The notes beneath the pieces are model-generated. The model was not told where the DNA came from. It did not search any database and worked only from the letters and a program-made list of their open reading frames with translations. A stretch of 64,000 bases of DNA from Blasia pusilla (lineage: Eukaryota). Positions 1 to 64,000 of this stretch are shown here, piece after piece (within the stretch, counting starts at the first letter, position 1; every line of letters starts with the position of its first letter). Both the position numbers and the translations under genes were made by a program. The stretch lies in NCBI GenBank assembly GCA_050084515.1, contig CM114271.1, positions 27,962,001-28,026,000 of the forward strand. The letters run 5' to 3'.

Positions 1-59
1 ATCCACTAACAAATGGGAGGGGCGCTCCACCCTCGCATACGCCCTCCATAACACCACAT

Positions 60-640
60 GGGGCACCAAGTTGGTCCACCATAGACGCGGGCGATGGGCT
101 CTAGAACCTACACTCGTCACATCCAAGAACACTGCTGGGCCAATCCAGGCACGTACCTGATGAGCACTCATCACCACCCGTGACCTGGAGTCTCCTAAGA
201 TTGGCACGTTCTCCAGAATGTAGACTGGAGAACGAGACTAGTGCTCCTACAACTGCCATACAATCCTCAACATCTCACATAACAACCTAGATCGAGTGTC
301 AGCCAGCCCGCTGCCTCATCCAGCACTCGATTGGCCTTGTCATGGCCAACCGACAATGACCAAATCAATGGTCCCTACTCGCTCTAAGTCCTATGCCCCC
401 AGCAAGGAAATATCCCTTAGTAGGGAACTCTGGTGCCCCTGTACCGCGGACGTAAACAATAAGTCAGGAAAACGTAGGCCTTACTGCGCCACATGTCAAA
501 ATGAGATGCGCCTCGCAACATCATCACTCTCCACATAGAGGTACTGCTACACTTGCACTCTGCCTTCAAAACAACAGCTAACCCGATGCTAATCCCTCCA
601 AAGAGATCTAACACTCAAATATCCTCCTCCGGGATACACC
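60..640 (-). pseudogene. C5 cytosine DNA methyltransferase domain remnant in retroelement copy 1
   Basis: Minus-strand translation shows motif I LDLFGGISIG, motif IV IDLVIVGWP*QG (catalytic Cys codon now TGA), motif VI ILENVP and motif VIII RAHRPRLWWTNL. Frameshifted. Confidence 0.85.
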
Positions 641-1912
641 ACACAATGGGTGTGGTATCCAAGGGTGTCATCGTAGCACTCCCTGCTACCTCGGGTTTCT
701 CAGACCCGTCACGCTCTGGTGCAAACGCCTTGCTCCACGCGGTTTGCACGTACTTATCTACCAATCGTTGAAGTTCCTGAATCCAACAAGATGCTTTGCG
801 GACTAAAAGGCCTATCTCCGAGACTCACCAACTTGAAGACCTCTCCCTGGTTATCCAACAACACAACACCAGGAGAAGCCATGGCACGCTCTATGGCGGG
901 TCTAGCGGACATCTCCGCCATCCTAGCAGCCGCAGCCTGGCATGAATTTGACGAGCATCCGCTCCAAGGGCAGGTCCATCACCTCCTCTGCAATCACCTC
1001 TGAATGTGATGCAGGAACTCCAACTCCGCGCTCACATAGTGAAACGGCCAGCCGAAAAGCCTCGGCGGGTGTACCCCCCAACGTCATAACATCGGAAGCA
1101 AAAAATAAAGGAGTGCGGTACACAACGATGGCCGCCCCCAACAACGTGCTCGACACATGCCCCTCCTGAGCATCAACAATAGGAGTCGTCGCACTTGCTT
1201 CTCCTATGGCCCTCTGTGCCTACACACCAACAACATCACCAACTCTCCAGGAACTTTGATGAGGACCCATCGATGGGGTTCTCATCGCTTTGGACAACGT
1301 GAAAGACTGAGGAAGCCTAGTATGTTTTCTGGCTTCCCCTTGTTGTGGATCCAACTCTGCGGCTACTCCACGTGTCACAACTGCGGCGGCCTCCATCTAG
1401 GCAACCCCGCACATCCAACCACGATCCTCCATATGATGTCGATGCCACGGATCCGGTATCGGGTAACCTCAATGCCATAGAGACAATCTGCTCCTGTAGC
1501 TGCTGTATCTGAGCAGCTATCCTAGCCTCACGTTCGGCGTCTCCCTTAGCGCGTCTAGGTGGTGGTACTCTACCTCCTCCACGGGCAGCTCCACTATCCT
1601 GTCAGGCCCCAACCTCTCTAGGCCCACCCGGATCGGCTACTCGCTCTAGTGCCCTCTCTAGCCCTCGTTCCGTACGTAACTCAGGATATAAACTGAAACA
1701 CCATACCTCTGACAATAGTCACACCAATAACCTCCTGGTGCAACACCATCCTCTCCTCCATGCTGAGGCACACGTCGATGACCCTGACGAGTGCAATCTC
1801 GCTGATGATGGGCTCCACCACATGACCAAGAAGTAATAGTAGGCGGCTGCTGCTGAGCCGCATATGAAGGTGGAGGTCTCTGTGGCAGGGCCCTCCAGTA
1901 TCCTCCCTAAGC

Positions 1913-2593
1913 TCATGGTGCCACAGTCGACCTATCTTGGAGTCCACATTGCTGCACAGGTGGTGCAGCCAATCGTGACTGCTCTCGCCCAAAACCCATG
2001 GTGGCTACGCTCTCCTCCGCTATGTTGCGCTCAATGTTCTCGGCGGTCCTAAAAACATCTCTCAACGTAGGGAAGGTGTTCATAAGAAGCACCCTCGCCC
2101 GCACCCGTGTCTGTAGGGTCCGATCCCGCATCGCGTACCATGACTGGAAAGCCTGAGCCTCTGTCACCCCTTGAATGACGTTGATCAACCGGCGCAAGCG
2201 AGTGTTAGCCTCACGCAAAATCTCACATGGGCGCCTCTGGAAGTCGTGGATGCTCTTCAACTTCTCCGTCCGTACAACCTGGTAGCTCGCCCTCAACCAC
2301 AGGGTTGAACCTGGGATGAACCCGACTAGACGGTGCAACTGCTCCAGTGCGAGTGATCCCTCATAAAATGTCACTAGTGGAAGAGGAAGTAGCCTCTCTT
2401 GACTCCTCCTCCTCATCTGGGAACGGCTCCGTCCATGACACATAATGTGGGTCATAGTAGAGCCTCCACACCTCGATCTCACATGCATATCTATGAGAGA
2501 ACTCTGGTAATTGCCCATGGGCGCCCCCTCTAAATGCTGGAACATACCGTTCCATGTTGTACACGGGTTGAACTCTCTAGAGTTCCTGGCCAT
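1913..2593 (-). pseudogene. gag-like ORF remnant of copy 1
   Basis: Homologous by eye to 53811-54720 (FQHLEGxPM, EKLxSxxxFxR, LRExxTRxRRLI, PTLxxVFxxxExIExN). Confidence 0.75.
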
Positions 2594-4386
2594 CTAGGAG
2601 TCGCACCAACTCCTAAACTCTGCTATGAAATTGTGCCTACTGCACCTGAAAACCTACGCCGTCCTCCACCCCGGTCGTCCATCTCGTACGCCCAACTGGT
2701 AGGACCACTCACAATGTGTGGCGATGTGCTCACAAACTCCTCTACACCGTCCCCCTCATCTGACGATGACAAAGAAGGAGGTCAAGGTGGTCCCTCACGT
2801 GGAGACTCTTGGAACCTCACGCCACTCTGCGTAAAACCTCTAGAGCTACTCTCGGGTTCACCACCTCGCCTCTCAAAGTCCTGAACGGACGCCGTGATGA
2901 CCCTTGTGACCCTCTCATCCGATCACTCTCAACCTCTCGAGTAATCCCTCAATCACTCATCCCAAACATGCGGCACTCGACCAAGCTATCATCTCATCGA
3001 CAACCTACCCTCAACTCCGGACATCCCACACAGGTCTATGTCCCCTAAACCACATACATGAATGATGCTCTCAACATCCAACAACCCAAAATCCCAGAAT
3101 CTCTCACACGTGCAGGGTAAAGGCCCAGAATGGGTAACCTAAACACATGTCGATGTCGCTCCTCCGCAACTGCAAATCTCGACCCCAACTCGGTCGTGAA
3201 GACAACTTGTGCAATCATCAAGTCATACTCCTCTCGTATTGACGCTGCTCAACCTCCTCGATGTGCAATGCACGGAACTGGCGGCACGGAATGGCTACAA
3301 ACAGCATGGCACTCGGGAATGGGGTGCGGCACTTGGCGGCATACCCTCCTCAATCAACAATTCACACGCTCTTCTCCTTAGTGAAGGAGCGGTTCCACGA
3401 TCGAGACGGTGCGGTGCGGCCATGAGCGGCACGGCGCAGCAATCGGCGGCGCGTTGCGGCTACGGGTGTCACGGCACGGTACTTGATCATCGTTGAGCGG
3501 CTACCAATCACAACATAGCAGCATGAGATCAAAACTCAAAGACCATAACTGAAGGTCATCTGCCATCATTGGTTGATGACGAAACTGCGATGACGGTGGC
3601 GGCCAAAACAAAGTATGTGGTGGCGACGCAAGTCAGAGAATCAACAAACTTCGTGGAAGACCCTCCACTCCGTAATGGCAGAAATGGCAGAAATGGCAAC
3701 CAAAGGGTGGACAACGATGACGGTTGACCGTTGATGATGAAGGTGACGGTTGACCATTGACGATGATGTTCGACCATCGACGGTGACTATGACGGCGATG
3801 GCCTCCGCCGGCCTGGCGACTGGTTTAGGGTTTGAACAATTTAACCCTAAAAATTGCCTAACAATGGCAGTTTTGCAAGATTGATCATAACTTTTTGCTT
3901 GCAACTCCAAATTGTGCATTGTTTGTTGCACAACGTGCAGAGCTTCACGATCTACGATAACATCAAAAAATATTTAGAATCATACATTCCAATAAAACCT
4001 GACAAGGATTGTCGTAAATCCCAATGTCTCTTTCTTCTACACAAAACCTGTAAAAATAGAAATCAGCAAGCTACATGGTGCTCCCGAGAGCGCCGACATG
4101 GGGCAACCCGCCCCCATAATCAATCCCCATTAGAAATTGGGCACCGCTTCCGCGTGCCACTCTTCCATACAAAAAATTGGCAAATGCAAAGAACAATCAA
4201 ATCAGCCCTTGCTTCGGTAAGCAATCCCATGAGCCGTTAAACGAGAAACACGGTCCTCAACCTGAAAAAAAACGAGTGACCAACGGGCTCCCCCATGAAG
4301 CTCTGTCACTCTCTCATTCTCTCTTTGTAAAATAAGATCCAATTTCTCTCACAACACCATAGTTCTCACATGTGTGCACTCTTCCA

Positions 4387-5013
4387 TGTCGTGCGTAAAC
4401 ACATCGCTACACAACATACATCGTTGTCATCAAACACACACAATCCCATGCTAACTCATGGCATCCATATACAGAGGCGAGAAGTACCAAATATCTCCAA
4501 AATAATAAGATCCAATCTCTCTCACAACACCATAGTTCTCACATATGTCCACTCTCACATGTCTGTCTCAATGTCAAACCAAACCCACTCTCCTAATGAG
4601 AGGCTTGGGTTACACACACAAGGCAAGACCATAGCTCTGCCGCCTCATGCTAAGAGGTTCAACAAAGAGAGAATGAGCTCTCAAGCTCTCTCTCTTGGAG
4701 GTATACCCCCTTCCCTCTCCCAAGCCCTCTCAACGATAACATTTGCTCGTAGGTCATCTCCTTGGCTCTTGACCTGCTGTAGCGGGTCAAGGGCCACTTC
4801 CCAAAGTGGAAAGTCAACTATCCCCAATATGGAAACTTACCCCAAATAGTAAGTTTTTCTATATGGCTCCAAATAAGCCGAAACGAAGGGGAAACCTACT
4901 CTCTCAGCTTTCCTAGGGCCTCAACAAGTCATCCTCAACCTCTTGGGCCTGTCCTCCACTACTCGTGCAGACGCTCTGCTAGATCCTACCGATCTATCCT
5001 AACAGTCGTGACA
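4387..5013 (-). repeat. A+B terminal-repeat unit of the DNMT retroelement family (TGTCACG...CACGACA)
   Basis: The reverse complement aligns with A2 (7121-~7620) and B (~6990-7118, ~7620-7731). A second piece of the A 3' end follows at about 4331-4386. Confidence 0.8.
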
Positions 5014-7731
5014 AACATCATTACTGACCATTAGCCACTTAAGTGGTTGATGGAGTCCGACAAGCTTACAGGGAAGCTTGCGAGGTGGGCTCTTTTGTTG
5101 CAGGAGTATGACTTCCAAGTGGTTCATAGACCTGGGACGCTCAACCAGGATGCAGATGGTTTGAGTCGTAACCCATGGCCGAGTCAACGAGATGCGACTC
5201 GAGCTCGTTGACATGGTGAGAGTGATGAGGAGTTGGTGCTAGGATGGCATGCATCAGCCTAATTAGGCTTGTTGGCTAAGGAGAGCCAGATTGCGGAGAC
5301 TTCAATGGCCAGGTCTGATGGAGAGTCCTTAGATCTAGAGGTCGGTGAAGAGACGACAGGTGGCCGAGACATTCACGATGATGGATTGGTCTTGGAGTAC
5401 ATGCGTACTGGCAGCGTCGCAAGCATAGTAGGTGTTAGAGAGCGGGATCGGATCCTACAACGAGCCAGACAATTCCGGTGGGAGGATACACATGTGTTGC
5501 GAGTGTGGGAGGATGGTAGAGTGCGTGTAGTGCCTCATCCTTCGTAGAGAGCACGTTTGGTGCGTCATATCCACGAGGAGTTGAGTCATTTTGGAGTAAA
5601 GCGGACATATAGCTTGCTCCAGATTCAGTATTGGTGGCGAGGCATGCAGACTAACGTTCAGCACTTTGTTGCCAGATGCATGGTGTGTGATCGAGTCCGA
5701 GCATCGTTCAATGCTCCAACTCCACAGTTGCATCCACTTTTGATCATGGGTTTAGGTTATAGATGGAGTTTGGATTTTGCAAGACATTTGCCTTAAACGG
5801 AGCACCATAGTCGTTATGTGTTGGTGATGATCGAGCAGTTCTCGAAGTGGATAGAGTTGGTTGCATTGCTTGACAAAGCGAGTGAGGGAGTAGCATATGC
5901 CTTCGTAGATCGAGTGCTAAGTCATTACGGCCCACCAGTTGAGGTATTGACAAACTAGAGTACACAGTTCCGCGGGGAGTTTTAGGCACTGATCGACCAT
6001 CGCACTACTTCACGAGATTATCCTGAGGCGGATAGACTAGCGGAAGGGGTTGTGCATACAGTGAAGAGAGGACTACGCAAGTATGGCTTGCAGAGAGGTC
6101 ACCTAGGAGATTAGGACCTTCAGTCGCCGTGATTGGCGATGGGATACAGATTCAACATATATGCATCCTAAGCGTCTTTCTCACCGTACTTGTTGCTTTA
6201 TGGCCGTAAGCCAAATTTACGTGCGGCCATTCGTCGAGATACTGGTGAGGTGTTGAACCTTGATGACCCTGATGTATGGATGCGAGCATGTTCTGAGAGG
6301 GCTAAGTTATTTCGAAGAGTGATATCCATGGCATTTGAGAACTTTGCGATTGCACAACATCGAGATACGTTGAGCTATGCGACTATTCGAGGAGGTGGTT
6401 ATCAACCTACTATCCAGAGGTTTCATCAGAGAGACTATGTCTACTTGCAACAGACGGTACCAACGACGTTGGATGTGACTGCAAGGCGCATCATCTTGAG
6501 AATGCGTGAGGTTTTACCATCCGGTGTTCTCTTATTGGAGGGACGCGATGGTATGGTTTGGAAGGACCATGTGCGTAACTGTACGTCATGTCATCTCCCG
6601 AACATTGACGATACAGTTGATGCGAGCTTAGCAATAGTTCGTGCAAGCTTGCGGCGTATGTTGTGTGGTTCCGCCCGTGGTGCAACCACTATACTAGTCT
6701 GTGATAGATGTTCGAGAGGATGACATATGGCATATTTGACGCCACCTCTCACTAGGGTTCCTCAATGACGATGGATGTGTCCCAAATATATATAGAGTAG
6801 GTAGTTTAGATAGTAGGTAGTTCTACATTCCGAGTTGTGTCTATCACATGGATAACAAGAAGGCGACTAACGATGGGGCCACATGAACACTCGGCCTTCT
6901 TGGTCTTAGCGTCCAAGAGATGTATGTCATGGTAAATAGTTATAGATGGTTATCTGCACTTAGAGGGACCTAACCACCAACTAAGGGGACGATTGAGATA
7001 TTTTGGTACTTCTTGTCTCGTTGTTTGGATGTCATGAGTAAGCGTGGGATCCTGCATGTTTGTGTGTATGTTCGATAACAACGATGTATGTTGTGTAGCG
7101 ATATGTATCCGCACGACAGCTGTTATGTCTCCTAGGATATATCCGTGAGATCTAGTAAAGCGCCTTCTTTTGTCGCAGAGGATAGACTCAATAGGTCGAG
7201 GATGACCTGCTGAGACCTTGAGAAACATGAGAGAGCACGTTTCCCCTTCGTTTCGGGTCATTTGGAACCATATTGAAGAAGTTACTATTTTAGATAAATC
7301 CAATTTTAAATTTATGACCAACTTTCTATTTTTGGTAAATGATTCTCGATTTCTTACATCAGATCAAGAGCCAAGGAGGTGACTCGGGAGCATAGATTAC
7401 CATGGAGAGAGTTAGGGAGAAAGGAGAAGCATATTTCAGAGAGAGAGTTTGAGAGCTCATTCTCTCTTTGTTAAACCTCTTGACATGAGACAATGGAACT
7501 ATAATCTTACTTGCCATGAATGTGTGTAATCCAAGCCTCTCATTAAGAGAGTGGATTTGGTTTGTCATTAAAAGACACTTATGAAAAATATAGTGTTATG
7601 AAAGAGATTTGCTCTTACTTTATTGAAAATATTTCAATACTTCTTGTCTCGATATTTGGATATCATGAGTCTGCATACAATCATACGTGTTTGTGTATGT
7701 ATTCCATAACAGTGATTCTATGCGCACGACA
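5014..7731 (+). mobile_element. DNMT-family retrotransposon copy 2 (3' half: RNase H end, integrase, PHD, B1-A2-B2 repeats), degenerate
   Basis: TDH*PLKWLMESDKLTGKLARWALLLQEYDF; integrase HHCC (HEELSH...CMVC); PHD remnant LCGS...VCDRCSRG*H at about 6655-6790; junction CACGACA-GC-TGTTATG at 7112-7127; element ends CACGACA at 7731. Confidence 0.88.
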
Positions 7732-8374
7732 AAGACTTCCTAACATCATAACTAACTAATCAAAGTTTGGAATTATTATTTATATTATTCTTAATTGGCC
7801 CTTTAATCTTGACTCATGCTTCAATTGTCACTTTCGCATGACCAATAATAGGAATTTAGAGAATGGAGGACTAGAAACACTATTGAGAAAGAGCAAGCAA
7901 ATGATGCATAATCTCTAGAGGTGCTAACTTATCAAAAAATACGAGTCTTGTGGCAACATCTAGCCATAAGACTAGCCATTCGAATATATTCAAAAATATA
8001 TAAGATACCATATTGATTTGTGGAGAAAAAGATGAAATAAGGCACCGTGTTGCATATCATTTAGGCATGGAAGGAAGACTTGATAGTTTCATCTATTAAT
8101 ACTTCTTATGTAAAGAATCTCCTTGGAGAAAAACCTCTTTTTGCCATTCACACAATGAAGAGTATTTTGAAAAATATGAAATAGAAAATTATAACCACAC
8201 TAAAAAGGTTTATACCATGCGACAACATTACCAATAGAAACAAACTTTACAATCCCCGCAAGCCTTGTGATAATATCTTTACAGTTGTGGATGATTGAGA
8301 ATCTTAAAGAGGAATTAAGTTTGGAACAAGGAGAATCTCTTTTTCAAAAAGGTCAGATTAAAAAAACTAAACTC

Positions 8375-9482
8375 AATTACAAAACTCACAAATCAACCCC
8401 AAAGCAATTTCTCGACTAGAGAATCCAAGCTTCGAAAGTTTCAATTTAAACTTCCCACATACCTCAAACATATCCTTGAGAGCCCTAAATTCTTTGCGAA
8501 CGTTGCCAAACATTTGAAAAGAAAACTTATTGTAAGTATGTAGTTGTCATGCTCCAACTTGAAAAGTAGGTTGCAACATGTGCCCTATGTTGAAATTTGT
8601 TAATATCTAGTTTAATCATGCTCTAAAAGTAATTAGTCAAATACTAACTTAGTTGGATACTAATTTAGTTAGCTAGAGATAACTTAGTGTTCCTCTATCT
8701 TTTTAGGGTAATCTTGAATTAGGGCAATTCTCGAGTTAGGGCTAGCCACCATCTGTTATTTAGGGTATGGATCTGTTCAAGAAGATCCAAGGGCCAGAAG
8801 GGCTCACCTTCATGTATATAATGTCTCTATTTAGAAAGTAAAAGTCAATTCTACAGCATGCACAATTTTGATAAGGACTCCTGAGGCTCTTGGTCCTGCT
8901 GCCGTGTAATCAGAGAGTAGGAAGAGGAGATTGAGACTTATTGTTGTGCTTGCTAGAGCCTCACTGGAAGGCAAGTTATTTTGTCTAGTATGCTGATGGA
9001 GATTGTTTGTGCTCAATGGTGAGCCATGTCTGATCTCTGAGCTAGTGACATATGAGGACCTGTAGTGTGAGTGCAAGGTGTGACTGTAGAATCCTTCTTA
9101 GTATCTCTTAGATAGTAAGAAGAGTCACAACATGGTAGGGCTCTGATTTGGCAATAGAAATAGGAACTGATTTATTGATTGTGTACAAGCTGAAATCATG
9201 GATGGTCTAGCTGATGCTAGCTCTGACTTTGTACACGGAGATACTTCTGCTGGTCCATCATTTTCTCATAAATTATAAAACTCACAAATCAACCCCAAAG
9301 CAATTCCCCGACTGGAGAATCCAAGCTTCGAAAGTTTCAATTCAAACTTCCCACATACCTCAAACATATCCCTGAGAGCCCTAAATTCTTTGCGAACACT
9401 GCCAAACATTTGAAAAGAAAACTTATTGTAAGTGTGTAGTTGTCATGCTGCAACCTGAAAAGTAGGTTGCAACATGGCCCCT
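8375..9482. repeat. ~210-bp direct duplication (8375-8586 / 9271-9482) flanking the solo LTR
   Basis: AATTAyAAAACTCACAAATCAACCCCAAAGCAATT...GCAACATG appears on both sides of the LTR. Confidence 0.85.
8588..9268 (+). mobile_element. solo LTR, family X (~681 bp)
   Basis: TGTTGAAATTTG...TTTTCTCA; near-identical to 15839-16134+26510-26894 and to 33723-34405 (reverse complement). Confidence 0.85.
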
Positions 9483-10095
9483 GTTATCCAAGGAAAATTT
9501 TCTCCCCGGAGTGACAATACATTGCCTAATAAAAAACATTGAATTCGTTTCTTATCGTATAATCTGATGTTTCTTGAGCCTCTTTCTGTTTTTTTATGAG
9601 CCAGTTCCGTTATAATAACCATCAAAAGTTAGTTACAGTGCAACTCATCTCCAATCAAACACTGCTTTTTAGAGAATCGATTCGTAAAATAAGCAAATTC
9701 TAAACTCTCAATCATGTGAAATGTTGAAAGAATTTTGTGCAGCTTTAGTAGACAGCAAGAAGTCAGACTATGCTTAGTAAATGACCTCATTCAATTTAGG
9801 AGGAACTCTATGCTAGGTACATGATTACACCTGACGCTCTTACATAAAACTACCGATTCTATCCAGCAAGAAAGTCTTACGTTACTGACCTGTCATCTCA
9901 CACTGCTTGTTTAATTCCTGGACCGTAGAGACTACAAGGGCGCACACTGGTTACCTGTCACCTCCCATTTCTTGCTTAATACACGGATCGTAGAGGTTCC
10001 AAGGCTACTACGTTTTCCACTTACTTCAGAAACATAAGCTGTTCTCTGATTGGTTCATTCTGTACACCCAAGTTTGGCTCTTTCCTGCAGAAAAC

Positions 10096-10312
10096 TTAAA
10101 TTACACCGAGGATTGAGGTGGGTCTCTGTACTAGCTTTGGGTGTGTAGCAGCATAGATTGAAGTGTTAACGTCAGCACTGAGATGACGAAATAGGTGCTG
10201 CAAATCTGGACGTAGGCGCTCCACGGCCTTACTACATAGCATAAGAGTTTCAGGTCGGGGTTTGCCACCTGCTTGGTTTGGTCCCTGTACCTCCAGCATC
10301 ACCGCATGATGC
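10096..10312 (-). CDS. MED23: MED23 exon 21 (stop)
   Basis: HHAVMLEVQG...SIYAATHPKLVQRPTSILGVI*. Confidence 0.9.
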
Positions 10313-13300
10313 CTGTCACAAAAGAAAAGCTCATTAGTACATGTGAGGGTAAACTGTACCAAAATCAATTGGTGGCTCCAATGGCATGTGCTGGGGGACA
10401 TGCAATTTGAATTAATTGTCAGCATGCAAATCATATTCAATACGTGTAGATAATGAACAAGAGATGTTTGTAAAACAAAGTAACTTGGAGTTTACTATAG
10501 TGAAGAGTAACTGATAGAATTACTATAGTAACTTAGTGTTTTACCACAGTAAATAGTAATTTCTTGTTACTATAGATTTACCTCAGTAATTCTGAGAATT
10601 ATTGTGGGCGGCAGGCCCTAACCCTAAAACCTAGAAACTCATTCTCTTGTCTGTATATAACCCTCTGAGGGTGCCCTGCGAAATTACATTCTCTTACACC
10701 TTTTTTGTACACAACTCTCTGAGCTGAGGAGCTGATTGAGCAGCATTGAGTGTGCTTTGCTTACCTGAGTGGATTGTGCTTCTGACCTCAGTAGTTCAGT
10801 GTGCTGCTACTTACACACTGAGAGGTCTGCTGACCTGAGGGTTTAAGTGAGTCTTGTGATGCAAGGTGTAGTAGTACTAACCTGAGAGGTTGCTATTGAG
10901 ATGTCTACTGCTGCTAACCTGAGTGGCTGCTATTGCACTAAGTGTGATTGAGAATGCTAGGTAGTCTGGTGATACAGGTTGTCTAATGCTTTCCTCTACA
11001 ATCTAACCTGAGTGGTTGCTATTGCACTAAGTGTGCTTGTAATAGCTAGGTTGTAGAGAAACTCTGATATTCTAAAAAGAAATACCAAAAAAATTGAAAC
11101 TGGGTCGGACACTCACAAAAAGTCCACAAGATCTGATATTTCAGTTGGATCACAACCACTAGATTGTGGTGAGTTGCGACCAAATACATCTGCCATTATT
11201 GTGAAAAGCAAAGCAAGTGTCTGCACAATTTCCACATGAAAGTTAGAGAATCTCTTGGGAATAAGTCAAGTATTGTTGCTCAGTGCTCTCATGCCCAGAC
11301 TTGGAAACAAATTTTCAAGGTAGCATACAGATTTGAAAATTTATGCTACCTTGAAAATAAATTTTCAAATTCTTGGAGGTAAAAGTATCACTGGACCTTC
11401 TACTTCTTCAGCCAATTTCTTTTAATGTCCTAGGACATTAGCTATCGTCAATTTTAGTGAAAAATGGAAGAGATTACCTTGGCAAACAGGGGTCGTGATA
11501 TGACCAAGCGAGGTAGTAATGGTCCCATGATTCTGAAGGCAAGACGCAAGTGGGCAACAGAACAAATAGGTCTTTGAAGAGTGATCACAGCATGCATCCC
11601 CTCCAGCCAATCATAGGGCAGATTTGAACCAAATGCATGAAGTAGAGCCAAAGTGTTACCTGGAAACAGGAACACATTATATAAATTTAATCATGTACTT
11701 GGAGTAACTGGAAACTGATACAACGTTTTGCTGAAGGGGTTGCCGAGTCATTCATAGGAACAATTCCAAGCATCCTCTCAACTCAATCAGAACCGTTTCA
11801 AGTGATCGGATATCAAAATTAACCAATTGTATAGTCACGGCACCAGAGAGAGACCCTCACAGCTCACCTACTATACTTGACATCTCGTCTTGAACCGCCC
11901 ATGTCGGATCCCACAATGTGTGACCAAAAACTGCATCCAGCTCCCTGGCAGGTGTATTTTGGTCTGTCACCCACCGGCAGTCTTTGATGATTCGTGCTGT
12001 TTCTGAATAGAAGGCACCGTGGAAAGCTGTGGGTAGTTGTGCCAGAAGGAGACCACAAGCTTGTATCATAAGGGGACAAGTAGTAAGTAGTATCCCATTG
12101 CTTGAACCAGAGGAAGAATTAGCTTGATTGGAGCTATCTACACCAACGTTTGTGGGTGAAGTAGGCAACAATGGGCTTCTTGGAGTTCCCACTCCACCAG
12201 TACCAGTAACAGATCCATGGGAAGGAGGAGAGGGTATACGGATGGCTACATTGACAAGCATCGTTACAACCTGATTGGATGGTGGAGGCAATGACAACAG
12301 CTCAACCACAGCAGTTTCAAGTACAAGCTGACTATAAGTTCCTGGGTCTTGATTCTGATAAAATGCTTTCTGAACTTCTGCAGTATTGCCTGTGTTGCCA
12401 GTCCCAGATGCCTGATTTCTATTAGATCCTGAACGAGACAATGCCGGTAATGCATCAGGTCCAGAATAGGACATCCTGGTTTTGTTGAAGGCTGGTATCA
12501 CCTTGTTAACTAGCCCAAGCAGCAGATTAGAGTAGTAATCATATGAGAGAGTATTCCCTGGATTGAGAGAAGACACATGCTGTAGGAACGCCTCTGAAAA
12601 TGTTATCTGGTCAGAACAGAAGATCAGCTCTGTGAGAACTGAATCCTGTAATTGAATATAGACAACAATGATTCTCCATAATCAGCACCATAAATCAACA
12701 TACAGAGTTTTCAGACATAAAGGCTGTGAGCCAACCTTATTGAAGTCCAGACTGCCAAGAAGATCCAAAACGAGTTTAGAAGGAAGACTGCCGTAGAAGT
12801 AAGCCAGCGTATCTCGGACAAATGTAAAGTGTGCTGGATGATGAAACAATAATCTTGAGTATAATACCAGCAGGTGATCTGCAGTCTCTGTAGCATCATT
12901 TTCTATCAAGCGATAGATGATCAGAGGTATAACTGGTAGTGCTCGCAAGCACATTTCATCAAAAAATATGGGGTACCTGTTTATAAGCACACATAATATT
13001 TCAAAATGAGAAATTAAAATATTATAAGCTCAAAGAGAACAAGGCCTTTATCTTCCTACATAACTTCAACTTTTCTCGTAAATATTTGCTTACAGTTTTA
13101 CAGCATAGTTGAAGTCCTTCACATGACTATTGGCAAATTCAGATAAAGAGTTCTAGTGGTTGCCCATCTGACCACTCCGATGCTCCACCTGTATGATATT
13201 TTTTCTTCTCCAATGCAAGACAATGCTTTCGTGAGCATGCTCCTGGAGATTAGGTCAAGGTGATATCTCCAAAGCATGTGAAGTATCCCCTTCAATCAAA

Positions 13301-16300
13301 GACCAAGATCATCACAAATACTACACATCACAGCTGCACTTGTAGGGCAGGTCTACATAGGAACTATGTTACTGACCTATCCTTCCCTGCAAGGTGTTGA
13401 CCAAGGGCTTGCTGAGGTTCAATCCTTTGAAATGGTCCTGGATGTAGCCAGTGCTCCTGCTGTGCACGAATATTGCAAAACTGCTGCACGCGTTGTTGAA
13501 ACTCTTGTCTGTCCACTAGCAGTCCAAACTATCCACAAAGATTGATCATAATAGTAAAATTTCCCCCCTACACTGTAAGACCTTCAGAACAGAAATCTAA
13601 ATTCTCACTCACACTGGGAAGAAAAATAGAAACCCTGGTTTCTACCGAAAGAGAAGGTATTCACCAAGGCTCACAAAGCTAATAAACATCATTGGACGAA
13701 CTCGACATTTGAAAAGGGTACATAGAAACTCAGACCCTATACACCAGAGAGGTACAGAAACCTTCACATAATCTTACCACAAGCCGAAGTGCATTAGGAT
13801 CATCATCCCGATCAGCCAAAGCCAGGAGTATGATATCAAAAGGCAAGATATCTTGAGTCCACATGAGAATTGTAAGACCTGCACTTGCCCTAAGCAACAA
13901 ATCCTGGCCCAAGGATATGATGAATTCACCCTATCAGCCTCAGTGTTGACACCCCCTTCAATCAAGGAAATGCAAGGAACAAATAGAAATGTAACATTCA
14001 AGGGTTAGCTAATGAATATTTCCTTCAAATTTGACGTGATCAAGCAAGTTTCAGGAAGATTCGGTTCCATACAAGCAAGAGTAATCTGTATGACCCTTAC
14101 AAACCCTCCTGAAAGATGAACTTTCCGGTTATGGGCTTCAAATTCGGACAAAACGAGAGAACATACATGCAATAGATGACCATGCTGCAACTGCAGTTGA
14201 ATGTTGTGAAGCAGAACATCCACCATTATGTAAATATTTTGAGTTACTTCTTCTGGTGACAATTCCTTCATGAGTCGTCCCTGCCACATCCACAAAACAA
14301 CTCCATCAAATGTTCCCCAATAAAACTAACCAAGCTGACTGAGTAGACTGTAATGTTAATGGGACCTGATTGTTAATTGATGAGAAGGCCACAGGATATC
14401 ATCAGCAAATGTCCGGACAACAAATGCCAGAGGATCCACTAGCCTTTCTCCAACTGGTGCATGAAAGATATTTTCTTCAGGGCCAAAACCTAGGGTGGTC
14501 TTAAAAATCTGGGGCAATCAACAGATAGGGAGTAAGGTGAAGACCAACAAAAAAAGATCGGTGATTGGGAAACATCTCTCAAAAGATACGTAACATTTCA
14601 CAAGCACCTACAAAATATCAATGATCCTAATCTCCTATTTACTGTGAAAAAGATTGACCAGCAGAAGTATCTCCTTGTTCAAAGTCAGAACTATCATCAA
14701 CTAATCCATCCATGAATTCAGCTTGTATACTGTTGTAAAACATAGTAACTTGGAGTTTACTATAGTGAAAAGTAACTGATAGAATTACTATAGTAACTTA
14801 GTGTTTTACCACAGTAAATAGTAATTTCTTGTTACCATAGAGTTACCTCAGTAATTCTGAGAATTACTATGGGCGGCAGGCCCTAACCCTAAAAACCCTA
14901 AAACTTAGAAACTCATTCTCTTGGCTGTATATAACCCTCTGAGGGTGCCCTGCGAATTTACATTCTCTTACACCTTTCTGGACACAACTCTCTGAGATGA
15001 GGAGCTGATTGAGAAGCACTGAGTGTGCTTTGCTTACCTGAGTGGATTGTGCTTCTGACCTTAGTAGTTCAGTGTGCTAAGCACTGAGTGTGCTGCTGCT
15101 TACAGACTGAGAGGTCTGCTGACTTGAGGAGTTCAGTGAGTCTTGTGATACAAGGTGTATAGCAGTACTAACCTGAGTGGTTGCTATTGAGATGTCTACT
15201 GCTGCTAACCTGAGTGGTTGCTATTGCACTAAGTGTGCTTGAGAATGCAAGGTGATCTGGTGATGCAGGTTGTCTAGCTCTTTCCTCTACAATCTAACCT
15301 GAGTGGTTGCTATTGCACTAAGTGTGCTTGTAATAGCTAGGTTGTAGAGAAACTCTGATTCTAAAATATACAATCAGTAAATCAGTTTCTAACTCGTAAA
15401 ATGAGAGCCCTATCATGATGTGGCTCTCCTTGTTACCTATCAGATTCTAAGGAGGATTCTATGTAGTCATATCTTGCACTCACAACACAGATCCTCAGAC
15501 GTCACCATAAACCGATTTAGGTAAGATCCCATACGCACTATAGAGGGTCGTCAATTTTTCTATGTTCAAAATTTAAGTCTAGCGTTTTTTCGATAACGAC
15601 CTGATCATGTTTGAAAGTAGTTAGTAGGGATCGATGCGTTTTGTTACATTATCTAATGGTACAGTGTTTTGGACACAAAAATAAGGGTCGTTGCAATCTT
15701 TGTGGTGTCTATGGGATCCGGCTCTTAGAGTCCAATCTTTTGGTCCGGTGTTTTGAGGCTATTTCATCCGGCGGTCAATCAATTTCTGATCAGAAAGATC
15801 ATCCATAGTGGTTATAGTGATTTTTACGGTATGGAAGGTGTTGAAATTTGTTAATATCTAGTTTAGTCATGCCCTAAAAGTAGTTAGTCAAATACTAACT
15901 TAGTTGGATACTAATTTAGTTAGCTAGAGATAACTTAGTGTTCCTCTATCTTTTTAGGGTAACCTTGAATTAGGGCAATTCTCGAGTTAGGGCTAGCCAC
16001 CATCTGTTATTTAGGGTATGGATCTGTTCAAGAAGATCCAAGGGCCAGAAGGGCTCACCCTCATGTATATAATGTCTCTGTTTAGAGAGCAGAAGTCAAT
16101 TCTACAGCATGCACAGTTTTGGTAAGGACTCCTGTGTTAAACTATATGAGAGATGTAGACACAATGGTAATGATACAATGGTAAAGCTGCGACTAAGCTT
16201 AATGGAGAACTTCAAACCTGATGTTTATTCAAGCCCCAGATTATATACTAATCTGGATATTGGCTAGAGACAAGATAGTCTGAGTGGCAAAGTGACCAAG

Positions 16301-19300
16301 TGACCAAGTGGCCAAGTGGCCAAGTGGCCAACTAGCCAACTGACCAAGTGGCCAAGTGACCAAGTGGCCAAGTGGCCAAGTGGCCAGCTGACCAAGTGGC
16401 CAAGTGACCCTTTTAGCTTAGATGTCGGACTGCTAAGAGTAGCAGCATTTAGGTAGTTCCTTTAACACATTTTAAGTCGAACACCTTTATCTAAAATGTA
16501 TTTATCTAACACTCCCACTGAGCTAGGATAATCTAGCTGGAAGAACATGCAGCTGTCTACTCGAAAAGAGTCGTATCTCCCACTCAGTTGCATATCCTAC
16601 ATCCTAATATTTGGAGTAAGAAATAATGTTGGTCTTTAGATAGACTTTTAGTCAAAACATCAGCAGCCTGAACTGAGGATCTACATTCTTGTAGACGAAT
16701 ATTTTGTTGTTGAATGTGTTCTGATATGAAGAAGAATTTTAGTTCCAAATGTCGGATTTTGGAATTGGAACAAAAATTATTTGATAGTTGAATTGCAGCT
16801 TGATTGTCTTCGTAAAGAATTGTTGGAGTTTGCTGTAAAAAACCAATCTCAGCAAGTAAATGTCGAATCCAAAGTATTTCTTTGGTGGCCTCATTAAGGG
16901 CTATATATTCAGCTTCTGTAGTAGACTGTGCAGTAACTGTCTGCTTCCTTGAGGCCCAATGTACTGCACCTCCTGCCATGATAAGAACAAATCCTGAAAT
17001 AGATTTTCTATCATCTTTAGAAGAAGCGAAACTGGCATCTGCATAGGCCTGAAGAGTAAAATCATGGGTGGAACCATCAAAGGTGATACCCATATTCAAG
17101 TTCCTTCAAATACCTTAGAACATGCATGGCAGCTTGCCAATGCTCAATAGAATAGTTGGACATGTATTTACATAACTGGCCGACACTGAAAGAGATGTCA
17201 GGACGAGTCATGGTTGAAGCATACATAAGACTTCCAACTATCGTAGCATATGGATATTGCTGAAAATGAGCAAGATCATCACTTGTAGGAGCAGATGTGG
17301 GCTTGGACAATGTTGTCCCAGGCACAGAAGGGGTAGAAACTGTATGACAATCTTTCATACCGAATTCTACAAGTTTTTCACAGATATACCTTTGTTGGTG
17401 CAAAGAAATCTTGTGATGTGCCCTATCTCTTACCACCTGAAGTCCTAACAAGTGATGAAGCTCTCCCATGTCAACCATTTTAAAAATGGACTGAACATGA
17501 ATTTTAAATTGTTGTAGCTGAATGAGATTATCTGCTAGGATAGCAAGATCATCTACATATACAGCAATTATGAGTAATTGATCTGTAGAAGATCGTTTGT
17601 GATATAAACAAGGATCATAAGTACTTCTGAAAAAACCTGCAGAAGTCAAATATCCATCCATCTTTTCATACCAAGCTCGGGAGGATTGCTTCAAGCCATA
17701 AAGAGCTTTCTTCAGAAGACATACCTGTGGACCTTGATCAGTTACCTCAAAACCGGGAGGTTGATGCATGTGTATGATTTCTTGTAGATCACCATGAAGA
17801 AAAGCAGTCTTGACGTCCATTTGATGTAGTTCAGCATTGCGAACAGCAGCAATGGAAAGCAGCATCCGGAGAGAAGTGATATTTATGACAGGAGAAAATG
17901 TTTCTTTGTAATCAATTCCTTCTTTCTGTGAATAACCTTTGGCTACCAGCCTGGCTTTGTACTTGAGAACACTTCCTGAAGAAGACCGTTTGATCTTAAA
18001 AACCCATTTACAAGAGACTATATTGGTAGTATCTGTGGATGACTTGTGCTTTTTTAGGGTTTGTCACAAGAATCCAGGTTTTGTTTTCATGAAGAGAGGC
18101 AATTTCAGCTTCCATAGCAGTTTGCCATTCATGAGAATCTGATCTAGAGAGAGCTTCTGTTCTAGTGAGTGGATCAGATTGGATACAAGAAGAGAGAAGA
18201 ATATTTGAGCAAGCAGCATCATACATATGTACTGGTACAGATGTTCGTGATGATCGCCTAGGATGAAAAGATGTGGGCAGATGTCCCATGGATTTCTCTA
18301 AAGCAACAGCACCTGTTTCTTTTGAAGTATCTCCCACTATTTCAGTATTTGTCTGAACTGTAGTTTTTCTTACTGCTTTAGGGACAGTTATCGGTTCAGA
18401 GTTTTCTACTGGGAAATAATCAAAAATGGAGAGTAAGTAGAGTGAAAAACAGGAGAGAAGGAGAAAGGAGTATCTTCATTGAAGACAACATCTTTGCTGA
18501 GAAAACACGTTTTGTATTGGGATTGAAAAGTTTATAACATCTAGAACCAATCTGATAACCAAGGAATATACATTCTTCACCCGTAGAATCCATCTTTCTT
18601 CTTCTCTCAGCTGGAATGAGAGCAAATGCTTGACATCCAAACACTCGAAGATGTGTGAGAGTAGGTTTGAGACCACTCCAAGCTTCAGAAGGTGTTGTTG
18701 AAAGAGTTTGAGTAGGACTCAAGTTGCGAAGATAGTTAGCTGTAACAATTGCTTCTCCCCAAAATGATATAGGAAGGCGCATGTGAATGAGCATACATCT
18801 TGCCTTTTCCTGTAGTGTGCGGTTGAGTCTTTCAGCAGATCCATTCTGCATAGGAGAATCTCTTCCTGTGCGTTGATGAAGAATACCAAAAGTCTGAAGA
18901 AAAACTTGGAAAGAAGAGTCTATGTATTCACCACCTCCATCTGTTCTGAGAACACGAATCTGGAGGCCAGTTTCTTTCTCAACCATGATTTTGAACTTCT
19001 GGAATGTAGAAAAGACATCTGACTTCTTGTGAAGAATATAGACAAAGGATTTCTTTGTATATTGGTCAAGAAAAGTACAGAAATAGTAGGCGTTTCCAAT
19101 ACTGGGTGTCTTCATTGGTCCTGCCAGATCACTGTGAATCAGATCTAGAGCCTTTTGAACAGGAAGATCTTGTCCATCTCCTGTGATATGTTGCCTGATG
19201 AGCTTGCCTTTAGCACAGCTTGTACAGAAATTGAGATCATCCACATGATCTAGACCTTGATAAAAGAAAAACAGGAGTAAACAAATACTGACTTTGATTA

Positions 19301-22300
19301 CAGAGCTAATTTGTTTCTCCAAGCTCCAAGAAGTTACAGCAGATTACAGATACATGGAATAGCTTCACAGACGTCAAATAGGAAAAGGAAACTCTGTACT
19401 TACAAAAACATGAGAGAGATCTGATTGATCTACTACTCACAAACTTCCTCCCTATAGGAAGAAGAGACTCTCTACACTATTGATGCCTTTTCAAGCAGCA
19501 CACTATCTCCTCCAGCAGCAGGTCCTCCAAAACATCAACTCCTTCTATCACAATAGGTCAGCCACCCAAGCTGAGGGGCAGCAATCATGAAGTTCGCAGG
19601 TCCAGGAAAGTAGAGAAGAGAATAAGAGTGCTCTGGTATGCCTCTTGCTCTTATAGGATAGCCCCTGGCTATCTTAAACCCTAAAAGTCTTTAACTAAGG
19701 CTAAAGGAGGCTATTATGAAACCCTAAAGGTTTTTAACTAAGACTAAATCGGCTATTGCGAAATCCTAAAGGTCTAGTTAATAAACCTAAAAATAGAATT
19801 TTACCTATAGATAAAAAAGTAACTTTTCATAGTAAAAAACAGATTTTTTCGCTCCTGATCTTACAGTTGCAATTTCAACACTCCCACTCAACGTGAGTTC
19901 AGGTGTATTCCAATTAACTCCATGCACCTTAGGTGTTTAACCTTGGTGAGAGATTTTGTGAACACGTCAGCTGCCATGTCCTCTGTTGCACAGTGTTCTA
20001 ATTCAAATTCCACTCCAACCTTTTCCCGTATAAAGTGATGTTGTATATCAATGTGCTTTGTCCTCGCATGGTGTATCGGATTCTTGGTTAGATCAATACT
20101 GCCCCGATTATCAGCATACACTTTTGTAGGTCTTGCTTGATGGCATCCAAAACCATCAAGGAGGCGTCTAAGCCATATTGCCTCCTTGGCAGCATGTGTT
20201 AGGGCCATGTATTCTGCTTCACATGTGGAAAGTGCTACGGTGGATTGTCTCTTGCTGCTCCAACTAATAGCTCCTCCACACAGCAAGTAGCAATATGCAG
20301 AAGTAGATTGTCTATTGTCTAGATCTCCTGCCCAATCAGCGTCACTGTAACCAATTAGATCTACTTCTGCCTCTTTGATATATGTGAGGCAAAAGTCGTG
20401 AGTGCCTTTCAGGTATCTCATCACACGCTTGACAGCTTGCCAATGTTGCAAGCCAGGGTTGTGCATGAACCTGCTCAAAACTCCCACTGTGTATGCAAGG
20501 TCTGGCCTTGTGGCAACCATTGCATACATAATGCAGCCCACTGCATTCTGATATGGTATGTTAGCCATCTCATTCATCTCCAATTCAGTTTGAGGACACA
20601 TTTCCTTGGTAAGCTTGATTCCTACCTCCATGGGTGTCCCTACTGGATTACAATCACCCATAGAAAAACGATTGATGACATTCTTCACATATTTGGTTTG
20701 GCTCATCTTGATCCAACCAACATCTCTATTTCTAGTGATTTGTATTCCGAGTAAATAATTTACTTCTCCTAGATCAACCATTTCAAAAGCTTCACTCAGT
20801 CCACGCTTCAGCCTGTGCATAGTTTTCAGGTCTTCACAGAGGAGTAACAAATCATCTACATACAGTGCTATGTGAACCACAATATTCAACATGTGATAAA
20901 CACTAGGATCTGCCCTATTCTTGTGAAAACCCAACTTCTGAAAATAACCGTCAATTTTCTCATACCAGAGTCTTGATGCTTGCTTGAGTCCATATAAGGC
21001 TTTCTTCAGCAACCATACCTTGTCTCCATCTTGAAACCTTCTGGTTGTTGAATGTAAATCTCCTCATGCAATTCTCCATGGAGGAAGGCGGTTTTTGCAT
21101 CCATTTGATGTATCTCCCAATTATGCTTTGCCGCTAATGCTAGCAAGCTTCTTATGGAAGTAAATTTTGCTACAGGAGCAAAAGTTTCTGCATAGTCAAG
21201 TCCTTCAATCTGACTGTAGCCTTTAGCAACTAGTCGAGCTTTATACTTGACCACCTCATTCTTAGGTCCTCTTTTCACTTTGAAGACCCACTTGCAACCG
21301 ATTGCCTTCCTCATGGGGGGCAAATTCACCACCTCAAAAGTCTGATTGCTTTGGAGAGATCCCATCTCTTCATGTACCGCTTGCTCCCACTGGATGGCAT
21401 CATCTCTAGTGAGAGCTTCTTCAAGACTTAGCGGTTCATCAGCCTCTAACATTCCTGATGTACAACCTGCATTATCAAGGGCTTGGTAACACACTTCAGC
21501 CAGATGCGATTCCTCTGTGAATCTTTCTTCTTGCTGGTGGTCAGTCTCACCTTTTCCAAGACTTTTCCCAAGTCGAATTGGAATTTTGGATGTCCTTGTT
21601 GATTTTCGAACTGGAGGTTGTTGCTCTGTGCCTGTAAGATAACTATCGGTACTCTCTAATGGTACTTCTGATCTTTCTACATCAGGCTTTCTCCTTACGT
21701 AAAATCTGGTTGGAGATAATCTCCTTGGAGATTTATCAACCTCATCATCATTTTCTTCAACCTTGATATCTTTAAAGAATGTCAACTCCTTTTCAAAACT
21801 GACTTCTGCAGTGCTAGTAATGCTGCTACCAAGATCTTTCTCATTGAAATAGACATCCCTACTTCTGATTGCTTTCTTAGTGCTTGGATTGAAGAGTCTG
21901 TACCCTTTACATCCAGGTTCATACCCTAAGAATATGCATTTCTCCGATTTGGAGTCCATCTTTGTTCTTTTCTCCTTTGGAATCAAAACATAAGCACAAC
22001 ACCCGAAAACTTTCAGGTGAGAGAGATCTGGTTTCTTACCACTCCATGCTTCCTCTGGTGTCAAGTTGTCCAATGCTGTTGAAGGACTCAAATTCTTCAA
22101 GTAGTTGGCAGTAGTTAGGCTTCTCCCAAAATTCTCGACCAAGGTTTGCTGTGGAGAGCATGGACCTGGTTCTTTCAACCAATGTCCTATTCAATCTTTC
22201 AGCTGCTCCATTCTGCTCTGGACTGCTCCTTGCAGTAACTTGACTCTTGATTCCCTTTTGAGATAAGAAATCTTTTAACTGTTTGTTGATGTATTCTCCA

Positions 22301-25300
22301 CCTCCATCAGTTCTAAGCACTTTCACTTTCAGGCCAAGCTCATTCTCAACCTCATTGACAAAGTGCTGAAATCTGTCCAAGACTTCATCCTTTGTCTTCA
22401 TCAAGTAGACAAACGTCCTTCTTGACTTGTCATCAGTGAAAGAAACAAAGTATTTTGCACCTCCGTGAGATGCTACTTTCATCGGTCCACACACATCAGA
22501 GTGGATGAGCTCAAGCTTTTCTCCTACTCTAGTTTTGGACTTCTTAGGTGTAGAAGTTCTACTCTGTTTCCCTTCTATACAACCTTCACAAAAGAATTCT
22601 GAACTATCAGGTTGTAAATGGAATCCAACAACCATCTTCTGGAGTTTCCTCATATTCTGAATTCCCAGATGTGCTAGTCGCCTATGCCAAGTGTCTAAAG
22701 AATTTTCTTCAGATCCAATGTTGGCCGATTCTTCATCAACATGTGTTGTATGAAGTTTATAAAGCTGATTGTTCACAATCTAAGCTTTCCCGATTTCAGT
22801 TGTATCATGATCAAAAATAATGCAATGATCATCTGTAAACAACACTTTGAAACCCTCACTTGCTAAGACTTTCACAGAGATCAGATTTTTTCCTATCTCA
22901 GGAATATAAAGGACATTTTTGAGAAGTAATTCTCTACAACCTTTCAGATTTAGATGAACTTCACCTTTGGAAGAAGTTTCCAGCTTGTGATTGCTTGCCA
23001 CTGTTACATTGCGTGTAGAGATTTTCTGAATGTTGCTAAAACAACTTCTCTTACCGCACATGTGAGATGTTGCTCCACTATCAATGTACCAAGCATCCCC
23101 AGAACTTGATTCGAATGGTACATCACCTTCCAAAGTCATGAATAGTTGATCATCATCGCTATCTTCAACCACATGAGCTTTCTCGGAAGTGTTGAACTTT
23201 CCCAAGCTTTTCTTCTTGCCTTTCAGGTCTCTCACCTTTTTCCAACAGACCTCTTCTGTATGGTTCAGCATGTTGCAATATTTGCACTTGAGCTTCTTCA
23301 TGCCCTTTTCATTGTACCCTCTCTTACCAACCTTGGCAGCAAGAGCGATCTCATCAGATACATTGTTCCTACCAGCATGCTTCGATTCTTCATTGATGAG
23401 TTGTCCGTTGACATACTCCCAGGTAAGTTTCTTTTTCTCTTGAGCTTCCAGCACAGTACTCACAGTCTCAAAACTCTTAGAGAGAGTGCTGAGAAGTAGA
23501 CCTACTTGGAAAACATCGTCTACTTTGAGACCTCCTTCGATGAGAGTAGAAATCATCCCTTTCACCCTCGCCACATGAGAAGCAACAGGCTCAGATTCGT
23601 CCTGGCGCAAGTTCACAAGGTTCTGAAGGACACTAAAGATGTGTCCTACAGATTCAGTTTGTAAGCCTTCTTTCACAGTCTCCCACATGGCATGAGCATT
23701 TGGTTTGTCACGGGCCATCTCTATAGCAGAGTCTCCCATGTTCATAACCAATGCAGCCATTGCCCTATTGTTGGATTTGATCCATTCTGCATCCAACAGT
23801 TGCATTGCTGTTGGTGCACATTGGACCACTTCCCAACAATCCTCGTGACAACAAAGGATCTTCATTTCAAAAGACCACTTTCTCCAATTAGTAGCGTCTA
23901 ATTTCTTGCTAACCCAGTGATCCATATCACTTCGTGGGCCCATAACCTGAAAGAAAAACAGGAGTAAACAAATACTGACTTTGATTACAGAGCTAATTTG
24001 TTTCTCCAAGCTCCAAGAAGTTACAGCAGATTACAGATACATGGAATAGCTTCACAGACGTCAAATAGGAAAAGGAAACTCTGTACTTACAAAAACATGA
24101 GAGAGATCTGATTGATCTACTACTCACAAACTTCCTCCCTATAGGAAGAAGAGACTCTCTACACTATTGATGCCTTTTCAAGCAGCACACTATCTCCTCC
24201 AGCAGCAGGTCCTCCAAAACATCAACTCCTTCTATCACAATAGGTCAGCCACCCAAGCTGAGGGGCAGCAATCATGAAGTTCGCAGGTCCAGGAAAGTAG
24301 AGAAGAGAATAAGAGTGCTCTGGTATGCCTCTTGCTCTTATAGGATAGCCCCTGGCTATCTTAAACCCTAAAAGTCTTTAACTAAGGCTAAAGGAGGCTA
24401 TTATGAAACCCTAAAGGTTTTTAACTAAGACTAAAAAAGCTATTGCGAAAACCTAAAGGTCTAGTTAATAAACCTAAAAATAGAATTTATCCTATAGATA
24501 GAAAAAATTAACTTTTCATAGTAAAAAACAGATTTTTTCGCTCCTGATCTTACAGTTGCAATTTCAACACTTGAACCATTTTCTTTTGATGTAGTTGCAA
24601 TAAATGCTGATTGTTGAGATGTCCCATACGATTGTGCCAGAGGTTGGATGAACTTCTAGCTATCAAAATTGTCGATGGAGTACAAGGTTGACATTCAATT
24701 AGATACATGCCATGCCTGGCAAAACCTGTACCTAAACAATGACCTTGCTTGATGAGTTCAAAAGACATATTGTGAGAATAGAAAAGGGTATCTATAGAGT
24801 TTTCAGCAAGTTTCTTCACAGAAACAATATTGTGCTGTCCTGTAGGAATGAACAGAACATTGGAAAGAGTATGTAATTTGAAAGAGCCTTTGACAAAAAG
24901 CTTTAATTGAACATTCCCAGTAGCTGTAGCATATATTTTGCCATTGCCTATTCCAAAAATGAGAATTGGAGAAATAGGAAGGAAATTAGAGAACAGTTCT
25001 CTTTGACAGCAAACATGGGAATTTGAACCAGAATCAAGGATCCAAAGTTTGGAAAGATCTGGGAAAATAGATGTAGAGGATCTTTGTATCATAAACAGAT
25101 AGAGTGGTTCATCTGGTTGTAGTTCCTCAGATGTGGAGCATGTTAATGCTTGAGTGATAGGTGAAGTATTGAGTAGTAAAGATGAGGTATCTTCTGGTTG
25201 AGTTTTGCAAAACTCACGGAATTTCTTGAGAAATTTTCTGTTAGGACATTTGCTAGAGATGTGATCTTTCTCATTACAAATGTAACAGTAAGGCTGTTTT

Positions 25301-28300
25301 CCATTCCTCTGAGGAATGTTTCTTTGATACTGAGTAGATATAGACTGAAATGGACGTTTCTGGTAGAATTATCAATAGAATTGAAACTAGAATACTTTCA
25401 AAATTGGAAGGTTTATCTAGTTCAGAATCACACAATACTCCAATTTGAAGATCGTCAAAAGAAGGTTTATCTTTCTGCATCAATACGTGAATGAGAGATT
25501 TGTATTCAGCAGGAAGTCTGCTAATAGCAAAAGTGAATAGAGATGTGTCTGAAACAGGAGATCCTGCGGATGCAAGATTATTTGCAATAATCTTGAGTTG
25601 TGACAGAAAATCTCGAGATGATCTGCAAGATTCAACAGTGAGTTTGTACATGGATGCTTGTAAGTGTAGTACAGAGAATGAACCTGTCGTATCATAACTG
25701 CGACATAGGCAGGCCCATACTTCTTGAGCTGTATGAAGATGTTCTGTTAGAGCCAGAGGTTCTCCTGTCAAATGTAAACAAATCAGAGAGCGAGCCTGAC
25801 TTTCTAACTTTTCATTCTGCTGAATAGTCCGTGTTTGAAGTATACGTTGACGAACATATACTTGAGGTGCTGTATCTGCAGTTTCAGAAGGAGAGGTACG
25901 TGACGCATCTGACACGGATGTATTATATACTCTTTTAACAACTGCGTCCCATAAATCTCTGTAAACAAGAAGATTGTAAACACGATTCTTCCACTCTTTC
26001 CAGTTAGAACCATCAAAGATTCCAACATGGAAACCATCGTGATTCCCATTCAGGCCCATAACCTGTTAAACTATATGAGAGATGTAGACACAATGGTAAT
26101 GATACAATGGTAAAGCTGCGACTAAGCTTAATGGAGAACTTCAAACCTGATGTTTATTCAAGCCCCAGATTATATACTAATCTGGATATTGGCTAGAGAC
26201 AAGATAGTCTGAGTGGCAAAGTGACCAAGTGACCAAGTGGCCAAGTGGCCAACTAGCCAACTGACCAAGTGGCCAAGTGACCAAGTGGCCAAGTGACCAA
26301 GTGACCAAGTGGCCAAGTAGCCAAGTGGCCAAGTGACCAAGTGACCAAGTGGCCAAGTGACCAAGTGGCCAAGTGGCCAGCTGACCAAGTGGCCAAGTGA
26401 CCCTTTTAGCTTAGATGTCGGACTGCTAAGAGTAGCAGCATTTAGGTAGTTCCTTTAACACATTTTAAGTCGAACACCTTTATCTAAAATGTATTTATCT
26501 AACATCCTGAGGCTCTTGGTCCTGCTGCCGTGTGATCAGAGAGTAGGAAGAGGAGATTGAGACTAATTGTTGTGCTTGCTAGAGCCTCACTGGAAGGCAG
26601 GTTGTTTTGTCTAGTATGCTGATGGAGATTGTTTGTGCTCAATGGTGAGCCATGTCTGATCTCTGAGCTGGTGACATGTGAGGACCTGTAGTGTGAGTGC
26701 AAGGTGTGACTGTAGAATCCTTCTTAGTATCTCTTAGATAGTAAGAAGAGTCACAACATGGTAGGGCTCTGATTTGGCAATAGAGATAGGAACTGATTTA
26801 CTGATTGTGTACAAGCTGAAATCATGGATGGTCTAGCTGATGCTAGCTCTGACTTTGTACAAGGAGATACTTCTGCTGGTCAATCATTTTCTCAGAAGGG
26901 CCAAGACCATTCTTTGGTCCATTCAATTCCATTGAGTCGTCAATGGAGTTGAATGAAGATCATGTCACCCAAAAATTCCTTCAATGGGGATCGATTCCTT
27001 CCATAGGGATCAACACATAATACATTTGGTATCAGGTAAATATGAAACATGATGTTGTGATAACCTTCATGGTGGATTATTTCTGCACCCACAAGATTTG
27101 GGCGCAGAAAAAACCCCATAGGATCACGCTGACCTCTATGGCAAGGAATCGGCCTCTTAGGGCCGGATCCCATGAAAGGCTCACATGTGATGACCTTTTA
27201 TTTTGTAAACTTTTCTTTTTCTACAATTTTTGGCATTTTCAACCAATGGGATCATTCGCCTTTAGAGCCAATAGAATCACTTTCTAATTATCTCAAACCA
27301 CATTTGAAAATTACTAAAATAATATAAACCCATGCCTTGCACGGACTTATACTAGTAATATCAAAAAAAGATTCTTATGATTAAAAGGGTCACCATGACA
27401 TAATATACAACATAACAAAAACCATTGTATAATATAATCTGATTAGGAAGGCTACCACGGTCATGACGCCCACGAAATCCAGCGAAGGCAGCTCAAAGAT
27501 CACACATGGATCACATCACTGAGAAAAATCTCCATCCGCATCTAGACAAAACAACCTGCCCTCCAGTGAGGCTCTAGTAAACACAGAAGTTAGTCTCAAT
27601 CTCCTCTTCCTTCTCTGAGATCACTCTGCAGCACAAGGTCCGGGGAGTTTTTCCACAGGAACCGGTACATTACCAGTATTTCATAGCCGGGAACGGTAAA
27701 CACTCTGCAGATTCCGAATCGGTTTTCAGATACCCCATGCAAAGAAACCCCGATTTCCTGCCAGTTTTTTCCAACCAGTTTTAAACGAATCGGATATTTC
27801 TGAATTTAACTGGCTACGATTATTTGTAACCCCGGATCTCCCCTATCATTGCTGCAGCAGGCCCAGTGTTGTGCGACACACCCAGAGCCTCAAGGGTCCT
27901 AACCAAAAGCTGTGCATACTGTAGAATTATCTTTTGACTCAGCAGAGACAATACATACATGAGGGTGAGCACTTCTGACCCTTAGATCTTCTTGAACAGA
28001 TCCATACCCTAAATACGTGATGGTGGCTAGCCCTAATTCGAGATCACCCTAAAAAAGATAGAAGAGCTCTAAGTTGTCTCCAGCTAACTAAGTTAGTATT
28101 CGATTAACTACTGTTAGGCCATGACTAAACTAGATATTAACAAATTTCAACATCTACAAGGGCTTTCAATGCTTCCAGAGATATTCCTCTTGCATGGAAG
28201 GGTGGCTTAACAAGTGGGTCATGCAAATTCATCACCTAGCAACACCGATGAATCACTCAGAAGAGCTTCACAACACATGTATCTCAACCAGATGATCTGA

Positions 28301-31300
28301 ATGCTCATCAGAAAGAGAGGGATCCTGCAGACCGAAGGGAAGGGCAAAAGGGTGAGAAGATACCTCACCAGTACAAAGTTCAGAGATCAACTCGATACGA
28401 TTCTCACCAATCAGCTGCAGTCTCTACTGCGTGATGTCAAGCACTGACCAGAACCAAATGCTGCTATTAGATATAGTGTTGGCATGTGGAAAGTTTTCAC
28501 TTACTAAAACAAAGACAGATTATGTAGATATTGAAGAGCAATACCTTATCTATTGCCACTTCCATGAGTGTACTAGAAGTGGCTTCCTGAACTCTTCCAG
28601 GACTCATTATACTCCCAGTCTTCTACGTCTAATAGGAATCACATTCCAATAGCGACGCTTTACATTGGTCTGTGGGCATCAACCCTCAGGTAGGACCAGC
28701 ATTCTTAGAAAAACTCACCCATGCATTGTAGATTTTCCAGGTTGGTTCCAAGTAATTGGGAGGAGATCCGACCATGAAATTGAGATTTTTAGAAACTGCC
28801 CAAAGGGAAAAATTTACTGGCATAAATTTAGCTAGAAGCATGGAAGACTGGTTGGGGAAAGCGAGAAGTACTGCTGCAGGTCCTGGATTCCTGTGAGCAA
28901 TTTTCAGACTGCCACAAATTCTCGTGAAACTGGAAAGGAGCAGCCCCAGAATGGGAGGGGAAAAATTTATGATCACATGAATCCTCACCATCCTTGGGAA
29001 TGAATGAATGAAGTGTTTACTTGACCACCCATTGGAGAGTGAAGAATGGACAGTGGGGTAGAGTCCCTATGCTAACTTTGCTAGTCCCCTGCACTCTGTA
29101 CCTGACTATGGCTAAGTTGATGACACTGGACCTGCTGATCATTCCAGTCGCCTAGAGCTGCTGCACCTGTATTGGAGATCCCAATCAGGTAAGGTTAATA
29201 GTTTTGTAAAGTGCTTCTTGGTTGGTACATGAAGCTCCACTCCAACAATTTATGTTGTCAGGACTCACTCTACTTGAGAGGTCTTCCAAATTCTCATATG
29301 ATTTTCTCTAAACTTCTCCCTCTCTCTGCAGCCATCCAAGTTTCTAGAACAATCCAACCAGGCTATAGAAACTATGGTTGCAGGGCTACAACAGGCACTA
29401 GTACAGCCTCTATCCCTGATATTTGTTAATTGGTTGCGTAAATGTGTATTCGTGATCCCAATCAGGAAAGCAACACCTTTACTCTGTAGTGTGAGTTGTG
29501 ACATTAGACACATCAGAGAGTTTCCCTCCGCTTGGATGGTAATTTCTTCAATTCTTCCTCTCTGTGTATCCATCTGAATCTCTATCAATGTCCAACCAGG
29601 GCACAGGGTCTGTAGCAAGGCTACAAAAGATACTGCTTAATGAGTACAGTCCCTATGCCTGATCCCCTCACTAGTGGATGGCTTTCAGAAAAAACAACCC
29701 ATCTTGGGGAGCTACTAAAAGGAAAGGCAAGGAAAAAACTTGGTGGATCTAAAAAATAGGGAAACTACAGACCTTCATAAGTCTCGAAAACCTAACCAGC
29801 TAATAGAAAACCAGTGTGCGACCTCTGAGACGGGTGGAGAAGAAAGTAATTAACATATATGTGCATAGGACACGTGGATAGTCTAGATGGCCAGGAAAAA
29901 AAAACAACGAAAACTTGTAGAGGCCATAAAAAGCAGGGAAAACAAATTTAGGAAGAAGAAAATGGCCAGCAGAAAATAAACTTATTCCTATGGACAACCT
30001 GAAGGGATTTTTCTTTAAAACCAATCAACCAAAACGAATTCCAGAAAAATGATTAAAGCAAATCGTTGCCTGAGGCCTGGTGTTCAATAGTGTAGAATGT
30101 CCAGTAGATTTACTTTCCTTGGACACTAACAGCTTCTATTTCCACCACTTACCACTGTAAATATTGCAGTTTCAAGACCCATACCCCTAGTGAGGTCACC
30201 ATAAATACTAAATCAGTTTGTGAATTCCCCTTCACTAACCTTAATTTGCAAACTCTCAGTGGCTAGCATCAATGAATTGCCAGCTCCATAAACTGAGGAC
30301 AGTTAAATACTGTGACTTGATCCACTATTCAACATAGGATGCAACTTCGAATAATGGGAATCAAGATGAAAATTCCTTACAAGATTGCCTGTGTTGATGC
30401 TCTCCATGTGTCCATCCATCAATAGCCAAGCTCCAGCACAAAGGTACTGCCGATGCTGGGGGAAGCTGTGATTCATGGCAGTCAACGCATTAAGGGCATA
30501 TGATGGATCATGTGAAGGTTGCAAGATCTGCTGACAATGATGCATGACAGTCGCTTCCACCTGTAAGGATCCAAAGGAGGCTGGTTAGTTTAGTGACAAT
30601 CATCAGACAAAATGAAGCCAAAGTTGCATCCTAATCTAGTATGCATGATCTCTCACACCTGAGTGGACATAATGACTTGAGGTTCTTCACATGCATGCCC
30701 CAACTCTTTGCTTCACTGACTAGGAAAAGGATGAGAGGAAATTAAGCAAATCGAGATAATCTTTACCCACCAGCTACGACAGTAGAGTTGCAGACAACCC
30801 TTTTTCTACTGTTCTAGAACCCAGCCCAAGAAGAAGTAAGAATCAGCAGAATAAATGTACCCCTTGCCACTGTTGTATGATTTGAGCTCGCTTGTCAGGA
30901 CGCCCAGCAAGAGCCTCTCGAAGTGCAGGAGGGAAGTGCCGCATGGTCTTCTCTGACCAAGTATGTTGACTGCTTGCCAATATTTGTTCTAGGGCCGGCT
31001 GTAGAACAAGCATCTGCTCAATCTCTGCAATCCCACGAGTCTTCATTGTGAAAGCGAGATTAATCACCATCGCCCTGTTCAGTGTTTCTGTGAATTCTGT
31101 AGTTGCCCCCTACAACCAGTTATGCTCCCATTAGTGCTGACAGCTTCGAGAGGAGTCAAAAATTAGTATGTTGCATAGAATCTAAGATTGTTACACCAGT
31201 TTTTTATCATGAATGCACGAAACCAAACTTTAGAAGTCTTAATCCCTCATTCTAAGATTCTAAGTCAAACACCGCCAATCAAAGCCCAACACACCATTCC

Positions 31301-34300
31301 GATATACCTTGAGCTCCTTCTTTATGAGCATAACTTCTCGCATAGACAGAATAAGATTCAAGCCTAGATTTTCAGCCAACCGAATAGACGATGTTCACCA
31401 CGCTTGACTTTCACAGTAATGAGAATCTTGGCGATGTCGAATATCAGTTGCTTGATCTTGCCCTGGTACCTGCTCATGCCATTAAAGTTGAAAATGTGAA
31501 AAAAACACAACCAACATGCCTTTCAACAATACCCAATCCAAACAAGAGTTGCACAAAGGACCTAAGAGCACTTAAAGATTCACTCTGCACATGAAGCTAG
31601 GGCCCAGGGTTGAGCCCTGCGAATACCTATATAAAGGCAAGAGTCGATAGTTTAATAGCTCCAATAGAAGAAGTGAGACCCCTGGTTTTGCCAATCCTTG
31701 CTGATATCTCTGCATCATTCCCTGTTGTCATTCCATGAGTTTGAGGTTTCACAGTTAAGCTGTGAGAAACCCTTCTCTTTGAATATGCAGTGATTTGGAT
31801 GAATGATTGACCACAGTAGTTATGGATGCAAACCATAAAAATAGTAAGGCTGACTAGCTTTCTATAGCAAATTCTAATGAACATCAATCACATCACCTCT
31901 ACATCTATGGCTTGTCCAGGTGTCTTACATTCACGTGATGTCGGAAGAGTGTCTGAGGTGCAACCAGCAGAAATCGCACGTACGTTTCTACCATACCTAT
32001 GTTTGGCACAGTCTGCAAAACAAGATGTGATTTACTAACAAGCAGTAAACGTGTTTCTGTATGTTGTGACAAACGGACAAGTGGTTTATTACAGCAGACC
32101 TGTGGATTTAGAACCTTGAGTACATAGAAGAGTTAATTAGAAGATCTTCCACTGCACTTGAGTTTTGACTGCCAAAAAGAAAAGCATGCATAAATAAAAT
32201 AAGGATGGTAAAAGATCCATGAAGAAAACAACATGTTAACATGTATGATAAGATGCAAGATGTTTTGATCTAAGTTTCCTAAACTCAGTGGGTCTGGCAA
32301 CAACAGGGCCAGAATTGGTCAGCAAGGAACCAAATTTTGCAGCGATTTTGAGGCAGACAATAGTTTCAGATCAATATAAGAAGAACTGGGAGCAAATCAA
32401 ACTAGCTTGCTCAGTGGCAACGCACCCGACACTCTTGTTAAAAAGTCTAATCAGTCGCAAAAGGGAAGCGTATTTCTTGTGTGGCTTCCATTTGAAATGA
32501 TTTGACTTTGGAAGACAGTTGAACCTAATGGCAGAACCACTAAAATGAAGGGTTCAAAACATAGATTTCTTGTCTTAACCAGCTGACCTAACAGTGGAGG
32601 ATATTAGCAGGAGTGCACAGCACCTGTCCAGCAAAAATCACTTCTTCAATCTGGTTGACAAGGCGGGAACATAAATGCAAAGACAGCCCCGAGATTAGTG
32701 TGATGGGCAACGGCCGAATCTCATGAACCACAGCAATTCTATCACCTGTCTGGCCTGGTCCCATAACTTCTGAAACACCCTTTGAGTTCAACCAGGCCAT
32801 AATTGCTTCACAGATTGGTTGGATAACTGTATGTGAAAGCACCCACACCATTCCCATGGACTTATCATCCAGATTTGAATAATCCAGCACGCGCTCTCCT
32901 AAAAAACATTAGACATCAAGTCATCAATTAGTCAGAAGTAGTGCTGCAAACACATCCACTGTCCAAACCAAACTCGACACTAACATTTAGTGAAAATTCC
33001 AACACCATTAGACTGGTATCGAGAGGCATACACAGGACTAACAGTGTTTATTTCACACATCATCAGATTGAAGCATATTGGAACAGACAGTTTTGTTCCC
33101 AACTTGCCATAGGAACTTTGGTCTCATCAACCAATACTAAGGGCTTGTCCAAGGCTTCTCACCTTTGCCGACTTGTTTCCACCATTCATCAATCTGTTTC
33201 CCCTTTTGGATATGTTCAGGCATGCGGCTGCCAGTCAGTTGCTCCATCATTTGACGGTTGAGTGACCACAGTCGTAGAATCTGGCTACTACCCACAAAAT
33301 CTAAGAGCATATTTTGTGAAGGTAAATTTGCATTTTGATCCACTGGCCGCTCTGCCATGTGGAATGACAATATCTTCTGAGCTGTTTCAAGCTGCAGAAA
33401 GACACAATAAGATCTCTTATTTTTTCCGCTCTTATTTTATATCCATGGCTGCAGCGAAAGAAAATTGTACTCTCAAGTAATGAATTCAATTATTCTGATA
33501 GGTCCCAGACATTCAAAACTTGAAAGGATGATTTAACTAACAGGAAGCATAGATCACCTAATTATAGTCATATTCATGAAGCTCTTTTCTGAATTCTCCA
33601 TTTTTCCTTGGCTAAAACTTACTCAACCCCTTAAACATTTCAGCCAATAACTGAACCTTTGTAAACACAACAAAATTCTGAATTGTTGGGAATTGTTCCC
33701 AGATCTATATTTAGCATCAGAATGAGAAAATGACTGACCAGCAGAAGTATCTCCTTGTACAAAGTCAGAGCTAGCATCAGCTAGACCATCCATGATTTCA
33801 GCTTGTACACAATCAGCAAATCAGTCCCTATCTCTATTGCCAAATCAGAGCCCTACCATGATGTGACTCTTCTTACTATCTAAGAGATACTAAGAAGGAT
33901 TCTACTCAGCCACACCTTGCACTCACACTACAGGTCCTCACATGTCACCAGCTCAGAGATCAGACATGGCTCACCATTGAGCACAAACAATCTCCATCAG
34001 CATACTAAACAAAACAACCTGCCTTCCAGTGAGGCTCTAGCAAGCACAGCAATTAGTCTCAATCTCCTCTTCCTACTCTCTGATCACTCTGCAGCAGGAC
34101 CAAGAGCCTCAGGAGTCCTCACCAAAACTGTGCATGCTGTAGAATTGGCTTCTGCTCTCTAAAGAGAGACATTATATACATGAGGGTGAGCACTTCTGGC
34201 CCTTGGATCTTCTTGAACAGATCCATACCCTAAATAACAGATGGTGGCTAGCCCTAACTCGAGAATTGCCCTAATTCAAGGTTACCCTAAGAAGATAGAG

Positions 34301-37300
34301 GAACACTAAGTTATCTCTAGCTAACTAAATTAGTATCCAACTAAGTTAGTATTTGACTAACTACTTTTAGGGCATGACCAAACTAGATATTAACAAATTT
34401 CAACAGAGAAGTCTCACATACTCTCTGTTTTGTGCAAAAGCCATAGCAAGATGTGTTGAAATTGCAACTATAAGATCAGGAGCGAAAAAATCTGTTTTTT
34501 ATTATGAAAAGTTAATTTTTTCTATCTATAGGATAAATTCTATTTTTAGGTTTATTAACTAGACCTTTAGGATTTCGCAATAGCCGATTTAGTCTTAGTT
34601 AAAAACCTTTAGGGTTTCATAATAGCCTCCTTTAGCCTTAGTTAAAGACTTTTAGGGTTTAAGATAGCCAGGGGCTATCCTATAAGAGCAAGAGGCATAC
34701 CAGAGCACTCTTATTCTCTTCTCTACTTTCCTGGACCTGCGAACTTCATGATTGCTGCCCCTCAGCTTGGGTGGCTGACCTATTGTGATAGAAGGAGTTG
34801 ATGTTTTGGAGGACCTGCTGCTGGAGGAGATAGTGTGCTGCTTGAAAAGGCATCAATAGTGTAGAGAGTCTCTTCTTCCTATAGGGAGGAAGTTTGTGAG
34901 TAGTAGATCAATCAGATCTCTCTCATGTTTTTGTAAGTACAGAGTTTCCTTTTCCTATTTGACGTCTGTGAAGCTATTCCATGTATCTGTAATCTGCTGT
35001 AACTTCTTGGAGCTTGGAGAAACAAATTAGCTCTGTAATCAAAGTCAGTATTTGTTTACTCTGTTTTTCTTTCAGGTTATGGGCCCCTGGTAAGTGATAT
35101 GGATCACTGGGTTAGCAAGAAATTAGACGCTACTAATTGGAGAAAGTGGTCTTTTGAAATGAAGATCCTTTGTTGTCACGAGGATTGTTGGGAAGTGGTC
35201 CAATGTGCACCAACAGCAATGCAACTGTTGGATGCAGAATGGATCAAATCCAACAATAGGGCAATGGCTGCATTGGTTATGAACATGGGAGACTCTGCTA
35301 TAGAGATGGCCCGTGACAAACCAAATGCTCATGCCATGTGGGAGACTGTGAAAGAAGGCTTACAAACTGAATCTGTAGGACACATCTTTAGTGTCCTTCA
35401 GAACCTTGTGAACTTGCGCCAGGACGAATCTGAGCCTGTTGCTTCTCATGTGGCGAGGGTGAAAGGGATGATTTCTACTCTCATCGAAGGAGGTCTCAAA
35501 GTAGACGATGTTTTCCAAGTAGGTCTACTTCTCAGCACTCTCTCTAAGAGTTTTGAGACTGTGAGTACTGTGTTGGAAGCTCAAGAGAAAAAGAAACTTA
35601 CCTGGGAGTATGTCAACGGACAACTCATCAATGAAGAATCGAAGCATGCTGGTAGGAACAATGTATCTGATGAGATCGCTCTTGCTGCCAAGGTTGGTAA
35701 GAGAGGGTACAATGAAAAGGGCAAGAAGAAGCTCAAGTGCACATATTGCAACATGCTGAACTATACAGAAGAGGTCTGTTGGAAAAAGGTGAGAGACCTG
35801 AGAGGCAAGAAGAAAAGTTTGGGAAAGTTCAACACTTCCGAGAAAGCTCATGTGGTTGAAGATAGCGATGATGATCAACTATTCATGACTTTGGAAGGTG
35901 ATGTACCATTCGAATCAAGTTCTGGGGATGCTTGGTACATTGATACTGGAGCAACATCTCACATGTGCCGTAAGAGAAGTTGTTTTAGCAACATTCAGAA
36001 AATCTCTACACGCAATGTAACAGTGGCAAGCAATCACAAGCTGGAAACTTCTTCCAAAGGTGAAGTTCATCTAAATCTGAAAGGTTGTAGAGAATTACTT
36101 CTCAAAAATGTCCTTAATATTCCCGAGATAGGAAAAAATCTGATCTCTGTGAAAGTCTTAGCAAGTGAGGGTTTCAAAGTGTTGTTTACAGATGATCATT
36201 GCATTATTTTTTATCATGATACAACTGAAATCGGAAAAGCTTCGATTGTGAACAATCAGCTTTATAAACTTCATACAACACATGTTGATGAAGAACAACA
36301 TTGGATCTGAAGAAAATTCTTTAGACACTTGGCATAGGCAACTTCAGCACATCTGGGAATTCAGAATATGATGAAACTCCAGAAGATGGTTGTTGGATTC
36401 CATTTACAACCTGATAGTTCAGAATTCTTTTGTGAAGGTTGTATAGAAGGGAAACAGAGTAGAATTTTACACCTAAGAAGTCCAAAACTAGAGTAGGAGA
36501 AAAGCTTGAGCTCATCCACTCTGATGTGTGTGGACCGATGAAAGTAGCATCTCACGGAGGTGCAAAATACTTTGTTTCTTTCACTGATGACAAGTCAAGA
36601 AGGACGTTTGTCTACTTGATGAAGACAAAGGATGAAGTCTTGGACAGATTTCAGCACTTTGTCAATGAGGTTGAGAATGAGCTTGGCCTGAAAGTGAAAG
36701 TGCTTAGAACTGATGGAGGTGGAGAATACATCAACAAACAGTTAAAAGATTTCTTATCTCAAAAGGGAATCAAGAGTCAAGTTACTGCAAGGAGCAGTCC
36801 AGAGCAGAATGGAGCAGCTGAAAGATTGAATAGGACATTGGTTGAAAGAACCAGGTCCATGCTCTCCACAGCAAACCTTGGTCGAGAATTTTGGGAGAAG
36901 CCTAACTACTGCCAACTACTTGAAGAATTTGAGTCCTTCAACAGCATTGGACAACTTGACACCAGAGGAAGCATGGAGTGGTAAGAAACCAGATCTCTCT
37001 CACCTGAAAGTTTTCGGGTGTTGTGCTTATGTTTTGATTCCAAAGGAGAAAAGAACAAAGATGGACTCCAAATCGGAGAAATGCATATTCTTAGGGTATG
37101 AACCTGGATGTAAAGGGTACAGACTCTTCAATCCAAGCACTAAGAAAGCAATCAGAAGTAGGGATGTCTATTTCAATGAGAAAGATCTTGGTAGCAGCAT
37201 TACTAGCACTGCAGAAGTCAGTTTTGAAAAGGAGTTGACATTCTTTAAAGATATCAAGGTTGAAGAAAATGATGATGAGGTTGATAAATCTCCAAGGAGA

Positions 37301-40300
37301 TTATCTCCAACCAGATTTTACGTAAGGAGAAAGCCTGATGTAGAAAGATCAGAAGTACCATTAGAGAGTACCGATAGTTATCTTACAGGCACAGAGCAAC
37401 AACCTCCAGTTCGAAAATCAACAAGGACATCCAAAATTCCAATTCGACTTGGGAAAAGTCTTGGAAAAGGTGAGACTGACCAGCAAGAAGAAAGATTCAC
37501 AGAGGAATCGCATCTGGCTGAAGTGTGTTACCAAGCCCTTGATAATGCAGGTTGTACATCAGGAATGTTAGAGGCTGATGAACCGCTAAGTCTTGAAGAA
37601 GCTCTCACTAGAGATGATGCCATCCAGTGGGAGCAAGCGGTACATGAAGAGATGGGATCTCTCCAAAGCAATCAGACTTTTGAGGTGGTGAATTTGCCCC
37701 CCATGAGGAAGGCAATCGGTTGCAAGTGGGTCTTCAAAGTGAAAAGAGGACCTAAGAATGAGGTGGTCAAGTATAAAGCTCGACTAGTTGCTAAAGGCTA
37801 CAGTCAGATTGAAGGACTTGACTATGCAGAAACTTTTGCTCCTGTAGCAAAATTTACTTCCATAAGAAGCTTGCTAGCATTAGCGGCAAAGCATAATTGG
37901 GAGATACATCAAATGGATGCAAAAACCGCCTTCCTCCATGGAGAATTGCATGAGGAGATTTACATTCAACAACCAGAAGGTTTCAAGATGGAGACAAGGT
38001 ATGGTTGCTGAAGAAAGCCTTATATGGACTCAAGCAAGCATCAAGACTCTGGTATGAGAAAATTGACGGTTATTTTCAGAAGTTGGGTTTTCACAAGAAT
38101 AGGGCAGATCCTAGTGTTTATCACATGTTGAATATTGTGGTTCACATAGCACTGTATGTAGATGATTTGTTACTCCTCTGTGAAGACCTGAAAACTATGC
38201 ACAGGCTGAAGCGTGGACTGAGTGAAGCTTTTGAAATGGTTGATCTAGGAGAAGTAAATTATTTACTCGGAATACAAATCACTAGAAATAGAGATGTTGG
38301 TTGGATCAAGATGAGCCAAACCAAATATGTGAAGAATGTCATCAATCGTTTTTCTATGGGTGATTGTAATCCAGTAGGGACACCCATGGAGGTAGGAATC
38401 AAGCTTACCAAGGAAATGTGTCCTCAAACTGAATTGGAGATGAATGAGATGGCTAACATACCATATCAGAATGCAGTGGGCTGCATTATGTATGCAATGG
38501 TTGCCACAAGGCCAGACCTTGCATACACAGTGGGAGTTTTGAGCAGGTTCATGCACAACCCTGGCTTGCAACATTGGCAAGCTGTCAAGCGTGTGATGAG
38601 ATACCTGAAAGGCACTCACGACTTTTGCCTCACATATATCAAAGAGGCAGAAGTAGATCTAATTGGTTACAGTGATGCTGATTGGGCAGGAGATCTAGAC
38701 AATAGACAATCTACTTCTGCATATTGCTACTTGCTGTGTGGAGGAGCTATTAGTTGGAGCAGCAAGAGACAATCCACCGTAGCACTTTCCACATGTGAAG
38801 CAGAATACATGGCCCTAACACATGCTGCCAAGGAGGCAATATGGCTTAGACGCCTCCTTGATGGTTTTGGATGCCATCAAGCAAGACCTACAAAAGTGTA
38901 TGCTGATAATCGGGGCAGTATTGATCTAACCAAGAATCCGATACACCATGCGAGGACAAAGCACATTGATATACAACATCACTTTATACGGGAAAAGGTT
39001 GGAGTGGAATTTGAATTAGAACACTGTGCAACAGAGGACATGGCAGCTGACGTGTTCACAAAATCTCTCACCAAGGTTAAACACCTAAGGTGCATGGAGT
39101 TAATTGGAATACACCTGAACTCACATTGAGTGGGAGTGTTGAAATTGCAACTGTAAGATCAGGAGCGAAAAAATCTGTTTTTTACTATGAAAAGTTACTT
39201 TTTTATCTATAGGTAAAATTCTATTTTTAGGTTTATTAACTAGACCTTTAGGATTTCGCAATAGCCGATTTAGTCTTAGTTAAAAACCTTTAGGGTTTCA
39301 TAATAGCCTCCTTTAGCCTTAGTTAAAGACTTTTAGGGTTTAAGATAGCCAGGGGCTATCCTATAAGAGCAAGAGGCATACCAGAGCACTCTTATTCTCT
39401 TCTCTACTTTCCTGGACCTGCGAACTTCATGATTGCTGCCCCTCAGCTTGGGTGGCTGACCTATTGTGATAGAAGGAGTTGATGTTTTGGAGGACCTGCT
39501 GCTGGAGGAGATAGTGTGCTGCTTGAAAAGGCATCAATAGTGTAGAGAGTCTCTTCTTCCTATAGGGAGGAAGTTTATGAGTAGTAGATCAATCAGATCT
39601 CTCTCATGTTTTTGTAAGTACAGAGTTTCCTTTCCTATTTGACGTCTGTGAAGCTATTCCATGTATCTGTAATCTGCTGTAACTTCTTGGAGCTTGGAGA
39701 AACAAATTAGCTCTGTAATCAAAGTCAGTATTTGTTTACTCCTGTTTTTCTTTCAAGATGGAGTTCAGCAATAGCATACCAACTATTCTATATGCAAACT
39801 TATGATGCAAAATTCAAATGAACACTATTCTAAGTTGAGAAATGAAAGCAGCCACACTTGCAATCTTCTACAGTTGTACACACCTTCTTAGAGTCGGTGC
39901 TGAGAGGAGTTGTGACAGTATCAAGACGAAAGGCTTGAGCGAGAAGCCATGTGACATGATTACTGCGCATGACTGGTTGCTCCCCAAGGGTAAAACGTGC
40001 CGCTAGTTTATAAATGAACTCCAGAAAGTCTATGTAACCACTGCGCATGAAGAAGTAAAAAAGGTCTGCAAAACTCAGCCACTCTTGCCATCGACCTGCC
40101 TCAGTCATTGAAACATGAACTGAACCATTGCCTGAAGCACACGATAACAATTGAGTTACATAAAGAACACACTTGGGATAGAAGAATCATCACAGAAACA
40201 CCTACAGAAATCCGAATAAAGTTAACACTCAGGTAGCCTTGTGAGGTCATCGGTCTGTTCAATGTACTGAGTATCTTAGAACGCTCATGAGGCACCAGCA

Positions 40301-43300
40301 TGCTTGCATCACAGCTATAAACAGGAATGTGTGTGCAGGTAATTATGGCTGATGAGCCAAAAACTTGAAACTATTGAATTTTTTCTATATTCCTAATAGG
40401 GCAGCCCAAAGCTGCCCCTCAACAAGGAAGCTTGAAGCCGCCGTTAAACCACACATGAGGTTTTTAGTTTACATTTGGAGAAAAACCTATATATTTTTAA
40501 AAAAACTGATCTCATAAGAGGACAGCATCCTCTTTTGATGGGTCACCGCAAATGGCTGTAACCCAACAAGGTACCTCTCTGGCAACCCCATTTTGGTTTA
40601 ACATAATGTGCCAGAACTGTTAGTTACGGAACTGCCATAGGGCAGCTTTGAGTCACCCTAATATGTATACGGGCATCTTATCTGCTTTACGATATGAGAT
40701 AGTCTGTTTTATACTTTGCCATACCTCCTGATAGTGGCTGCATGAGTTCCAGGATCCGGTCCACGACTGCTTCGCAGGTCATGTCTGATGAGAATTCAGG
40801 AGCTGGTTGAGTTAAAGATACTGGCCCTGGCCTGGGAGCCATTGCTTGCATCTGTGTTTGCTGCCGATACCTTGGTGCAAAAAGTAGAACTCTCCTCCAC
40901 CAATCTGCTGATGGATTGAAGCGTAAAGCATGTCCCAAACATCGCAGTGCCTTCTCCCAATCTAGACTCCCTTTTGGTATAGCATTTGCAACATCCTGAA
41001 GTATAGGAAAAATGGCAGCAGACATGGGTGAAGCCAATAATTCTATGTCAGAACACTCGTACTACCAATTCCGTTGACCACCAAAAATAACAAGGGAGCC
41101 ATGCACAACTTCACTGAAAAATAATTAGAGGAAAGATAGTTGAAAATCTTGCTCGAAGTTCACTCTGATTATACCTCTCCATGAAGAGGTTCTCCAAGGT
41201 TCCCAACATAAGTTAAGGCTGTCATCCTCAGTGTTGCAAAAGTTGGACAGTGAAGGTGATTGTCCAGCATGAGCATATGTAGAGCAATCTTATCACGCCT
41301 CCGATGAACCTCAAGAAATAAGGCAAACAGTACCTCATCTTCAGGAATATGCTCGATCCGCACTTGAGAGCGATCATGCAAAAGTGCATAGAAAGGTACT
41401 CGACACTTGTTTTCATCAATTAATGCCCAAATAAGGTCCACACAGCTGTGTAGCCAAGCCGTGGATTCAATTTTACAATCATCTCTACATGATTTATCAC
41501 TACCACTCGTTGACTTTGAGTCCCACTGATTTATCCATTGGACTACCAATACAAGTATATCAGAACATATTGTAGGCTTCAATTCTGACTCTAGAGCTGC
41601 CATCAAGATCTTGCAGACTAAAGGTCGCAGCCATGTTACCAACTTGGGAGCTGAGACTATTTTACTTGCTGGAACAGAAGTATTCCCTGCAGTTGCAACA
41701 ATTGACTGAAAAAAATTACTTGACGCATCTACTGTAGAATGGGCTGGGGAGGCTAATATATTGGAGATAGGAGCAGGAGACGCTGGGGAAGTCAACGAAG
41801 GTATTGATGAGCTTCCAATCATCATGTGCATGGCTCCACCTGCACCTGTTTGGCCGGTAGCTGATGTTGTTGTACTCTGGGGACCTGACTGCGGTCCTGT
41901 ACTCTCCCAAGAACCCACTGCTCGTAATAAAAGGGGAATGAAAGAGTCCCATCTCACCACTCCCAGTCTGGTTAAAGTCTGCAGTGCAAAAAGAAGAAAT
42001 TCAACCTGAAGGGCATGATAACTGCACTGCACCAGAAGTGCTGCAAGTACAGTTTCAGTTGCTGATCGCAGCTGCTCTTGATCCTGAGTCCCAGCACAAT
42101 CCACAAGAGTAGGTCAATTGAGGCAGTCAAGAGTTCTGAAAAGGATTCAACACACACAACACAGCACCAAGAATGGACCTCGAGGCCGAGAAAACCCCCA
42201 TGACTCCCAAATTTTTTGAAAAAAAACTACAGCACATCTTTATCCTGCATCCCATGATGGTTGAATTTGAAGTGATCATGGAAGTGGCACGGTAAAACAA
42301 GTGGTTCTTTGTGACCTACAGAAAAATGAATCTGCAATTCATGATAGTCCGAGGTGAATTGCTCATCCTTTGGAGGCTGAGGTCTATTTGATGCAGTCAC
42401 TGTCCGGCGAAGCTTTGAGACTCTGGGTACAAGCAGGAAAAGTACTTGTTAGAGTAGTTCGACATGACATCACAGTTGCAAGCCACATATTTAGCTGGTA
42501 AGCAAATATCCAGACATGTCCCTGCTCTCGGAAGAGATTAGTTCCTGACAGTCTGCAAATTTCAGGCTAAACCGACAATACATCCATTATGAAAATTTTC
42601 CTTCATTGCCATTTGAGCATATTTTCCATCTCTGATCCCTATAAAACCATTCACTCTCTGAGTCTCAACATTACTAGGGCTCAACTTCTAAATGACCATC
42701 AATAACAAGTCTTGTTTTTACCAAAAAAAAATTAAGCATCACACTATTTCCCTCGCCTCAAAAACTCACGACCTTTTGTACAGGGCCAGCTTGGACCATC
42801 TAGCACGCACAAAATGTTAACTTGAAGCTAAAAAGAGAGGCACTTTTAACTTGAAGCTAAATAGAGGGGCACTTACTGTTGCTCTCGTGTAATTGCCTCA
42901 CTTTTGCTGTTGGTTGGACGCTGAATTCACAAAGCAAGCACACAATTATTCGTCTATTTACCAAAATCGATGTCATGTCCCACTTGATTTTGAAACGCAG
43001 CTTCACAGACCAGACCCATTAACTAAAGCCACTAGATTTCAGTATTATGTGAAGAACAACCGCTGTAGGATCAACTGCATTCCAGTGCTGCTCAATCGTT
43101 TTGAGTAAGTCCAGTGAACCAGCAGGAGTCAGAACTCAATAAGGCAGCTAGAGGTTGACACATGTACACTCCAGAGAATGAAGTGATGACTTCAATTGTT
43201 CTTGGAGACCAAAGGAAGAGTTAAAGCACTAAAACGGCACCAATAACGAGGAACAATGAATAGAGAGGTTCACGCAAGTTGAGGAAGTGGGGTTTAGGAT

Positions 43301-44298
43301 TGAGGTTAACAAAGTCTGAAGCACCTCTCTGAAGTTCAACTCCACGAAGCACAATAGATGATGTGTAGTGACAGATAACCAAGGATATGAAGAGAACTTG
43401 TTTTACAACAGAAAGATTGGGGTACTTTTTTTCTGTAACTCTTGATGGAGGGTTGTGAGATGAAGAAGAACACAAGGAAACCGTCCAACAAAATCCAGAA
43501 CGAAAAAGAGATCTGGAGACTACGTTACAGACAAACAGTGAGGCGATTGAGATAAAAAAGTCTCTAAGGACGTTCAGAATTGAATGGGTTTTGTCACTTT
43601 CACTCCATACTTGCCGCGTATATCTTGGACGAGCAACCATTGAACCTCGTGCATTAGCTTTGTCGCAACACTACCAATTTCAGTAAAGTAGAGTTCATAA
43701 TAATTCTATCCTCCATTTGAAAACTTCCATCCGATACCTCAACTGCAGTCAAATTCAATTTCATCGTCTTCCCGAAGAGTACTAAAGCAAGGAAATGTGC
43801 CATAGTCTCTGGAAAATTTGTTTCCGTCAATCTGAGACGTTTCTCGTATTGGCCAAGTACTATCTCTCAATCCTTCAGACATTTCTACCGTATTTGGATT
43901 TACATGAAGTCGCGGGTGCTCGGACCTGTGGCCCACGTCCTTCCTCCCTTTAGCAGCTGTAGCAGCTGTTGCAGGAGAGAGGCCCCAGAATTGTGTCTGT
44001 GAATGTGTTCGCCTTCATGATTTTATTTTATTTTTTAATTTAAGCTCCAAAAAAGCACTTGGGCATATGAGTCAGCTGAAGTCTTTCACTTCTTCACAGA
44101 TGATTTCGTAATAATACCAATACCACAGGCAGACAATTTTCCATTGTAAGCAAGGAAAATTCTTCTAAAGTAATGCCTATGCATTCTTACCCCAAGATAA
44201 AGATTGAAAAGATCCTGCACAGCCAAACGTAAGCTCCCTGCCGCTCCTCCTACACCGCCTCCTACTCCTCCTCCTCCTCCGCTCGAAGTCAACTCCAT
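10096..44298 (-). CDS. MED23: Mediator of RNA polymerase II transcription subunit 23, 21-exon gene (~1610 aa)
   Basis: Spliced translation resembles plant MED23 along its length (DLFNLYLG, EFLLFAL, HLHCPTF, WQEWL, LLPLYRYQGK, EFTETLNR, YPxFFD, HAV...SIYAATHPKLVQ). All 20 introns are GT-AG. Exons sum to 4832 nt, one short of 1611 codons (see exon 11). Confidence 0.95.
10465..11077 (+). mobile_element. solo LTR-like element, family Y, in MED23 intron 20
   Basis: Near-identical to 14731-15366; TATATAA box and repeated AACCTGAGTGG motifs; flanks AGAGA/AGAAA. Confidence 0.75.
11117..11220 (-). CDS. MED23: MED23 exon 20
   Basis: TLALLFTIMADVFGRN...EISDLVDF. Confidence 0.88.
11478..11659 (-). CDS. 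MED23: MED23 exon 19
   Basis: NTLALLHAFGSNLPYDWLEG...AFRIMGPLLPRL. Confidence 0.9.
11868..12606 (-). CDS. MED23: MED23 exon 18
   Basis: ...KAFYQNQDPGTYSQLVLETAVVELLSLP...IQACGLLLAQLP...DPTWAVQD. Confidence 0.92.
12736..12976 (-). CDS. MED23: MED23 exon 17
   Basis: YPIFFDEMCLRALPVIPLIIYRLIEND...FVRDTLAYFYG. Confidence 0.9.
13377..13528 (-). CDS. MED23: MED23 exon 16
   Basis: LLVDRQEFQQRVQQFC...EHWL...ALGQHLAGKD. Confidence 0.88.
13778..13903 (-). CDS. MED23: MED23 exon 15
   Basis: DLLLRAS...LPFDIILLALADRDDDPNALRLV. Confidence 0.9.
14167..14280 (-). CDS. MED23: MED23 exon 14
   Basis: GRLMKELSPEEVTQNIYIMVDVLLH. Confidence 0.9.
14731..15366 (+). mobile_element. solo LTR-like element, family Y, inserted in a truncated family-X LTR fragment
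   Basis: 5-bp TSD TATAC (14726-14730 / 15367-15371). Flanks at about 14640-14730 and 15372-15390 match family X in reverse. Confidence 0.8.
16270..16410. repeat. 8-bp tandem array (GrCCAAGT) in the Copia-A 3' LTR
   Basis: Read directly; a longer version lies at about 26220-26402. Confidence 0.9.
16584..19260 (-). pseudogene. Copia-A integrase-RT-RNase H (frameshifted)
   Basis: IHSDLAGP, RTDGGGEY, QNGSAERLNRT, HQMDVKTAFLHG, LYGLKQS, YVDDL, YADASFA, STTEAEYIA. Confidence 0.92.
19261..24569 (-). mobile_element. Ty1/copia retrotransposon Copia-B, copy 1
   Basis: LTRs 23948-24569 and 19261-19880; TSD CTTGA; PBS GGTTATGGGCCC; PPT AGTGGGAG. Confidence 0.96.
19888..23943 (-). pseudogene. Copia-B1 gag-pol (one stop at ~22780, two frameshift sites)
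   Basis: CKYCNMLNHTEEVC knuckle, WYIDSGATSH, IHSDVCGP, YKARLVAKG, YVDD, YSDADWAG. Confidence 0.93.
24575..26059 (-). pseudogene. Copia-A gag/protease/GAG-pre-integrase (frameshifted)
   Basis: FDGSNWKEWK, WILDSGSNSHVC, LWHNRMGHLN. Confidence 0.88.
26220..26402. repeat. 8-bp tandem array (GrCCAAGT) in the Copia-A 5' LTR
   Basis: This LTR is 64 bp (8 units) longer than its partner. Confidence 0.9.
27329..27355 (+). mobile_element. Helitron-type 3' terminus (5' end not located)
   Basis: Short GC hairpin CCATGC-CTT-GCACGG followed 7 nt later by CTAG|T. Confidence 0.5.
27487..28152 (-). mobile_element. older truncated family-X LTR with a ~218-bp insert (27634-27851)
   Basis: Matches 33950-34405 with more divergence; the insert is flanked by CTGCAGCA on both sides. 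Confidence 0.7.
30381..30560 (-). CDS. MED23: MED23 exon 13
   Basis: VEATVMHHCQQ...SFPQHRQYLCAGAW. Confidence 0.9.
30861..31109 (-). CDS. MED23: MED23 exon 12
   Basis: GATTEFTETLNR...KTRGIA...WSEKTMRHFP. Confidence 0.9.
31308..31469 (-). CDS. MED23: MED23 exon 11 (apparent 1-nt deletion near 31383-31385)
   Basis: YQGKIKQLIFDIAKIL...KRGEHRL, then the expected FRLAENLGLNLILSMRE continues in a shifted frame. Confidence 0.85.
31627..31721 (-). CDS. MED23: MED23 exon 10
   Basis: GMMQRYQQGLAKPGVSLLLLELLNYRLLPLY. Confidence 0.88.
31929..32012 (-). CDS. MED23: MED23 exon 9
   Basis: TVPNIGMVETYVRFLLVAPQTLFRHHVN. Confidence 0.88.
32624..32898 (-). CDS. MED23: MED23 exon 8
   Basis: ERVLDYSNLDDKSMGMVWVLSHT...IFAGQ. 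Confidence 0.9.
33163..33391 (-). CDS. MED23: MED23 exon 7
   Basis: LETAQKILSFH...LLDFVGSSQILRLWSLN...DEWWKQ. Confidence 0.88.
33723..34405 (-). mobile_element. solo LTR, family X, in MED23 intron 6
   Basis: Reverse complement of 8588-9268; flanks CAGAA/GAGAA (4 of 5 match). Confidence 0.88.
34454..39755 (+). mobile_element. Ty1/copia retrotransposon Copia-B, copy 2
   Basis: LTRs 34454-35074 and 39137-39755; TSD AGATG; PBS GGTTATGGGCCC; PPT AGTGGGAG; near-identical to 19261-24569 in opposite orientation. Confidence 0.96.
35079..39129 (+). pseudogene. Copia-B2 gag-pol (frameshifted)
   Basis: ORF pieces 35099-36310, 36526-36984, 36842-38011 and 38005-39129 carry the copia motifs. Confidence 0.93.
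39884..40131 (-). CDS. MED23: MED23 exon 6
   Basis: ...WQEWLSFADLFYFFMRSG...RSNHVTWLLAQ. Confidence 0.88.
40399..40658. mobile_element. MITE (~260 bp) in MED23 intron 5
   Basis: TIRs GGGCAGCCCAAAGCTGCCC / GGGCAGCTTTGAGTCACCC; TAATA on both flanks. Confidence 0.7.
40725..40995 (-). CDS. MED23: MED23 exon 5
   Basis: DVANAIPKGSLDWEKALRC... Confidence 0.9.
41175..42083 (-). CDS. MED23: MED23 exon 4
   Basis: DQEQLRSATETVL...HLHCPTF...GEPLHGE. Confidence 0.92.
42320..42422 (-). CDS. MED23: MED23 exon 3
   Basis: ...NRPQPPKDEQFTSDYHELQIHFS with AG/GT borders. Confidence 0.8.
42877..42920 (-). CDS. MED23: MED23 exon 2
   Basis: CAG|RPTNSKSEAITREQ|GTAAGT; phase fits exon 3. Confidence 0.7.
44191..44298 (-). 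CDS. MED23: MED23 exon 1
   Basis: MELTSSGGGG...AVQDLFNLYLG then donor GTAAG. The start codon choice is inferred. Confidence 0.85.
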
Positions 44299-44723
44299 CG
44301 TGTTACTACTATCCGCCTCTCCACGCAGCATAACATTCAAACTCCTCTTCCCTCTATTCTTTGGTCACCTTCAGAACTTCAGTGCAGCAATTGGAAATTC
44401 GCTCTCATCTCCGCGCGTGTGTCTCACAGCTCTGGTTCAACTTCTCAGGACGGAAGTCGAAGTCGGTTAGTCTCTCGCTCGCTCCGTCCATCCATCACAC
44501 AAGTAGGGAGGAGGAGGACGTAAATTTTTTTACGTCTTTCAAACGTTTGACCGTAAAATACTATTCCGTTTCTGTGATTTCAACGGTGCGAATAAAATTC
44601 ACGGTCACCTAGTTTTAAACCCTAAGAGGACACCGTCTACCTAGGCCTTACCCGCGGAATGTATTTGACCACATACCAAGTTGTGAATAGCGTTCGATCC
44701 TCCATACTTTTACGGGAGAGTTC

Positions 44724-45115
44724 TTTCTTGATTTGCAAACACCTATATGCTTACACATGACAAATGGGCAGCAAGAAAATGTTTCACATGCTACGCGCAA
44801 CAAGAAAAAAATTTATATTTATGTGCAACATCATTAATATCTTCCCTTCATGGGTTTACACTAGCTCTTCAAACCCTTTTTATTTCCCTTGCATTGTACG
44901 GGCACTTATCTACATTATTATGGGAGAGTGCCTTCTTCATTTGCAAACATTTCTTTGCTTGACACATGGCAATTGGGCAACAATAAAATATATCACATGC
45001 TACGGGCAACAAGAAAAAAAAATTGTATTTATGTGGAGCATCATTAATATCTTCCCTTCACAAGCTATACACAAGCTCTTCAAACACTTTTTTATTTCCT
45101 GTGCATCGCACGGAT
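44724..45115. repeat. degenerate two-copy tandem repeat (~210-bp unit) upstream of MED23
   Basis: ATTTGCAAACA...CACATGCTACGsGCAACAAGAAAAAAA...CATCATTAATATCTTCCCTTCA occurs twice. Confidence 0.8.
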
Positions 45116-45508
45116 ACCTTACTAGTTGCGTTTATGAGACATCCTAATGAGTTGTCAAGGAGACGGCACCAAGGCCATCACATCATCCTATTAGGTCGTC
45201 TCATATGGCGGACGTAAATTTTTTTATGCCCTCGGGTGTCTGATCATAAAATATCTGCTACTTCTATTCACGTTAAAATAAATTTAATATTTTTAGATTT
45301 CGTAGTTTAGAGCACATGTGACTCAACCATTGTGTGGCGCTTTGAGAGGGGTGGGGAGAAATTAATTATAAACATGTGTGTAGGAAACATGGATGGCTAG
45401 ATAGTGAGGAAAAAAAACAAGGAGAACTTGTAAGGGCCATAAATAAACTATGAGTGGGCTTGGACGTCCAGCCGTAAAATATGCACGTCCACATCCAATG
45501 GCAAACCT

Positions 45509-45669
<161 letters not shown>

Positions 45670-48600
45670 CCACTCACTCGCAAACATCCGCTGCCACAAT
45701 GTATGCTACAGTCTACTGCAGTCCCACATCAACCCGCACAAACAAAATCTGAGAAAAACGGATATTGCTTCCACGCACAATCTTCCAAACAAAAAAATGA
45801 CCCCAAAAAATGCCAACCGTCTCTAGGGGCTCCCAATTGAGGAAACTCGCTTGCCTACGTACGTACAACGAAATCTCCCTACCCCTTGACATCTTTCTCA
45901 TATAAATTTAGAGGAGAAACATCTCACATCGCTAACTCCACTATCGACTCCACATTGTCATATCGAGCCACATGCACCCTCCGCTATGAAGAAAACCGAA
46001 TGTTAGCACCCTAGTTCCTATTGCACACAAAGCAAGAGAGATGCTCCAAAGGCTCAACATGAGAGAGATGGTTTGGGAAATCTATCTCTCCCCTCTTATA
46101 GCCTTGGGAAGAGCCAAAAAGGCTCTTCCAAAACAAATAGCCTCCAAACATTAACGTGCGTGCACATGTTACCGTATGACCCTTGATCCGGTGGCTAGAT
46201 TACATGTGGACAAAATCCGTATTTGTACAATGGAAGGACTAGTCTATGTGGACCCCAACTTCCCTTTCTTTCTCACTCTCTCCACTTCCCTTCATGTTCG
46301 GTAATTTCCGCGTTTCTTCCTCCCTCCACCTCCACTCCCTCCCCCTTATTGCCCCACTCGCCCTTATCCTACCTTACATCATAAGCTATAATTTTGGGCC
46401 CCACCTCTTGCAATCCATGTCCGTAGAGATGTCGGCCCATATCTATTTTGCAACCATGACCGATGGACTGGTCATCTGGCTGACAAAGACCATAATAGGG
46501 AAATCATTAGAAACGGTGGTCCTGATCCAACAGACCTGTTACCAATTTCATCCAACATCTTAGGACAAAGTTACACCCAAACAGCCCGTTGACCCTCTAT
46601 GTCGTTGATGCGATAGAACTCCATATGTTGGCTAGCTAAGATGTGACACCTTCCTCACATGAATCATGATTGAATGACATAATTAATAAACAGTGGTAAC
46701 CATCACTCTTCTCTTAAAAGTTTTTTGTGTAATTATGTCGAATGTTGTGTGGTGGAGTAGACAACAATTAAACGAGCTAAGAAAAGCCAAGTATGTCCAA
46801 ATTAAATCTATGGGTTTTTATGAGATCATTACAACATGGGAAGGTCTGAATGATGTGGAACTAAAATTCTCATATCATATATCTTTTTCAATAATCTGAG
46901 AATATACTTCATCCATATGTTTGAACATTGATGTTTGAAACTAACATCCATGAATTTATACAAACATAATCTTATGTTAAACCTACTAAATGAATTCTGG
47001 AAATCATATCTAAAACTAAAAGAAACACAAATTCTGTGCACATATGACAAAATTGGATGGTGATATGTTTTGATGTACATAACCATGAAAGGTTGTATAG
47101 TATGGAATATAACCATGTGGTTTTTCTTCCTCTATTAGTTCCCTAATCTTCTAAAAAATTGAATACAAAAGCGAAAATCTGCTTAGAATTAGTAGTGTGT
47201 GTTATAAAACATCCCTACAAACAAATCCATAAAGAAGCCTATTGAATTGTAGACTACATTGTGGACCTCTATTGGAAAATGAAGACCCTTTTCTTAAAGT
47301 TGTGAGAATCTAAGAGAATGCACGATAGGAGGCTCATCTATTGCATCGAGAATGATGGATTGGTCTTCATTTGTTCAATGATTATTTTGAACTGTAACAT
47401 AGTTGTGCATTGTTACATAACTAGAGACCCACCTAACTTGTTTTCCGAAAACAAGTTAGGTGTATTCAAGTCATTTCCTCAACTCTCGCAATGAGTGCCA
47501 TCAAGACTTAAGAACAACCATATAGTGCTCATTATCACTTTTCTATTTATGAGGCAAGTGTTGAAGTCTTCCTTGTCCTTTTCTCATGATCTTGAAAAAG
47601 CTGGAACCAAATGTGGAAGGAGTGAATATCCACTATTACCAAGTAAGAACCAGTGTTCCTTGAAAACTAAGGGATTTAACATGAGAAACCAAATTGGTGA
47701 TCGCTTCAAGAAAATAAAATTATAGCAACACCCTAGTATACTTGAAGCACAAAAACTTGTGGGATTAAATTGGTCTGCAAGATTTGAAAACATCACAACA
47801 CAACAAAATATTGGAGCCTATACCAGTGAATAGAAAGATGGTTTTTCTCTTATTTTTGCATACAATTTGAGCATTCATATTGTAGTTGGACTTCCTATTA
47901 TATTAAGTTTCACCACAAAATTTGGTCATTAATTCAAAGGTTCCAAAGATCCATGGATTTATCCAACAAGATCTAGAATCCTTTGTTTTTTGCAAATTCC
48001 TATAATATCCATTATCACTCAATTTTATCAAGCCAGTGAACCTCATTCCTCAAGCAGTCCTTCAAAGCCACCATGCACCACTTTGTGAAGTGTAATAAAG
48101 ATCCTTGCAAGACACCCCACAATAATAGGGATTTGGCTAAGCAAGCATCATTCTATTGTGTCCAAACCTATCAAATGCAATAGCCAATTGTATAGTTACA
48201 CGAACTTGTTCCCTACCCCATGGATTGATGAATAATGAATGGTCCTCTATGAGGTAGACCAAGAAAAAAAAGAATGTGAATGACATCTGTGTTAATTTCC
48301 TAAAAGATTAAGCGAAAAGGTTCACAAAGTAGCTTTCTACAAAATATGGCTCTTAGCAAATCCCTCTTGAGGGTGGAAATATCAAGTGTGAATCATGCAC
48401 ATGTATAGCTCAACAAGCTTAAGCCCTCTTTCTTCTTCACGTTCTTTGTACTGAAATTTACCTTCTATGAATATCATCAAGTAGTGCGTAGTCTCGGAGC
48501 TTCAATATTTCCTTGGAGCCTAAGGTGAAAAAATCCTCTAAATCTCTATCAAAGCTAGATTCAAAGAGAAGCTCCATTTCCCTCTCTAAGAGTTGGGGCA

Positions 48601-49558
48601 TGTTATTATGAAATAAGTGATGTAGAAAATCTTGACACAAGGAAAACTATTCATTAGAAGAAACGCTTGGTTTTATGACTAGGATACATGACTTATATGA
48701 GTCATATATCCCGATCAATGACTAGGAATAATTGGTTGCTTGTTAAAACACAATAGCCAAGTCATACATGCCAAATGACTAACATTACTATCTTAGTGAG
48801 TTTATATGAAGGAATGAATCATGTAGTCATTTCATCACAATTTCCATGTCACTAATATGATGCATACAAATGAATAATTAGCTTATGACATGGAAAAGGC
48901 GCTTCATCATATGCAAAGACACGTTCGCAAGATAAATTGCATGTCAACCTAATCAAATGACATGTCAACAGTTGACATGTACTAGAGGATACCTCGTGCC
49001 TATTCATCCTCGGGTTAAGCTAACCCGAGGTCGAGGCACGGTTGCCCAAGCTGTCGGGAAGGGGTTTCCATAAGGGTTTAGCATGGCGGACGGCGTAGGA
49101 GTGAGCCTATTTTTTGAAAGCCAAGGTAACTCGCAGGAAAACCGAGGTAAGGCAGAGGCAGTCGGGGCAGAGGGGATCCCCAGAGGCAGTCAAGGCAGGA
49201 TCCGCACCTAGATTGTGAGGGGGAGGGCCAACATCAGTAGGGAGGAGTCGAGGAGTTTGAGACATTGCAAGAAGGTACATAGGAGCAGGAAGGAGCTAGT
49301 GATTTTGTGAGGCCCAAGGTGAATAATTCTTCTGGTCCTGTGTTATTCATTTTTTGCTCGTTGTAGTGTCAAGTTCAAAATTTCCTCTTCTTTTGTTCCC
49401 TTCTTCAGCTCCTTTGCCATTTCTTTGTTTTAATTCTTTGTTGGGGACATTCAATGTCAATCAGGTCACTTTTGAACATTCGACGTAAACATGTTTGAAC
49501 ACCCTCAACATGTAGTTCAGATATCTCCTCCGCGACCGTTTTTTTCTAGTCATCTGAA

Positions 49559-50400
49559 ATGGAAAAAGAGGAGGCCACAATCCCTCTGGATAGGTTCAAC
49601 AATTTTCTTGAAGGGGAGAGAAACAAAGAGAATTTTCATTGTGCCATCAAGATTAGAAATTCAAGTGAGAGGACAACATCTCGGCACATTATCCGATATT
49701 TGTGTGTTTATGGATCAGATGACCTTCGGAACATGGTGGAAAAAGATCTCCCCAGCAATGTAGAAAAAGGGAAAAAAGAAAGGTCCAAACAGTAGACCTC
49801 TTGCTCAATCGCCATTACTTGGTACATCTATTTCTCGAGGATGTCAATGCCACTTTGCAAAGGTGATGTATGTAGAACAACCAAAATTATGTTTGATTCA
49901 TTGGATGCATCATGAACACACTGACAAGGATAATGAATTTTATCGTGGGATGTTGGATAAGAGTGCAATTGTTGCAAATCCTCATATTGCCTCACGTCTA
50001 TCTAATAAATACTATGAGTTTGTTGAACATCTATTGAGCTGGTGTTCAGCCTGCACATGTTCTAAATGAACATTATCGACATATCAAAGAGAGTTTTTCG
50101 GGAAGTACACTTGAGAAGGTCATTTGGTCAAGAAATATGAATCTCACCATGAAAGATATTTGTAACATCATACTACAATTGAAGTTAAATTCACATCATT
50201 ATAATCCATGTGATGCAACGATAGTAAGAATGTGGGTCCAACAACATCCTTGTTTGGCTTTGTTCTATCGAGAACAAAGGAAACCACAAGGTGTTCTATT
50301 TTGCTGAGTAGTTGCAACGCCATGGATGGTTGAGAAGCTTGGTACATTCAGCCAAGGAGGTGGAGTGAGAATGGAATCAACTTTTGGAACTAACCTTTAT
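49559..50400 (+). pseudogene. MULE/SWIM-type transposase remnant
   Basis: IPLDRFNNFLEGE, YLCVYGSDD, RGCQCHF, MWVQQHP and STFGTN resemble, from memory, plant MULE-derived SWIM zinc-finger proteins. Heavily disrupted. Confidence 0.6.
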
Positions 50401-51059
50401 GAGGCAATACATTACATATATCCACTAATTTGGTGTCCAGATATGGACACCAAAGGCAGTAAATATTCTAAAATAAAATTATTGAAGTATGGTTTTGATC
50501 TTGTGTGGTGTAAGAATCCATAAGTTTGCAATTTGAACTAAATATCTGAATTTTCTTTTGTGTTTGAAGTTCCAAATTGTTTACACTTTTATGCTATGAT
50601 GAATTCCAAAATGAAATTCCATGCGTTTGGGCTTTGATGGAAAGACACACATAAGTTGATATTGCAGAGGTCTTAAGTGCCATCAAATTGTAAGTGAATA
50701 ATTATATAAGGGAAGTACTTAAATCTTGTGAGTTATGGAGGTCGCCCTCTTTCATAGTGGATAATTCCAAAGAGGTATAGACTACAATAGAGTATATGTT
50801 ATTTGATAAATTACCCCATCCTATGTGAATTTGTCTAGATGACTTCTCAGATGAGAAGAGTTTCACATGAAATCCTAACCTGACATTGCTTGCTCTAAAG
50901 CTTTTTATATGCTCATTGAACTCATGGCCATGTAAGATCAACAAAGGCATATTGCCAAGCCTTCCTCTAAAAAAAAATACTCTTGAATGGCTCAGTATTG
51001 GCTCGTTGCCAACAATGATTCGCCTCGGGCTCCACCCCTGCCAATGCCGTGTAGACTCC

Positions 51060-51950
51060 ATTCCACCTCGCAGCTCCACCTCCATCCTCTGAAAAATCGA
51101 GCTTGCTCACTCAAACTTCCTCCCTCCCTCCCTCCCTTCGAGATCAGAGTTGGCTCCATGCTCGCTCAGAGCGCGAGTTGAAGCAAGCTCGCCTCGCTCT
51201 GCCCGCCCTTTGCTGCTCGCCTCGCTCAGAGCGCAATCCCGAGCTTAAACAACTCGAGCTCGTTTGAGCTTGAGCTTGAGCTCTCTCTCCTCCCTTGGAG
51301 CCTCTCTCCGCCCCCCGCCGCTCACCTCGTTGAGAGCGTGAGCTCTCTCTCCTCCCTTAGAGCCTCTCTTTCCGTCCTCTGCCTTGCTCCACCCGCTCTC
51401 CTCTACTCGCCTCCCTCATAGCAAAAGCGAGAGCGCAAGCTCGAGATCATTTGAGCTCGAGCTCTCTCTCCTCCCTCAGAGCCTCTCTCTGCCCTCCCCC
51501 TCGCATTGCCCGCCCTCCGTTGCTTGCCTCACTCAGAGAGCAAGCTCGAGCTCTCTCTCCTCCCTTGCCTTCCTCCGCCCTCCGCCTCACCTCAAGCTTG
51601 ACCTCCTTGCCTCGCCTTGAGCTCGACCTCCTTGCCTTGCCCGATCAAACCTTCTCTTCTCTCCTCTCTCGCCACTTTGCTTCGAATCCTATTGAGCTCC
51701 TACACGTTGCTCGCTTGATCCCTCCCTCGATCCCGATCAAACCCTCTCTCCTCTCCTCTTGCTTGACAATAGGTTTGATTCTGATCGAACCCTCTCTCCT
51801 CTCCTCTCGCTTGACAATGGGTTTGATGCCAATCAAACCCTCTCTCCTCTCCTCTCCTCTCGCTCGATTCCAACTGCGTTCCTCCCCTCTCTCCGCCGCT
51901 CACGCTTCGCCTCCCCTTCGGAGCTCTTGCTCGGCCCTGCCTCTCTGGCT
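51060..51950. repeat. pyrimidine-rich degenerate repeats inside the MULE
   Basis: Recurrent GAGCTCTCTCTCCTCCC and a ~48-bp tandem unit at about 51735-51865. Confidence 0.75.
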
Positions 51951-52032
51951 GCTCCTCCCGCCGGTAACAAAATTCTATTGCCACCCGAGCATGCTCAGGT
52001 AGCCCCGCCGCGACCTCAGGTTAGCTTAACCC

Positions 52033-52399
52033 TGTCATGACCATACGGATTATGTCGTAGAGTATAGTGTGCTAGTAGAGGCCATACCTTATGTAGGGCC
52101 GCAGTGTTTAGGTAGAGATGCGATTTCATACATAGGGTTGGGGGTTACTCGATTGAGGGAGAGTTTTCCAGTAGGGCCCGCTCTTAGGTTGGAGGATATA
52201 AGGTGGAGTGCACTCAAAGAACAGTCAGTTCTTTGAGTTGAGCCTGTTGCGTTGGGAGTTAGCCTTGGTAGTGAGTAGAGCTCTTGGCTATGGTGTTTCC
52301 CCAAGCTTTGACCTAGATTCTCCCATCGTGGAGTGGGTTTGGCTCGATTGTATGTGATTCTATATGTGTTTTATGACAGTAGGTTTTTCACGAATTTCA
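52033..52399 (+). repeat. repeat A1
   Basis: Direct repeat of 62239-62589, with roughly ten differences including a ~17-bp indel. Confidence 0.95.
52197..52238 (+). promoter_or_regulatory. candidate TATA box and transcription start of the retroelement
   Basis: TATAA at 52197-52201. AGTTCTTTGAGT starts 30 nt downstream and is complementary to 52399-52410. Confidence 0.55.
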
Positions 52400-53810
52400 C
52401 TCAAAGAACTAGAGTCGATCGATTCTAGCTTCGATTGTGGATCAGTAGGATCTGGTTAGGGTTGATTGTGTACTCAGCCGTGGATGTTCGTGGCTTGTGG
52501 CCTATGTTGGAGGTGTGAATCTCGTGGGTGGTTGGTTGGGAAAGAAGCGCCTTGCTAAGAGCTTTCCAACTCGCTTTAGATCGCTGGATTTCATCAAGGA
52601 ATTTGGAAGTTATCAAGGATTGAAGATTCTGGTTCGTGTTCGACGGTTTTCTGATGTGGAGAGCTTGCAGTGCGGAAGCTCTGTTGAATTTCATCCAGAT
52701 CAGGTGAGAGTTTCCTGTTGCTACTTGTATTGTGATCTCGTATGAAGCTATCTGCTCGAGTGTGTGGAGTGTTGCGGATTTCTGCGTGCATGAAACTGGG
52801 CGGAAGCGCTGTCGGATTTGCAATTCTGGAGGTGTATGGACAACCAGTTTGTCTGATTTTTAGCTCGGAGTACAAAGCTTGGTTGTAGCTGATTTTTTGT
52901 GGAGAGATAGCTATGGTGGACAGCGGATTAGAGAGGCTGGTTGGTTGGTGACTCGTTCATTGTTGGAGATGCCTATCCCGTTGGGGGCGCCCTGGTTGGG
53001 CCTCTCCCCACAGCAAAGCATGGCGAACGGGGCATGTCTCGAGCATTTCTCGGCATTTCGAGGCTTCGAGGCAACTCGTGGTAGCTCGGGGCGAGTGGGC
53101 GTGAGAGGCAGAGTAAGGAGCAAGGAGCAAGCAAGCAAGCTTGCTTGCTTGGGCGTGAGGCAGTTTTTGCAAGATTTGTGATTTGAGTGTTGCATAACTG
53201 GTCACCCATCTTTGGGCTATTATGCCTGGAGGACGCTTAACTGCTGAGTTCTTAACTATGTCAAGGTACACACTGGTGTAGCTCATTTGGTGCTCTTTGG
53301 AGATGTGTTAGGCGCTTTATGCATCTTAGGTTTTTTATTGATGTACCTCTAGCGCATAGTACGGTGTAGCCTCTCCATGCAAGTGATATTTTCAGGTGTT
53401 GCGAGTCCGACTAGCACGTCATCGACCCGCGGCGGAGTAGCTATTGCGTTAGAATTGTGTGGTGGGTTCTGTGGATTCAGGGGGCGCCACATTTGGTGGA
53501 TTGTGTTACCTTGATTTCCATTTGCGAGTGGAGGGTTGTCGTTGGACTTCCTGTGTTTGAATCCCCTCCATCGTTGCTTCTTGCTTGCGCGCCCATTGTT
53601 AGGGTTGACGCTGATTTCCAGAGTAGTGTTACTCCTGTGTGCTATCGGTAGTGAGGCTATAGTGATGACCAGCAGACCGTGGGAGGCTTTTTGTGGTGAT
53701 GACAGGTTGGGTTGCCTACACCCATAGCTAGTAGAGCTAGAATAGTATAGCGACATCGACGTCACTTGGTTACTTAGTGGTGGTAATTTGGTGGTGGTGC
53801 GGCATCGGCG

Positions 53811-55300
53811 TTGGTCATCACGGAGCTGTCGGGTGGTCTGGTTGGGGACCGTGGTGCAGACAGTGGTGGTTTCACACGGAGTGGATTTAGGTATCGGCTA
53901 TCTTTTCCACTTTCGACGGTTGATGAAGAGGAGGACGAGGGTGTTCCAAACACCGAGTCTTCTACGTTTTTATCGAGTGTTGCAGCTCCATTGATTTGGG
54001 ACATGGACGGGATATATGGGTCCATGAAGGGCCCACGACGATACTCGAGTGCAGTGGGCACCATTGAGTTGGAGGACTTCATGCAGGAGTTTGATACGTG
54101 GTGTGATATGCAGATGTTGCGGAACGCCACTTTGTTTACACCCTTCTTGGTTTGGAAGGGGTTGTTTCAGCACTTGGAGGGACCACCCATGGATGATAAC
54201 CATGAGTTAAGGAAGGACCATGTTGCTGAGATTAAGGCATGGAGACAATATTGGTCTCCAGGCTATGTGTCTATCACCCATGGTGGTATTGGTAGTAGTG
54301 CTCCTACTATGCCATCCAGCCCGACGTTGAGTGGTACGAGTACGAGCCGGAGTGGGGGTACCAGTGGAGGTACCAGTGGGGGTACTAGTGGAGGTACTAG
54401 TGCCCCACCATCGTTTAGCCCGGTTGCACAGTTCTTCAAGAGGTTGAAGAAGAACTATCAAGGAGTGAAGACAGAGAAGTTGAGGAGTCTTCAAGAATTT
54501 GAGCGAAAGATTGGTGAGAGTCTTCGTGAGGCATACACTCGTATGCGACGCTTAATTTCAGTTACCAGGTGTGGCGAGGCTCAGCGATCCAGTTTTGGTA
54601 TGGGATCTTGGGGAGAGAGTTGCGCCAGTAGGTACGTGATGCTACTCTTATGAGTGATGATTCACCCACATTGACCCATGTGTTTGCTCTATCTGAGAGG
54701 ATTGAGCTTAACATGGTGAAGGAGAGAGTGGTGACATCCGCATTCAGTAGGGATACAACTACTACTTCTCGTGTTCAGCAGCCCACCTCACAGTCTCGTA
54801 GTAGTGGTGGTGGTAGTAGTAGTGGGAGTCGTGGTCGTAGAGGGACACTTGCGCAGAGACCATTGCCTTTATTTGCTGCCCCGTAGCAAGGACAGTCATG
54901 TTGGACATGTGGAGATGATCATGTTAGGAATTTTTGTCCCCAAGAGGATGGGAGACGGACTTTGGAGGATGGGCCTCAGTCGGCACCAACTCAGTGTGAT
55001 CATTGAGGGAGACCAGGTCATCCTCGAGAGCGTTGCTTTGATCTTCATCCAGAGTTGAGATCAAGCCGCGGTCGTGGTGGAGTAGCTCCGAGAGGCCGAG
55101 GTGGTAGAGGTGGACTAGTGGTTGGAGCGCCTACGGTGGCCACCCCTACCACTACGACAGAGTCAGCTATGGCTGCCAGGATTGAGCAGTTGGAGCAGAA
55201 GTTGGCTACTATGGCTGGTATCCAACATAGATCAGGTTCGGGAGGAGGGGCTTCCACCTCTTATGGAGGGGATTATCTCTCTTATATGGCGAAAGAGTGC
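53811..55300 (+). pseudogene. gag with two zinc-knuckle remnants
   Basis: Retrotransposon gag-like GESLREAYTRMRRL; CWTCGDDHVRNFC and CDH*GRPGHPRERC; GGTS repeats. Confidence 0.75.
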
Positions 55301-55773
55301 AAAGACGTTGAGTTGAGGCATCGATTTGCGATTCTGAGAGGAGCCACTCGGCGTCGAGCCACGTGGTGATCTTGTGGAGTTGGACCCATAGAGGGGTGAG
55401 GTGGGGAGGCGGCTAGGCTTCCTGGTCATTCTTGTTGTCTCGAGGTGCTTAGGACTCCATCCATGGTTCCTATGCAGCCTATTGAGCCGACAGTGGGGAT
55501 CGAGGCATCTACATCGCGTGTAGTAGACACGGATGCAACATCTAGTCTTGATTGCGGATGGCAACCAGTGTTGGGATCCCCATTGTTTTAAACCCACGGA
55601 GGCGATGGCTTTAGGAGTTGACTTAGCTCATGTATTTGACTCTCGGACCACGTTGTGTGAACGTGGGGTGTTATTCTTGCACGTCTTTGAGGTGGATGAG
55701 GGTGTTGCGGTGGAGCAACCCTCTATGTCGTGTAGCATTGAGTACCAGTGCTACTTAGCGAGCGGCGGCGAAG

Positions 55774-56240
55774 ATGGATGCATTACCACCGGCCACCATT
55801 GATCGTGAGAGGCTTACACCTGGTGTATGTATGTTGGACAACTGGAGTGGGATATTCCGATTGGTGAGTCCTACAGGACAGGTGTATAGACCAGATAGAG
55901 TCTTGTTAGACTCTAGTGCCCAACCTTTGATGTTGGGAAAGGCGGCATATATTGGTTTGGGTATTCGGAGGTCAGAGCTTGAGCCTTGCCCATTCCAGAT
56001 TCAAACATCGCTTGGAGGAGCCAATGATAGGTCTCAATTCATTACACGGGAGAAGTTTTATGAACAGTTGAGACCAGATCATGCGATTGATAGCTCCCGG
56101 TTGGGAGTATCTGCGGTAGTCACATCAGCCGAGTCGTATGATGTACTAGTTGGAGGAGCAGTATTGTACCCGATGGGTTTTCAGATGGATTCTTTGGTGA
56201 GACACATCTTATAGACCTGGTTGGCAGTCCGGGGATGGAC
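55774..56240 (+). pseudogene. retropepsin-like aspartic protease
   Basis: VLLDSSAQ (DSG-like) and YDVLVGGAVL (xxLG motif). Confidence 0.75.
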
Positions 56241-56619
56241 GTATGAGCCATGTTCCTGTGAGATTTATTTATGGGGCTCGACGAGGAGGGTCTTCCCCAA
56301 CAGTGTTAGCATCTGTGGCTGGTTTTAGTGGAGTAGTCACTTGGCCAGGAGACTTTTTGGAGGGTAATGTTTCTGCTATGGATTCTCCTATGCATGAGGA
56401 GGTAGAGGAGGTCCCTATTTTTGCAGCACTGGCATCCTCATCGTTGGATGTGCCACTTTGGAGTTCAGGCGGTGCACTACGGCAGAGGCGTCGCCTAGTG
56501 CAGAGGCTTGGTGTGAGGTTATACCTCACGAGGAAGAGGAGGCCTCACGGCGGACTCCTACTTCTGGTCCAGTTGGGTTATCCCCTTTGGATACTACAAC
56601 CATTGTATGGCAGTATCCG

Positions 56620-57560
56620 CCGGAGGGCATTTGTGTGTTAGATCTCTTTGGTGGAATTAGCACTGGTTTGGCTGCAGTGTTGCAGGCCGGTATTCTTGTG
56701 CGGAGATTCGTGTATGTGGAGCGAGATGAGACGGCCCAGAGAGTCTCATCCTGACATATTGGTCAGTTAATGGGGAGATATCCTGAGTTGTTGCCGCCAT
56801 CAGCTATTCGTGGGTACCAGCGTGCTTTGCCGTCACACATTTCATTGTTGGGGGCGCAGGACCTTGAGAGGGTTGGCCCTGTGGATTTGGTGATTGCTAG
56901 ATGGCCATGTTAGGGTCATACACGTGCTGCTCGTGGTGAGGGATTACACGACCCTAGATCTCGATTGTTTTGGGAGATGTTACGGGTATTACGATATCTT
57001 CAGGTTCATCAGGCACGTGCTCTAGCTTACATTCTGGAGAATGTTCCATTGTTGGGTGACACTCTGACCCGGATGATGGCGAGTGTTCATGAGGTGCGGT
57101 CTTGGATCGGACCAGCGGTGTTGTTGGATGCTGCGCAAGTTGGCTCGCGTGCACATCGTCCACGCTTGTGGTGGACAAACTTGTTGCCTAGGGAGGTTCT
57201 ACGTCGAGCATATGATGCAGTGCAGCGGGATCCTTGCCTTACAGTGGAAAGTATCTTGGACACTGGGCGACTTTCTCAGGTGGTGAGGGTTATTGATCGA
57301 TCACCCATGGCAGTGGTGAACCGTGTGGGCCAACCTAGGATGGCACTACCCACATTTGTGAGTTTTCCCTCATCACATGCATACAGGGACGGTGGTCATG
57401 GGCTTGTATGGGATTCTCATATGCGACAGTTGGTGAAGCCTAACGCTGATGAGAGAGAGCGTGCGATGGGATTTGCTACTGGTGTGACAGCGGTTTCTTC
57501 CATTTGTGAGGCTTCACGACGTCATGTGTTGGGTCAGGCCATGGACTTGAATTGTTTGAC
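56620..57560 (+). pseudogene. C5 cytosine DNA methyltransferase domain (DNMT3/DRM-like motifs), in frame with RT, with two premature stops
   Basis: Motif I VLDLFGGISTG; II YVERD; IV VDLVIARWPC*G; V DPRSRLF; VI ILENV; VIII RAHRPRLWWTNL; IX ERERAMGF; X RRHVLGQAM. Confidence 0.9.
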
Positions 57561-57869
57561 TTGGATTTTGAGTCTTGGTATGGCCGAGCAACGTCAACTC
57601 TGGACTATGTATGTGGGTCTTCCACCCCTTGTAATGAGCTCGATGGCTACAGGGACGGTAGGGGCATCGGCTGGGGGCGAGGAGAGTAGTATTTTGCATC
57701 CTTGGAGTAAATGGGATGTAATGGTTGGGCATGTGGAGTTTGTTGCTCATGCTGGTAGAGGAATTATTTGCTCAGATGATGGTGTAGCTAAGGGTGTACC
57801 ATCTTGTGAGGGGGTTATGAGTGACCTATGGCATAAATCCTCTCCCTCTAGTGTGCCAGTGGAGGAGAC

Positions 57870-59250
57870 TTGGGAGCCATTACTTGGGCCCAAGTTTACG
57901 GGAGGTGAGAAACGACGCTTGACACAGTTCCTACATGCTTATAGGAGTTGTTTTTCCTTTAGCATAAAGGAGTTGGGTTCTCTGGTGGGACCCGGTATAC
58001 GGATTGATTTGGCTAGTGATACGCCAATCTTCCGTCGTCCCTACCGATATTGTGACATGGAGAGGGACCTAATTCAGAGTAGGACGTTGGACCTTTTGGA
58101 GGCTGGATTAGTGGAGTTGTCGCGTGGAGAGTATGCATCAGCCACTGTGATGCCTGCTAAAAAGGATATGCATGGCAACTACACGGATAGGCGGATGTGT
58201 GGAGATTACCGTCCTATCAATCAGCAAACCAAGGCCGATAGGTATGCCATGCCTACACCTGAGGAGATCTTTGATGTGGTGGGACAGGCAAAGATTTTCT
58301 GTGCTTTGGATCTTCGGGCAGGATACCATCAATTGCCGATTCGGGAGAGTGATAAGGCCAAGACATCATTTTGGGGTGTCAACTCTCATGGCAAGGATTG
58401 TTTGTACCAGTGGAAATTCTTACCCTTTGGGTTGAAGAATGCATCTGCCGAGTTTTAGAGAATGATGGACAGGATCCTAGTAGGGTTGGATTTTTTTCGG
58501 TGTTACATCGATGATATCTTGGTGTTCAGTAACACGGTGGAGGAGCATCAGATACATTTGCAGATGGTGTTTGAGCGGTTGAAAGCTCATGGTCTACGTT
58601 TGCATCCAAGAAAGTGTAAGTTCTTCCATGAGGATGTTGAGTACTTGGGTCATGTGATCTATCCAGGTGGTTTGGGAGTTCAGCAAGCAAAGGTGGAGGC
58701 TATTGCACTTATTCCGCGTCCGGTAGATGTGAGTAGAGTTCAAGCATTCATGGGATTGGCAAACTACTATCGGAGGTATGTGAAGAGATTTAGTGCTATG
58801 GCAAAGCCTTTGAACCAATTGCTGAAATCAGATCAAGAGTGGCATTGGGGAAATGATCAGGAGAGAGCTTTTGTGGAGCTTAAGGCCAAGTTGGTGGCAA
58901 CGCCTATCTTGAGGAGACCTATCAGAGGGCGCCCATTTCAGTTACACACTGATTGGAGTAGGTTGGGACTTGGAGCGGTGTTGACACAACATGATGATGA
59001 GCACATGGAGTTTGTGGTGGTTTATGCAAGTTGTTCGAATAATGCAGCGGAGTCGCGCTATAGTTCATATGAGGGAGAGTGCTTCGCAGTAGTGTGGGCT
59101 GTGGCACACTTTAGGTGTTACTTGTTTGGCATATAGTTTACCCTTGTTACTGATCACCAGCCGCTTAAGTGGTTGATGAAGTCTGACAAGCTTACAGGGA
59201 AGCTTGCACGATGGGCTCTTATCTTACAGGAGTATGACTTCCAAGTGGTA
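57870..59250 (+). pseudogene. Ty3/gypsy-type reverse transcriptase and RNase H
   Basis: RMCGDYRPIN, LDLRAGYHQ, LPFGLKNA, YIDD, KCKF...YLGH, LHTDWS, YSSYEGE, TDHQPL, LARWAL; stops at 58456 and 59134. Confidence 0.95.
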
Positions 59251-59699
59251 CATAGACCTGGAGTTGCCAACCTTGATGCTGATGGGTTGAGTAGGAACCC
59301 ATGTACTAGCCAAGAAGATACAACATGGGCTAGATGGCATGGCGAGGTTGTTGAGGAGATGGTGCCAGGTTGGCATGCATCCGCCTTTTTATGTTGGTTA
59401 GGGGTGGACTATAGTATGGAGGACCACATGATATCTTACTCTAGTCAGAGGGTAGATGGCCAGCCTTCAGATCCTAAGGTGGGAGATGGTGGTACGGATC
59501 AACGTGATATTCATGATGATGCATTAGTGTTGGAGTTCCTACGGACCAGTAGGGTACTAGGCATAGTGAGTGCCAAGGAGCAAGACCGTGTTCTTCAACG
59601 TGCTAAGAGGTATCAATTGGAGGGAACACATATTCTCCGTGTGTGGGAGGATGGTAGAGTACGAGTAGTGCCGCATTTGGCGAGAGAGAGCGCACAGCG

Positions 59700-60919
59700 A
59701 CATGCCCATGAGGAGTTGGGACATTTTGGGGTAAAGCGTACGTATAGCTTACTCCTTGGTCAGTATTGGTGGCGTGGCATGCATCGAGGTGCAGCGATTG
59801 GTGTCACATTGTATGGTTTGTGACCGGGTGAGGGCATCATTCAATGCCCCTACACCACGATTATACCCTTGCCTATTATGGGGTTGGAGTTCTTTGTTGG
59901 AGTGTGGACTTTTGGGACCGTTACCGTTGGATGCGACATCATCGATATGTGTTGGTGATGGTGGAGCACTTCTCCATGTGGATTGAGTTGGTGGCATTAC
60001 GACAAGGCAAGTGAGGAACGGCGTATGCGTTTCTTGATAGAGTGCTTAGTCATTTTGGTGCACCGGTTGAAGTCTTTGACCGACTAGGTACAAAGTTTGT
60101 GGTGAGTTTGGTCTTGTGTGACAAGGCATTGATTGATCATCGGACCACGTCTCGAGATCATCCGAGGCGGATGGTTTGGTGAGCCTGTGGTTGAGATGGT
60201 GAAGAGGGCATTGCGCAAGTATGGCCTCTGAAGGACATCTTGGAGACCAGGATATTCGGTTGCAATGGTTAGCCATAGGGTATAGGTTCGATCGCCAAGC
60301 ATCCTTGGCTTCCTTCTCACCTTATTTTTACGTTATACGGCCGAGATCCAGACTTGCCAGCAGCAATTCGTCGGGAGTCTAGTGAGGTGGTGAACCTTGA
60401 TGACCCAGAGATGTGGATGAGAGGGCAGAGCTCTTTCGGAGAGTTAAGCCAACAGCCTTTGAGAATCTTGCCATTGCTCAACATAGAGATACGTTGTGGT
60501 ACGCAACCATTCGGGGTGGAGGTTATCGACCATCGATTCGTAGGTTCCATGTGGGAGACTATGTCTATTTGGAGCAGATTGCACCGAAAACCTTGGATGT
60601 GACGGCAGGCCGCACTATTTTACGATTGCGCGAGGTGTTAGCTTCTGGAGTTCTCATGTTGGAGGGTTGTGATGGAGTTGTTTGGAAGGACCATGTACGT
60701 AATTGTGTGCCATGTCATCTTCCAAATGTGGATGGTACTGTTGACCCAAGCTTAGCCATGATACGTGCTAGCTTGAGGTGCATATTGTGTGGGTCTGCTG
60801 GTAACGCAACCCGTATGTTGGTGTGTGATTGGTGTTCTAGGGGTTGGCACATGATGTGTTTGACTCCACGTATGGATGTTGTTCCTACTGGAAGGTGGGT
60901 TTGTCCTCGATGTACTTAG
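59700..60919 (+). pseudogene. integrase with C-terminal PHD finger (60779-60913)
   Basis: HEELGH...YWW...CMVC; frameshifted core; FHVGDYVYL module; CILC...VCDWCSRGWHMMCLTP...WVCPRC (C4HC3). Confidence 0.9.
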
Positions 60920-61055
60920 GAGAGGTAGATGACTTGATCTTTGCATGATATGGATTACAGATGTGCGACTAACGATGGGGCAACCTAGCACGCGGCCTTC
61001 TGATTCGTGCACCCAAGAAGGTATATAGCATGTAGTAGATGTATAGGGCTACCTG

Positions 61056-62088
61056 TGTCGTGCGCCTACTCTCCTTGAACGTTAATCTTGTTTGTTGCGG
61101 AAGCGTGCGTTCAGTAGGTCACGCTCTCAACGCTGATCTGCATCCAAACACGCACTTCGGTTAGTCGGGTCTTGGATCAATCAGCGGGATTACTTTCCGA
61201 GTTCTCGTCTCGGACTCTCTCTTTAAGCTCAACCTTCCTAGTTTCGCGGTTTCCAACACGGGCAAGTCTCGAAAGACTTGGGACAGACTTTCTGGTCGGT
61301 TCAGGAATCTGAAACGGCATTTCGCGCCTAGCGGTTCCAACTATCCGATGAACATCCAATGAGTTCCTCACCAAGACTCGCACGAAGTGAATCTCGGGTT
61401 GGAATCCAAGTGTGGCGTACAAAGTCCACTCCCTTGGATCAGGTTTGGGTTTCGGGTTTCCGCGCCAAACTCCCGTTTCATCCCGTGCCTCTGAAACGCC
61501 GTTTGGCGCCCAAAGTGGGGTTTCGTTTCCCGAGACATCTCAGAGAAGGTACTCCCCTTACTAGTACTTCTGGGGATCTCCGGGGGCCCCCTACATTTAG
61601 GGAAAGACACCCGGGCCTCTCCAATTGGCCCTCAACCCGATTGCTCTCTGAATTGTTTTCGGCCAATATCTCAGCCTATACTTATGCGTTTGCTAAGATC
61701 TTTGGTGCGTTGGAAGCGTCTTGAGATCAGCTTTCCAACGCGCTCTTACTTGTCCCAAACGCATCTTGGAGCTCAACGTTATGGTCCTAAACACAGTCAG
61801 ATTCTCCCAAACGCTAGTCGTGTTCCAAACTGGTTCTCACCTCTTTGGCAACCAACCTCCAAGACTCAACTCATCTCAAGTCTGGGCTCGCGTTTGGTCT
61901 AGGTTTCCTGGTCGCGACCACTAACGCATGAAACGCACAACTCTGTTCCGCGTTTCATCTCTTAGACTTTTCCAAGAGACTCTTCCAAACGCCTCTCCAA
62001 AGCGCAAACCTCGCGGCATGAGTTCCTTTGAGTTCTGATGTTTCGCTTGGCGCGTATTTGGTGTTGTTTGGTTATGAGGGTCGCGACA
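61056..62088. mobile_element. solo LTR (1033 bp) nested in the 3' UTR of copy 3
   Basis: Ends TGTCG...CGACA; 5-bp TSD ACCTG (61051-61055 / 62089-62093); absent at the matching position of copy 2 (~6955). Confidence 0.85.
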
Positions 62089-62129
62089 ACCTGGGAGTTA
62101 GAGGGACGTTACTTCCAGTTAGGGGGGCG

Positions 62130-62696
62130 AGTTGTGGTACACTTGTGTTTGTGGATGCTCTCGTCTATGTTATGTATGTATGTGAGTATGGTATGTCAGC
62201 GATGTATGTTGTATGACGATATGGATTCGCACGACAGCTGTCATGACCATACGGATTATGTCGTAGAGTATAGTGTGCTAGTAGAGGCCATACCTTATAT
62301 AGGGCCGCAGTGTTTAGGTAGAGATGTGATTTCATACATAGGGTTGGGGGTTACTCAGTTGAGGGAGAGTTTTCCAGTAGGGCCCGCTCTTAGGTTGGAG
62401 GATATAAGGTGGAGCAATTCTTTGAGTTGAGCCTGTTGCGTTGGGAATTAGCCTTGGTAGTGAGTAGAGCTCTTGGCTATGGTGTTTCCCGCAAGCTTTG
62501 ACCTAGATTCTCCCATCGTGGAGTGGGTTTGGCTCGATTGTATGTGATTCTATACGTGTTTTATGACAGTAGGTCTTTCACGGATTTCAAGTTGTGGTAC
62601 ACTTGTGTTTGTGGATGCTCTTGTCTTTGTTATGTATGTATGTGAGTATGGTATGTCAGCGATGTATGTTGTATGACGATGTGGATTCGCACGACA
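62130..62696 (+). repeat. B1-GC-A2-B2 terminal repeat block
   Basis: B1 (62130-62236) and B2 (62590-62696) are 107 bp with 3 mismatches. A purine tract AGGGGGG lies just before B1. Confidence 0.95.
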
Positions 62697-64000
62697 ACCC
62701 GAGGATGAATAGGCGCAAGGAGAGGATAAAATACCAACTCATTGTTTATAGACAACTACCCTGGTCATATAATTACGACAACAATTAGCATAGATTGTCT
62801 AATATCCAATGATGTGTTAAAAATGTATAAATCATGTAGCACTCAATCATAAGTGACTATTATTTTCATGCAATGATTGATAATAAATAATCAGGTTGTA
62901 TGATAATGATTACAATTCATTCATGTAGTTGTTGCATTACAACTTTGCATATCTAAATGAGTGAAAATTTTATGACTATGAAAGGCATATTGGGTTGTCA
63001 TGTTATGACTAGGAATGTCTTACAAAGTTGTCACATTATGAATATACAAGTTATAGCATTATGTATGCGAATGATTGAATTAGTTTTCTTTGGCAAAGAA
63101 TGATTAGAGTAGTAATTTTATAATCACTAATGAATTGAGTTCTTAATGAATGTTAGTCCTCATGTAATAACTTGAAGGTATTTGACTCTTATGGTTATAT
63201 TGTAGAACTCATCTTGTCATTGTGGACTACACCCGGAGTCATTTTAGTAGGACTAGAGTTACTTCATGATGCATTTAGTGTGGTTTTTTGCATGTATTAT
63301 CAGCTCAAAATGGTGGATGACTATATAATAAAGAATTGTCTTCCACAAATAAAAACCTTCATTAAAAAATCCCAATAGAACTTGCTTGATATAAATGAAT
63401 TAAGTAATGTAAACATGTTGTAATTATTGGAACTCATAACAAATACAATTACATTTGAGTTTAAGAAGCTATAGAGCCAAAAATTTAATTGAAAAAAATC
63501 AGATTATGTAAGATAAAACTTGTGATAAGCCATAACAAAATTCAAAATTGGACCATATATCTTTGATAATTAAAGATCTAATGCAACACCTTCCTCGTAT
63601 GCATTTTAGGCTAAAGCATGCTTGTCCCCAATGCATCCGCAAAAGTCAATTTTAGTACTTTTTCCTCTATGGTTCACAATCCATAACATCTATCAAATCT
63701 ACTTGCACGATGCCTATGCGCATGATGGCACGAAAACAGGCTTGTCTGTCCATGGGAAAAATATGTCCATAGATATGCCCAACGAGTCCCCTACACATGG
63801 TTTTTTTGTATCCTAGTGGCCCAGGAGAATGGATCGGAGCTCAAATGAAGGGAGGTGACCAATGATTGAATGGGTGTATAGGCTATGAGCTCCTATTTGG
63901 TCTGCACCTAGCGTGCAAGGCCCACTCTAAGCCCACATGTTATGGGCCCTATGCGGGCCAAGTGGGCTCGGTGCAGGCCTCTACGCTTGCACCGAGCCCA

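Follow-up and report, generated by a model that had tools for sequence, protein, structure and literature searches.

The segment at 52033–62696 of the window (the whole analysed stretch of 64,000 nucleotides) is almost certainly an inactivated insertion of a Gypsy-DNMT3 retrotransposon, a kind known first from KnitGypsy-Dnmt3 of Klebsormidium nitens and here lying in a bryophyte-type host genome. Pfam and tblastn place its domains in the Ty3/Gypsy-type order gag-PR-DNMT-RT-RNaseH-IN-PHD (Table 1), which bears out a sequence-only reading that had put a DNA methyltransferase (DNMT) between protease (PR) and reverse transcriptase (RT) and a PHD finger after the integrase (IN). The start and end given in that reading are exact, as terminal repeats and the AACCC target duplication mark both ends, and complete relatives also carry 5-bp target duplications at the matching element ends (ACATA at locus L048, CAAGG at L040). 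The element originally measured about 9.6 kb, and a foreign 1-kb element later became nested inside it; RNA reads from sister copies skip positions 61051–62088 (23, 28, and 10 reads in three RNA-seq runs). The window copy is dead: no protein of the element can be made from it, because the DNMT contains two in-frame stops (56752–56754 and 56911–56913, the second directly after the Pro-Cys of motif IV), another residue stands in place of the near-invariant Gly preceding Trp-Pro-Cys, and frameshifts disrupt gag and integrase.

In-frame stops also interrupt the RT/RNase H region (58456–58458 and 59134–59136), and the integrase catalytic core runs over three frames with several stops (frames 1, 2, 3, and 2 in succession by tblastn to ORF2 of the intact relative L034). 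Pfam calls the rve domain in the integrase of the intact relative. The gag region gave no match in a Pfam search, and the part of L034 ORF1 to which the protease region aligns (residues 677–820) matches Asp_protease_2 with E 2e-4 and 22.4 bits, below the 24.3 cut-off. A stretch homologous to the integrase C-terminal region is present in the Klebsormidium protein P0301.

Table 1. Features of the element and of the other copies in the window.
Feature	Position	Strand	Evidence or remark
Target-site duplication, left copy AACCC	52028..52032	+	identical pentanucleotide at 62696/62697-62700
Repeat A1 (TGTCATG...ATTTCA), by position U3(part)-R-U5 of the 5' end	52033..52399	+	matches 62239-62589
Site in A, putative R start (Tf1-like self-priming)	52227..52237	+	reverse-complementary to the 11 nt that follow A1
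Putative primer-binding site CTCAAAGAACT, not tRNA-like	52400..52410	+	kept directly after A1 in window copy, L040, L048
gag region, over three frames	53787..55369	+	tblastn to L034 ORF1 (intact relative) and Marchantia P0002
Aspartic protease region	55759..56278	+	37.6% identity to L034 ORF1 residues 677-820
DNMT3-like C5 cytosine methyltransferase domain	56590..57600	+	motifs, PDB sequence search, fold match
RT and RNase H, in the DNMT's frame	57790..59500	+	RVT_1, RT_RNaseH_2, RT_RNaseH; 55.5% identity to L034 ORF2
Integrase H2C2 zinc-binding domain and catalytic core	59668..60422	+	Integrase_H2C2 E 7e-9
Integrase C-terminal region, common to the whole family	60404..60778	+	70% identity to 6283-6786
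PHD finger, C4HC3	60779..60913	+	PF00628 E 7e-10; directly after integrase C-terminal region
Nested insertion, 1,033 bp, ends TGTC...GACA	61056..62088	+	flanked by 5-bp duplication ACCTG
Polypurine tract AGGGGGG, immediately 5' of B1	62121..62127	+	kept in window copy, L040, L048, copy 3
Repeat B1	62130..62236	+	matches B2 62590-62696, 104/107 (3 differ)
Repeat A2	62239..62589	+	copy of A1
Repeat B2, right end of element (...CGCACGACA), then right target duplication	62590..62696	+	copy of B1
Second copy, diverged, cut: DNMT 1-659, PR, gag to about 2635, leader, priming site ~4328-4313	1..4330	-	
Third copy, 5'-truncated: RNase H-IN-PHD, B1 (~6998-7118), A2 (7121-7628), B2 (7629-7716)	5014..7716	+	

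The DNMT frame contains, in linear order, F-G-G (motif I), W-P-C (IV), E-N-V (VI), and H-R-P-R-L-W-W-T-N (VIII), and its best PDB and fold matches are to DNMT3, in keeping with the earlier assignment to a DNMT3-like enzyme with unpermuted motifs. DNMT3A/3B/3C account for 29 of the 41 PDB sequence rows at E ≤ 1 (best 5.8e-12), and they are the top Foldseek matches of an AlphaFold model of the domain with pLDDT 87.6 (E 1.8e-19, target TM 0.80–0.85). The catalytic domain of animal DNMT3A/3B, which is the best match in both sequence and fold and has motifs I, IV, VI, and VIII in the same order, is only about 22% identical; the window DNMT has neither PWWP nor ADD domains and carries extra segments, so that the target TM of 0.80–0.85 stands against a query TM of about 0.6. 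The PF00145 profile, proposed in the sequence-only reading as a check, is narrowly missed by the window DNMT with its stops read as X (21.7 bits, just below the cut-off of 22).

In pairs with the window copy, dN/dS is 0.18 for the DNMT (24 pairs), 0.16 for RT (20 pairs), 0.19 for RNase H (15 pairs), and 0.27 for the IN C-terminal region plus PHD (14 pairs), and out-of-frame controls on the same DNMT DNA give 0.78 and 1.46. The DNMT is under constraint as strong as that on RT and is not evolving neutrally, the other outcome for which the earlier reading had allowed. This constraint bears on whether the domain is a passenger with no role in the element, being either a fragment of a host DNMT3 gene that a few copies picked up fortuitously or a host gene into which retrotransposons inserted. 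The dead state of the window copy and its near miss of the PF00145 threshold would suit such an origin, but the DNMT is equal to RT in constraint, its position is constant in hundreds of diverged polyproteins (49 of type I and 147 of type II, among 238 with the full domain), a single ORF covers Gag-PR-DNMT in intact relatives, and target duplications enclose the whole unit. We therefore reject this origin as highly improbable.

Both domains recur within the window, as had been noted: a DNMT claimed at 60–640 is found on the minus strand at 1–659 (PF00145 28.3 bits; 194 residues align at 52.6% amino-acid identity), and a PHD finger claimed at about 6655–6790 is found on the plus strand at about 6661–6786 (28 bits for PF00628). 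The DNMT also recurs in homologous polyproteins, and the homologues form 232 clusters at E ≤ 1e-30, which excludes chance. The DNMT and the PHD finger are family traits and no chance insertion. Relatives are present as ‘hypothetical proteins’ in Marchantia, Calypogeia, Sphagnum, and Closterium, and chlorophytes have a sister architecture, RT-RH-DNMT-IN-PHD.

The window element is not a new kind: KnitGypsy-Dnmt3 of K. nitens is a member of the same family, and the text of de Mendoza et al. (2018; PMC5890265) likewise presents it as an LTR element of Gypsy type whose polyprotein includes an unpermuted DNMT3. The K. nitens protein KFL_009030040 (P0301) has the order PR-DNMT-RT-RH-IN, and the window DNMT shares 44% identity with it over 260 residues (E 2e-54). 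That paper describes the domains of KnitGypsy-Dnmt3 as Gypsy-like and the repeats as DIRS-like (‘same as a DIRS retrotransposon’ in a legend), which the split repeats of the window family match, and its text gives a Ka/Ks of <0.2 for the DNMT, indicative of purifying selection, as compared with 0.18 in the window family. The hosts differ, one being a bryophyte-type land plant and the other a charophyte alga. In the main text of PMC5890265 a PHD finger has 0 occurrences, and KFL_009030040 ends just before the place where a PHD finger would be expected; the text passages make no mention of a stop between DNMT and RT, a self-priming site, or target duplications. There the acquisition of the DNMT is taken to be confined to the K. 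nitens lineage (PMC5890265); the spread of homologous sequences across hosts points to a much older family or to transfers. Full-text literature searches found no described land-plant case of a DNMT-carrying Gypsy element, in agreement with the sequence-only reading, which knew of no characterised one; the kind of element itself is already published.

The sole functional test in the family is that of the Klebsormidium domain, for which no methylation was seen in yeast according to the text of PMC5890265, whose authors draw no conclusion from it either way. This result, like the position of the domain beside Gag, the nucleic-acid-packaging part, would be consistent with a domain that no longer acts as a DNA methyltransferase in vivo, and that methylates RNA (e.g., genomic RNA) or serves the Gag-PR product as a module for oligomerisation or for binding DNA or chromatin. 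However, human DNMT3B, a real DNA methyltransferase, was equally negative in the same system (PMC5890265), and the best fold match of the modelled domain is to DNA-bound DNMT3A/3B. In addition, the catalytic Cys, the ENV Glu, and one motif VIII Arg are invariant across 57 sequences and at least 90% conserved in 131 sequences from both architectures, which would be needless for mere binding. Loss of DNA methyltransferase function is therefore improbable.

In the window copy, the DNMT frame continues into RT with no stop between them. The claim that the DNMT is in frame with RT is accordingly right for this dead copy but not for intact or better-preserved relatives, in which a conserved stop separates Gag-PR-DNMT from RT-RH-IN-PHD. 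Of 35 motif instances, 33 have TAG or TAA followed by CAA CCN at this stop; the three near-intact loci read TAG CAG TTA, TAG CAA TCA, and TAG CAA CCA, and a large group with Sphagnum as the closest named protein has CAA CCC, an imperfect CAR-YYA. In stop-codon readthrough of the MuLV/tobamovirus type, an in-frame UAG is followed by CAR-YYA, and near-intact relatives likewise have this arrangement before RT, whereas the window copy has no stop at this boundary. By this likeness, the UAG-CAR-YYA stop of intact relatives looks leaky. Given the conserved stop, the DNMT would be made together with Gag and protease, and together with RT only via readthrough.

Split repeats in the order A1...B1-A2-B2 are present in the window copy, L040, and L048, each with a 5-bp target duplication, and L019 retains the B1-A2-B2 end. 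A1 and A2 differ by 9 mismatches in 350 aligned columns, all of them transitions, plus 18 gap columns, and the B1/A2 junction (62233–62242) is a 10-bp palindrome, GACAGCTGTC. DIRS, PAT, and Ngaro elements have the matching layout, with an internal B-A junction that reproduces the joined ends; unlike them, the window family has no tyrosine recombinase but a DDE integrase (H2C2 plus rve) and 5-bp target duplications, which tyrosine recombinases are not known to make. The site directly after A1 is complementary to a site within A over 11 nt without mismatch in the window copy, 16 nt in L040, and 9 nt in L048. The chance expectation for the 11-mer is about 1e-4, and the diverged copies at the window start keep a different 16-nt complementary pair, which represents covariation. 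In Tf1, the RNA primes its own reverse transcription, and the family's site after the 5′ repeat likewise pairs with a sequence inside the repeat (11–16 nt), which suggests priming by the RNA's own 5′ end.

The solved PHD fingers nearest to that of the element are those of KMT2C/D, CHD4, DPF2/3, ATXR5, KDM5A/B, PHF21A, BAZ2A/B, UHRF1, and AIRE, which are known as readers of the unmodified H3 tail. As in chromoviruses, the DDE integrase bears a histone-tail reader domain at its C-terminus, with a PHD finger in place of the chromodomain; Pfam calls no chromodomain in the window copy, L034, or L053. The likely logic of the chromovirus reader is that integration is tied to chromatin state (cited in PMC6673714), and PHD fingers in retrotransposons are already known (Kapitonov and Jurka, 2003; REM1 of Chlamydomonas, Perez-Alegre, 2005; both as cited in PMC6673714). 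The earlier description of the DNMT and the PHD finger as a single ‘writer-plus-reader’ module is not supported by the analysis; in this architecture the two lie at opposite ends of the polyprotein.

Three raw RNA-seq runs contain 1722, 1633, and 1960 reads that match the element; nearly all are 95–99% alike to it and therefore derive from sister copies. The first mate is on the minus strand in a ratio of about 10:1, and with the usual stranded-library orientation assumed (first mate minus = sense RNA), sister copies are transcribed in sense.

The identity of the element and its mechanism combined form the best explanation overall, one in which our confidence is evenly balanced; the complete chain of seven steps for active relatives is offered more tentatively. 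Sense RNA would begin within repeat A (step 1), and Gag-protease-DNMT would be translated from ORF1 (step 2), with a fraction of ribosomes passing the leaky UAG (CAR-YYA) to reach RT-RNaseH-integrase-PHD (step 3). Reverse transcription would be primed, in a Tf1-like manner, by the 5′ end of the RNA paired with the site after A1 (step 4). The DNMT3-type enzyme would enter particles at Gag-like abundance and methylate cytosines of the new element DNA (step 5), which would be pre-marked on chromatin entry; the mark would either camouflage it among methylated repeats or limit the element's own activity. The integrase would then yield the 5-bp target duplication (step 6), and its C-terminal PHD finger, chromodomain-like, would link integration to the state of the histone H3 tail, probably the unmodified tail of silent chromatin (step 7). 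Readthrough, self-priming, and the PHD ligand are drawn from sequence patterns familiar in other systems, and we infer the activity and substrate of the DNMT; methylation of new cDNA, also proposed in the sequence-only reading, is a hypothesis put forward in PMC5890265.

The DNMT could also act on DNA in a role other than marking the element's own cDNA, either on host chromatin in trans (near the insertion or genome-wide) or as a post-burst brake that silences the element, to the good of both host and element; the discussion of PMC5890265 raises both ideas. Sister copies are transcribed, which means that cells could contain the enzyme, and in intact relatives it belongs to the abundant Gag-PR product, untied from RT, so that much of it could be free. 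Such a role is nevertheless rather unlikely. K. nitens keeps an ordinary plant-like methylome despite the presence of such elements (text of PMC5890265), and the fairly high CpG content of the elements fits neither strong self-methylation nor its absence. For the preferred reading, marking of new element DNA, the same CpG content is relevant: the raised CpG of the window copies is, naively, not to be expected of a family that is heavily CG-methylated throughout its life. CpG observed/expected is 0.62–0.83 in the three window copies, higher than the 0.27–0.47 of the rest of the window, and ranges from 0.28 to 0.79 in relatives.

The sequence-only reading had observed a retrotransposon with a DNA methyltransferase (DNMT) and a PHD finger at 52033–62696, and this observation is right: the element is a real member of a family. 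Its segment A1 (52033–52399) is repeated as A2 (62239–62589), with differences in 9 of 350 aligned columns, all of them transitions, plus 18 gap columns, and segment B1 (62130–62236) is repeated as B2 (62590–62696) with 3 differences in 107, as determined by comparing the window with itself. The five letters AACCC are present both upstream of 52033 and at the end of B2. Because the A and B repeats and AACCC lie at both sides, the coordinates first assigned are the exact ends of one inserted unit. The same A1...B1-A2-B2 layout is found in two related metagenome loci, L040 and L048, with 5-bp duplications of their own (CAAGG and ACATA, respectively), and target duplications of 5 bp are thus present in all three complete copies. 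The B1-A2-B2 end is also retained in L019, a further metagenome locus, and in the third copy in the window. Segment A starts with TGTCATG and B terminates with CGCACGACA; in the window and in L040, the internal B1/A2 junction is the palindrome GACAGCTGTC.

The window element, L040 and L048 therefore have split direct repeats of the DIRS-like type and not plain LTRs. The alternative of plain LTRs with the 3′ end of the element duplicated in tandem is rejected, since the layout recurs in independent copies, each with its own duplications. Elements of the DIRS order have a tyrosine recombinase and lack target-site duplications, whereas the window family generates 5-bp duplications, and no tyrosine recombinase was found in the ORFs of L034 (an intact related metagenome locus) or L053 (a metagenome locus described below) or in the 10 window ORFs scanned. 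The coding region has the Ty3/Gypsy order PR-RT-RH-IN with a DDE integrase, and Pfam identifies RVT_1, RNase H, H2C2 and rve in this order in L034.

Coding regions, family copies and nested insertion in the window
Feature	Position	Strand	Remark
second copy	1 to ~4330	-	DNMT 1-659: 52.6% amino-acid identity to window copy, PF00145 28.3 bits
third copy, 5′-truncated	5014-7716	+	RNase H-IN-PHD 64-70% identity, PF00628 28 bits
gag	53787-55369	+	three frames
aspartic protease region	55759-56278	+	
DNMT domain	56590-57600	+	between protease and RT
RT + RNase H	57790-59500	+	
integrase zinc domain + frameshifted core	59668-60422	+	
PHD finger	60779-60913	+	preceded by family-specific integrase C-terminal region
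nested insertion, 1,033 bp	61056-62088		ends TGTC...GACA, duplication ACCTG; in 3′ untranslated part of element

The window copy is a dead, ordinary insertion, given its stops, one substitution and its frame changes. The DNMT has two in-frame stops (56752–56754 and 56911–56913), the second directly after the Pro-Cys of motif IV, and the nearly invariant Gly that precedes Trp-Pro-Cys is substituted; more stops occur in RT and RNase H, and the frame changes several times in gag and the integrase core. The ends of the nested insertion resemble those of the element family itself; possible identities of this insertion are a solo A-B repeat and a non-autonomous relative of small size.

The minus-strand second copy and the plus-strand truncated copy lie head to head at 5013/5014. 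Around this boundary (4331–5013 and 5014–7716), the minus strand has a full A, then B, a second copy of the last 60 nt of A, and then the priming site. The arrangement resembles either an old inversion or a junction of the tandem or circle type that has suffered a deletion. In the third copy, B1 is only 76% like B2, so the 5013/5014 structure is old.

The methyltransferase is of the DNMT3 type with a linear motif order, as had been proposed from the sequence, and PDB matches, predicted fold and motif order agree on this. When the window DNMT was searched against PDB sequences, DNMT3A, 3B and 3C accounted for 29 of 41 matches at E ≤ 1 (best 5.8e-12). Six further matches are plant DRM chains (E 1e-4 to 6e-3), confined to residues 10–138, as expected if DRM is permuted and the window domain is not; the remainder are one M.HaeIII (E 0.1) and five chance matches. 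Motifs I (FxGxG), IV (PC), VI (ENV) and VIII (RxR) all stand in linear order in the window DNMT, and the circularly permuted order of plant DRM (VI–X before I–V) was not found there. An AlphaFold model built with 57 aligned relatives has a pLDDT of 87.6 and is confident over residues 1–347, and all matches listed by Foldseek for this model are DNMT3A, 3B or 3C (E down to 1.8e-19, target TM 0.80–0.85). An ESM Atlas look-up returned only "DNA methylase, Streptophyta".

The PF00145 match anticipated by the sequence-only reading is borne out in relatives (51.1 bits in L034, and also the second copy in the window), and narrowly fails in the window copy itself: the separate ORFs, in which the DNMT is split at stops, give no Pfam match at E ≤ 0.01, and the domain with stops read as X reaches 21.7 bits, where the cut-off is 22. 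A host DNMT3 gene disrupted by insertions is rejected as an alternative because relatives have a single Gag-PR-DNMT ORF and the copies carry target duplications. In L034, the DNMT lies within one ORF with Gag-PR, unlike a multi-exon host gene, and Pfam analysis of the window ORFs and L034 detected only retroelement domains beside the DNMT, with no PWWP, ADD or other host-type N-terminal domain.

The PHD finger scores 39.2 bits for PF00628 (cut-off 24), and its C4HC3 pattern is visible in the translation. Chromoviruses carry a chromodomain on the integrase C-terminus, whereas the window element has the PHD finger at that place; no chromodomain was found there in the window copy, L034 or L053. 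The nearest solved structures are those of KMT2C/D, CHD4, DPF2/3, ATXR5, KDM5A/B PHD1, PHF21A, BAZ2A/B, UHRF1 and AIRE, most of which read the unmodified H3 tail.

A word-indexed protein search returned 45 proteins at E ≤ 1e-5, including 14 Marchantia polymorpha "hypothetical proteins" (63–76% identity), one protein of Calypogeia fissa and one of Sphagnum fallax; for the remaining 29, no organism is named. One Marchantia cluster has 18 member sequences, which are near-identical copies. HMMER over 1.84 billion representatives yielded 2146 clusters with E ≤ 1e-3, of which 232 reach E ≤ 1e-30, and the 150 best representatives are all of the element type, with no named host DNMT3, DRM, CMT or MET1 among them.

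When domains were located by phmmer on the proteins collected, two architectures were recognized: type I, GAG-PR-DNMT(-RT-RH-IN-PHD), as in the window, and type II, RT-RH-DNMT-IN-PHD. A full DNMT segment is present in 238 proteins, which divide into 49 of type I, 147 of type II and 42 that cannot be assigned. Named hosts are Marchantia, Calypogeia, Sphagnum, three Closterium strains and Klebsormidium nitens for type I, and Scenedesmus, Monoraphidium and Cymbomonas for type II. The type label changes only once on an unrooted FastTree tree of the 238 segments (38–46 times with shuffled labels), and the type I side, with a support of 83, has 66 tips, none of which is type II. In an unrooted IQ-TREE quick tree of 50 rows, the split between the types has an SH-aLRT value of 96, and the bryophyte clade (which includes the window), the Closterium clade and the Klebsormidium clade each have a support of 100. 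The integrase-PHD backbone is homologous between the two types (41.8% over 479 residues). These unrooted trees fit equally one capture of the DNMT followed by one move, or two captures from related sources.

In the quick tree, the window DNMT groups with those of Sphagnum and Marchantia as an unresolved trio. Between the window DNMT and the copies for which Sphagnum fallax supplies the closest named protein (loci L001–L033 and others, ~70% identity), dS is only about 0.8, which, given the age of the moss/liverwort split, is a possible sign of slow rates or of transfer among bryophytes. L053 encodes an intact type II polyprotein (RT-RH-DNMT-IN-PHD) of 1576 residues and, downstream on the same strand (5883–12341), a second ORF of 2153 residues.

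The comparison of dN/dS across copies that had been proposed with the sequence-only reading indicates purifying selection on the DNMT, with a ratio well below those of the same DNA read out of frame.

Nei-Gojobori dN/dS for pairs with the window copy, from codon alignments of 62 related metagenome loci
Region	dN/dS	Pairs	Remark
DNMT	0.18	24	median dN 0.151, dS 0.826
RT	0.16	20	
RNase H	0.19	15	
IN-C plus PHD	0.27	14	
DNMT DNA out of frame by 1	0.78	26	control
DNMT DNA out of frame by 2	1.46	24	control

Close pairs (dS < 0.3) have ratios of 0.46–0.66, as expected from neutral decay after insertion, and the 62 loci are mostly degenerate (52 lack an ORF of 400 residues, and stops occur in 24 of 31 DNMT segments compared). 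Across 19 type I sequences there is no variation at the Phe and Gly of motif I, at Trp and Cys in WPC, at Glu-Asn in ENV, or at Arg, Trp, Thr and Asn in motif VIII. Three residues (the Cys, the Glu and one Arg) are without variation in 57 sequences and are conserved to at least 90% in 131 sequences of both types. Observed/expected CpG is 0.62–0.83 in the three DNMT-bearing window copies, 0.27–0.29 in the Copia elements of the window and 0.29–0.47 in the other stretches for which it was computed. Among relatives outside the window it varies between 0.28 and 0.79, so high CpG is not a fixed trait of the family.

The near-intact metagenome loci L034, L039 and L023 have one frame for Gag-PR-DNMT, a single TAG, and RT-RH-IN-PHD in the same frame, and Pfam backs both halves of L034. 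The stop contexts are TAG CAG TTA, TAG CAA TCA and TAG CAA CCA, which correspond to UAG-CAR-YYA, the readthrough signal of tobamoviruses. Of 35 occurrences of the motif around this site, 33 have TAG (23) or TAA (10) and then CAA CCN, and two have TAC. Two Marchantia proteins (P0002 and P0003) likewise end after the DNMT, and the in-frame translation of the window copy has no stop between DNMT and RT. Judged by its sequence context, the DNMT-RT stop is leaky-looking and would put the DNMT with Gag.

The 11 nt that follow A1 (CTCAAAGAACT) are the reverse complement of 52227–52237 inside A. The corresponding pairing is longer in L040 (16 nt) and shorter in L048 (9 nt), and the diverged copies at the start of the window keep a different 16-nt pair, that is, they covary. 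Pairing of a site after the first repeat with the interior of the repeat is the arrangement of Tf1-type self-priming, and by this analogy the family has a candidate self-priming site; the start of the RNA is predicted near 52227. A polypurine tract, AGGGGGG, is located upstream of B1 and not of A2. Given where the priming site and polypurine tract lie, the linear cDNA is predicted to read B-A...B-A, and the integrated A...B-A-B with its target duplication would be a circular permutation of it. A...B-A-B would arise if the DDE integrase cut a two-LTR circle open at the palindrome of the B/A junction, GACAGCTGTC, and a Gypsy element would thus integrate from a circle, like some bacterial insertion sequences.

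Of the words sampled from the stretch, the best-matching DNA sequencing run contains a fraction of 0.53. Three raw RNA-seq runs labelled as this species have 1722, 1633 and 1960 reads on the window element, of which only 46, 24 and 50 are at least 99% alike to the window copy, which indicates that the RNA comes mainly from sister copies. Read depth over the DNMT is about 8–53. The first mate lies on the minus strand about 10 times more often in these runs, which in most stranded libraries means that the sister-copy RNA is sense. Reads that skip 61051–62088, the nested insertion (23, 28 and 10 in the three runs), point to transcribed sister copies that lack it. Depth drops after ~62447, inside A2 (bins 390 nt wide), which fits an RNA end near the predicted R. 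An RNA joint from 62696 to 52033 (15 reads, with GT between) is rejected as evidence for a circle or tandem because a B1-A2 junction in a sister copy could give the same reads. In 7, 9 and 21 reads of the three runs, 59467 is joined to 60448 through an identical string of 10 other letters, and depth over 59711–60101 is very low; some transcribed sister copies therefore lack the integrase core or have it replaced, or the window copy is rearranged.

Retrotransposons with their own DNA methyltransferase have been reported from dinoflagellates and one charophyte alga. Passages of the 2018 paper on the latter describe KnitGypsy-Dnmt3 of K. nitens as a Gypsy element with an unpermuted Dnmt3 in Pol, DIRS-like repeats (likened to a DIRS element in a figure legend) and Ka/Ks < 0.2, and discuss the idea that retrotransposon DNMTs methylate cDNA; the K. 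nitens domain had no detectable activity in yeast, a result that the authors call inconclusive (de Mendoza et al., 2018; PMC5890265). Both the kind and the proposed cDNA-methylation mechanism are therefore already in print. The window family shares with KnitGypsy-Dnmt3 an unpermuted DNMT3 in gag-pol, the order PR-RT-RH-IN, DIRS-like repeats and purifying selection. The K. nitens protein KFL_009030040 (P0301; PR-DNMT-RT-RH-IN) is 44% identical to the window DNMT over 260 residues (E 2e-54), falls within the type I clade (SH-aLRT 96) and has a homologous integrase C-terminal region; it is a partial protein that ends just before the place of the PHD finger, and we infer that it is one of the copies of the 2018 paper. 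PHD fingers in retrotransposons were also already known (cited in PMC6673714).

The published kind thus gains hosts, and several details of its anatomy are new. Gypsy-DNMT3 is extended to bryophytes (hypothetical proteins of Marchantia, Calypogeia and Sphagnum) and Closterium, with a sister architecture in chlorophytes, and in view of these relatives the 2018 reading of a Klebsormidium-specific capture looks too narrow. A literature search of main texts, mostly from open-access journals, found no description of elements of this kind for any land plant, liverworts and mosses included; bryophyte copies may figure in the supplementary tables of the 2018 paper or in the Marchantia genome paper. 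In the portions consulted of a 2025 paper (PMC12344493) and a 2026 preprint (10.64898/2026.05.21.726589), "streptophytes (Gypsy-DNMT3)" is all that is cited from the 2018 work.

That the window represents one branch of an ancient green-plant retroelement lineage with its own methylation writer, histone reader and unusual replication is a reading we hold to be rather unlikely. If true, the family would be a possible source of de novo methylation in bryophytes today, which it could add through DNMT at Gag-level abundance and transcribed sister copies. Marchantia is a genetic model with near-identical copies, so that the role of a transposon-borne DNMT is testable in a tractable land plant. Entry points to the life cycle are the leaky-looking stop (DNMT with Gag), the candidate self-priming site, the split repeats with target duplications, and the integrase PHD finger.

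Elsewhere in the window, Copia-type elements with long open frames lie in opposite orientation at 19888–24030 (minus strand) and 35039–39129 (plus strand). Two Copia ORFs have identical Pfam scores in both elements (for example, RVT_2 2.5e-40 in each), so the pair are near-identical and probably young copies. A third Copia element is located at 16584–19343. Just upstream of the insertion site, 51270–51860 is G+C-rich and contains several imperfect direct repeats of ~36–80 bp at offsets of ~48–180 bp.

Follow-up and report, generated by a model that had tools for sequence, protein, structure and literature searches.

The genome of Blasia pusilla holds a Ty3/gypsy retrotransposon that belongs to a streptophyte lineage, encodes a DNMT3-like methylase and a C-terminal PHD finger and carries split direct repeats, with A at the 5' end and B1-A2-B2 at the 3' end. 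It is a new bryophyte member of the kind known from Klebsormidium as KnitGypsy-Dnmt3. The A...B-A-B layout is the norm in the lineage and not a local rearrangement, and it apparently arises because a DDE integrase cuts inside the repeat, not at its ends. The stretch of DNA analysed, here called the window, comprises 64,000 nt (CM114271.1, 27,962,001-28,026,000, forward strand), and coordinates are window positions unless another locus is named.

Copy 1 (52033-62696, plus strand) has the layout A1...B1-A2-B2, as the first-pass annotation had proposed and as self-comparison of the window, blastn and global alignment all confirm. A1 (52033-52399), the sole repeat of the 5' end, matches A2 (62239-62589) in three blocks of 95-98% identity (blastn E 1e-157), and their global alignment has 342 matches, 8 mismatches and one gap, in which A2 lacks 18 nt present in A1. 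B1 (62130-62236) and B2 (62590-62696) are 97% identical (blastn E 5e-46; 104 matches, 3 mismatches). Within A1 lie a TATA-like box, GGATATAAGG (52195-52204), and a putative RNA start, AGTTCTTTGAG (52227-52237). A predicted self-priming primer-binding site, ACTCAAAGAACT (52399-52410), adjoins the A1 end and is complementary to 52227-52238, and a polypurine tract, TTAGGGGGGCG (62117-62129), stands immediately 5' of B1. B1 and A2 meet at GACA-GC-TGTC (62232-62243), a 10-bp palindrome whose arms are the same sequences as the integrated ends.

The boundaries of copy 1 can be read from its insertion site. The element begins TGTCATG and ends CACGACA (CGCACGACA, the end of B2), and the flanks read ...TTAACCC before it and ACCCGAGG after it, giving a 4-bp duplication, ACCC. 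The insertion lies in a host inverted repeat, whose second arm (read as the reverse complement of 49051-48990) provides a paralogous empty site, ...GTTAGCTTAACCCGAGGATGAATAGG. Because this empty arm carries a single ACCC, the boundaries and the duplication are exact, and the 5' end of copy 1 therefore never had a B. The TG...CA ends, the ACCC duplication and the rebuilt empty site of the first-pass annotation all stand. The host element itself (49012-52032) has 40-nt terminal inverted repeats that are 80% complementary and CT-rich repeat families of 48-55 nt at 51270-51872, and RNA reads also cover 51860.

Two further copies lie in the window. Copy 2 (5014-7731, plus strand), about 70% identical to copy 1, is 5'-truncated and runs from RNase H to the PHD finger and then into B1 (6998-7118), A2 (7121-7628) and B2 (7629-7731), so that the B1-A2-B2 arrangement noted there is confirmed at 6998-7731. 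Its 5' part is interrupted at about 5013 by copy 3 (1-5012, minus strand), which runs past the window edge. The 5' end of copy 3 has A (5012-4500), B (4491-4387), the last ~56 nt of A again (4386-4331) and then a primer-binding site. A GACA microhomology marks the point where the repeated ~56 nt are joined, and the arrangement as a whole (region 5012-4310, minus strand) departs from the A-only 5' ends found elsewhere.

The layout recurs well beyond this site. A metagenome scan gave 599 pattern matches, of which 296 were confirmed; the best 80 loci of the 296 were analysed, with A and B mapped in all 80 and self-comparison on the 38 longer ones. Together with the window, these best 80 loci contain 15 distinct B-A-B 3' ends and 12 distinct single-B 3' ends followed by unrelated flank. 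Complete A...B-A-B elements are L017 (= L018), L022 (= L023), L048, L055 (= L056), L074, L079 and window copy 1. B-A-B also forms the 3' end of L011, L029, L044, L059, L066, L080, window copy 2 and L060, in which B2 is reduced to its last ~30 nt, and in L002 it is interrupted by the contig end. A single B closes L004, L006, L012, L027, L036, L042, L046, L051, L061, L062, L071 and L019 (= L043). Among the metagenome loci and copy 1, all 22 of 22 5' ends start TGTCATG straight after the flank and 0 of 22 have B ahead of A. The tabulated 3' ends thus do not reduce to a few rearranged loci, as the first-pass annotation had allowed they might.

Target duplications accompany both forms. The duplication is perfect in five of the seven complete long forms (window, ACCC; L017/18, CATA; L022, AAGG; L048, CCAA; L074, ATCT) and matches at 3/4 bases in L079; none is seen at the flanks of L055. 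The four complete short forms have perfect duplications in two cases and 3/4 matching bases in two. The single-B forms could derive from one-repeat circles, internal processing of linear cDNA or later recombination between B1 and B2. A solo A~B with a 4-bp duplication, ACCA, is nested just 5' of B1 in L074 (13825-14282, minus strand), and in L048 a 15-nt tandem duplication of the B2 terminal sequence (14629-14643) lies ahead of the CCAA duplication.

The coding order of the element is Gag-PR-DNMT3-like methylase-RT-RNase H-DDE integrase-PHD. The window copy is decayed, with Pfam matches to RVT_1, RT_RNaseH_2, Integrase_H2C2 and, weakly, rve. The gag, protease and N-terminal methylase region of copy 1 (53787-56754, plus strand) is broken over several frames and has no Pfam match; it is assigned by position relative to L028 and by tblastn to copy 3. 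A single frame with two in-frame stops (56914-59823, plus strand) then encodes the C-terminal portion of a C5 DNA methylase, followed by RT, RNase H and the zinc-binding domain of the integrase. A frameshifted integrase core with the weak rve match comes next (59832-60919, plus strand), with the C-terminal PHD finger at 60404-60916. Homologues identify the N-terminal part of ORF 56914-58455 as a C5 cytosine methylase (PF00145); those named are from the liverworts Calypogeia, Marchantia and Riccia and also from Sphagnum. The cytosine methyltransferase, the PHD finger and minus-strand copy 3 are additions to the first-pass annotation.

A near-intact relative, L028, was the sole locus with ORFs >1000 aa in a search for intact relatives. 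It encodes Gag with CCHC knuckles, protease and a methylase with PCQ and ENV motifs; after one in-frame stop come RT (YIDD), RNase H, integrase with H2C2 and the D, D, E residues, and a PHD finger. RT, RNase H and integrase (rve, H2C2) all score above the Pfam cut-offs, and the best matches among solved structures are Ty3 Gag-Pol (E 4e-98) and, for the methylase, DNMT3A/3B. The lone stop (5083-5085 of L028), between methylase and RT in an otherwise open frame of 2417 codons, may be a read-through stop or a mutation. Because the L028 contig is collapsed across the repeats, its ends are uninformative. No Phage_integrase match was obtained in 30 window ORFs (both strands) or in the L028 polyprotein, so the Pfam searches agree with the earlier description of an integrase-encoding element that lacks a tyrosine recombinase.

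These features place the element among known systems. The domain order PR-RT-RNase H-integrase with rve and H2C2, the TG..CA ends and a target duplication within the 4-6 bp range are those of Ty3/gypsy elements; two identical LTRs at the ends are not found, integrated copies being A...B-A-B or A...B. Split direct repeats A1...B1-A2-B2 are shared with PAT, Ngaro and Viper as described in the consulted part of PMC4157794, whereas those elements encode a tyrosine recombinase and the present one, which ends in TG..CA and makes 4-bp duplications, encodes a DDE integrase with an H2C2 zinc domain. The DIRS order, to which PAT and Ngaro belong, is thus matched in its repeats and not in its recombinase. 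Troyka, which the first-pass annotation had singled out for comparison, is likewise gypsy-like in Pol with unusual termini, but it does not fit in termini, duplications or hosts. In the portion of PMC12440569 consulted its termini are CG..CG, its duplications 3 bp and its LTRs ordinary, and it is recorded only from animals, and an identity with Troyka was rejected on the 22/22 TGTCATG 5' ends and the 4-bp duplications.

The closest relative by description is KnitGypsy-Dnmt3 of Klebsormidium nitens, a Gypsy Pol with a DNMT3-type methylase inside and DIRS-like repeats in the order A-coding-B-A-B (de Mendoza et al. 2018, PMC5890265, Fig. 4c legend), so that the novelty implied for this layout on a Gypsy element is not supported. 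The two share a DNMT3-type methylase within Gypsy Pol, split repeats and streptophyte hosts, a likeness drawn from the published description; the present host differs in being a bryophyte. The methylase assignment on our side comes from PF00145 in the homologues and L028, the PCQ and ENV motifs and the DNMT3A/3B structures. No match named Klebsormidium appeared among the named hits of the protein searches. The main text of PMC5890265, as consulted, gives no duplications, termini, primer sites, mechanism or PHD finger for KnitGypsy-Dnmt3, and the literature searched yielded no later paper using that name and no other earlier description of such a layout. The lineage is absent from the consulted part of a plant LTR survey (PMC6317226), which has no mention of PHD, methyltransferase or Marchantia. 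The mechanistic anatomy described below (polypurine tract at B1, co-varying primer site, 2-nt B/A spacer, variable A~B joint and near-equal divergence) was not found in print; subscription journals, Repbase Reports and supplements, including those of PMC5890265 and PMC6317226, may hold more.

The positions of the replication signals are conserved. A G-rich polypurine tract lies immediately 5' of B1 in 17/17 B-A-B loci and immediately 5' of the single B in 10 of 11 short forms, the exception, L042, having an internal deletion there. No purine tract precedes A2 in the B-A-B loci compared, where the sequence is ..CGCACGACAGC. At or near the A1 end (offset -5 to +4), 8-17 nt are complementary to a site within A about 26-30 nt 3' of the TATA-like box. 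A clean pair of this kind occurs in 12 of the 20 5' ends tested and also in L028 and copy 3; 8/20 have no clean pair beside A. The latter comprise L004, L009 and L074, with no match in their 5' ends, and five with a displaced match or another site in A (among L027, L072, L017, L040, L054 and L063). Four different sequence pairs retain complementarity, which amounts to co-variation in four families: group 1 (CTCAAAGAACT versus AGTTCTTTGAG, 17 nt in L022), group 2 (AATTCTAGAAAAACT versus AGTTTTTCTAGAATT), L028 (ACTTGACAAGAATGTC) and window copy 3 (ACAAAGAGAGAATGAG). In 2000 shuffles the observed pairing length was reached 4, 0, 0 and 0 times, the 4 belonging to the window copy 1 site.

In Tf1, reverse transcription is self-primed: the 5' end of the RNA pairs with a site directly downstream of the 5' repeat. 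Judged by its complementarity, the site described here is a putative Tf1-type self-priming arrangement. Self-priming is also predicted for the Tcn1 plant elements, in which the RNA 5' end is complementary to a site just after the 5' repeat (PMC6317226, part consulted). Tf1/sushi and Tcn1 thus resemble the present element in predicted complementarity beside the 5' repeat and differ in having ordinary paired LTRs and a chromodomain, where permuted repeats, a methylase and a PHD finger are found here. A copy of the primer-site sequence also lies just 5' of the putative RNA start, forming an inverted repeat with it (52208-52240, L021, L036 and 8826-8853 of L028), and A2 of copy 1 lacks 18 nt of that upstream copy.

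The two junctions at the 3' end behave differently. At B1/A2, a 2-nt spacer (GC, AC, GT, AT or TC) separates inverted GACA-like and TGTC-like arms in 17/17 loci, with point changes in some arms, e.g. in L074 and L080. The A2~B2 joint varies in close relatives (CA-AG-, CA-G- and CA-A-TTGTGG), the A end in group 2 is AA, AAT or AATT, and sequence is missing in L079 (5 nt of B) and L060 (about 150 nt of B2). The joint has the look of a fusion of the two cDNA ends with slight trimming. A2/B2 is bridged by contigs from a separate DNA study (Logan), which are shorter than the element so that none spans all of copy 1, and these contigs have one letter absent at 62589 in 1396/3303 depth units. Substitution divergence of B1/B2 is similar to that of A1/A2 in 7/7 long forms (2.8% versus 2.3% in the window), and because the two are alike, both pairs are apparently renewed in one cycle.

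Raw stranded RNA reads bearing the same species label run in sense along the whole element. Depth is 48-55 over 62188-62558 and 3.4-3.8 over 62559-62900, with 17 and 5 at 62589; since it drops about tenfold past A2, most RNA ends in A2 and lacks B2. The candidate begin and end places at 62400 and 62448 rest on 9 and 5 molecules. Some reads join 62696 to 52033 with GT between (3 and 9 reads). This joint might hint at circles but is ambiguous, because B1/A2 of other copies can give the same reads. Two other joints occur only in RNA, one at 59467-60448 that leaves out 980 nt and carries a 10-nt filler (16 and 31 reads) and one at 54088-60528 that leaves out 6439 nt (6 and 6 reads); they suggest deleted or spliced transcripts without the integrase core or most of Pol.

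The directly observed anatomy, duplications, co-varying primer site and variable joint can be accounted for if the repeat used in reverse transcription is B-A. Plus-strand synthesis would begin at the start of B, primed by the polypurine tract, and minus-strand synthesis at the end of A, where the RNA 5' end, pairing just past A, would act as a Tf1-like self-primer. Because of these two positions, the cDNA expected is B-A-internal-B-A, and the integrase end sequences, TGTC...GACA, would lie within the repeat at the B/A boundary. On balance it is somewhat probable that such cDNA, once its ends are joined, is opened by integrase at a B/A site to yield A...B-A-B. We infer that the ends would be joined (A~B), whether in the manner of a two-LTR circle or by an end-to-end template switch, that integrase would open one palindromic B/A site, and that the product, A-internal-B-A~B, would be inserted with a 4-bp duplication. 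The integrated form would then be a circular permutation of the cDNA, opened at B/A. B2 would be remade from B1 in every cycle, because it is absent from most RNA and as young as the A pair. The D, D, E residues of L028 and its lack of a recombinase support a DDE integrase in this role.

Other observations count against joined ends. Known retroviral integrases normally act on linear ends. If a two-LTR circle were opened at random at either B/A, the permutation A~B-A-internal-B should equal the long form in frequency, and it is found at 0/22 5' ends (metagenome and copy 1), which counts against a simple circle model; window copy 3 alone resembles A~B-A...B, with a deletion. No circular or end-joined cDNA was seen in the read data, and B1/B2 recombination would account for the 12 single-B forms just as well as joined ends. 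The 8/20 5' ends that lack a clean primer pair likewise weigh against the scheme. Retroviral integrases are reported to cut palindromic junctions (PMC1180852, PMC1905944, parts consulted), and the likeness to two-LTR circles is that a DDE integrase cuts a palindromic junction where two ends abut within the molecule. The retroviral junction differs in consisting of joined LTR ends on a side path, whereas here the site would sit within the repeat and integration would have to take this route. That this lineage has a DDE integrase that obligatorily uses joined-end (circular) cDNA, opening a palindromic site inside the LTR, is offered as a tentative possibility.

Of the alternatives to joined-end cDNA, the one that fares best is that reverse transcription alone yields linear A...B-A-B cDNA, through a second plus-strand primer at the B/A boundary and an extra template switch that adds the right-end B, and that integrase uses ordinary linear ends. 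An integrase acting on linear ends would leave just such TG..CA termini and 4-bp duplications, and differences of 0-2 nt at A~B also fit polymerase template switching. However, the sequence 5' of A2 is not purine-rich and the canonical tract lies 5' of B1, the RNA has no primer site after B, and the large joint deletions of L060 and L079 fit end joining better, so this route is unlikely.

A DIRS/PAT-like route is more doubtful still. RNA would run from A1 into B2, the internal B1-A2 would splint a circular cDNA, and the circle would then be inserted. The A...B-A-B geometry is that of PAT, Ngaro and Viper (PMC4157794, part consulted), and the depths of 17 and 5 at A2/B2 include reads that span the joint. 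Yet the window ORFs and L028 have no tyrosine recombinase, 4-bp duplications indicate a DDE enzyme, and the scheme would leave both the primer site conserved just past A1 and the purine tract ahead of B1 without a role. An RNA-inherited B2 also predicts greater divergence for B1/B2 than for A1/A2, which is not observed, and RNA depth falls about tenfold after A2; we consider this route improbable. It is very improbable, and already contradicted, that the element is a conventional one with a true LTR A-B or B-A of which only rearranged or misassembled copies are seen: copy 3 does have A-B at its 5' end, but the 15 distinct B-A-B 3' ends and 22/22 5' ends starting with A come from separate assemblies, the duplications adjoin the A start and the B end, a paralogous empty site exists and contigs of the separate DNA study bridge A2/B2. 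An LTR of the form A-B with a truncated 5' copy was ruled out by the duplications and by where the purine tract and primer site lie.

The layout has a practical consequence for annotation. Standard LTR finders pair A1 with A2 and therefore overlook both the real 3' end and the target duplication, so the lineage, which by named hits includes liverworts and Sphagnum and is present in many metagenome contigs, is likely mis-annotated. The anatomy also makes it possible to test whether a DDE integrase can use an attachment site within the repeat, and it gives new life, through a naturally occurring element, to the long-standing proposal that joined LTR ends can serve as the substrate for integration. 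Such a site could explain the repeated origin of split direct repeats. If the joined-end reading is true, split direct repeats would be the geometric result of an internal attachment site, whatever the enzyme, and the PAT/Ngaro layout would be accounted for as well. It would further link three independent cases of split repeats with a methyltransferase, namely DIRS/PAT (putative methyltransferase domain), SymbioDIRS-Dnmt3 and Gypsy-Dnmt3.

Copy 1 also contains a nested 1036-bp element (61053-62088, minus strand) with termini TGTCGCGACC...CGCACGACA and a duplication, (C)AGGT. It is missing from most genomic copies and transcripts and, its termini apart, has no similarity to A, B or any locus compared. 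Possibly it is a non-autonomous element that exploits the same integrase ends. Antisense RNA reads lie within it, over 61075-61445.

Follow-up and report, generated by a model that had tools for sequence, protein, structure and literature searches.

A Ty3/gypsy-type element carrying a DNA methyltransferase in Blasia pusilla, with split direct repeats and a conserved palindromic joint proposed as its integrase site

Integrases of the retroviral type are held to act at the ends of linear cDNA, and circular forms are usually regarded as dead ends; a model of integration through the circle junction is said to go back to Panganiban and Temin in the 1980s. Elements of the DIRS order are not known to leave an integrase-type target-site duplication on insertion. 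The layout closest to the one described here is that of KnitGypsy-Dnmt3 from Klebsormidium nitens, for which an A-coding-B-A-B arrangement with Gypsy domains has already been published (PMC5890265, legend of Fig 4c), and a preprint of 2026 names a streptophyte group "Gypsy-DNMT3" (10.64898/2026.05.21.726589). These two sources, the latter with a mention of the name, were all that our literature search found on split repeats in an element with a DDE integrase. The main text of PMC5890265 is silent on the sequence of the joint, on a primer site or polypurine tract, on target duplications, and on a model of integration, some of which its supplements may hold. In the PAT-like, Ngaro, and SymbioDIRS-Dnmt3 elements, the internal joint of the termini is taken as a trace of an intermediate that was joined or circular (PMC5890265, PMC7192593). 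Self-priming of reverse transcription has been predicted for the plant Tcn1 and TAR lineages (PMC6317226). In 2-LTR circles of PFV, the palindrome at the LTR-LTR junction is described as being cleaved by the integrase into 3'-processed ends that are able to integrate (PMC1180852), and cleavage of the junction palindrome has been reported for HIV-1 in vitro (PMC1905944, PMC4372172).

The element described here, which lies in a window of 64,000 nucleotides of Blasia pusilla DNA (the whole stretch that was analysed), resembles KnitGypsy-Dnmt3, as far as the published description of the latter goes, in having a Dnmt-type C5 methyltransferase inside a Gypsy Pol and DIRS-like A-coding-B-A-B repeats. 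It differs in that its host lineage is bryophyte and in that it encodes a PHD finger, a domain that does not occur in the text of PMC5890265. In its repeat order, A1-coding-B1-A2-B2, and in the internal meeting of its termini it is like the PAT-like, Ngaro, and SymbioDIRS-Dnmt3 elements (PMC5890265, PMC7192593), but those encode a tyrosine recombinase instead of a DDE integrase, whereas the reverse is found here, together with 4-bp target duplications.

By self-comparison of the sequence, a 10.66-kb element (copy 1) was delimited at 52033-62696 with its repeats in the order A1-internal-B1-GC-A2-B2, B1 and B2 being 97% identical and A1 and A2 93% identical (Table 1). Copy 2 also ends in a B-A-B tail, and the 5' end of copy 3 consists of A' (5013-4497), B' (4496-4387), the last ~60 nt of A' again (4390-4331), and a putative 16-nt self-priming site; the Gag-like frame of copy 3 (minus strand, 1913-2593) resembles that of copy 1. 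The nested 1,033-bp repeat is foreign to the usual layout of the family, and X3 DNA contigs as well as X22 and X23 RNA reads connect 61050 to 62089. An Rfam scan of 51500-63200 returned no family at the gathering score.

Table 1. Positions of the element copies and their features in the window
Feature	Position	Strand	Basis or detail
Left target-site duplication ACCC	52029..52032	+	...ttaACCC, then TGTCATG
A1, 5' copy of repeat A	52033..52399	+	begins TGTCATG; contains TATAAG box and hairpin CTCAAAGAAC...GTTCTTTGAG
Predicted genomic-RNA 5' end and fold-back primer AGTTCTTTGAGT, within A1	52227..52238	+	12-nt exact reverse complement of 52399-52410
Putative primer-binding site of self-priming type, ACTCAAAGAACT, adjoining the A1 end	52399..52410	+	complementarity to 52227-52238
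Gag-like open frame	53787..54653	+	no Pfam match
Protease-like region	55834..56202	+	tblastn match to P0053 residues 3-123
C5 cytosine DNA methyltransferase domain, broken	56578..57804	+	translation and PF00145
Reverse transcriptase and RNase H	58183..59235	+	RVT_1 100.6 bits; RT_RNaseH 113.9 bits
Integrase: H2C2 zinc domain and DDE-core remnant	59668..60164	+	Integrase_H2C2 32.1 bits; rve 23.9 bits
PHD finger, C-terminal end of polyprotein	60779..60913	+	PF00628 35-39 bits
Nested 1,033-bp repeat TGTCGTG...CGCGACA with 5-bp duplication ACCTG on both sides	61056..62088	+	sequence
Polypurine tract AGGGGGGCG, immediately 5' of B1	62121..62129	+	sequence
B1, terminates CACGACA	62130..62236	+	repeat comparison
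B-end/A-start joint CACGACA-GC-TGTCATG, putative integrase site in the reverse-transcribed LTR	62230..62245	+	sequence, family conservation
A2	62239..62589	+	repeat comparison, A-copy alignment
B2, terminates CACGACA; A2/B2 boundary at 62589/62590, putative cDNA-end joint	62590..62696	+	repeat comparison
Right target-site duplication ACCC	62697..62700	+	CACGACA, then ACCCgagg
Copy 2, 5'-truncated, ~70% identical to copy 1	5021..7732	+	B1' 6995-7118, joint 7112-7127, A2' 7121-7628, B2' 7629-7732
Copy 3, extends past the left edge of the window	1..5013	-	repeat comparison

When copy 1 was searched in six frames against Pfam, RVT_1, RNase H, Integrase_H2C2, and PHD were detected, along with weak matches to rve and DNA_methylase, and the order of the domains is protease, C5-DNMT, RT, RNase H, H2C2 and DDE integrase, and PHD, the C5-DNMT being placed between the protease and the RT. 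The protease region of copy 1 itself has no Pfam match, and the relative P0053 has Asp_protease_2 at residues 24-108. With PF00145 (cut-off 22 bits), the methyltransferase of copy 1 scores 21.6 bits, and those of the relatives P0003 and P0053 reach 35-45 bits; in copy 1 it contains two in-frame stops, one of them immediately past the PC dipeptide. The rve score of copy 1 is under the cut-off of 32.6, its DDE core being frameshifted and stop-containing, and tracking the relative P0018 along the integrase of copy 1 requires frames 1, 2, and 3. P0018, which is 75% identical to copy 1, scores 42.9 bits with rve and 59.7 bits with H2C2 and matches Ty3 Gag-Pol (7q5b, E 6e-91), Ty3 RT (4ol8, E 3e-75), and the PFV integrase (E 6e-16). 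Phage_integrase (PF00589), the tyrosine recombinase domain, was not found in the six-frame scan of copy 1 at E<=0.01 and is listed for none of 93 homologues. The element thus has the Pol order of Ty3/gypsy with a Ty3-like RT, and an rve and H2C2 integrase, of which rve is weak and broken in copy 1 but better matched in P0018; with the DIRS order, in which the repeats are either split and direct or inverted with an internal complementary region, it shares the split direct repeats A1...B1-A2-B2 but neither a tyrosine recombinase nor insertion without an integrase-type duplication. On the evidence of these domains, it is of the Ty3/gypsy (Metaviridae) type and carries a DNA methyltransferase. Among named proteins, the closest come from liverworts (Calypogeia, Marchantia, and Riccia) and Sphagnum. 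Copy 1 Pol carries stops and frameshifts, and no intact relative was found across 80 family loci, in which the longest frame was at most 464 aa and all copies are decayed.

The joint CACGACA-GC-TGTCATG, which the earlier note had described, was found between B1 and A2 in copy 1 as ...gattcgCACGACA-GC-TGTCATGacc..., with the exact 16-mer CACGACANNTGTCATG at 62230-62245 and the palindrome core GACAGCTGTC at 62233-62242, and the conservation claimed for copy 2 was likewise found, the equivalent joint there being CACGACAGCTGTTATG at 7112-7127. With up to two mismatches, the 16-mer has five matches in the window against 0.44 expected, a number attained in none of 100 shuffles. Two of these five matches (19963 and 39039) fall in an unrelated repeat. 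To the check that the same note had called for, conservation of the palindrome across copies, we applied a family sample of 80 metagenome loci with 40-84% identity to the query across the integrase C-terminus/PHD region. B could be scored 3' of the PHD domain in 60 of the 80 loci; 15 loci with <700 nt beyond the PHD domain were left unscored, and L020, L025, L026, L027, and L069 had no recognisable B despite long downstream sequence and had other, longer repeats instead. Among the 60 loci, B is followed by two nucleotides and A (B-NN-A) in 32, is the last unit in 25, and is truncated in 3. The 32 comprise 31 loci with a full B-A-B, representing 16 insertion groups, and L008, which is interrupted by the contig end, and in every case CA and TG are separated by exactly 2 nt. 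The exact 16-mer pattern occurs at the equivalent position in 17 of the 80 loci, with near matches there in 15 more. The palindromic joint is conserved family-wide.

The two nucleotides themselves are GC in six insertions (five groups and L008) and in both window copies, GT in three groups, AC in four, AT in three, and TC in one, and they are mixed in three groups, where L006 has TC, L040 AT, and L071/72 AC. Because all of the variants but TC are one or two transitions away from GC, and because the dinucleotide can differ among samples of one insertion, we attribute its variation to decay after insertion.

A run of at least five G residues lies directly 5' of B1 in 15 of 17 B-A-B representatives and in 16 of 18 loci ending at B, and the purine tract claimed ahead of B1 was confirmed in copy 1. 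The candidate primer site that had been placed after A1 was also located, although its kind must be corrected, since no obvious tRNA-type site was seen directly after A1 (no TGG start, as judged by inspection) and the site is predicted to be of the Tf1-like self-priming kind. At all six 5' ends examined, the bases immediately past A1 can pair with a site inside A over 8-16 nt (12 nt in window copy 1 and L006, 13 nt in L037, 10 nt in L054, 8 nt in L076, and 16 nt in copy 3). Three distinct primer-site sequences, ACTCAAAGAACT, AATTCTAGAAAAA, and ACAAAGAGAGAATGAG, occur across three subfamilies, and the pairing covaries, since each of them is paired. The paired site is 21-33 nt 3' of the TATA-like box in four metagenome loci. 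In its primer site the element would thus be like Tf1, Sushi, and Tcn1, which lack a tRNA-type primer site and have a post-U5 site that pairs with the start of their own RNA, but those elements have ordinary LTRs, the ends of which are the integrase ends. Because the polypurine tract adjoins the B-start and the primer-binding site adjoins the A-end, the view that the LTR made by reverse transcription would be B-GC-A, and not the unit found at the inserted ends, is supported, in agreement with the earlier note. Raw RNA runs contain reads of the family, in which nine fragments start at 62400 and five stop at 62448, as weak hints at RNA ends. There are also RNA-run reads (3 and 9) with the B-end fused straight to the A-start, GC being absent, which the model given below does not explain.

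The inserted termini are TGTCATG...CA(C/T)GACA, and 4-bp target duplications flank four of five complete B-A-B elements (ACCC in window copy 1, CATA in L006, TTTA in the L037 group, and TCAA in L054), that of L076 being not clear. A short duplication and TG...CA termini are as in Ty3/gypsy elements, but two identical LTRs are not present at the ends of the insert; the 5' end has A alone, the 3' end has an extra B, and the sole whole LTR in the inserted copy is the internal B-GC-A. Support was also obtained for the proposal that the integrase ends are LTR-internal, with the TG of the A-start and the CA of the B-end forming an inverted repeat and both lying within B-GC-A; the predicted loss of GC on insertion also agrees with the A...B form being flanked by 4-bp duplications without a terminal GC. 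The joint between A2 and B2 is exact in six groups of subfamily 2, shorter in four groups by the AT common to ...CAAT and ATACATG, longer by one nucleotide in window copy 1 and L028, where the extra base derives from the primer-site side, and in L009, where it derives from the tract side, and shorter by about 3 nt in L076. This variation by a few bases, as against the B/A joint fixed at 2 nt, fits a joint that would be remade by end joining. Alternatively, the classes of the A/B joint, which partly follow sequence variants of the A-end, could be inherited or arise by slippage.

On balance, we consider that the palindrome probably represents the integrase-recognised termini, CACGACA at the B-end and TGTCATG at the A-start, placed head to head 2 nt apart within the reverse-transcribed LTR, and that the cDNA is joined and then re-opened there before insertion. 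The RNA would begin in A1, about 20-33 nt past the TATA-like box, and terminate in A2. Its 5' end would fold onto the site just past A1 and prime the minus strand as in Tf1, as suggested by the covarying complementarity, and the plus strand, judging from position, would initiate at the G-run immediately 5' of B1. The linear cDNA would be (B-GC-A)-internal-(B-GC-A), and neither a conserved TG/CA nor an inverted repeat is present at its outer ends, B-start and A-end. These ends may be joined intramolecularly, as a 2-LTR circle, or between molecules, giving the A/B joint of A2 and B2; a circle and an end-to-end concatemer would yield the same inserted product. Neither form was seen, the DNA data covered being assembled contigs, in which extrachromosomal molecules would not show. 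The DDE integrase would cut 3' of both CA's in one palindrome, which would leave staggered breaks with 5'-GC overhangs and TG...CA ends, and would insert the permuted molecule with the 4-bp target duplication. Opening of the palindrome in the 5' LTR would give A-internal-B-GC-A-B, which alone could replicate again because it is the only form with the R region at both RNA ends, and its internal GC would be copied in each cycle from B1-GC-A2 and never regenerated. The copies of the form A-internal-B could have arisen afterwards by deletion between B1 and B2, or they could have been inserted directly, the source being a 1-LTR circle or linear cDNA in which both palindromes had been cut. This joined-then-opened model fits because it accommodates both an LTR of B-GC-A and inserted ends at A-start and B-end.

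A circle that can be opened at either of its palindromes would be expected to give the sister product A-B-GC-A-internal-B as well, and this was seen in none of the six B-A-B elements whose 5' end is visible (copy 1, L006, L008, the L037 group, L054, and L076); copy 3 alone resembles it, yet of the second A it has no more than the final ~60 nt. The proposed integrase target is like that of the PFV and HIV-1 2-LTR circles in being a CA...TG palindrome of the two element ends. However, the retroviral palindrome arises when the ends of the cDNA are joined, and linear cDNA can also serve as a substrate, whereas the palindrome here is inherited within the LTR, the cDNA ends would lack TG/CA, and end joining would be obligatory.

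The abundance of copies ending at the first B was not predicted by the model of the earlier note. Such 3' ends (about 40% of the scored loci) represent 20 insertion groups with unrelated flanks in every sampled subfamily, and this breadth favours a refinement of the above model, in which these copies would be the primary insertion product, the integrase cutting either the two palindromes of ordinary linear cDNA or the one palindrome that a 1-LTR circle contains, and B-A-B would be a rarer by-product of joined molecules that alone sustains the lineage. The 5' ends of such copies were recovered for L001 and L016 only, L047 having none and the rest leaving their contigs; L001 has the 4-bp duplication ATGT, as this refinement would have it, but L016, which is complete, has no target duplication. 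Deletion between B1 and B2, which are direct repeats of 115-180 bp about 450-530 bp apart, would also give the same structure with the duplication retained. We therefore regard this refinement as a serious but rather unlikely one.

Less probable still is a restoration as in DIRS elements, in which the B1-GC-A2 joint would serve as an internal template or splint, comparable to the internal complementary region of DIRS-1, for rebuilding and joining the ends on an A1-to-B2 transcript, and the closed molecule would be inserted at the restored B/A without host end joining. The topology is indeed identical to that of the split direct repeats of the PAT/Ngaro type (PMC7192593; PMC5890265, legend of Fig 1e), and the repeats of the Klebsormidium Gypsy elements are called DIRS-like by the authors who described them (PMC5890265). 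However, the retrovirus-like cis sites are complete, with the putative self-priming site at the A-end and the polypurine tract at the B-start, so that a B-GC-A LTR is predicted without any splint; furthermore, the Pfam scan of copy 1 gave no tyrosine recombinase, the 4-bp duplications indicate a DDE integrase, and variation of a few bases at A2/B2 is unexpected for a templated process. A conventional A+B LTR was ruled out, since neither the primer site nor the polypurine tract lies on the side where such an LTR would require it. A one-off rearrangement, in which the 5' LTR of such an element had lost B and an extra B had come to precede the 3' LTR, or an artefact of tandem LTRs, is accordingly very improbable: the A+B unit does begin with TG and end with CA, and the 5' end of copy 3 has A' and then B', but the layout recurs in 16 independent insertion groups and the two window copies, and the primer site follows A, not B, as the tract precedes B, not A. 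That the palindrome is a chance sequence without a role, which its short length alone would favour, is hardly conceivable given the shuffles and its recurrence at the equivalent position in the family.

Returning to the joined-then-opened model, an end-joined intermediate would be needed because, from the sequence anatomy alone, the ends of reverse transcription differ from those of insertion. We tentatively propose, with our confidence a little short of even, that the elements form a streptophyte DDE-integrase lineage in which the attachment site has shifted inside the LTR, with obligatory closure or concatenation and re-opening at the inherited CAGCTG-centred palindrome, the A-internal-B copies being dead-end insertions from 1-LTR circles or linear cDNA. 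For annotation, standard LTR finders will mis-call such elements, about half of the copies being without any terminal repeat. If the proposal is true, it would represent a natural and obligatory circle-junction integration, with a layout convergent with that of the tyrosine-recombinase elements, and would provide a natural system for asking whether an internal palindrome can be cleaved by an integrase in vivo. It would also offer a system in which to ask what led to an A-B-A-B layout independent of tyrosine recombinases and how a methyltransferase-bearing retroelement lasted in early land plants.

Copy 1 of the element (52033-62696, plus strand) is 10,664 bp long and is arranged in the order A1-internal-B1-GC-A2-B2, where A and B denote its two repeats; by repeat finding and BLAST, A1 and A2 are 93% and B1 and B2 97% identical. 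It starts with TGTCATG, ends with CACGACA and has ACCC on either flank. The palindromic joint described in the earlier note is present between B1 and A2, and it was found, as the note had also stated, in copy 2 (5021-7732, plus strand), which is about 70% identical to copy 1, is truncated at 5021 and has a B-A-B tail of its own with the joint CACGACAGCTGTTATG at 7112-7127. Five occurrences of the 16-mer pattern of the joint, with at most 2 mismatches allowed, were counted in the window compared with 0.44 expected; none of 100 shuffles reached five.

Features of copy 1 and how they were located (window positions)
Feature	Position	Basis or description
A1	52033-52399	repeat finding and BLAST
Nested repeat	61056-62088	1,033 bp; ends TGTCGTG...CGCGACA; 5-bp duplication ACCTG
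B1	62130-62236	repeat finding and BLAST
Joint CACGACA-GC-TGTCATG	62230-62245	direct sequence
A2	62239-62589	repeat finding and BLAST
B2	62590-62696	repeat finding and BLAST

Copy 1 was scanned against Pfam in six frames with stops taken as X: RVT_1, RT_RNaseH, Integrase_H2C2 and PHD scored above the cut-off, DNA_methylase and rve matched weakly, and there was no match at E ≤ 0.01 to Phage_integrase. The methyltransferase region (56578-57804) scored 21.6 bits against PF00145 (cut-off, 22) and contains two in-frame stops, one directly after the PC dipeptide, at the place where C5 methyltransferases have their catalytic motif, and the second upstream; three frames were required to trace the integrase core. 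PF00145 is retained in relatives, and homologues with 36-81% identity, for which the named hosts were the liverworts Calypogeia, Marchantia and Riccia and also Sphagnum, contained PF00145, PF00078, PF17919/17917, PF17921, PF00665, PF13650 and PF00628 in various pieces. The related protein P0018, which is 75% identical to copy 1 across 650 residues, has rve at 42.9 bits; its matches to the Ty3 Gag-Pol polyprotein and to PFV integrase have E 6e-91 and E 6e-16, respectively. Judged from this domain content and the matches of P0018, the element is a retrotransposon of the Ty3/gypsy type that has a DDE integrase, a C5 methyltransferase as an insert and a PHD finger at the C-terminus, and copy 1 is a decayed member.

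The conservation of the joint was surveyed in 80 metagenome loci, obtained with the integrase C-terminus/PHD region as the query at 40-84% protein identity. B-like sequence was visible after the PHD domain in 60; the 20 unscored loci comprised 15 with <700 nt downstream and 5 in a divergent group. A B-NN-A joint was present in 32 of the 60 (16 insertion groups, comprising 31 loci, with a full B-A-B, and L008, which is cut by a contig end), 25 loci in 20 insertion groups stopped at the first B with unrelated flanks (B-only), and three (L004, L050 and L077) were otherwise truncated. The gap from CA to TG was exactly 2 nt in all 32, indicating that the joint is conserved family-wide. The dinucleotide was GC in six insertions (five groups and L008) as well as in both window copies, AC in four groups, GT and AT in three each and TC in one; three groups were mixed (TC in L006, AT in L040 and AC in L071/72). 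Because the variants except TC are one or two transitions away from GC and different samples of one insertion were unlike (GC/TC, GT/AT and AT/AC), the variation is best read as decay after insertion, as would be expected at CAG/CTG sites of a methylated plant genome. A joint variant, CACGGCA-AT-TGTCATG, was also found in a DNA contig of sequencing run X1 from the window's own species. No recognisable B was found downstream of the PHD match in L020, L025, L026 and L027, a divergent subgroup (43% identity) in which the PHD domain is followed instead by direct repeats of 600-745 bp that lie 2,460 bp apart.

Inserted copies start at the A-start TGTCATG and finish at its inverted repeat, the B-end CACGACA or CATGACA, and the GC of the joint is missing from these ends, in agreement with its proposed loss on integration. 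Target duplications of 4 bp were found in four of five complete B-A-B elements (ACCC in copy 1, CATA in L006, TTTA in the L037 group and TCAA in L054), the fifth, L076, being ambiguous; among B-only loci, L001 had the 4-bp duplication ATGT and L016 had none at its flanks. By these termini and duplications, the insertion is of the integrase type rather than by site-specific recombination. In L001, the 5' repeat (locus positions 5150-5170) is cut down to TGTCATTTTC, abutting the primer site, with ATGT still flanking it; a second TGTCAT near the A end may have served as the end, or A may have been lost through microhomology.

The ends suggested for reverse transcription are different. A polypurine tract, AGGGGGGCG at 62121-62129, immediately precedes B1, and a G-run of at least 5 abuts B1 upstream in 15 of the 17 representatives with B-A-B and in 16 of the 18 B-only loci. 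The sequence immediately 3' of A1 is the reverse complement of a site within A, over 12 nt in the window, 12 in L006, 13 in L037, 10 in L054, 8 in L076 and 16 in copy 3 (1-5013, minus strand). The primer-site sequences vary by subfamily (ACTCAAAGAACT, AATTCTAGAAAAA and ACAAAGAGAGAATGAG) with complementarity to A maintained, the paired site lies 21-33 nt downstream of a TATA-like box in the four metagenome loci, and it makes up the second arm of a small hairpin in subfamily 1. Together, these features would be the signature of self-priming as in Tf1, which PMC6317226 predicts for the plant Tcn1 and TAR lineages. Since the primer site adjoins the A-end and the polypurine tract the B-start, the reverse-transcribed LTR would extend from B-start to A-end, that is, B-GC-A, which supports the B+A composition suggested earlier. 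Its outer ends, with AGTTGTGG or ATACATG at the left and ...ATTTCA or ...TTCAAT at the right, have neither conserved TG/CA nor an inverted repeat.

Layout, conservation, cis sites (by position and covariation), termini, duplications and enzyme type being directly established, a route of integration can be proposed. As the ends of reverse transcription differ from the inserted ends, and as [BA]-internal-[BA] is circularly permuted in the inserted copy, the cDNA ends would need to be joined and one B-GC-A opened. Joining, in a circle or concatemer, would give the A|B found at A2|B2, and a cut 3' of CA on each strand of CA-GC-TG would be a 2-nt staggered break leaving recessed CA-3'OH and 5'-GC overhangs, the usual strand-transfer substrate; PFV integrase is described in PMC1180852 as making this cleavage on the palindromic junction of 2-LTR circles. 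The A2|B2 joint was exact in 6 subfamily-2 groups, shorter by a common AT in 4 groups, longer by 1 nt taken from the side of the primer site (window copy and L028) or of the tract (L009), and shorter by about 3 nt in L076. Such variation by a few bases beside the fixed B|A spacing fits an A|B made anew by end joining and a template-copied B|A; the classes could alternatively be inherited or have arisen from slippage. Of the two possible products, A-int-B-GC-A-B alone would have an R region at both RNA ends, which would account for its being the form that propagates; the sister product A-B-GC-A-int-B was seen in none of the six B-A-B elements whose 5' end is visible (copy 1, L006, L008, the L037 group, L054 and L076). 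B-only copies may have arisen by deletion between B1 and B2 or been inserted directly, either from 1-LTR circles or from linear cDNA that was cut twice. The earlier proposal of integration from a circle is partly supported: the attachment site inside the LTR has good support, and we infer the joining step (circle or concatemer), together with the RNA ends and the integrase cleavage.

At its 5' end (4331-5013, minus strand), copy 3 has a full A', a full B' ending in CACGACA, one T, only the final ~60 nt of A', and the primer site. This arrangement is like the sister product without most of the second A, the break being exactly at CACGACA|T, and it may be a derivative of that product (A-B-A-internal-B) or an aberrant reverse-transcription product. 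RNA runs X22 and X23 contain 3 and 9 reads joining 62696 straight to 52033, from B-end to A-start without GC, and no such contig was found in the two DNA contig sets (X1 and X3); candidate sources are variant copies, tandem copies and carry-over of extrachromosomal DNA into the library.

The DNA contigs of X1 and X3 show the family to be highly repeated. Two stranded RNA runs gave a read depth over the element of ~10-185, with the first mate nearly always on the minus strand, which is sense RNA in most stranded libraries. Only 46 and 24 reads matched at ≥99%; therefore, the expressed copies are mostly others. Some RNA reads leave out 980 nt of the integrase region, from 59467 to 60448 (16 and 31 reads; 10 letters of other sequence stand at the joint), or the 6,439 nt between gag and the integrase C-terminus, from 54088 to 60528 (6 and 6 reads), indicating that internally deleted members are transcribed. 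The nested repeat is probably a solo LTR of another family, and most family copies are without it, since 61050 is joined to 62089 by X3 DNA contigs and X22 and X23 RNA reads. Its blocks 61472-61546 and 61558-61608 had 37-107 RNA reads per boundary with flanks unlike the window, as if they were present also in other abundant transcripts. The window also contains two copies of a ~5-kb element (19263-24570 and 34453-39755) with ~300-bp direct repeats 4.68 kb apart that are 99-100% identical; the copies are in inverted orientation, 99-100% identical to each other over >4 kb, and represent a pair of very young LTR elements or else an inverted duplication.

KnitGypsy-Dnmt3 of Klebsormidium nitens is described in PMC5890265 as a Gypsy element whose Pol contains a Dnmt3-type domain, and the legend of Fig. 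4c there gives it repeats of DIRS structure with Gypsy-like domains; therefore, the repeat layout as such is already in print. A 2026 preprint (10.64898/2026.05.21.726589) gives this group the name Gypsy-DNMT3 of streptophytes. In the literature searched, which included the main text of PMC5890265, we found no account of the joint palindrome, the primer site or polypurine tract, the duplications, an integration model or bryophyte members. Unlike ordinary LTR elements, the Blasia element is without terminal LTRs, one of their defining features, and unlike DIRS elements, it is without the defining tyrosine recombinase; it works like Ty3/gypsy elements through cDNA synthesis and, after that, would behave as a retrovirus does when it integrates from the junction of a circle.
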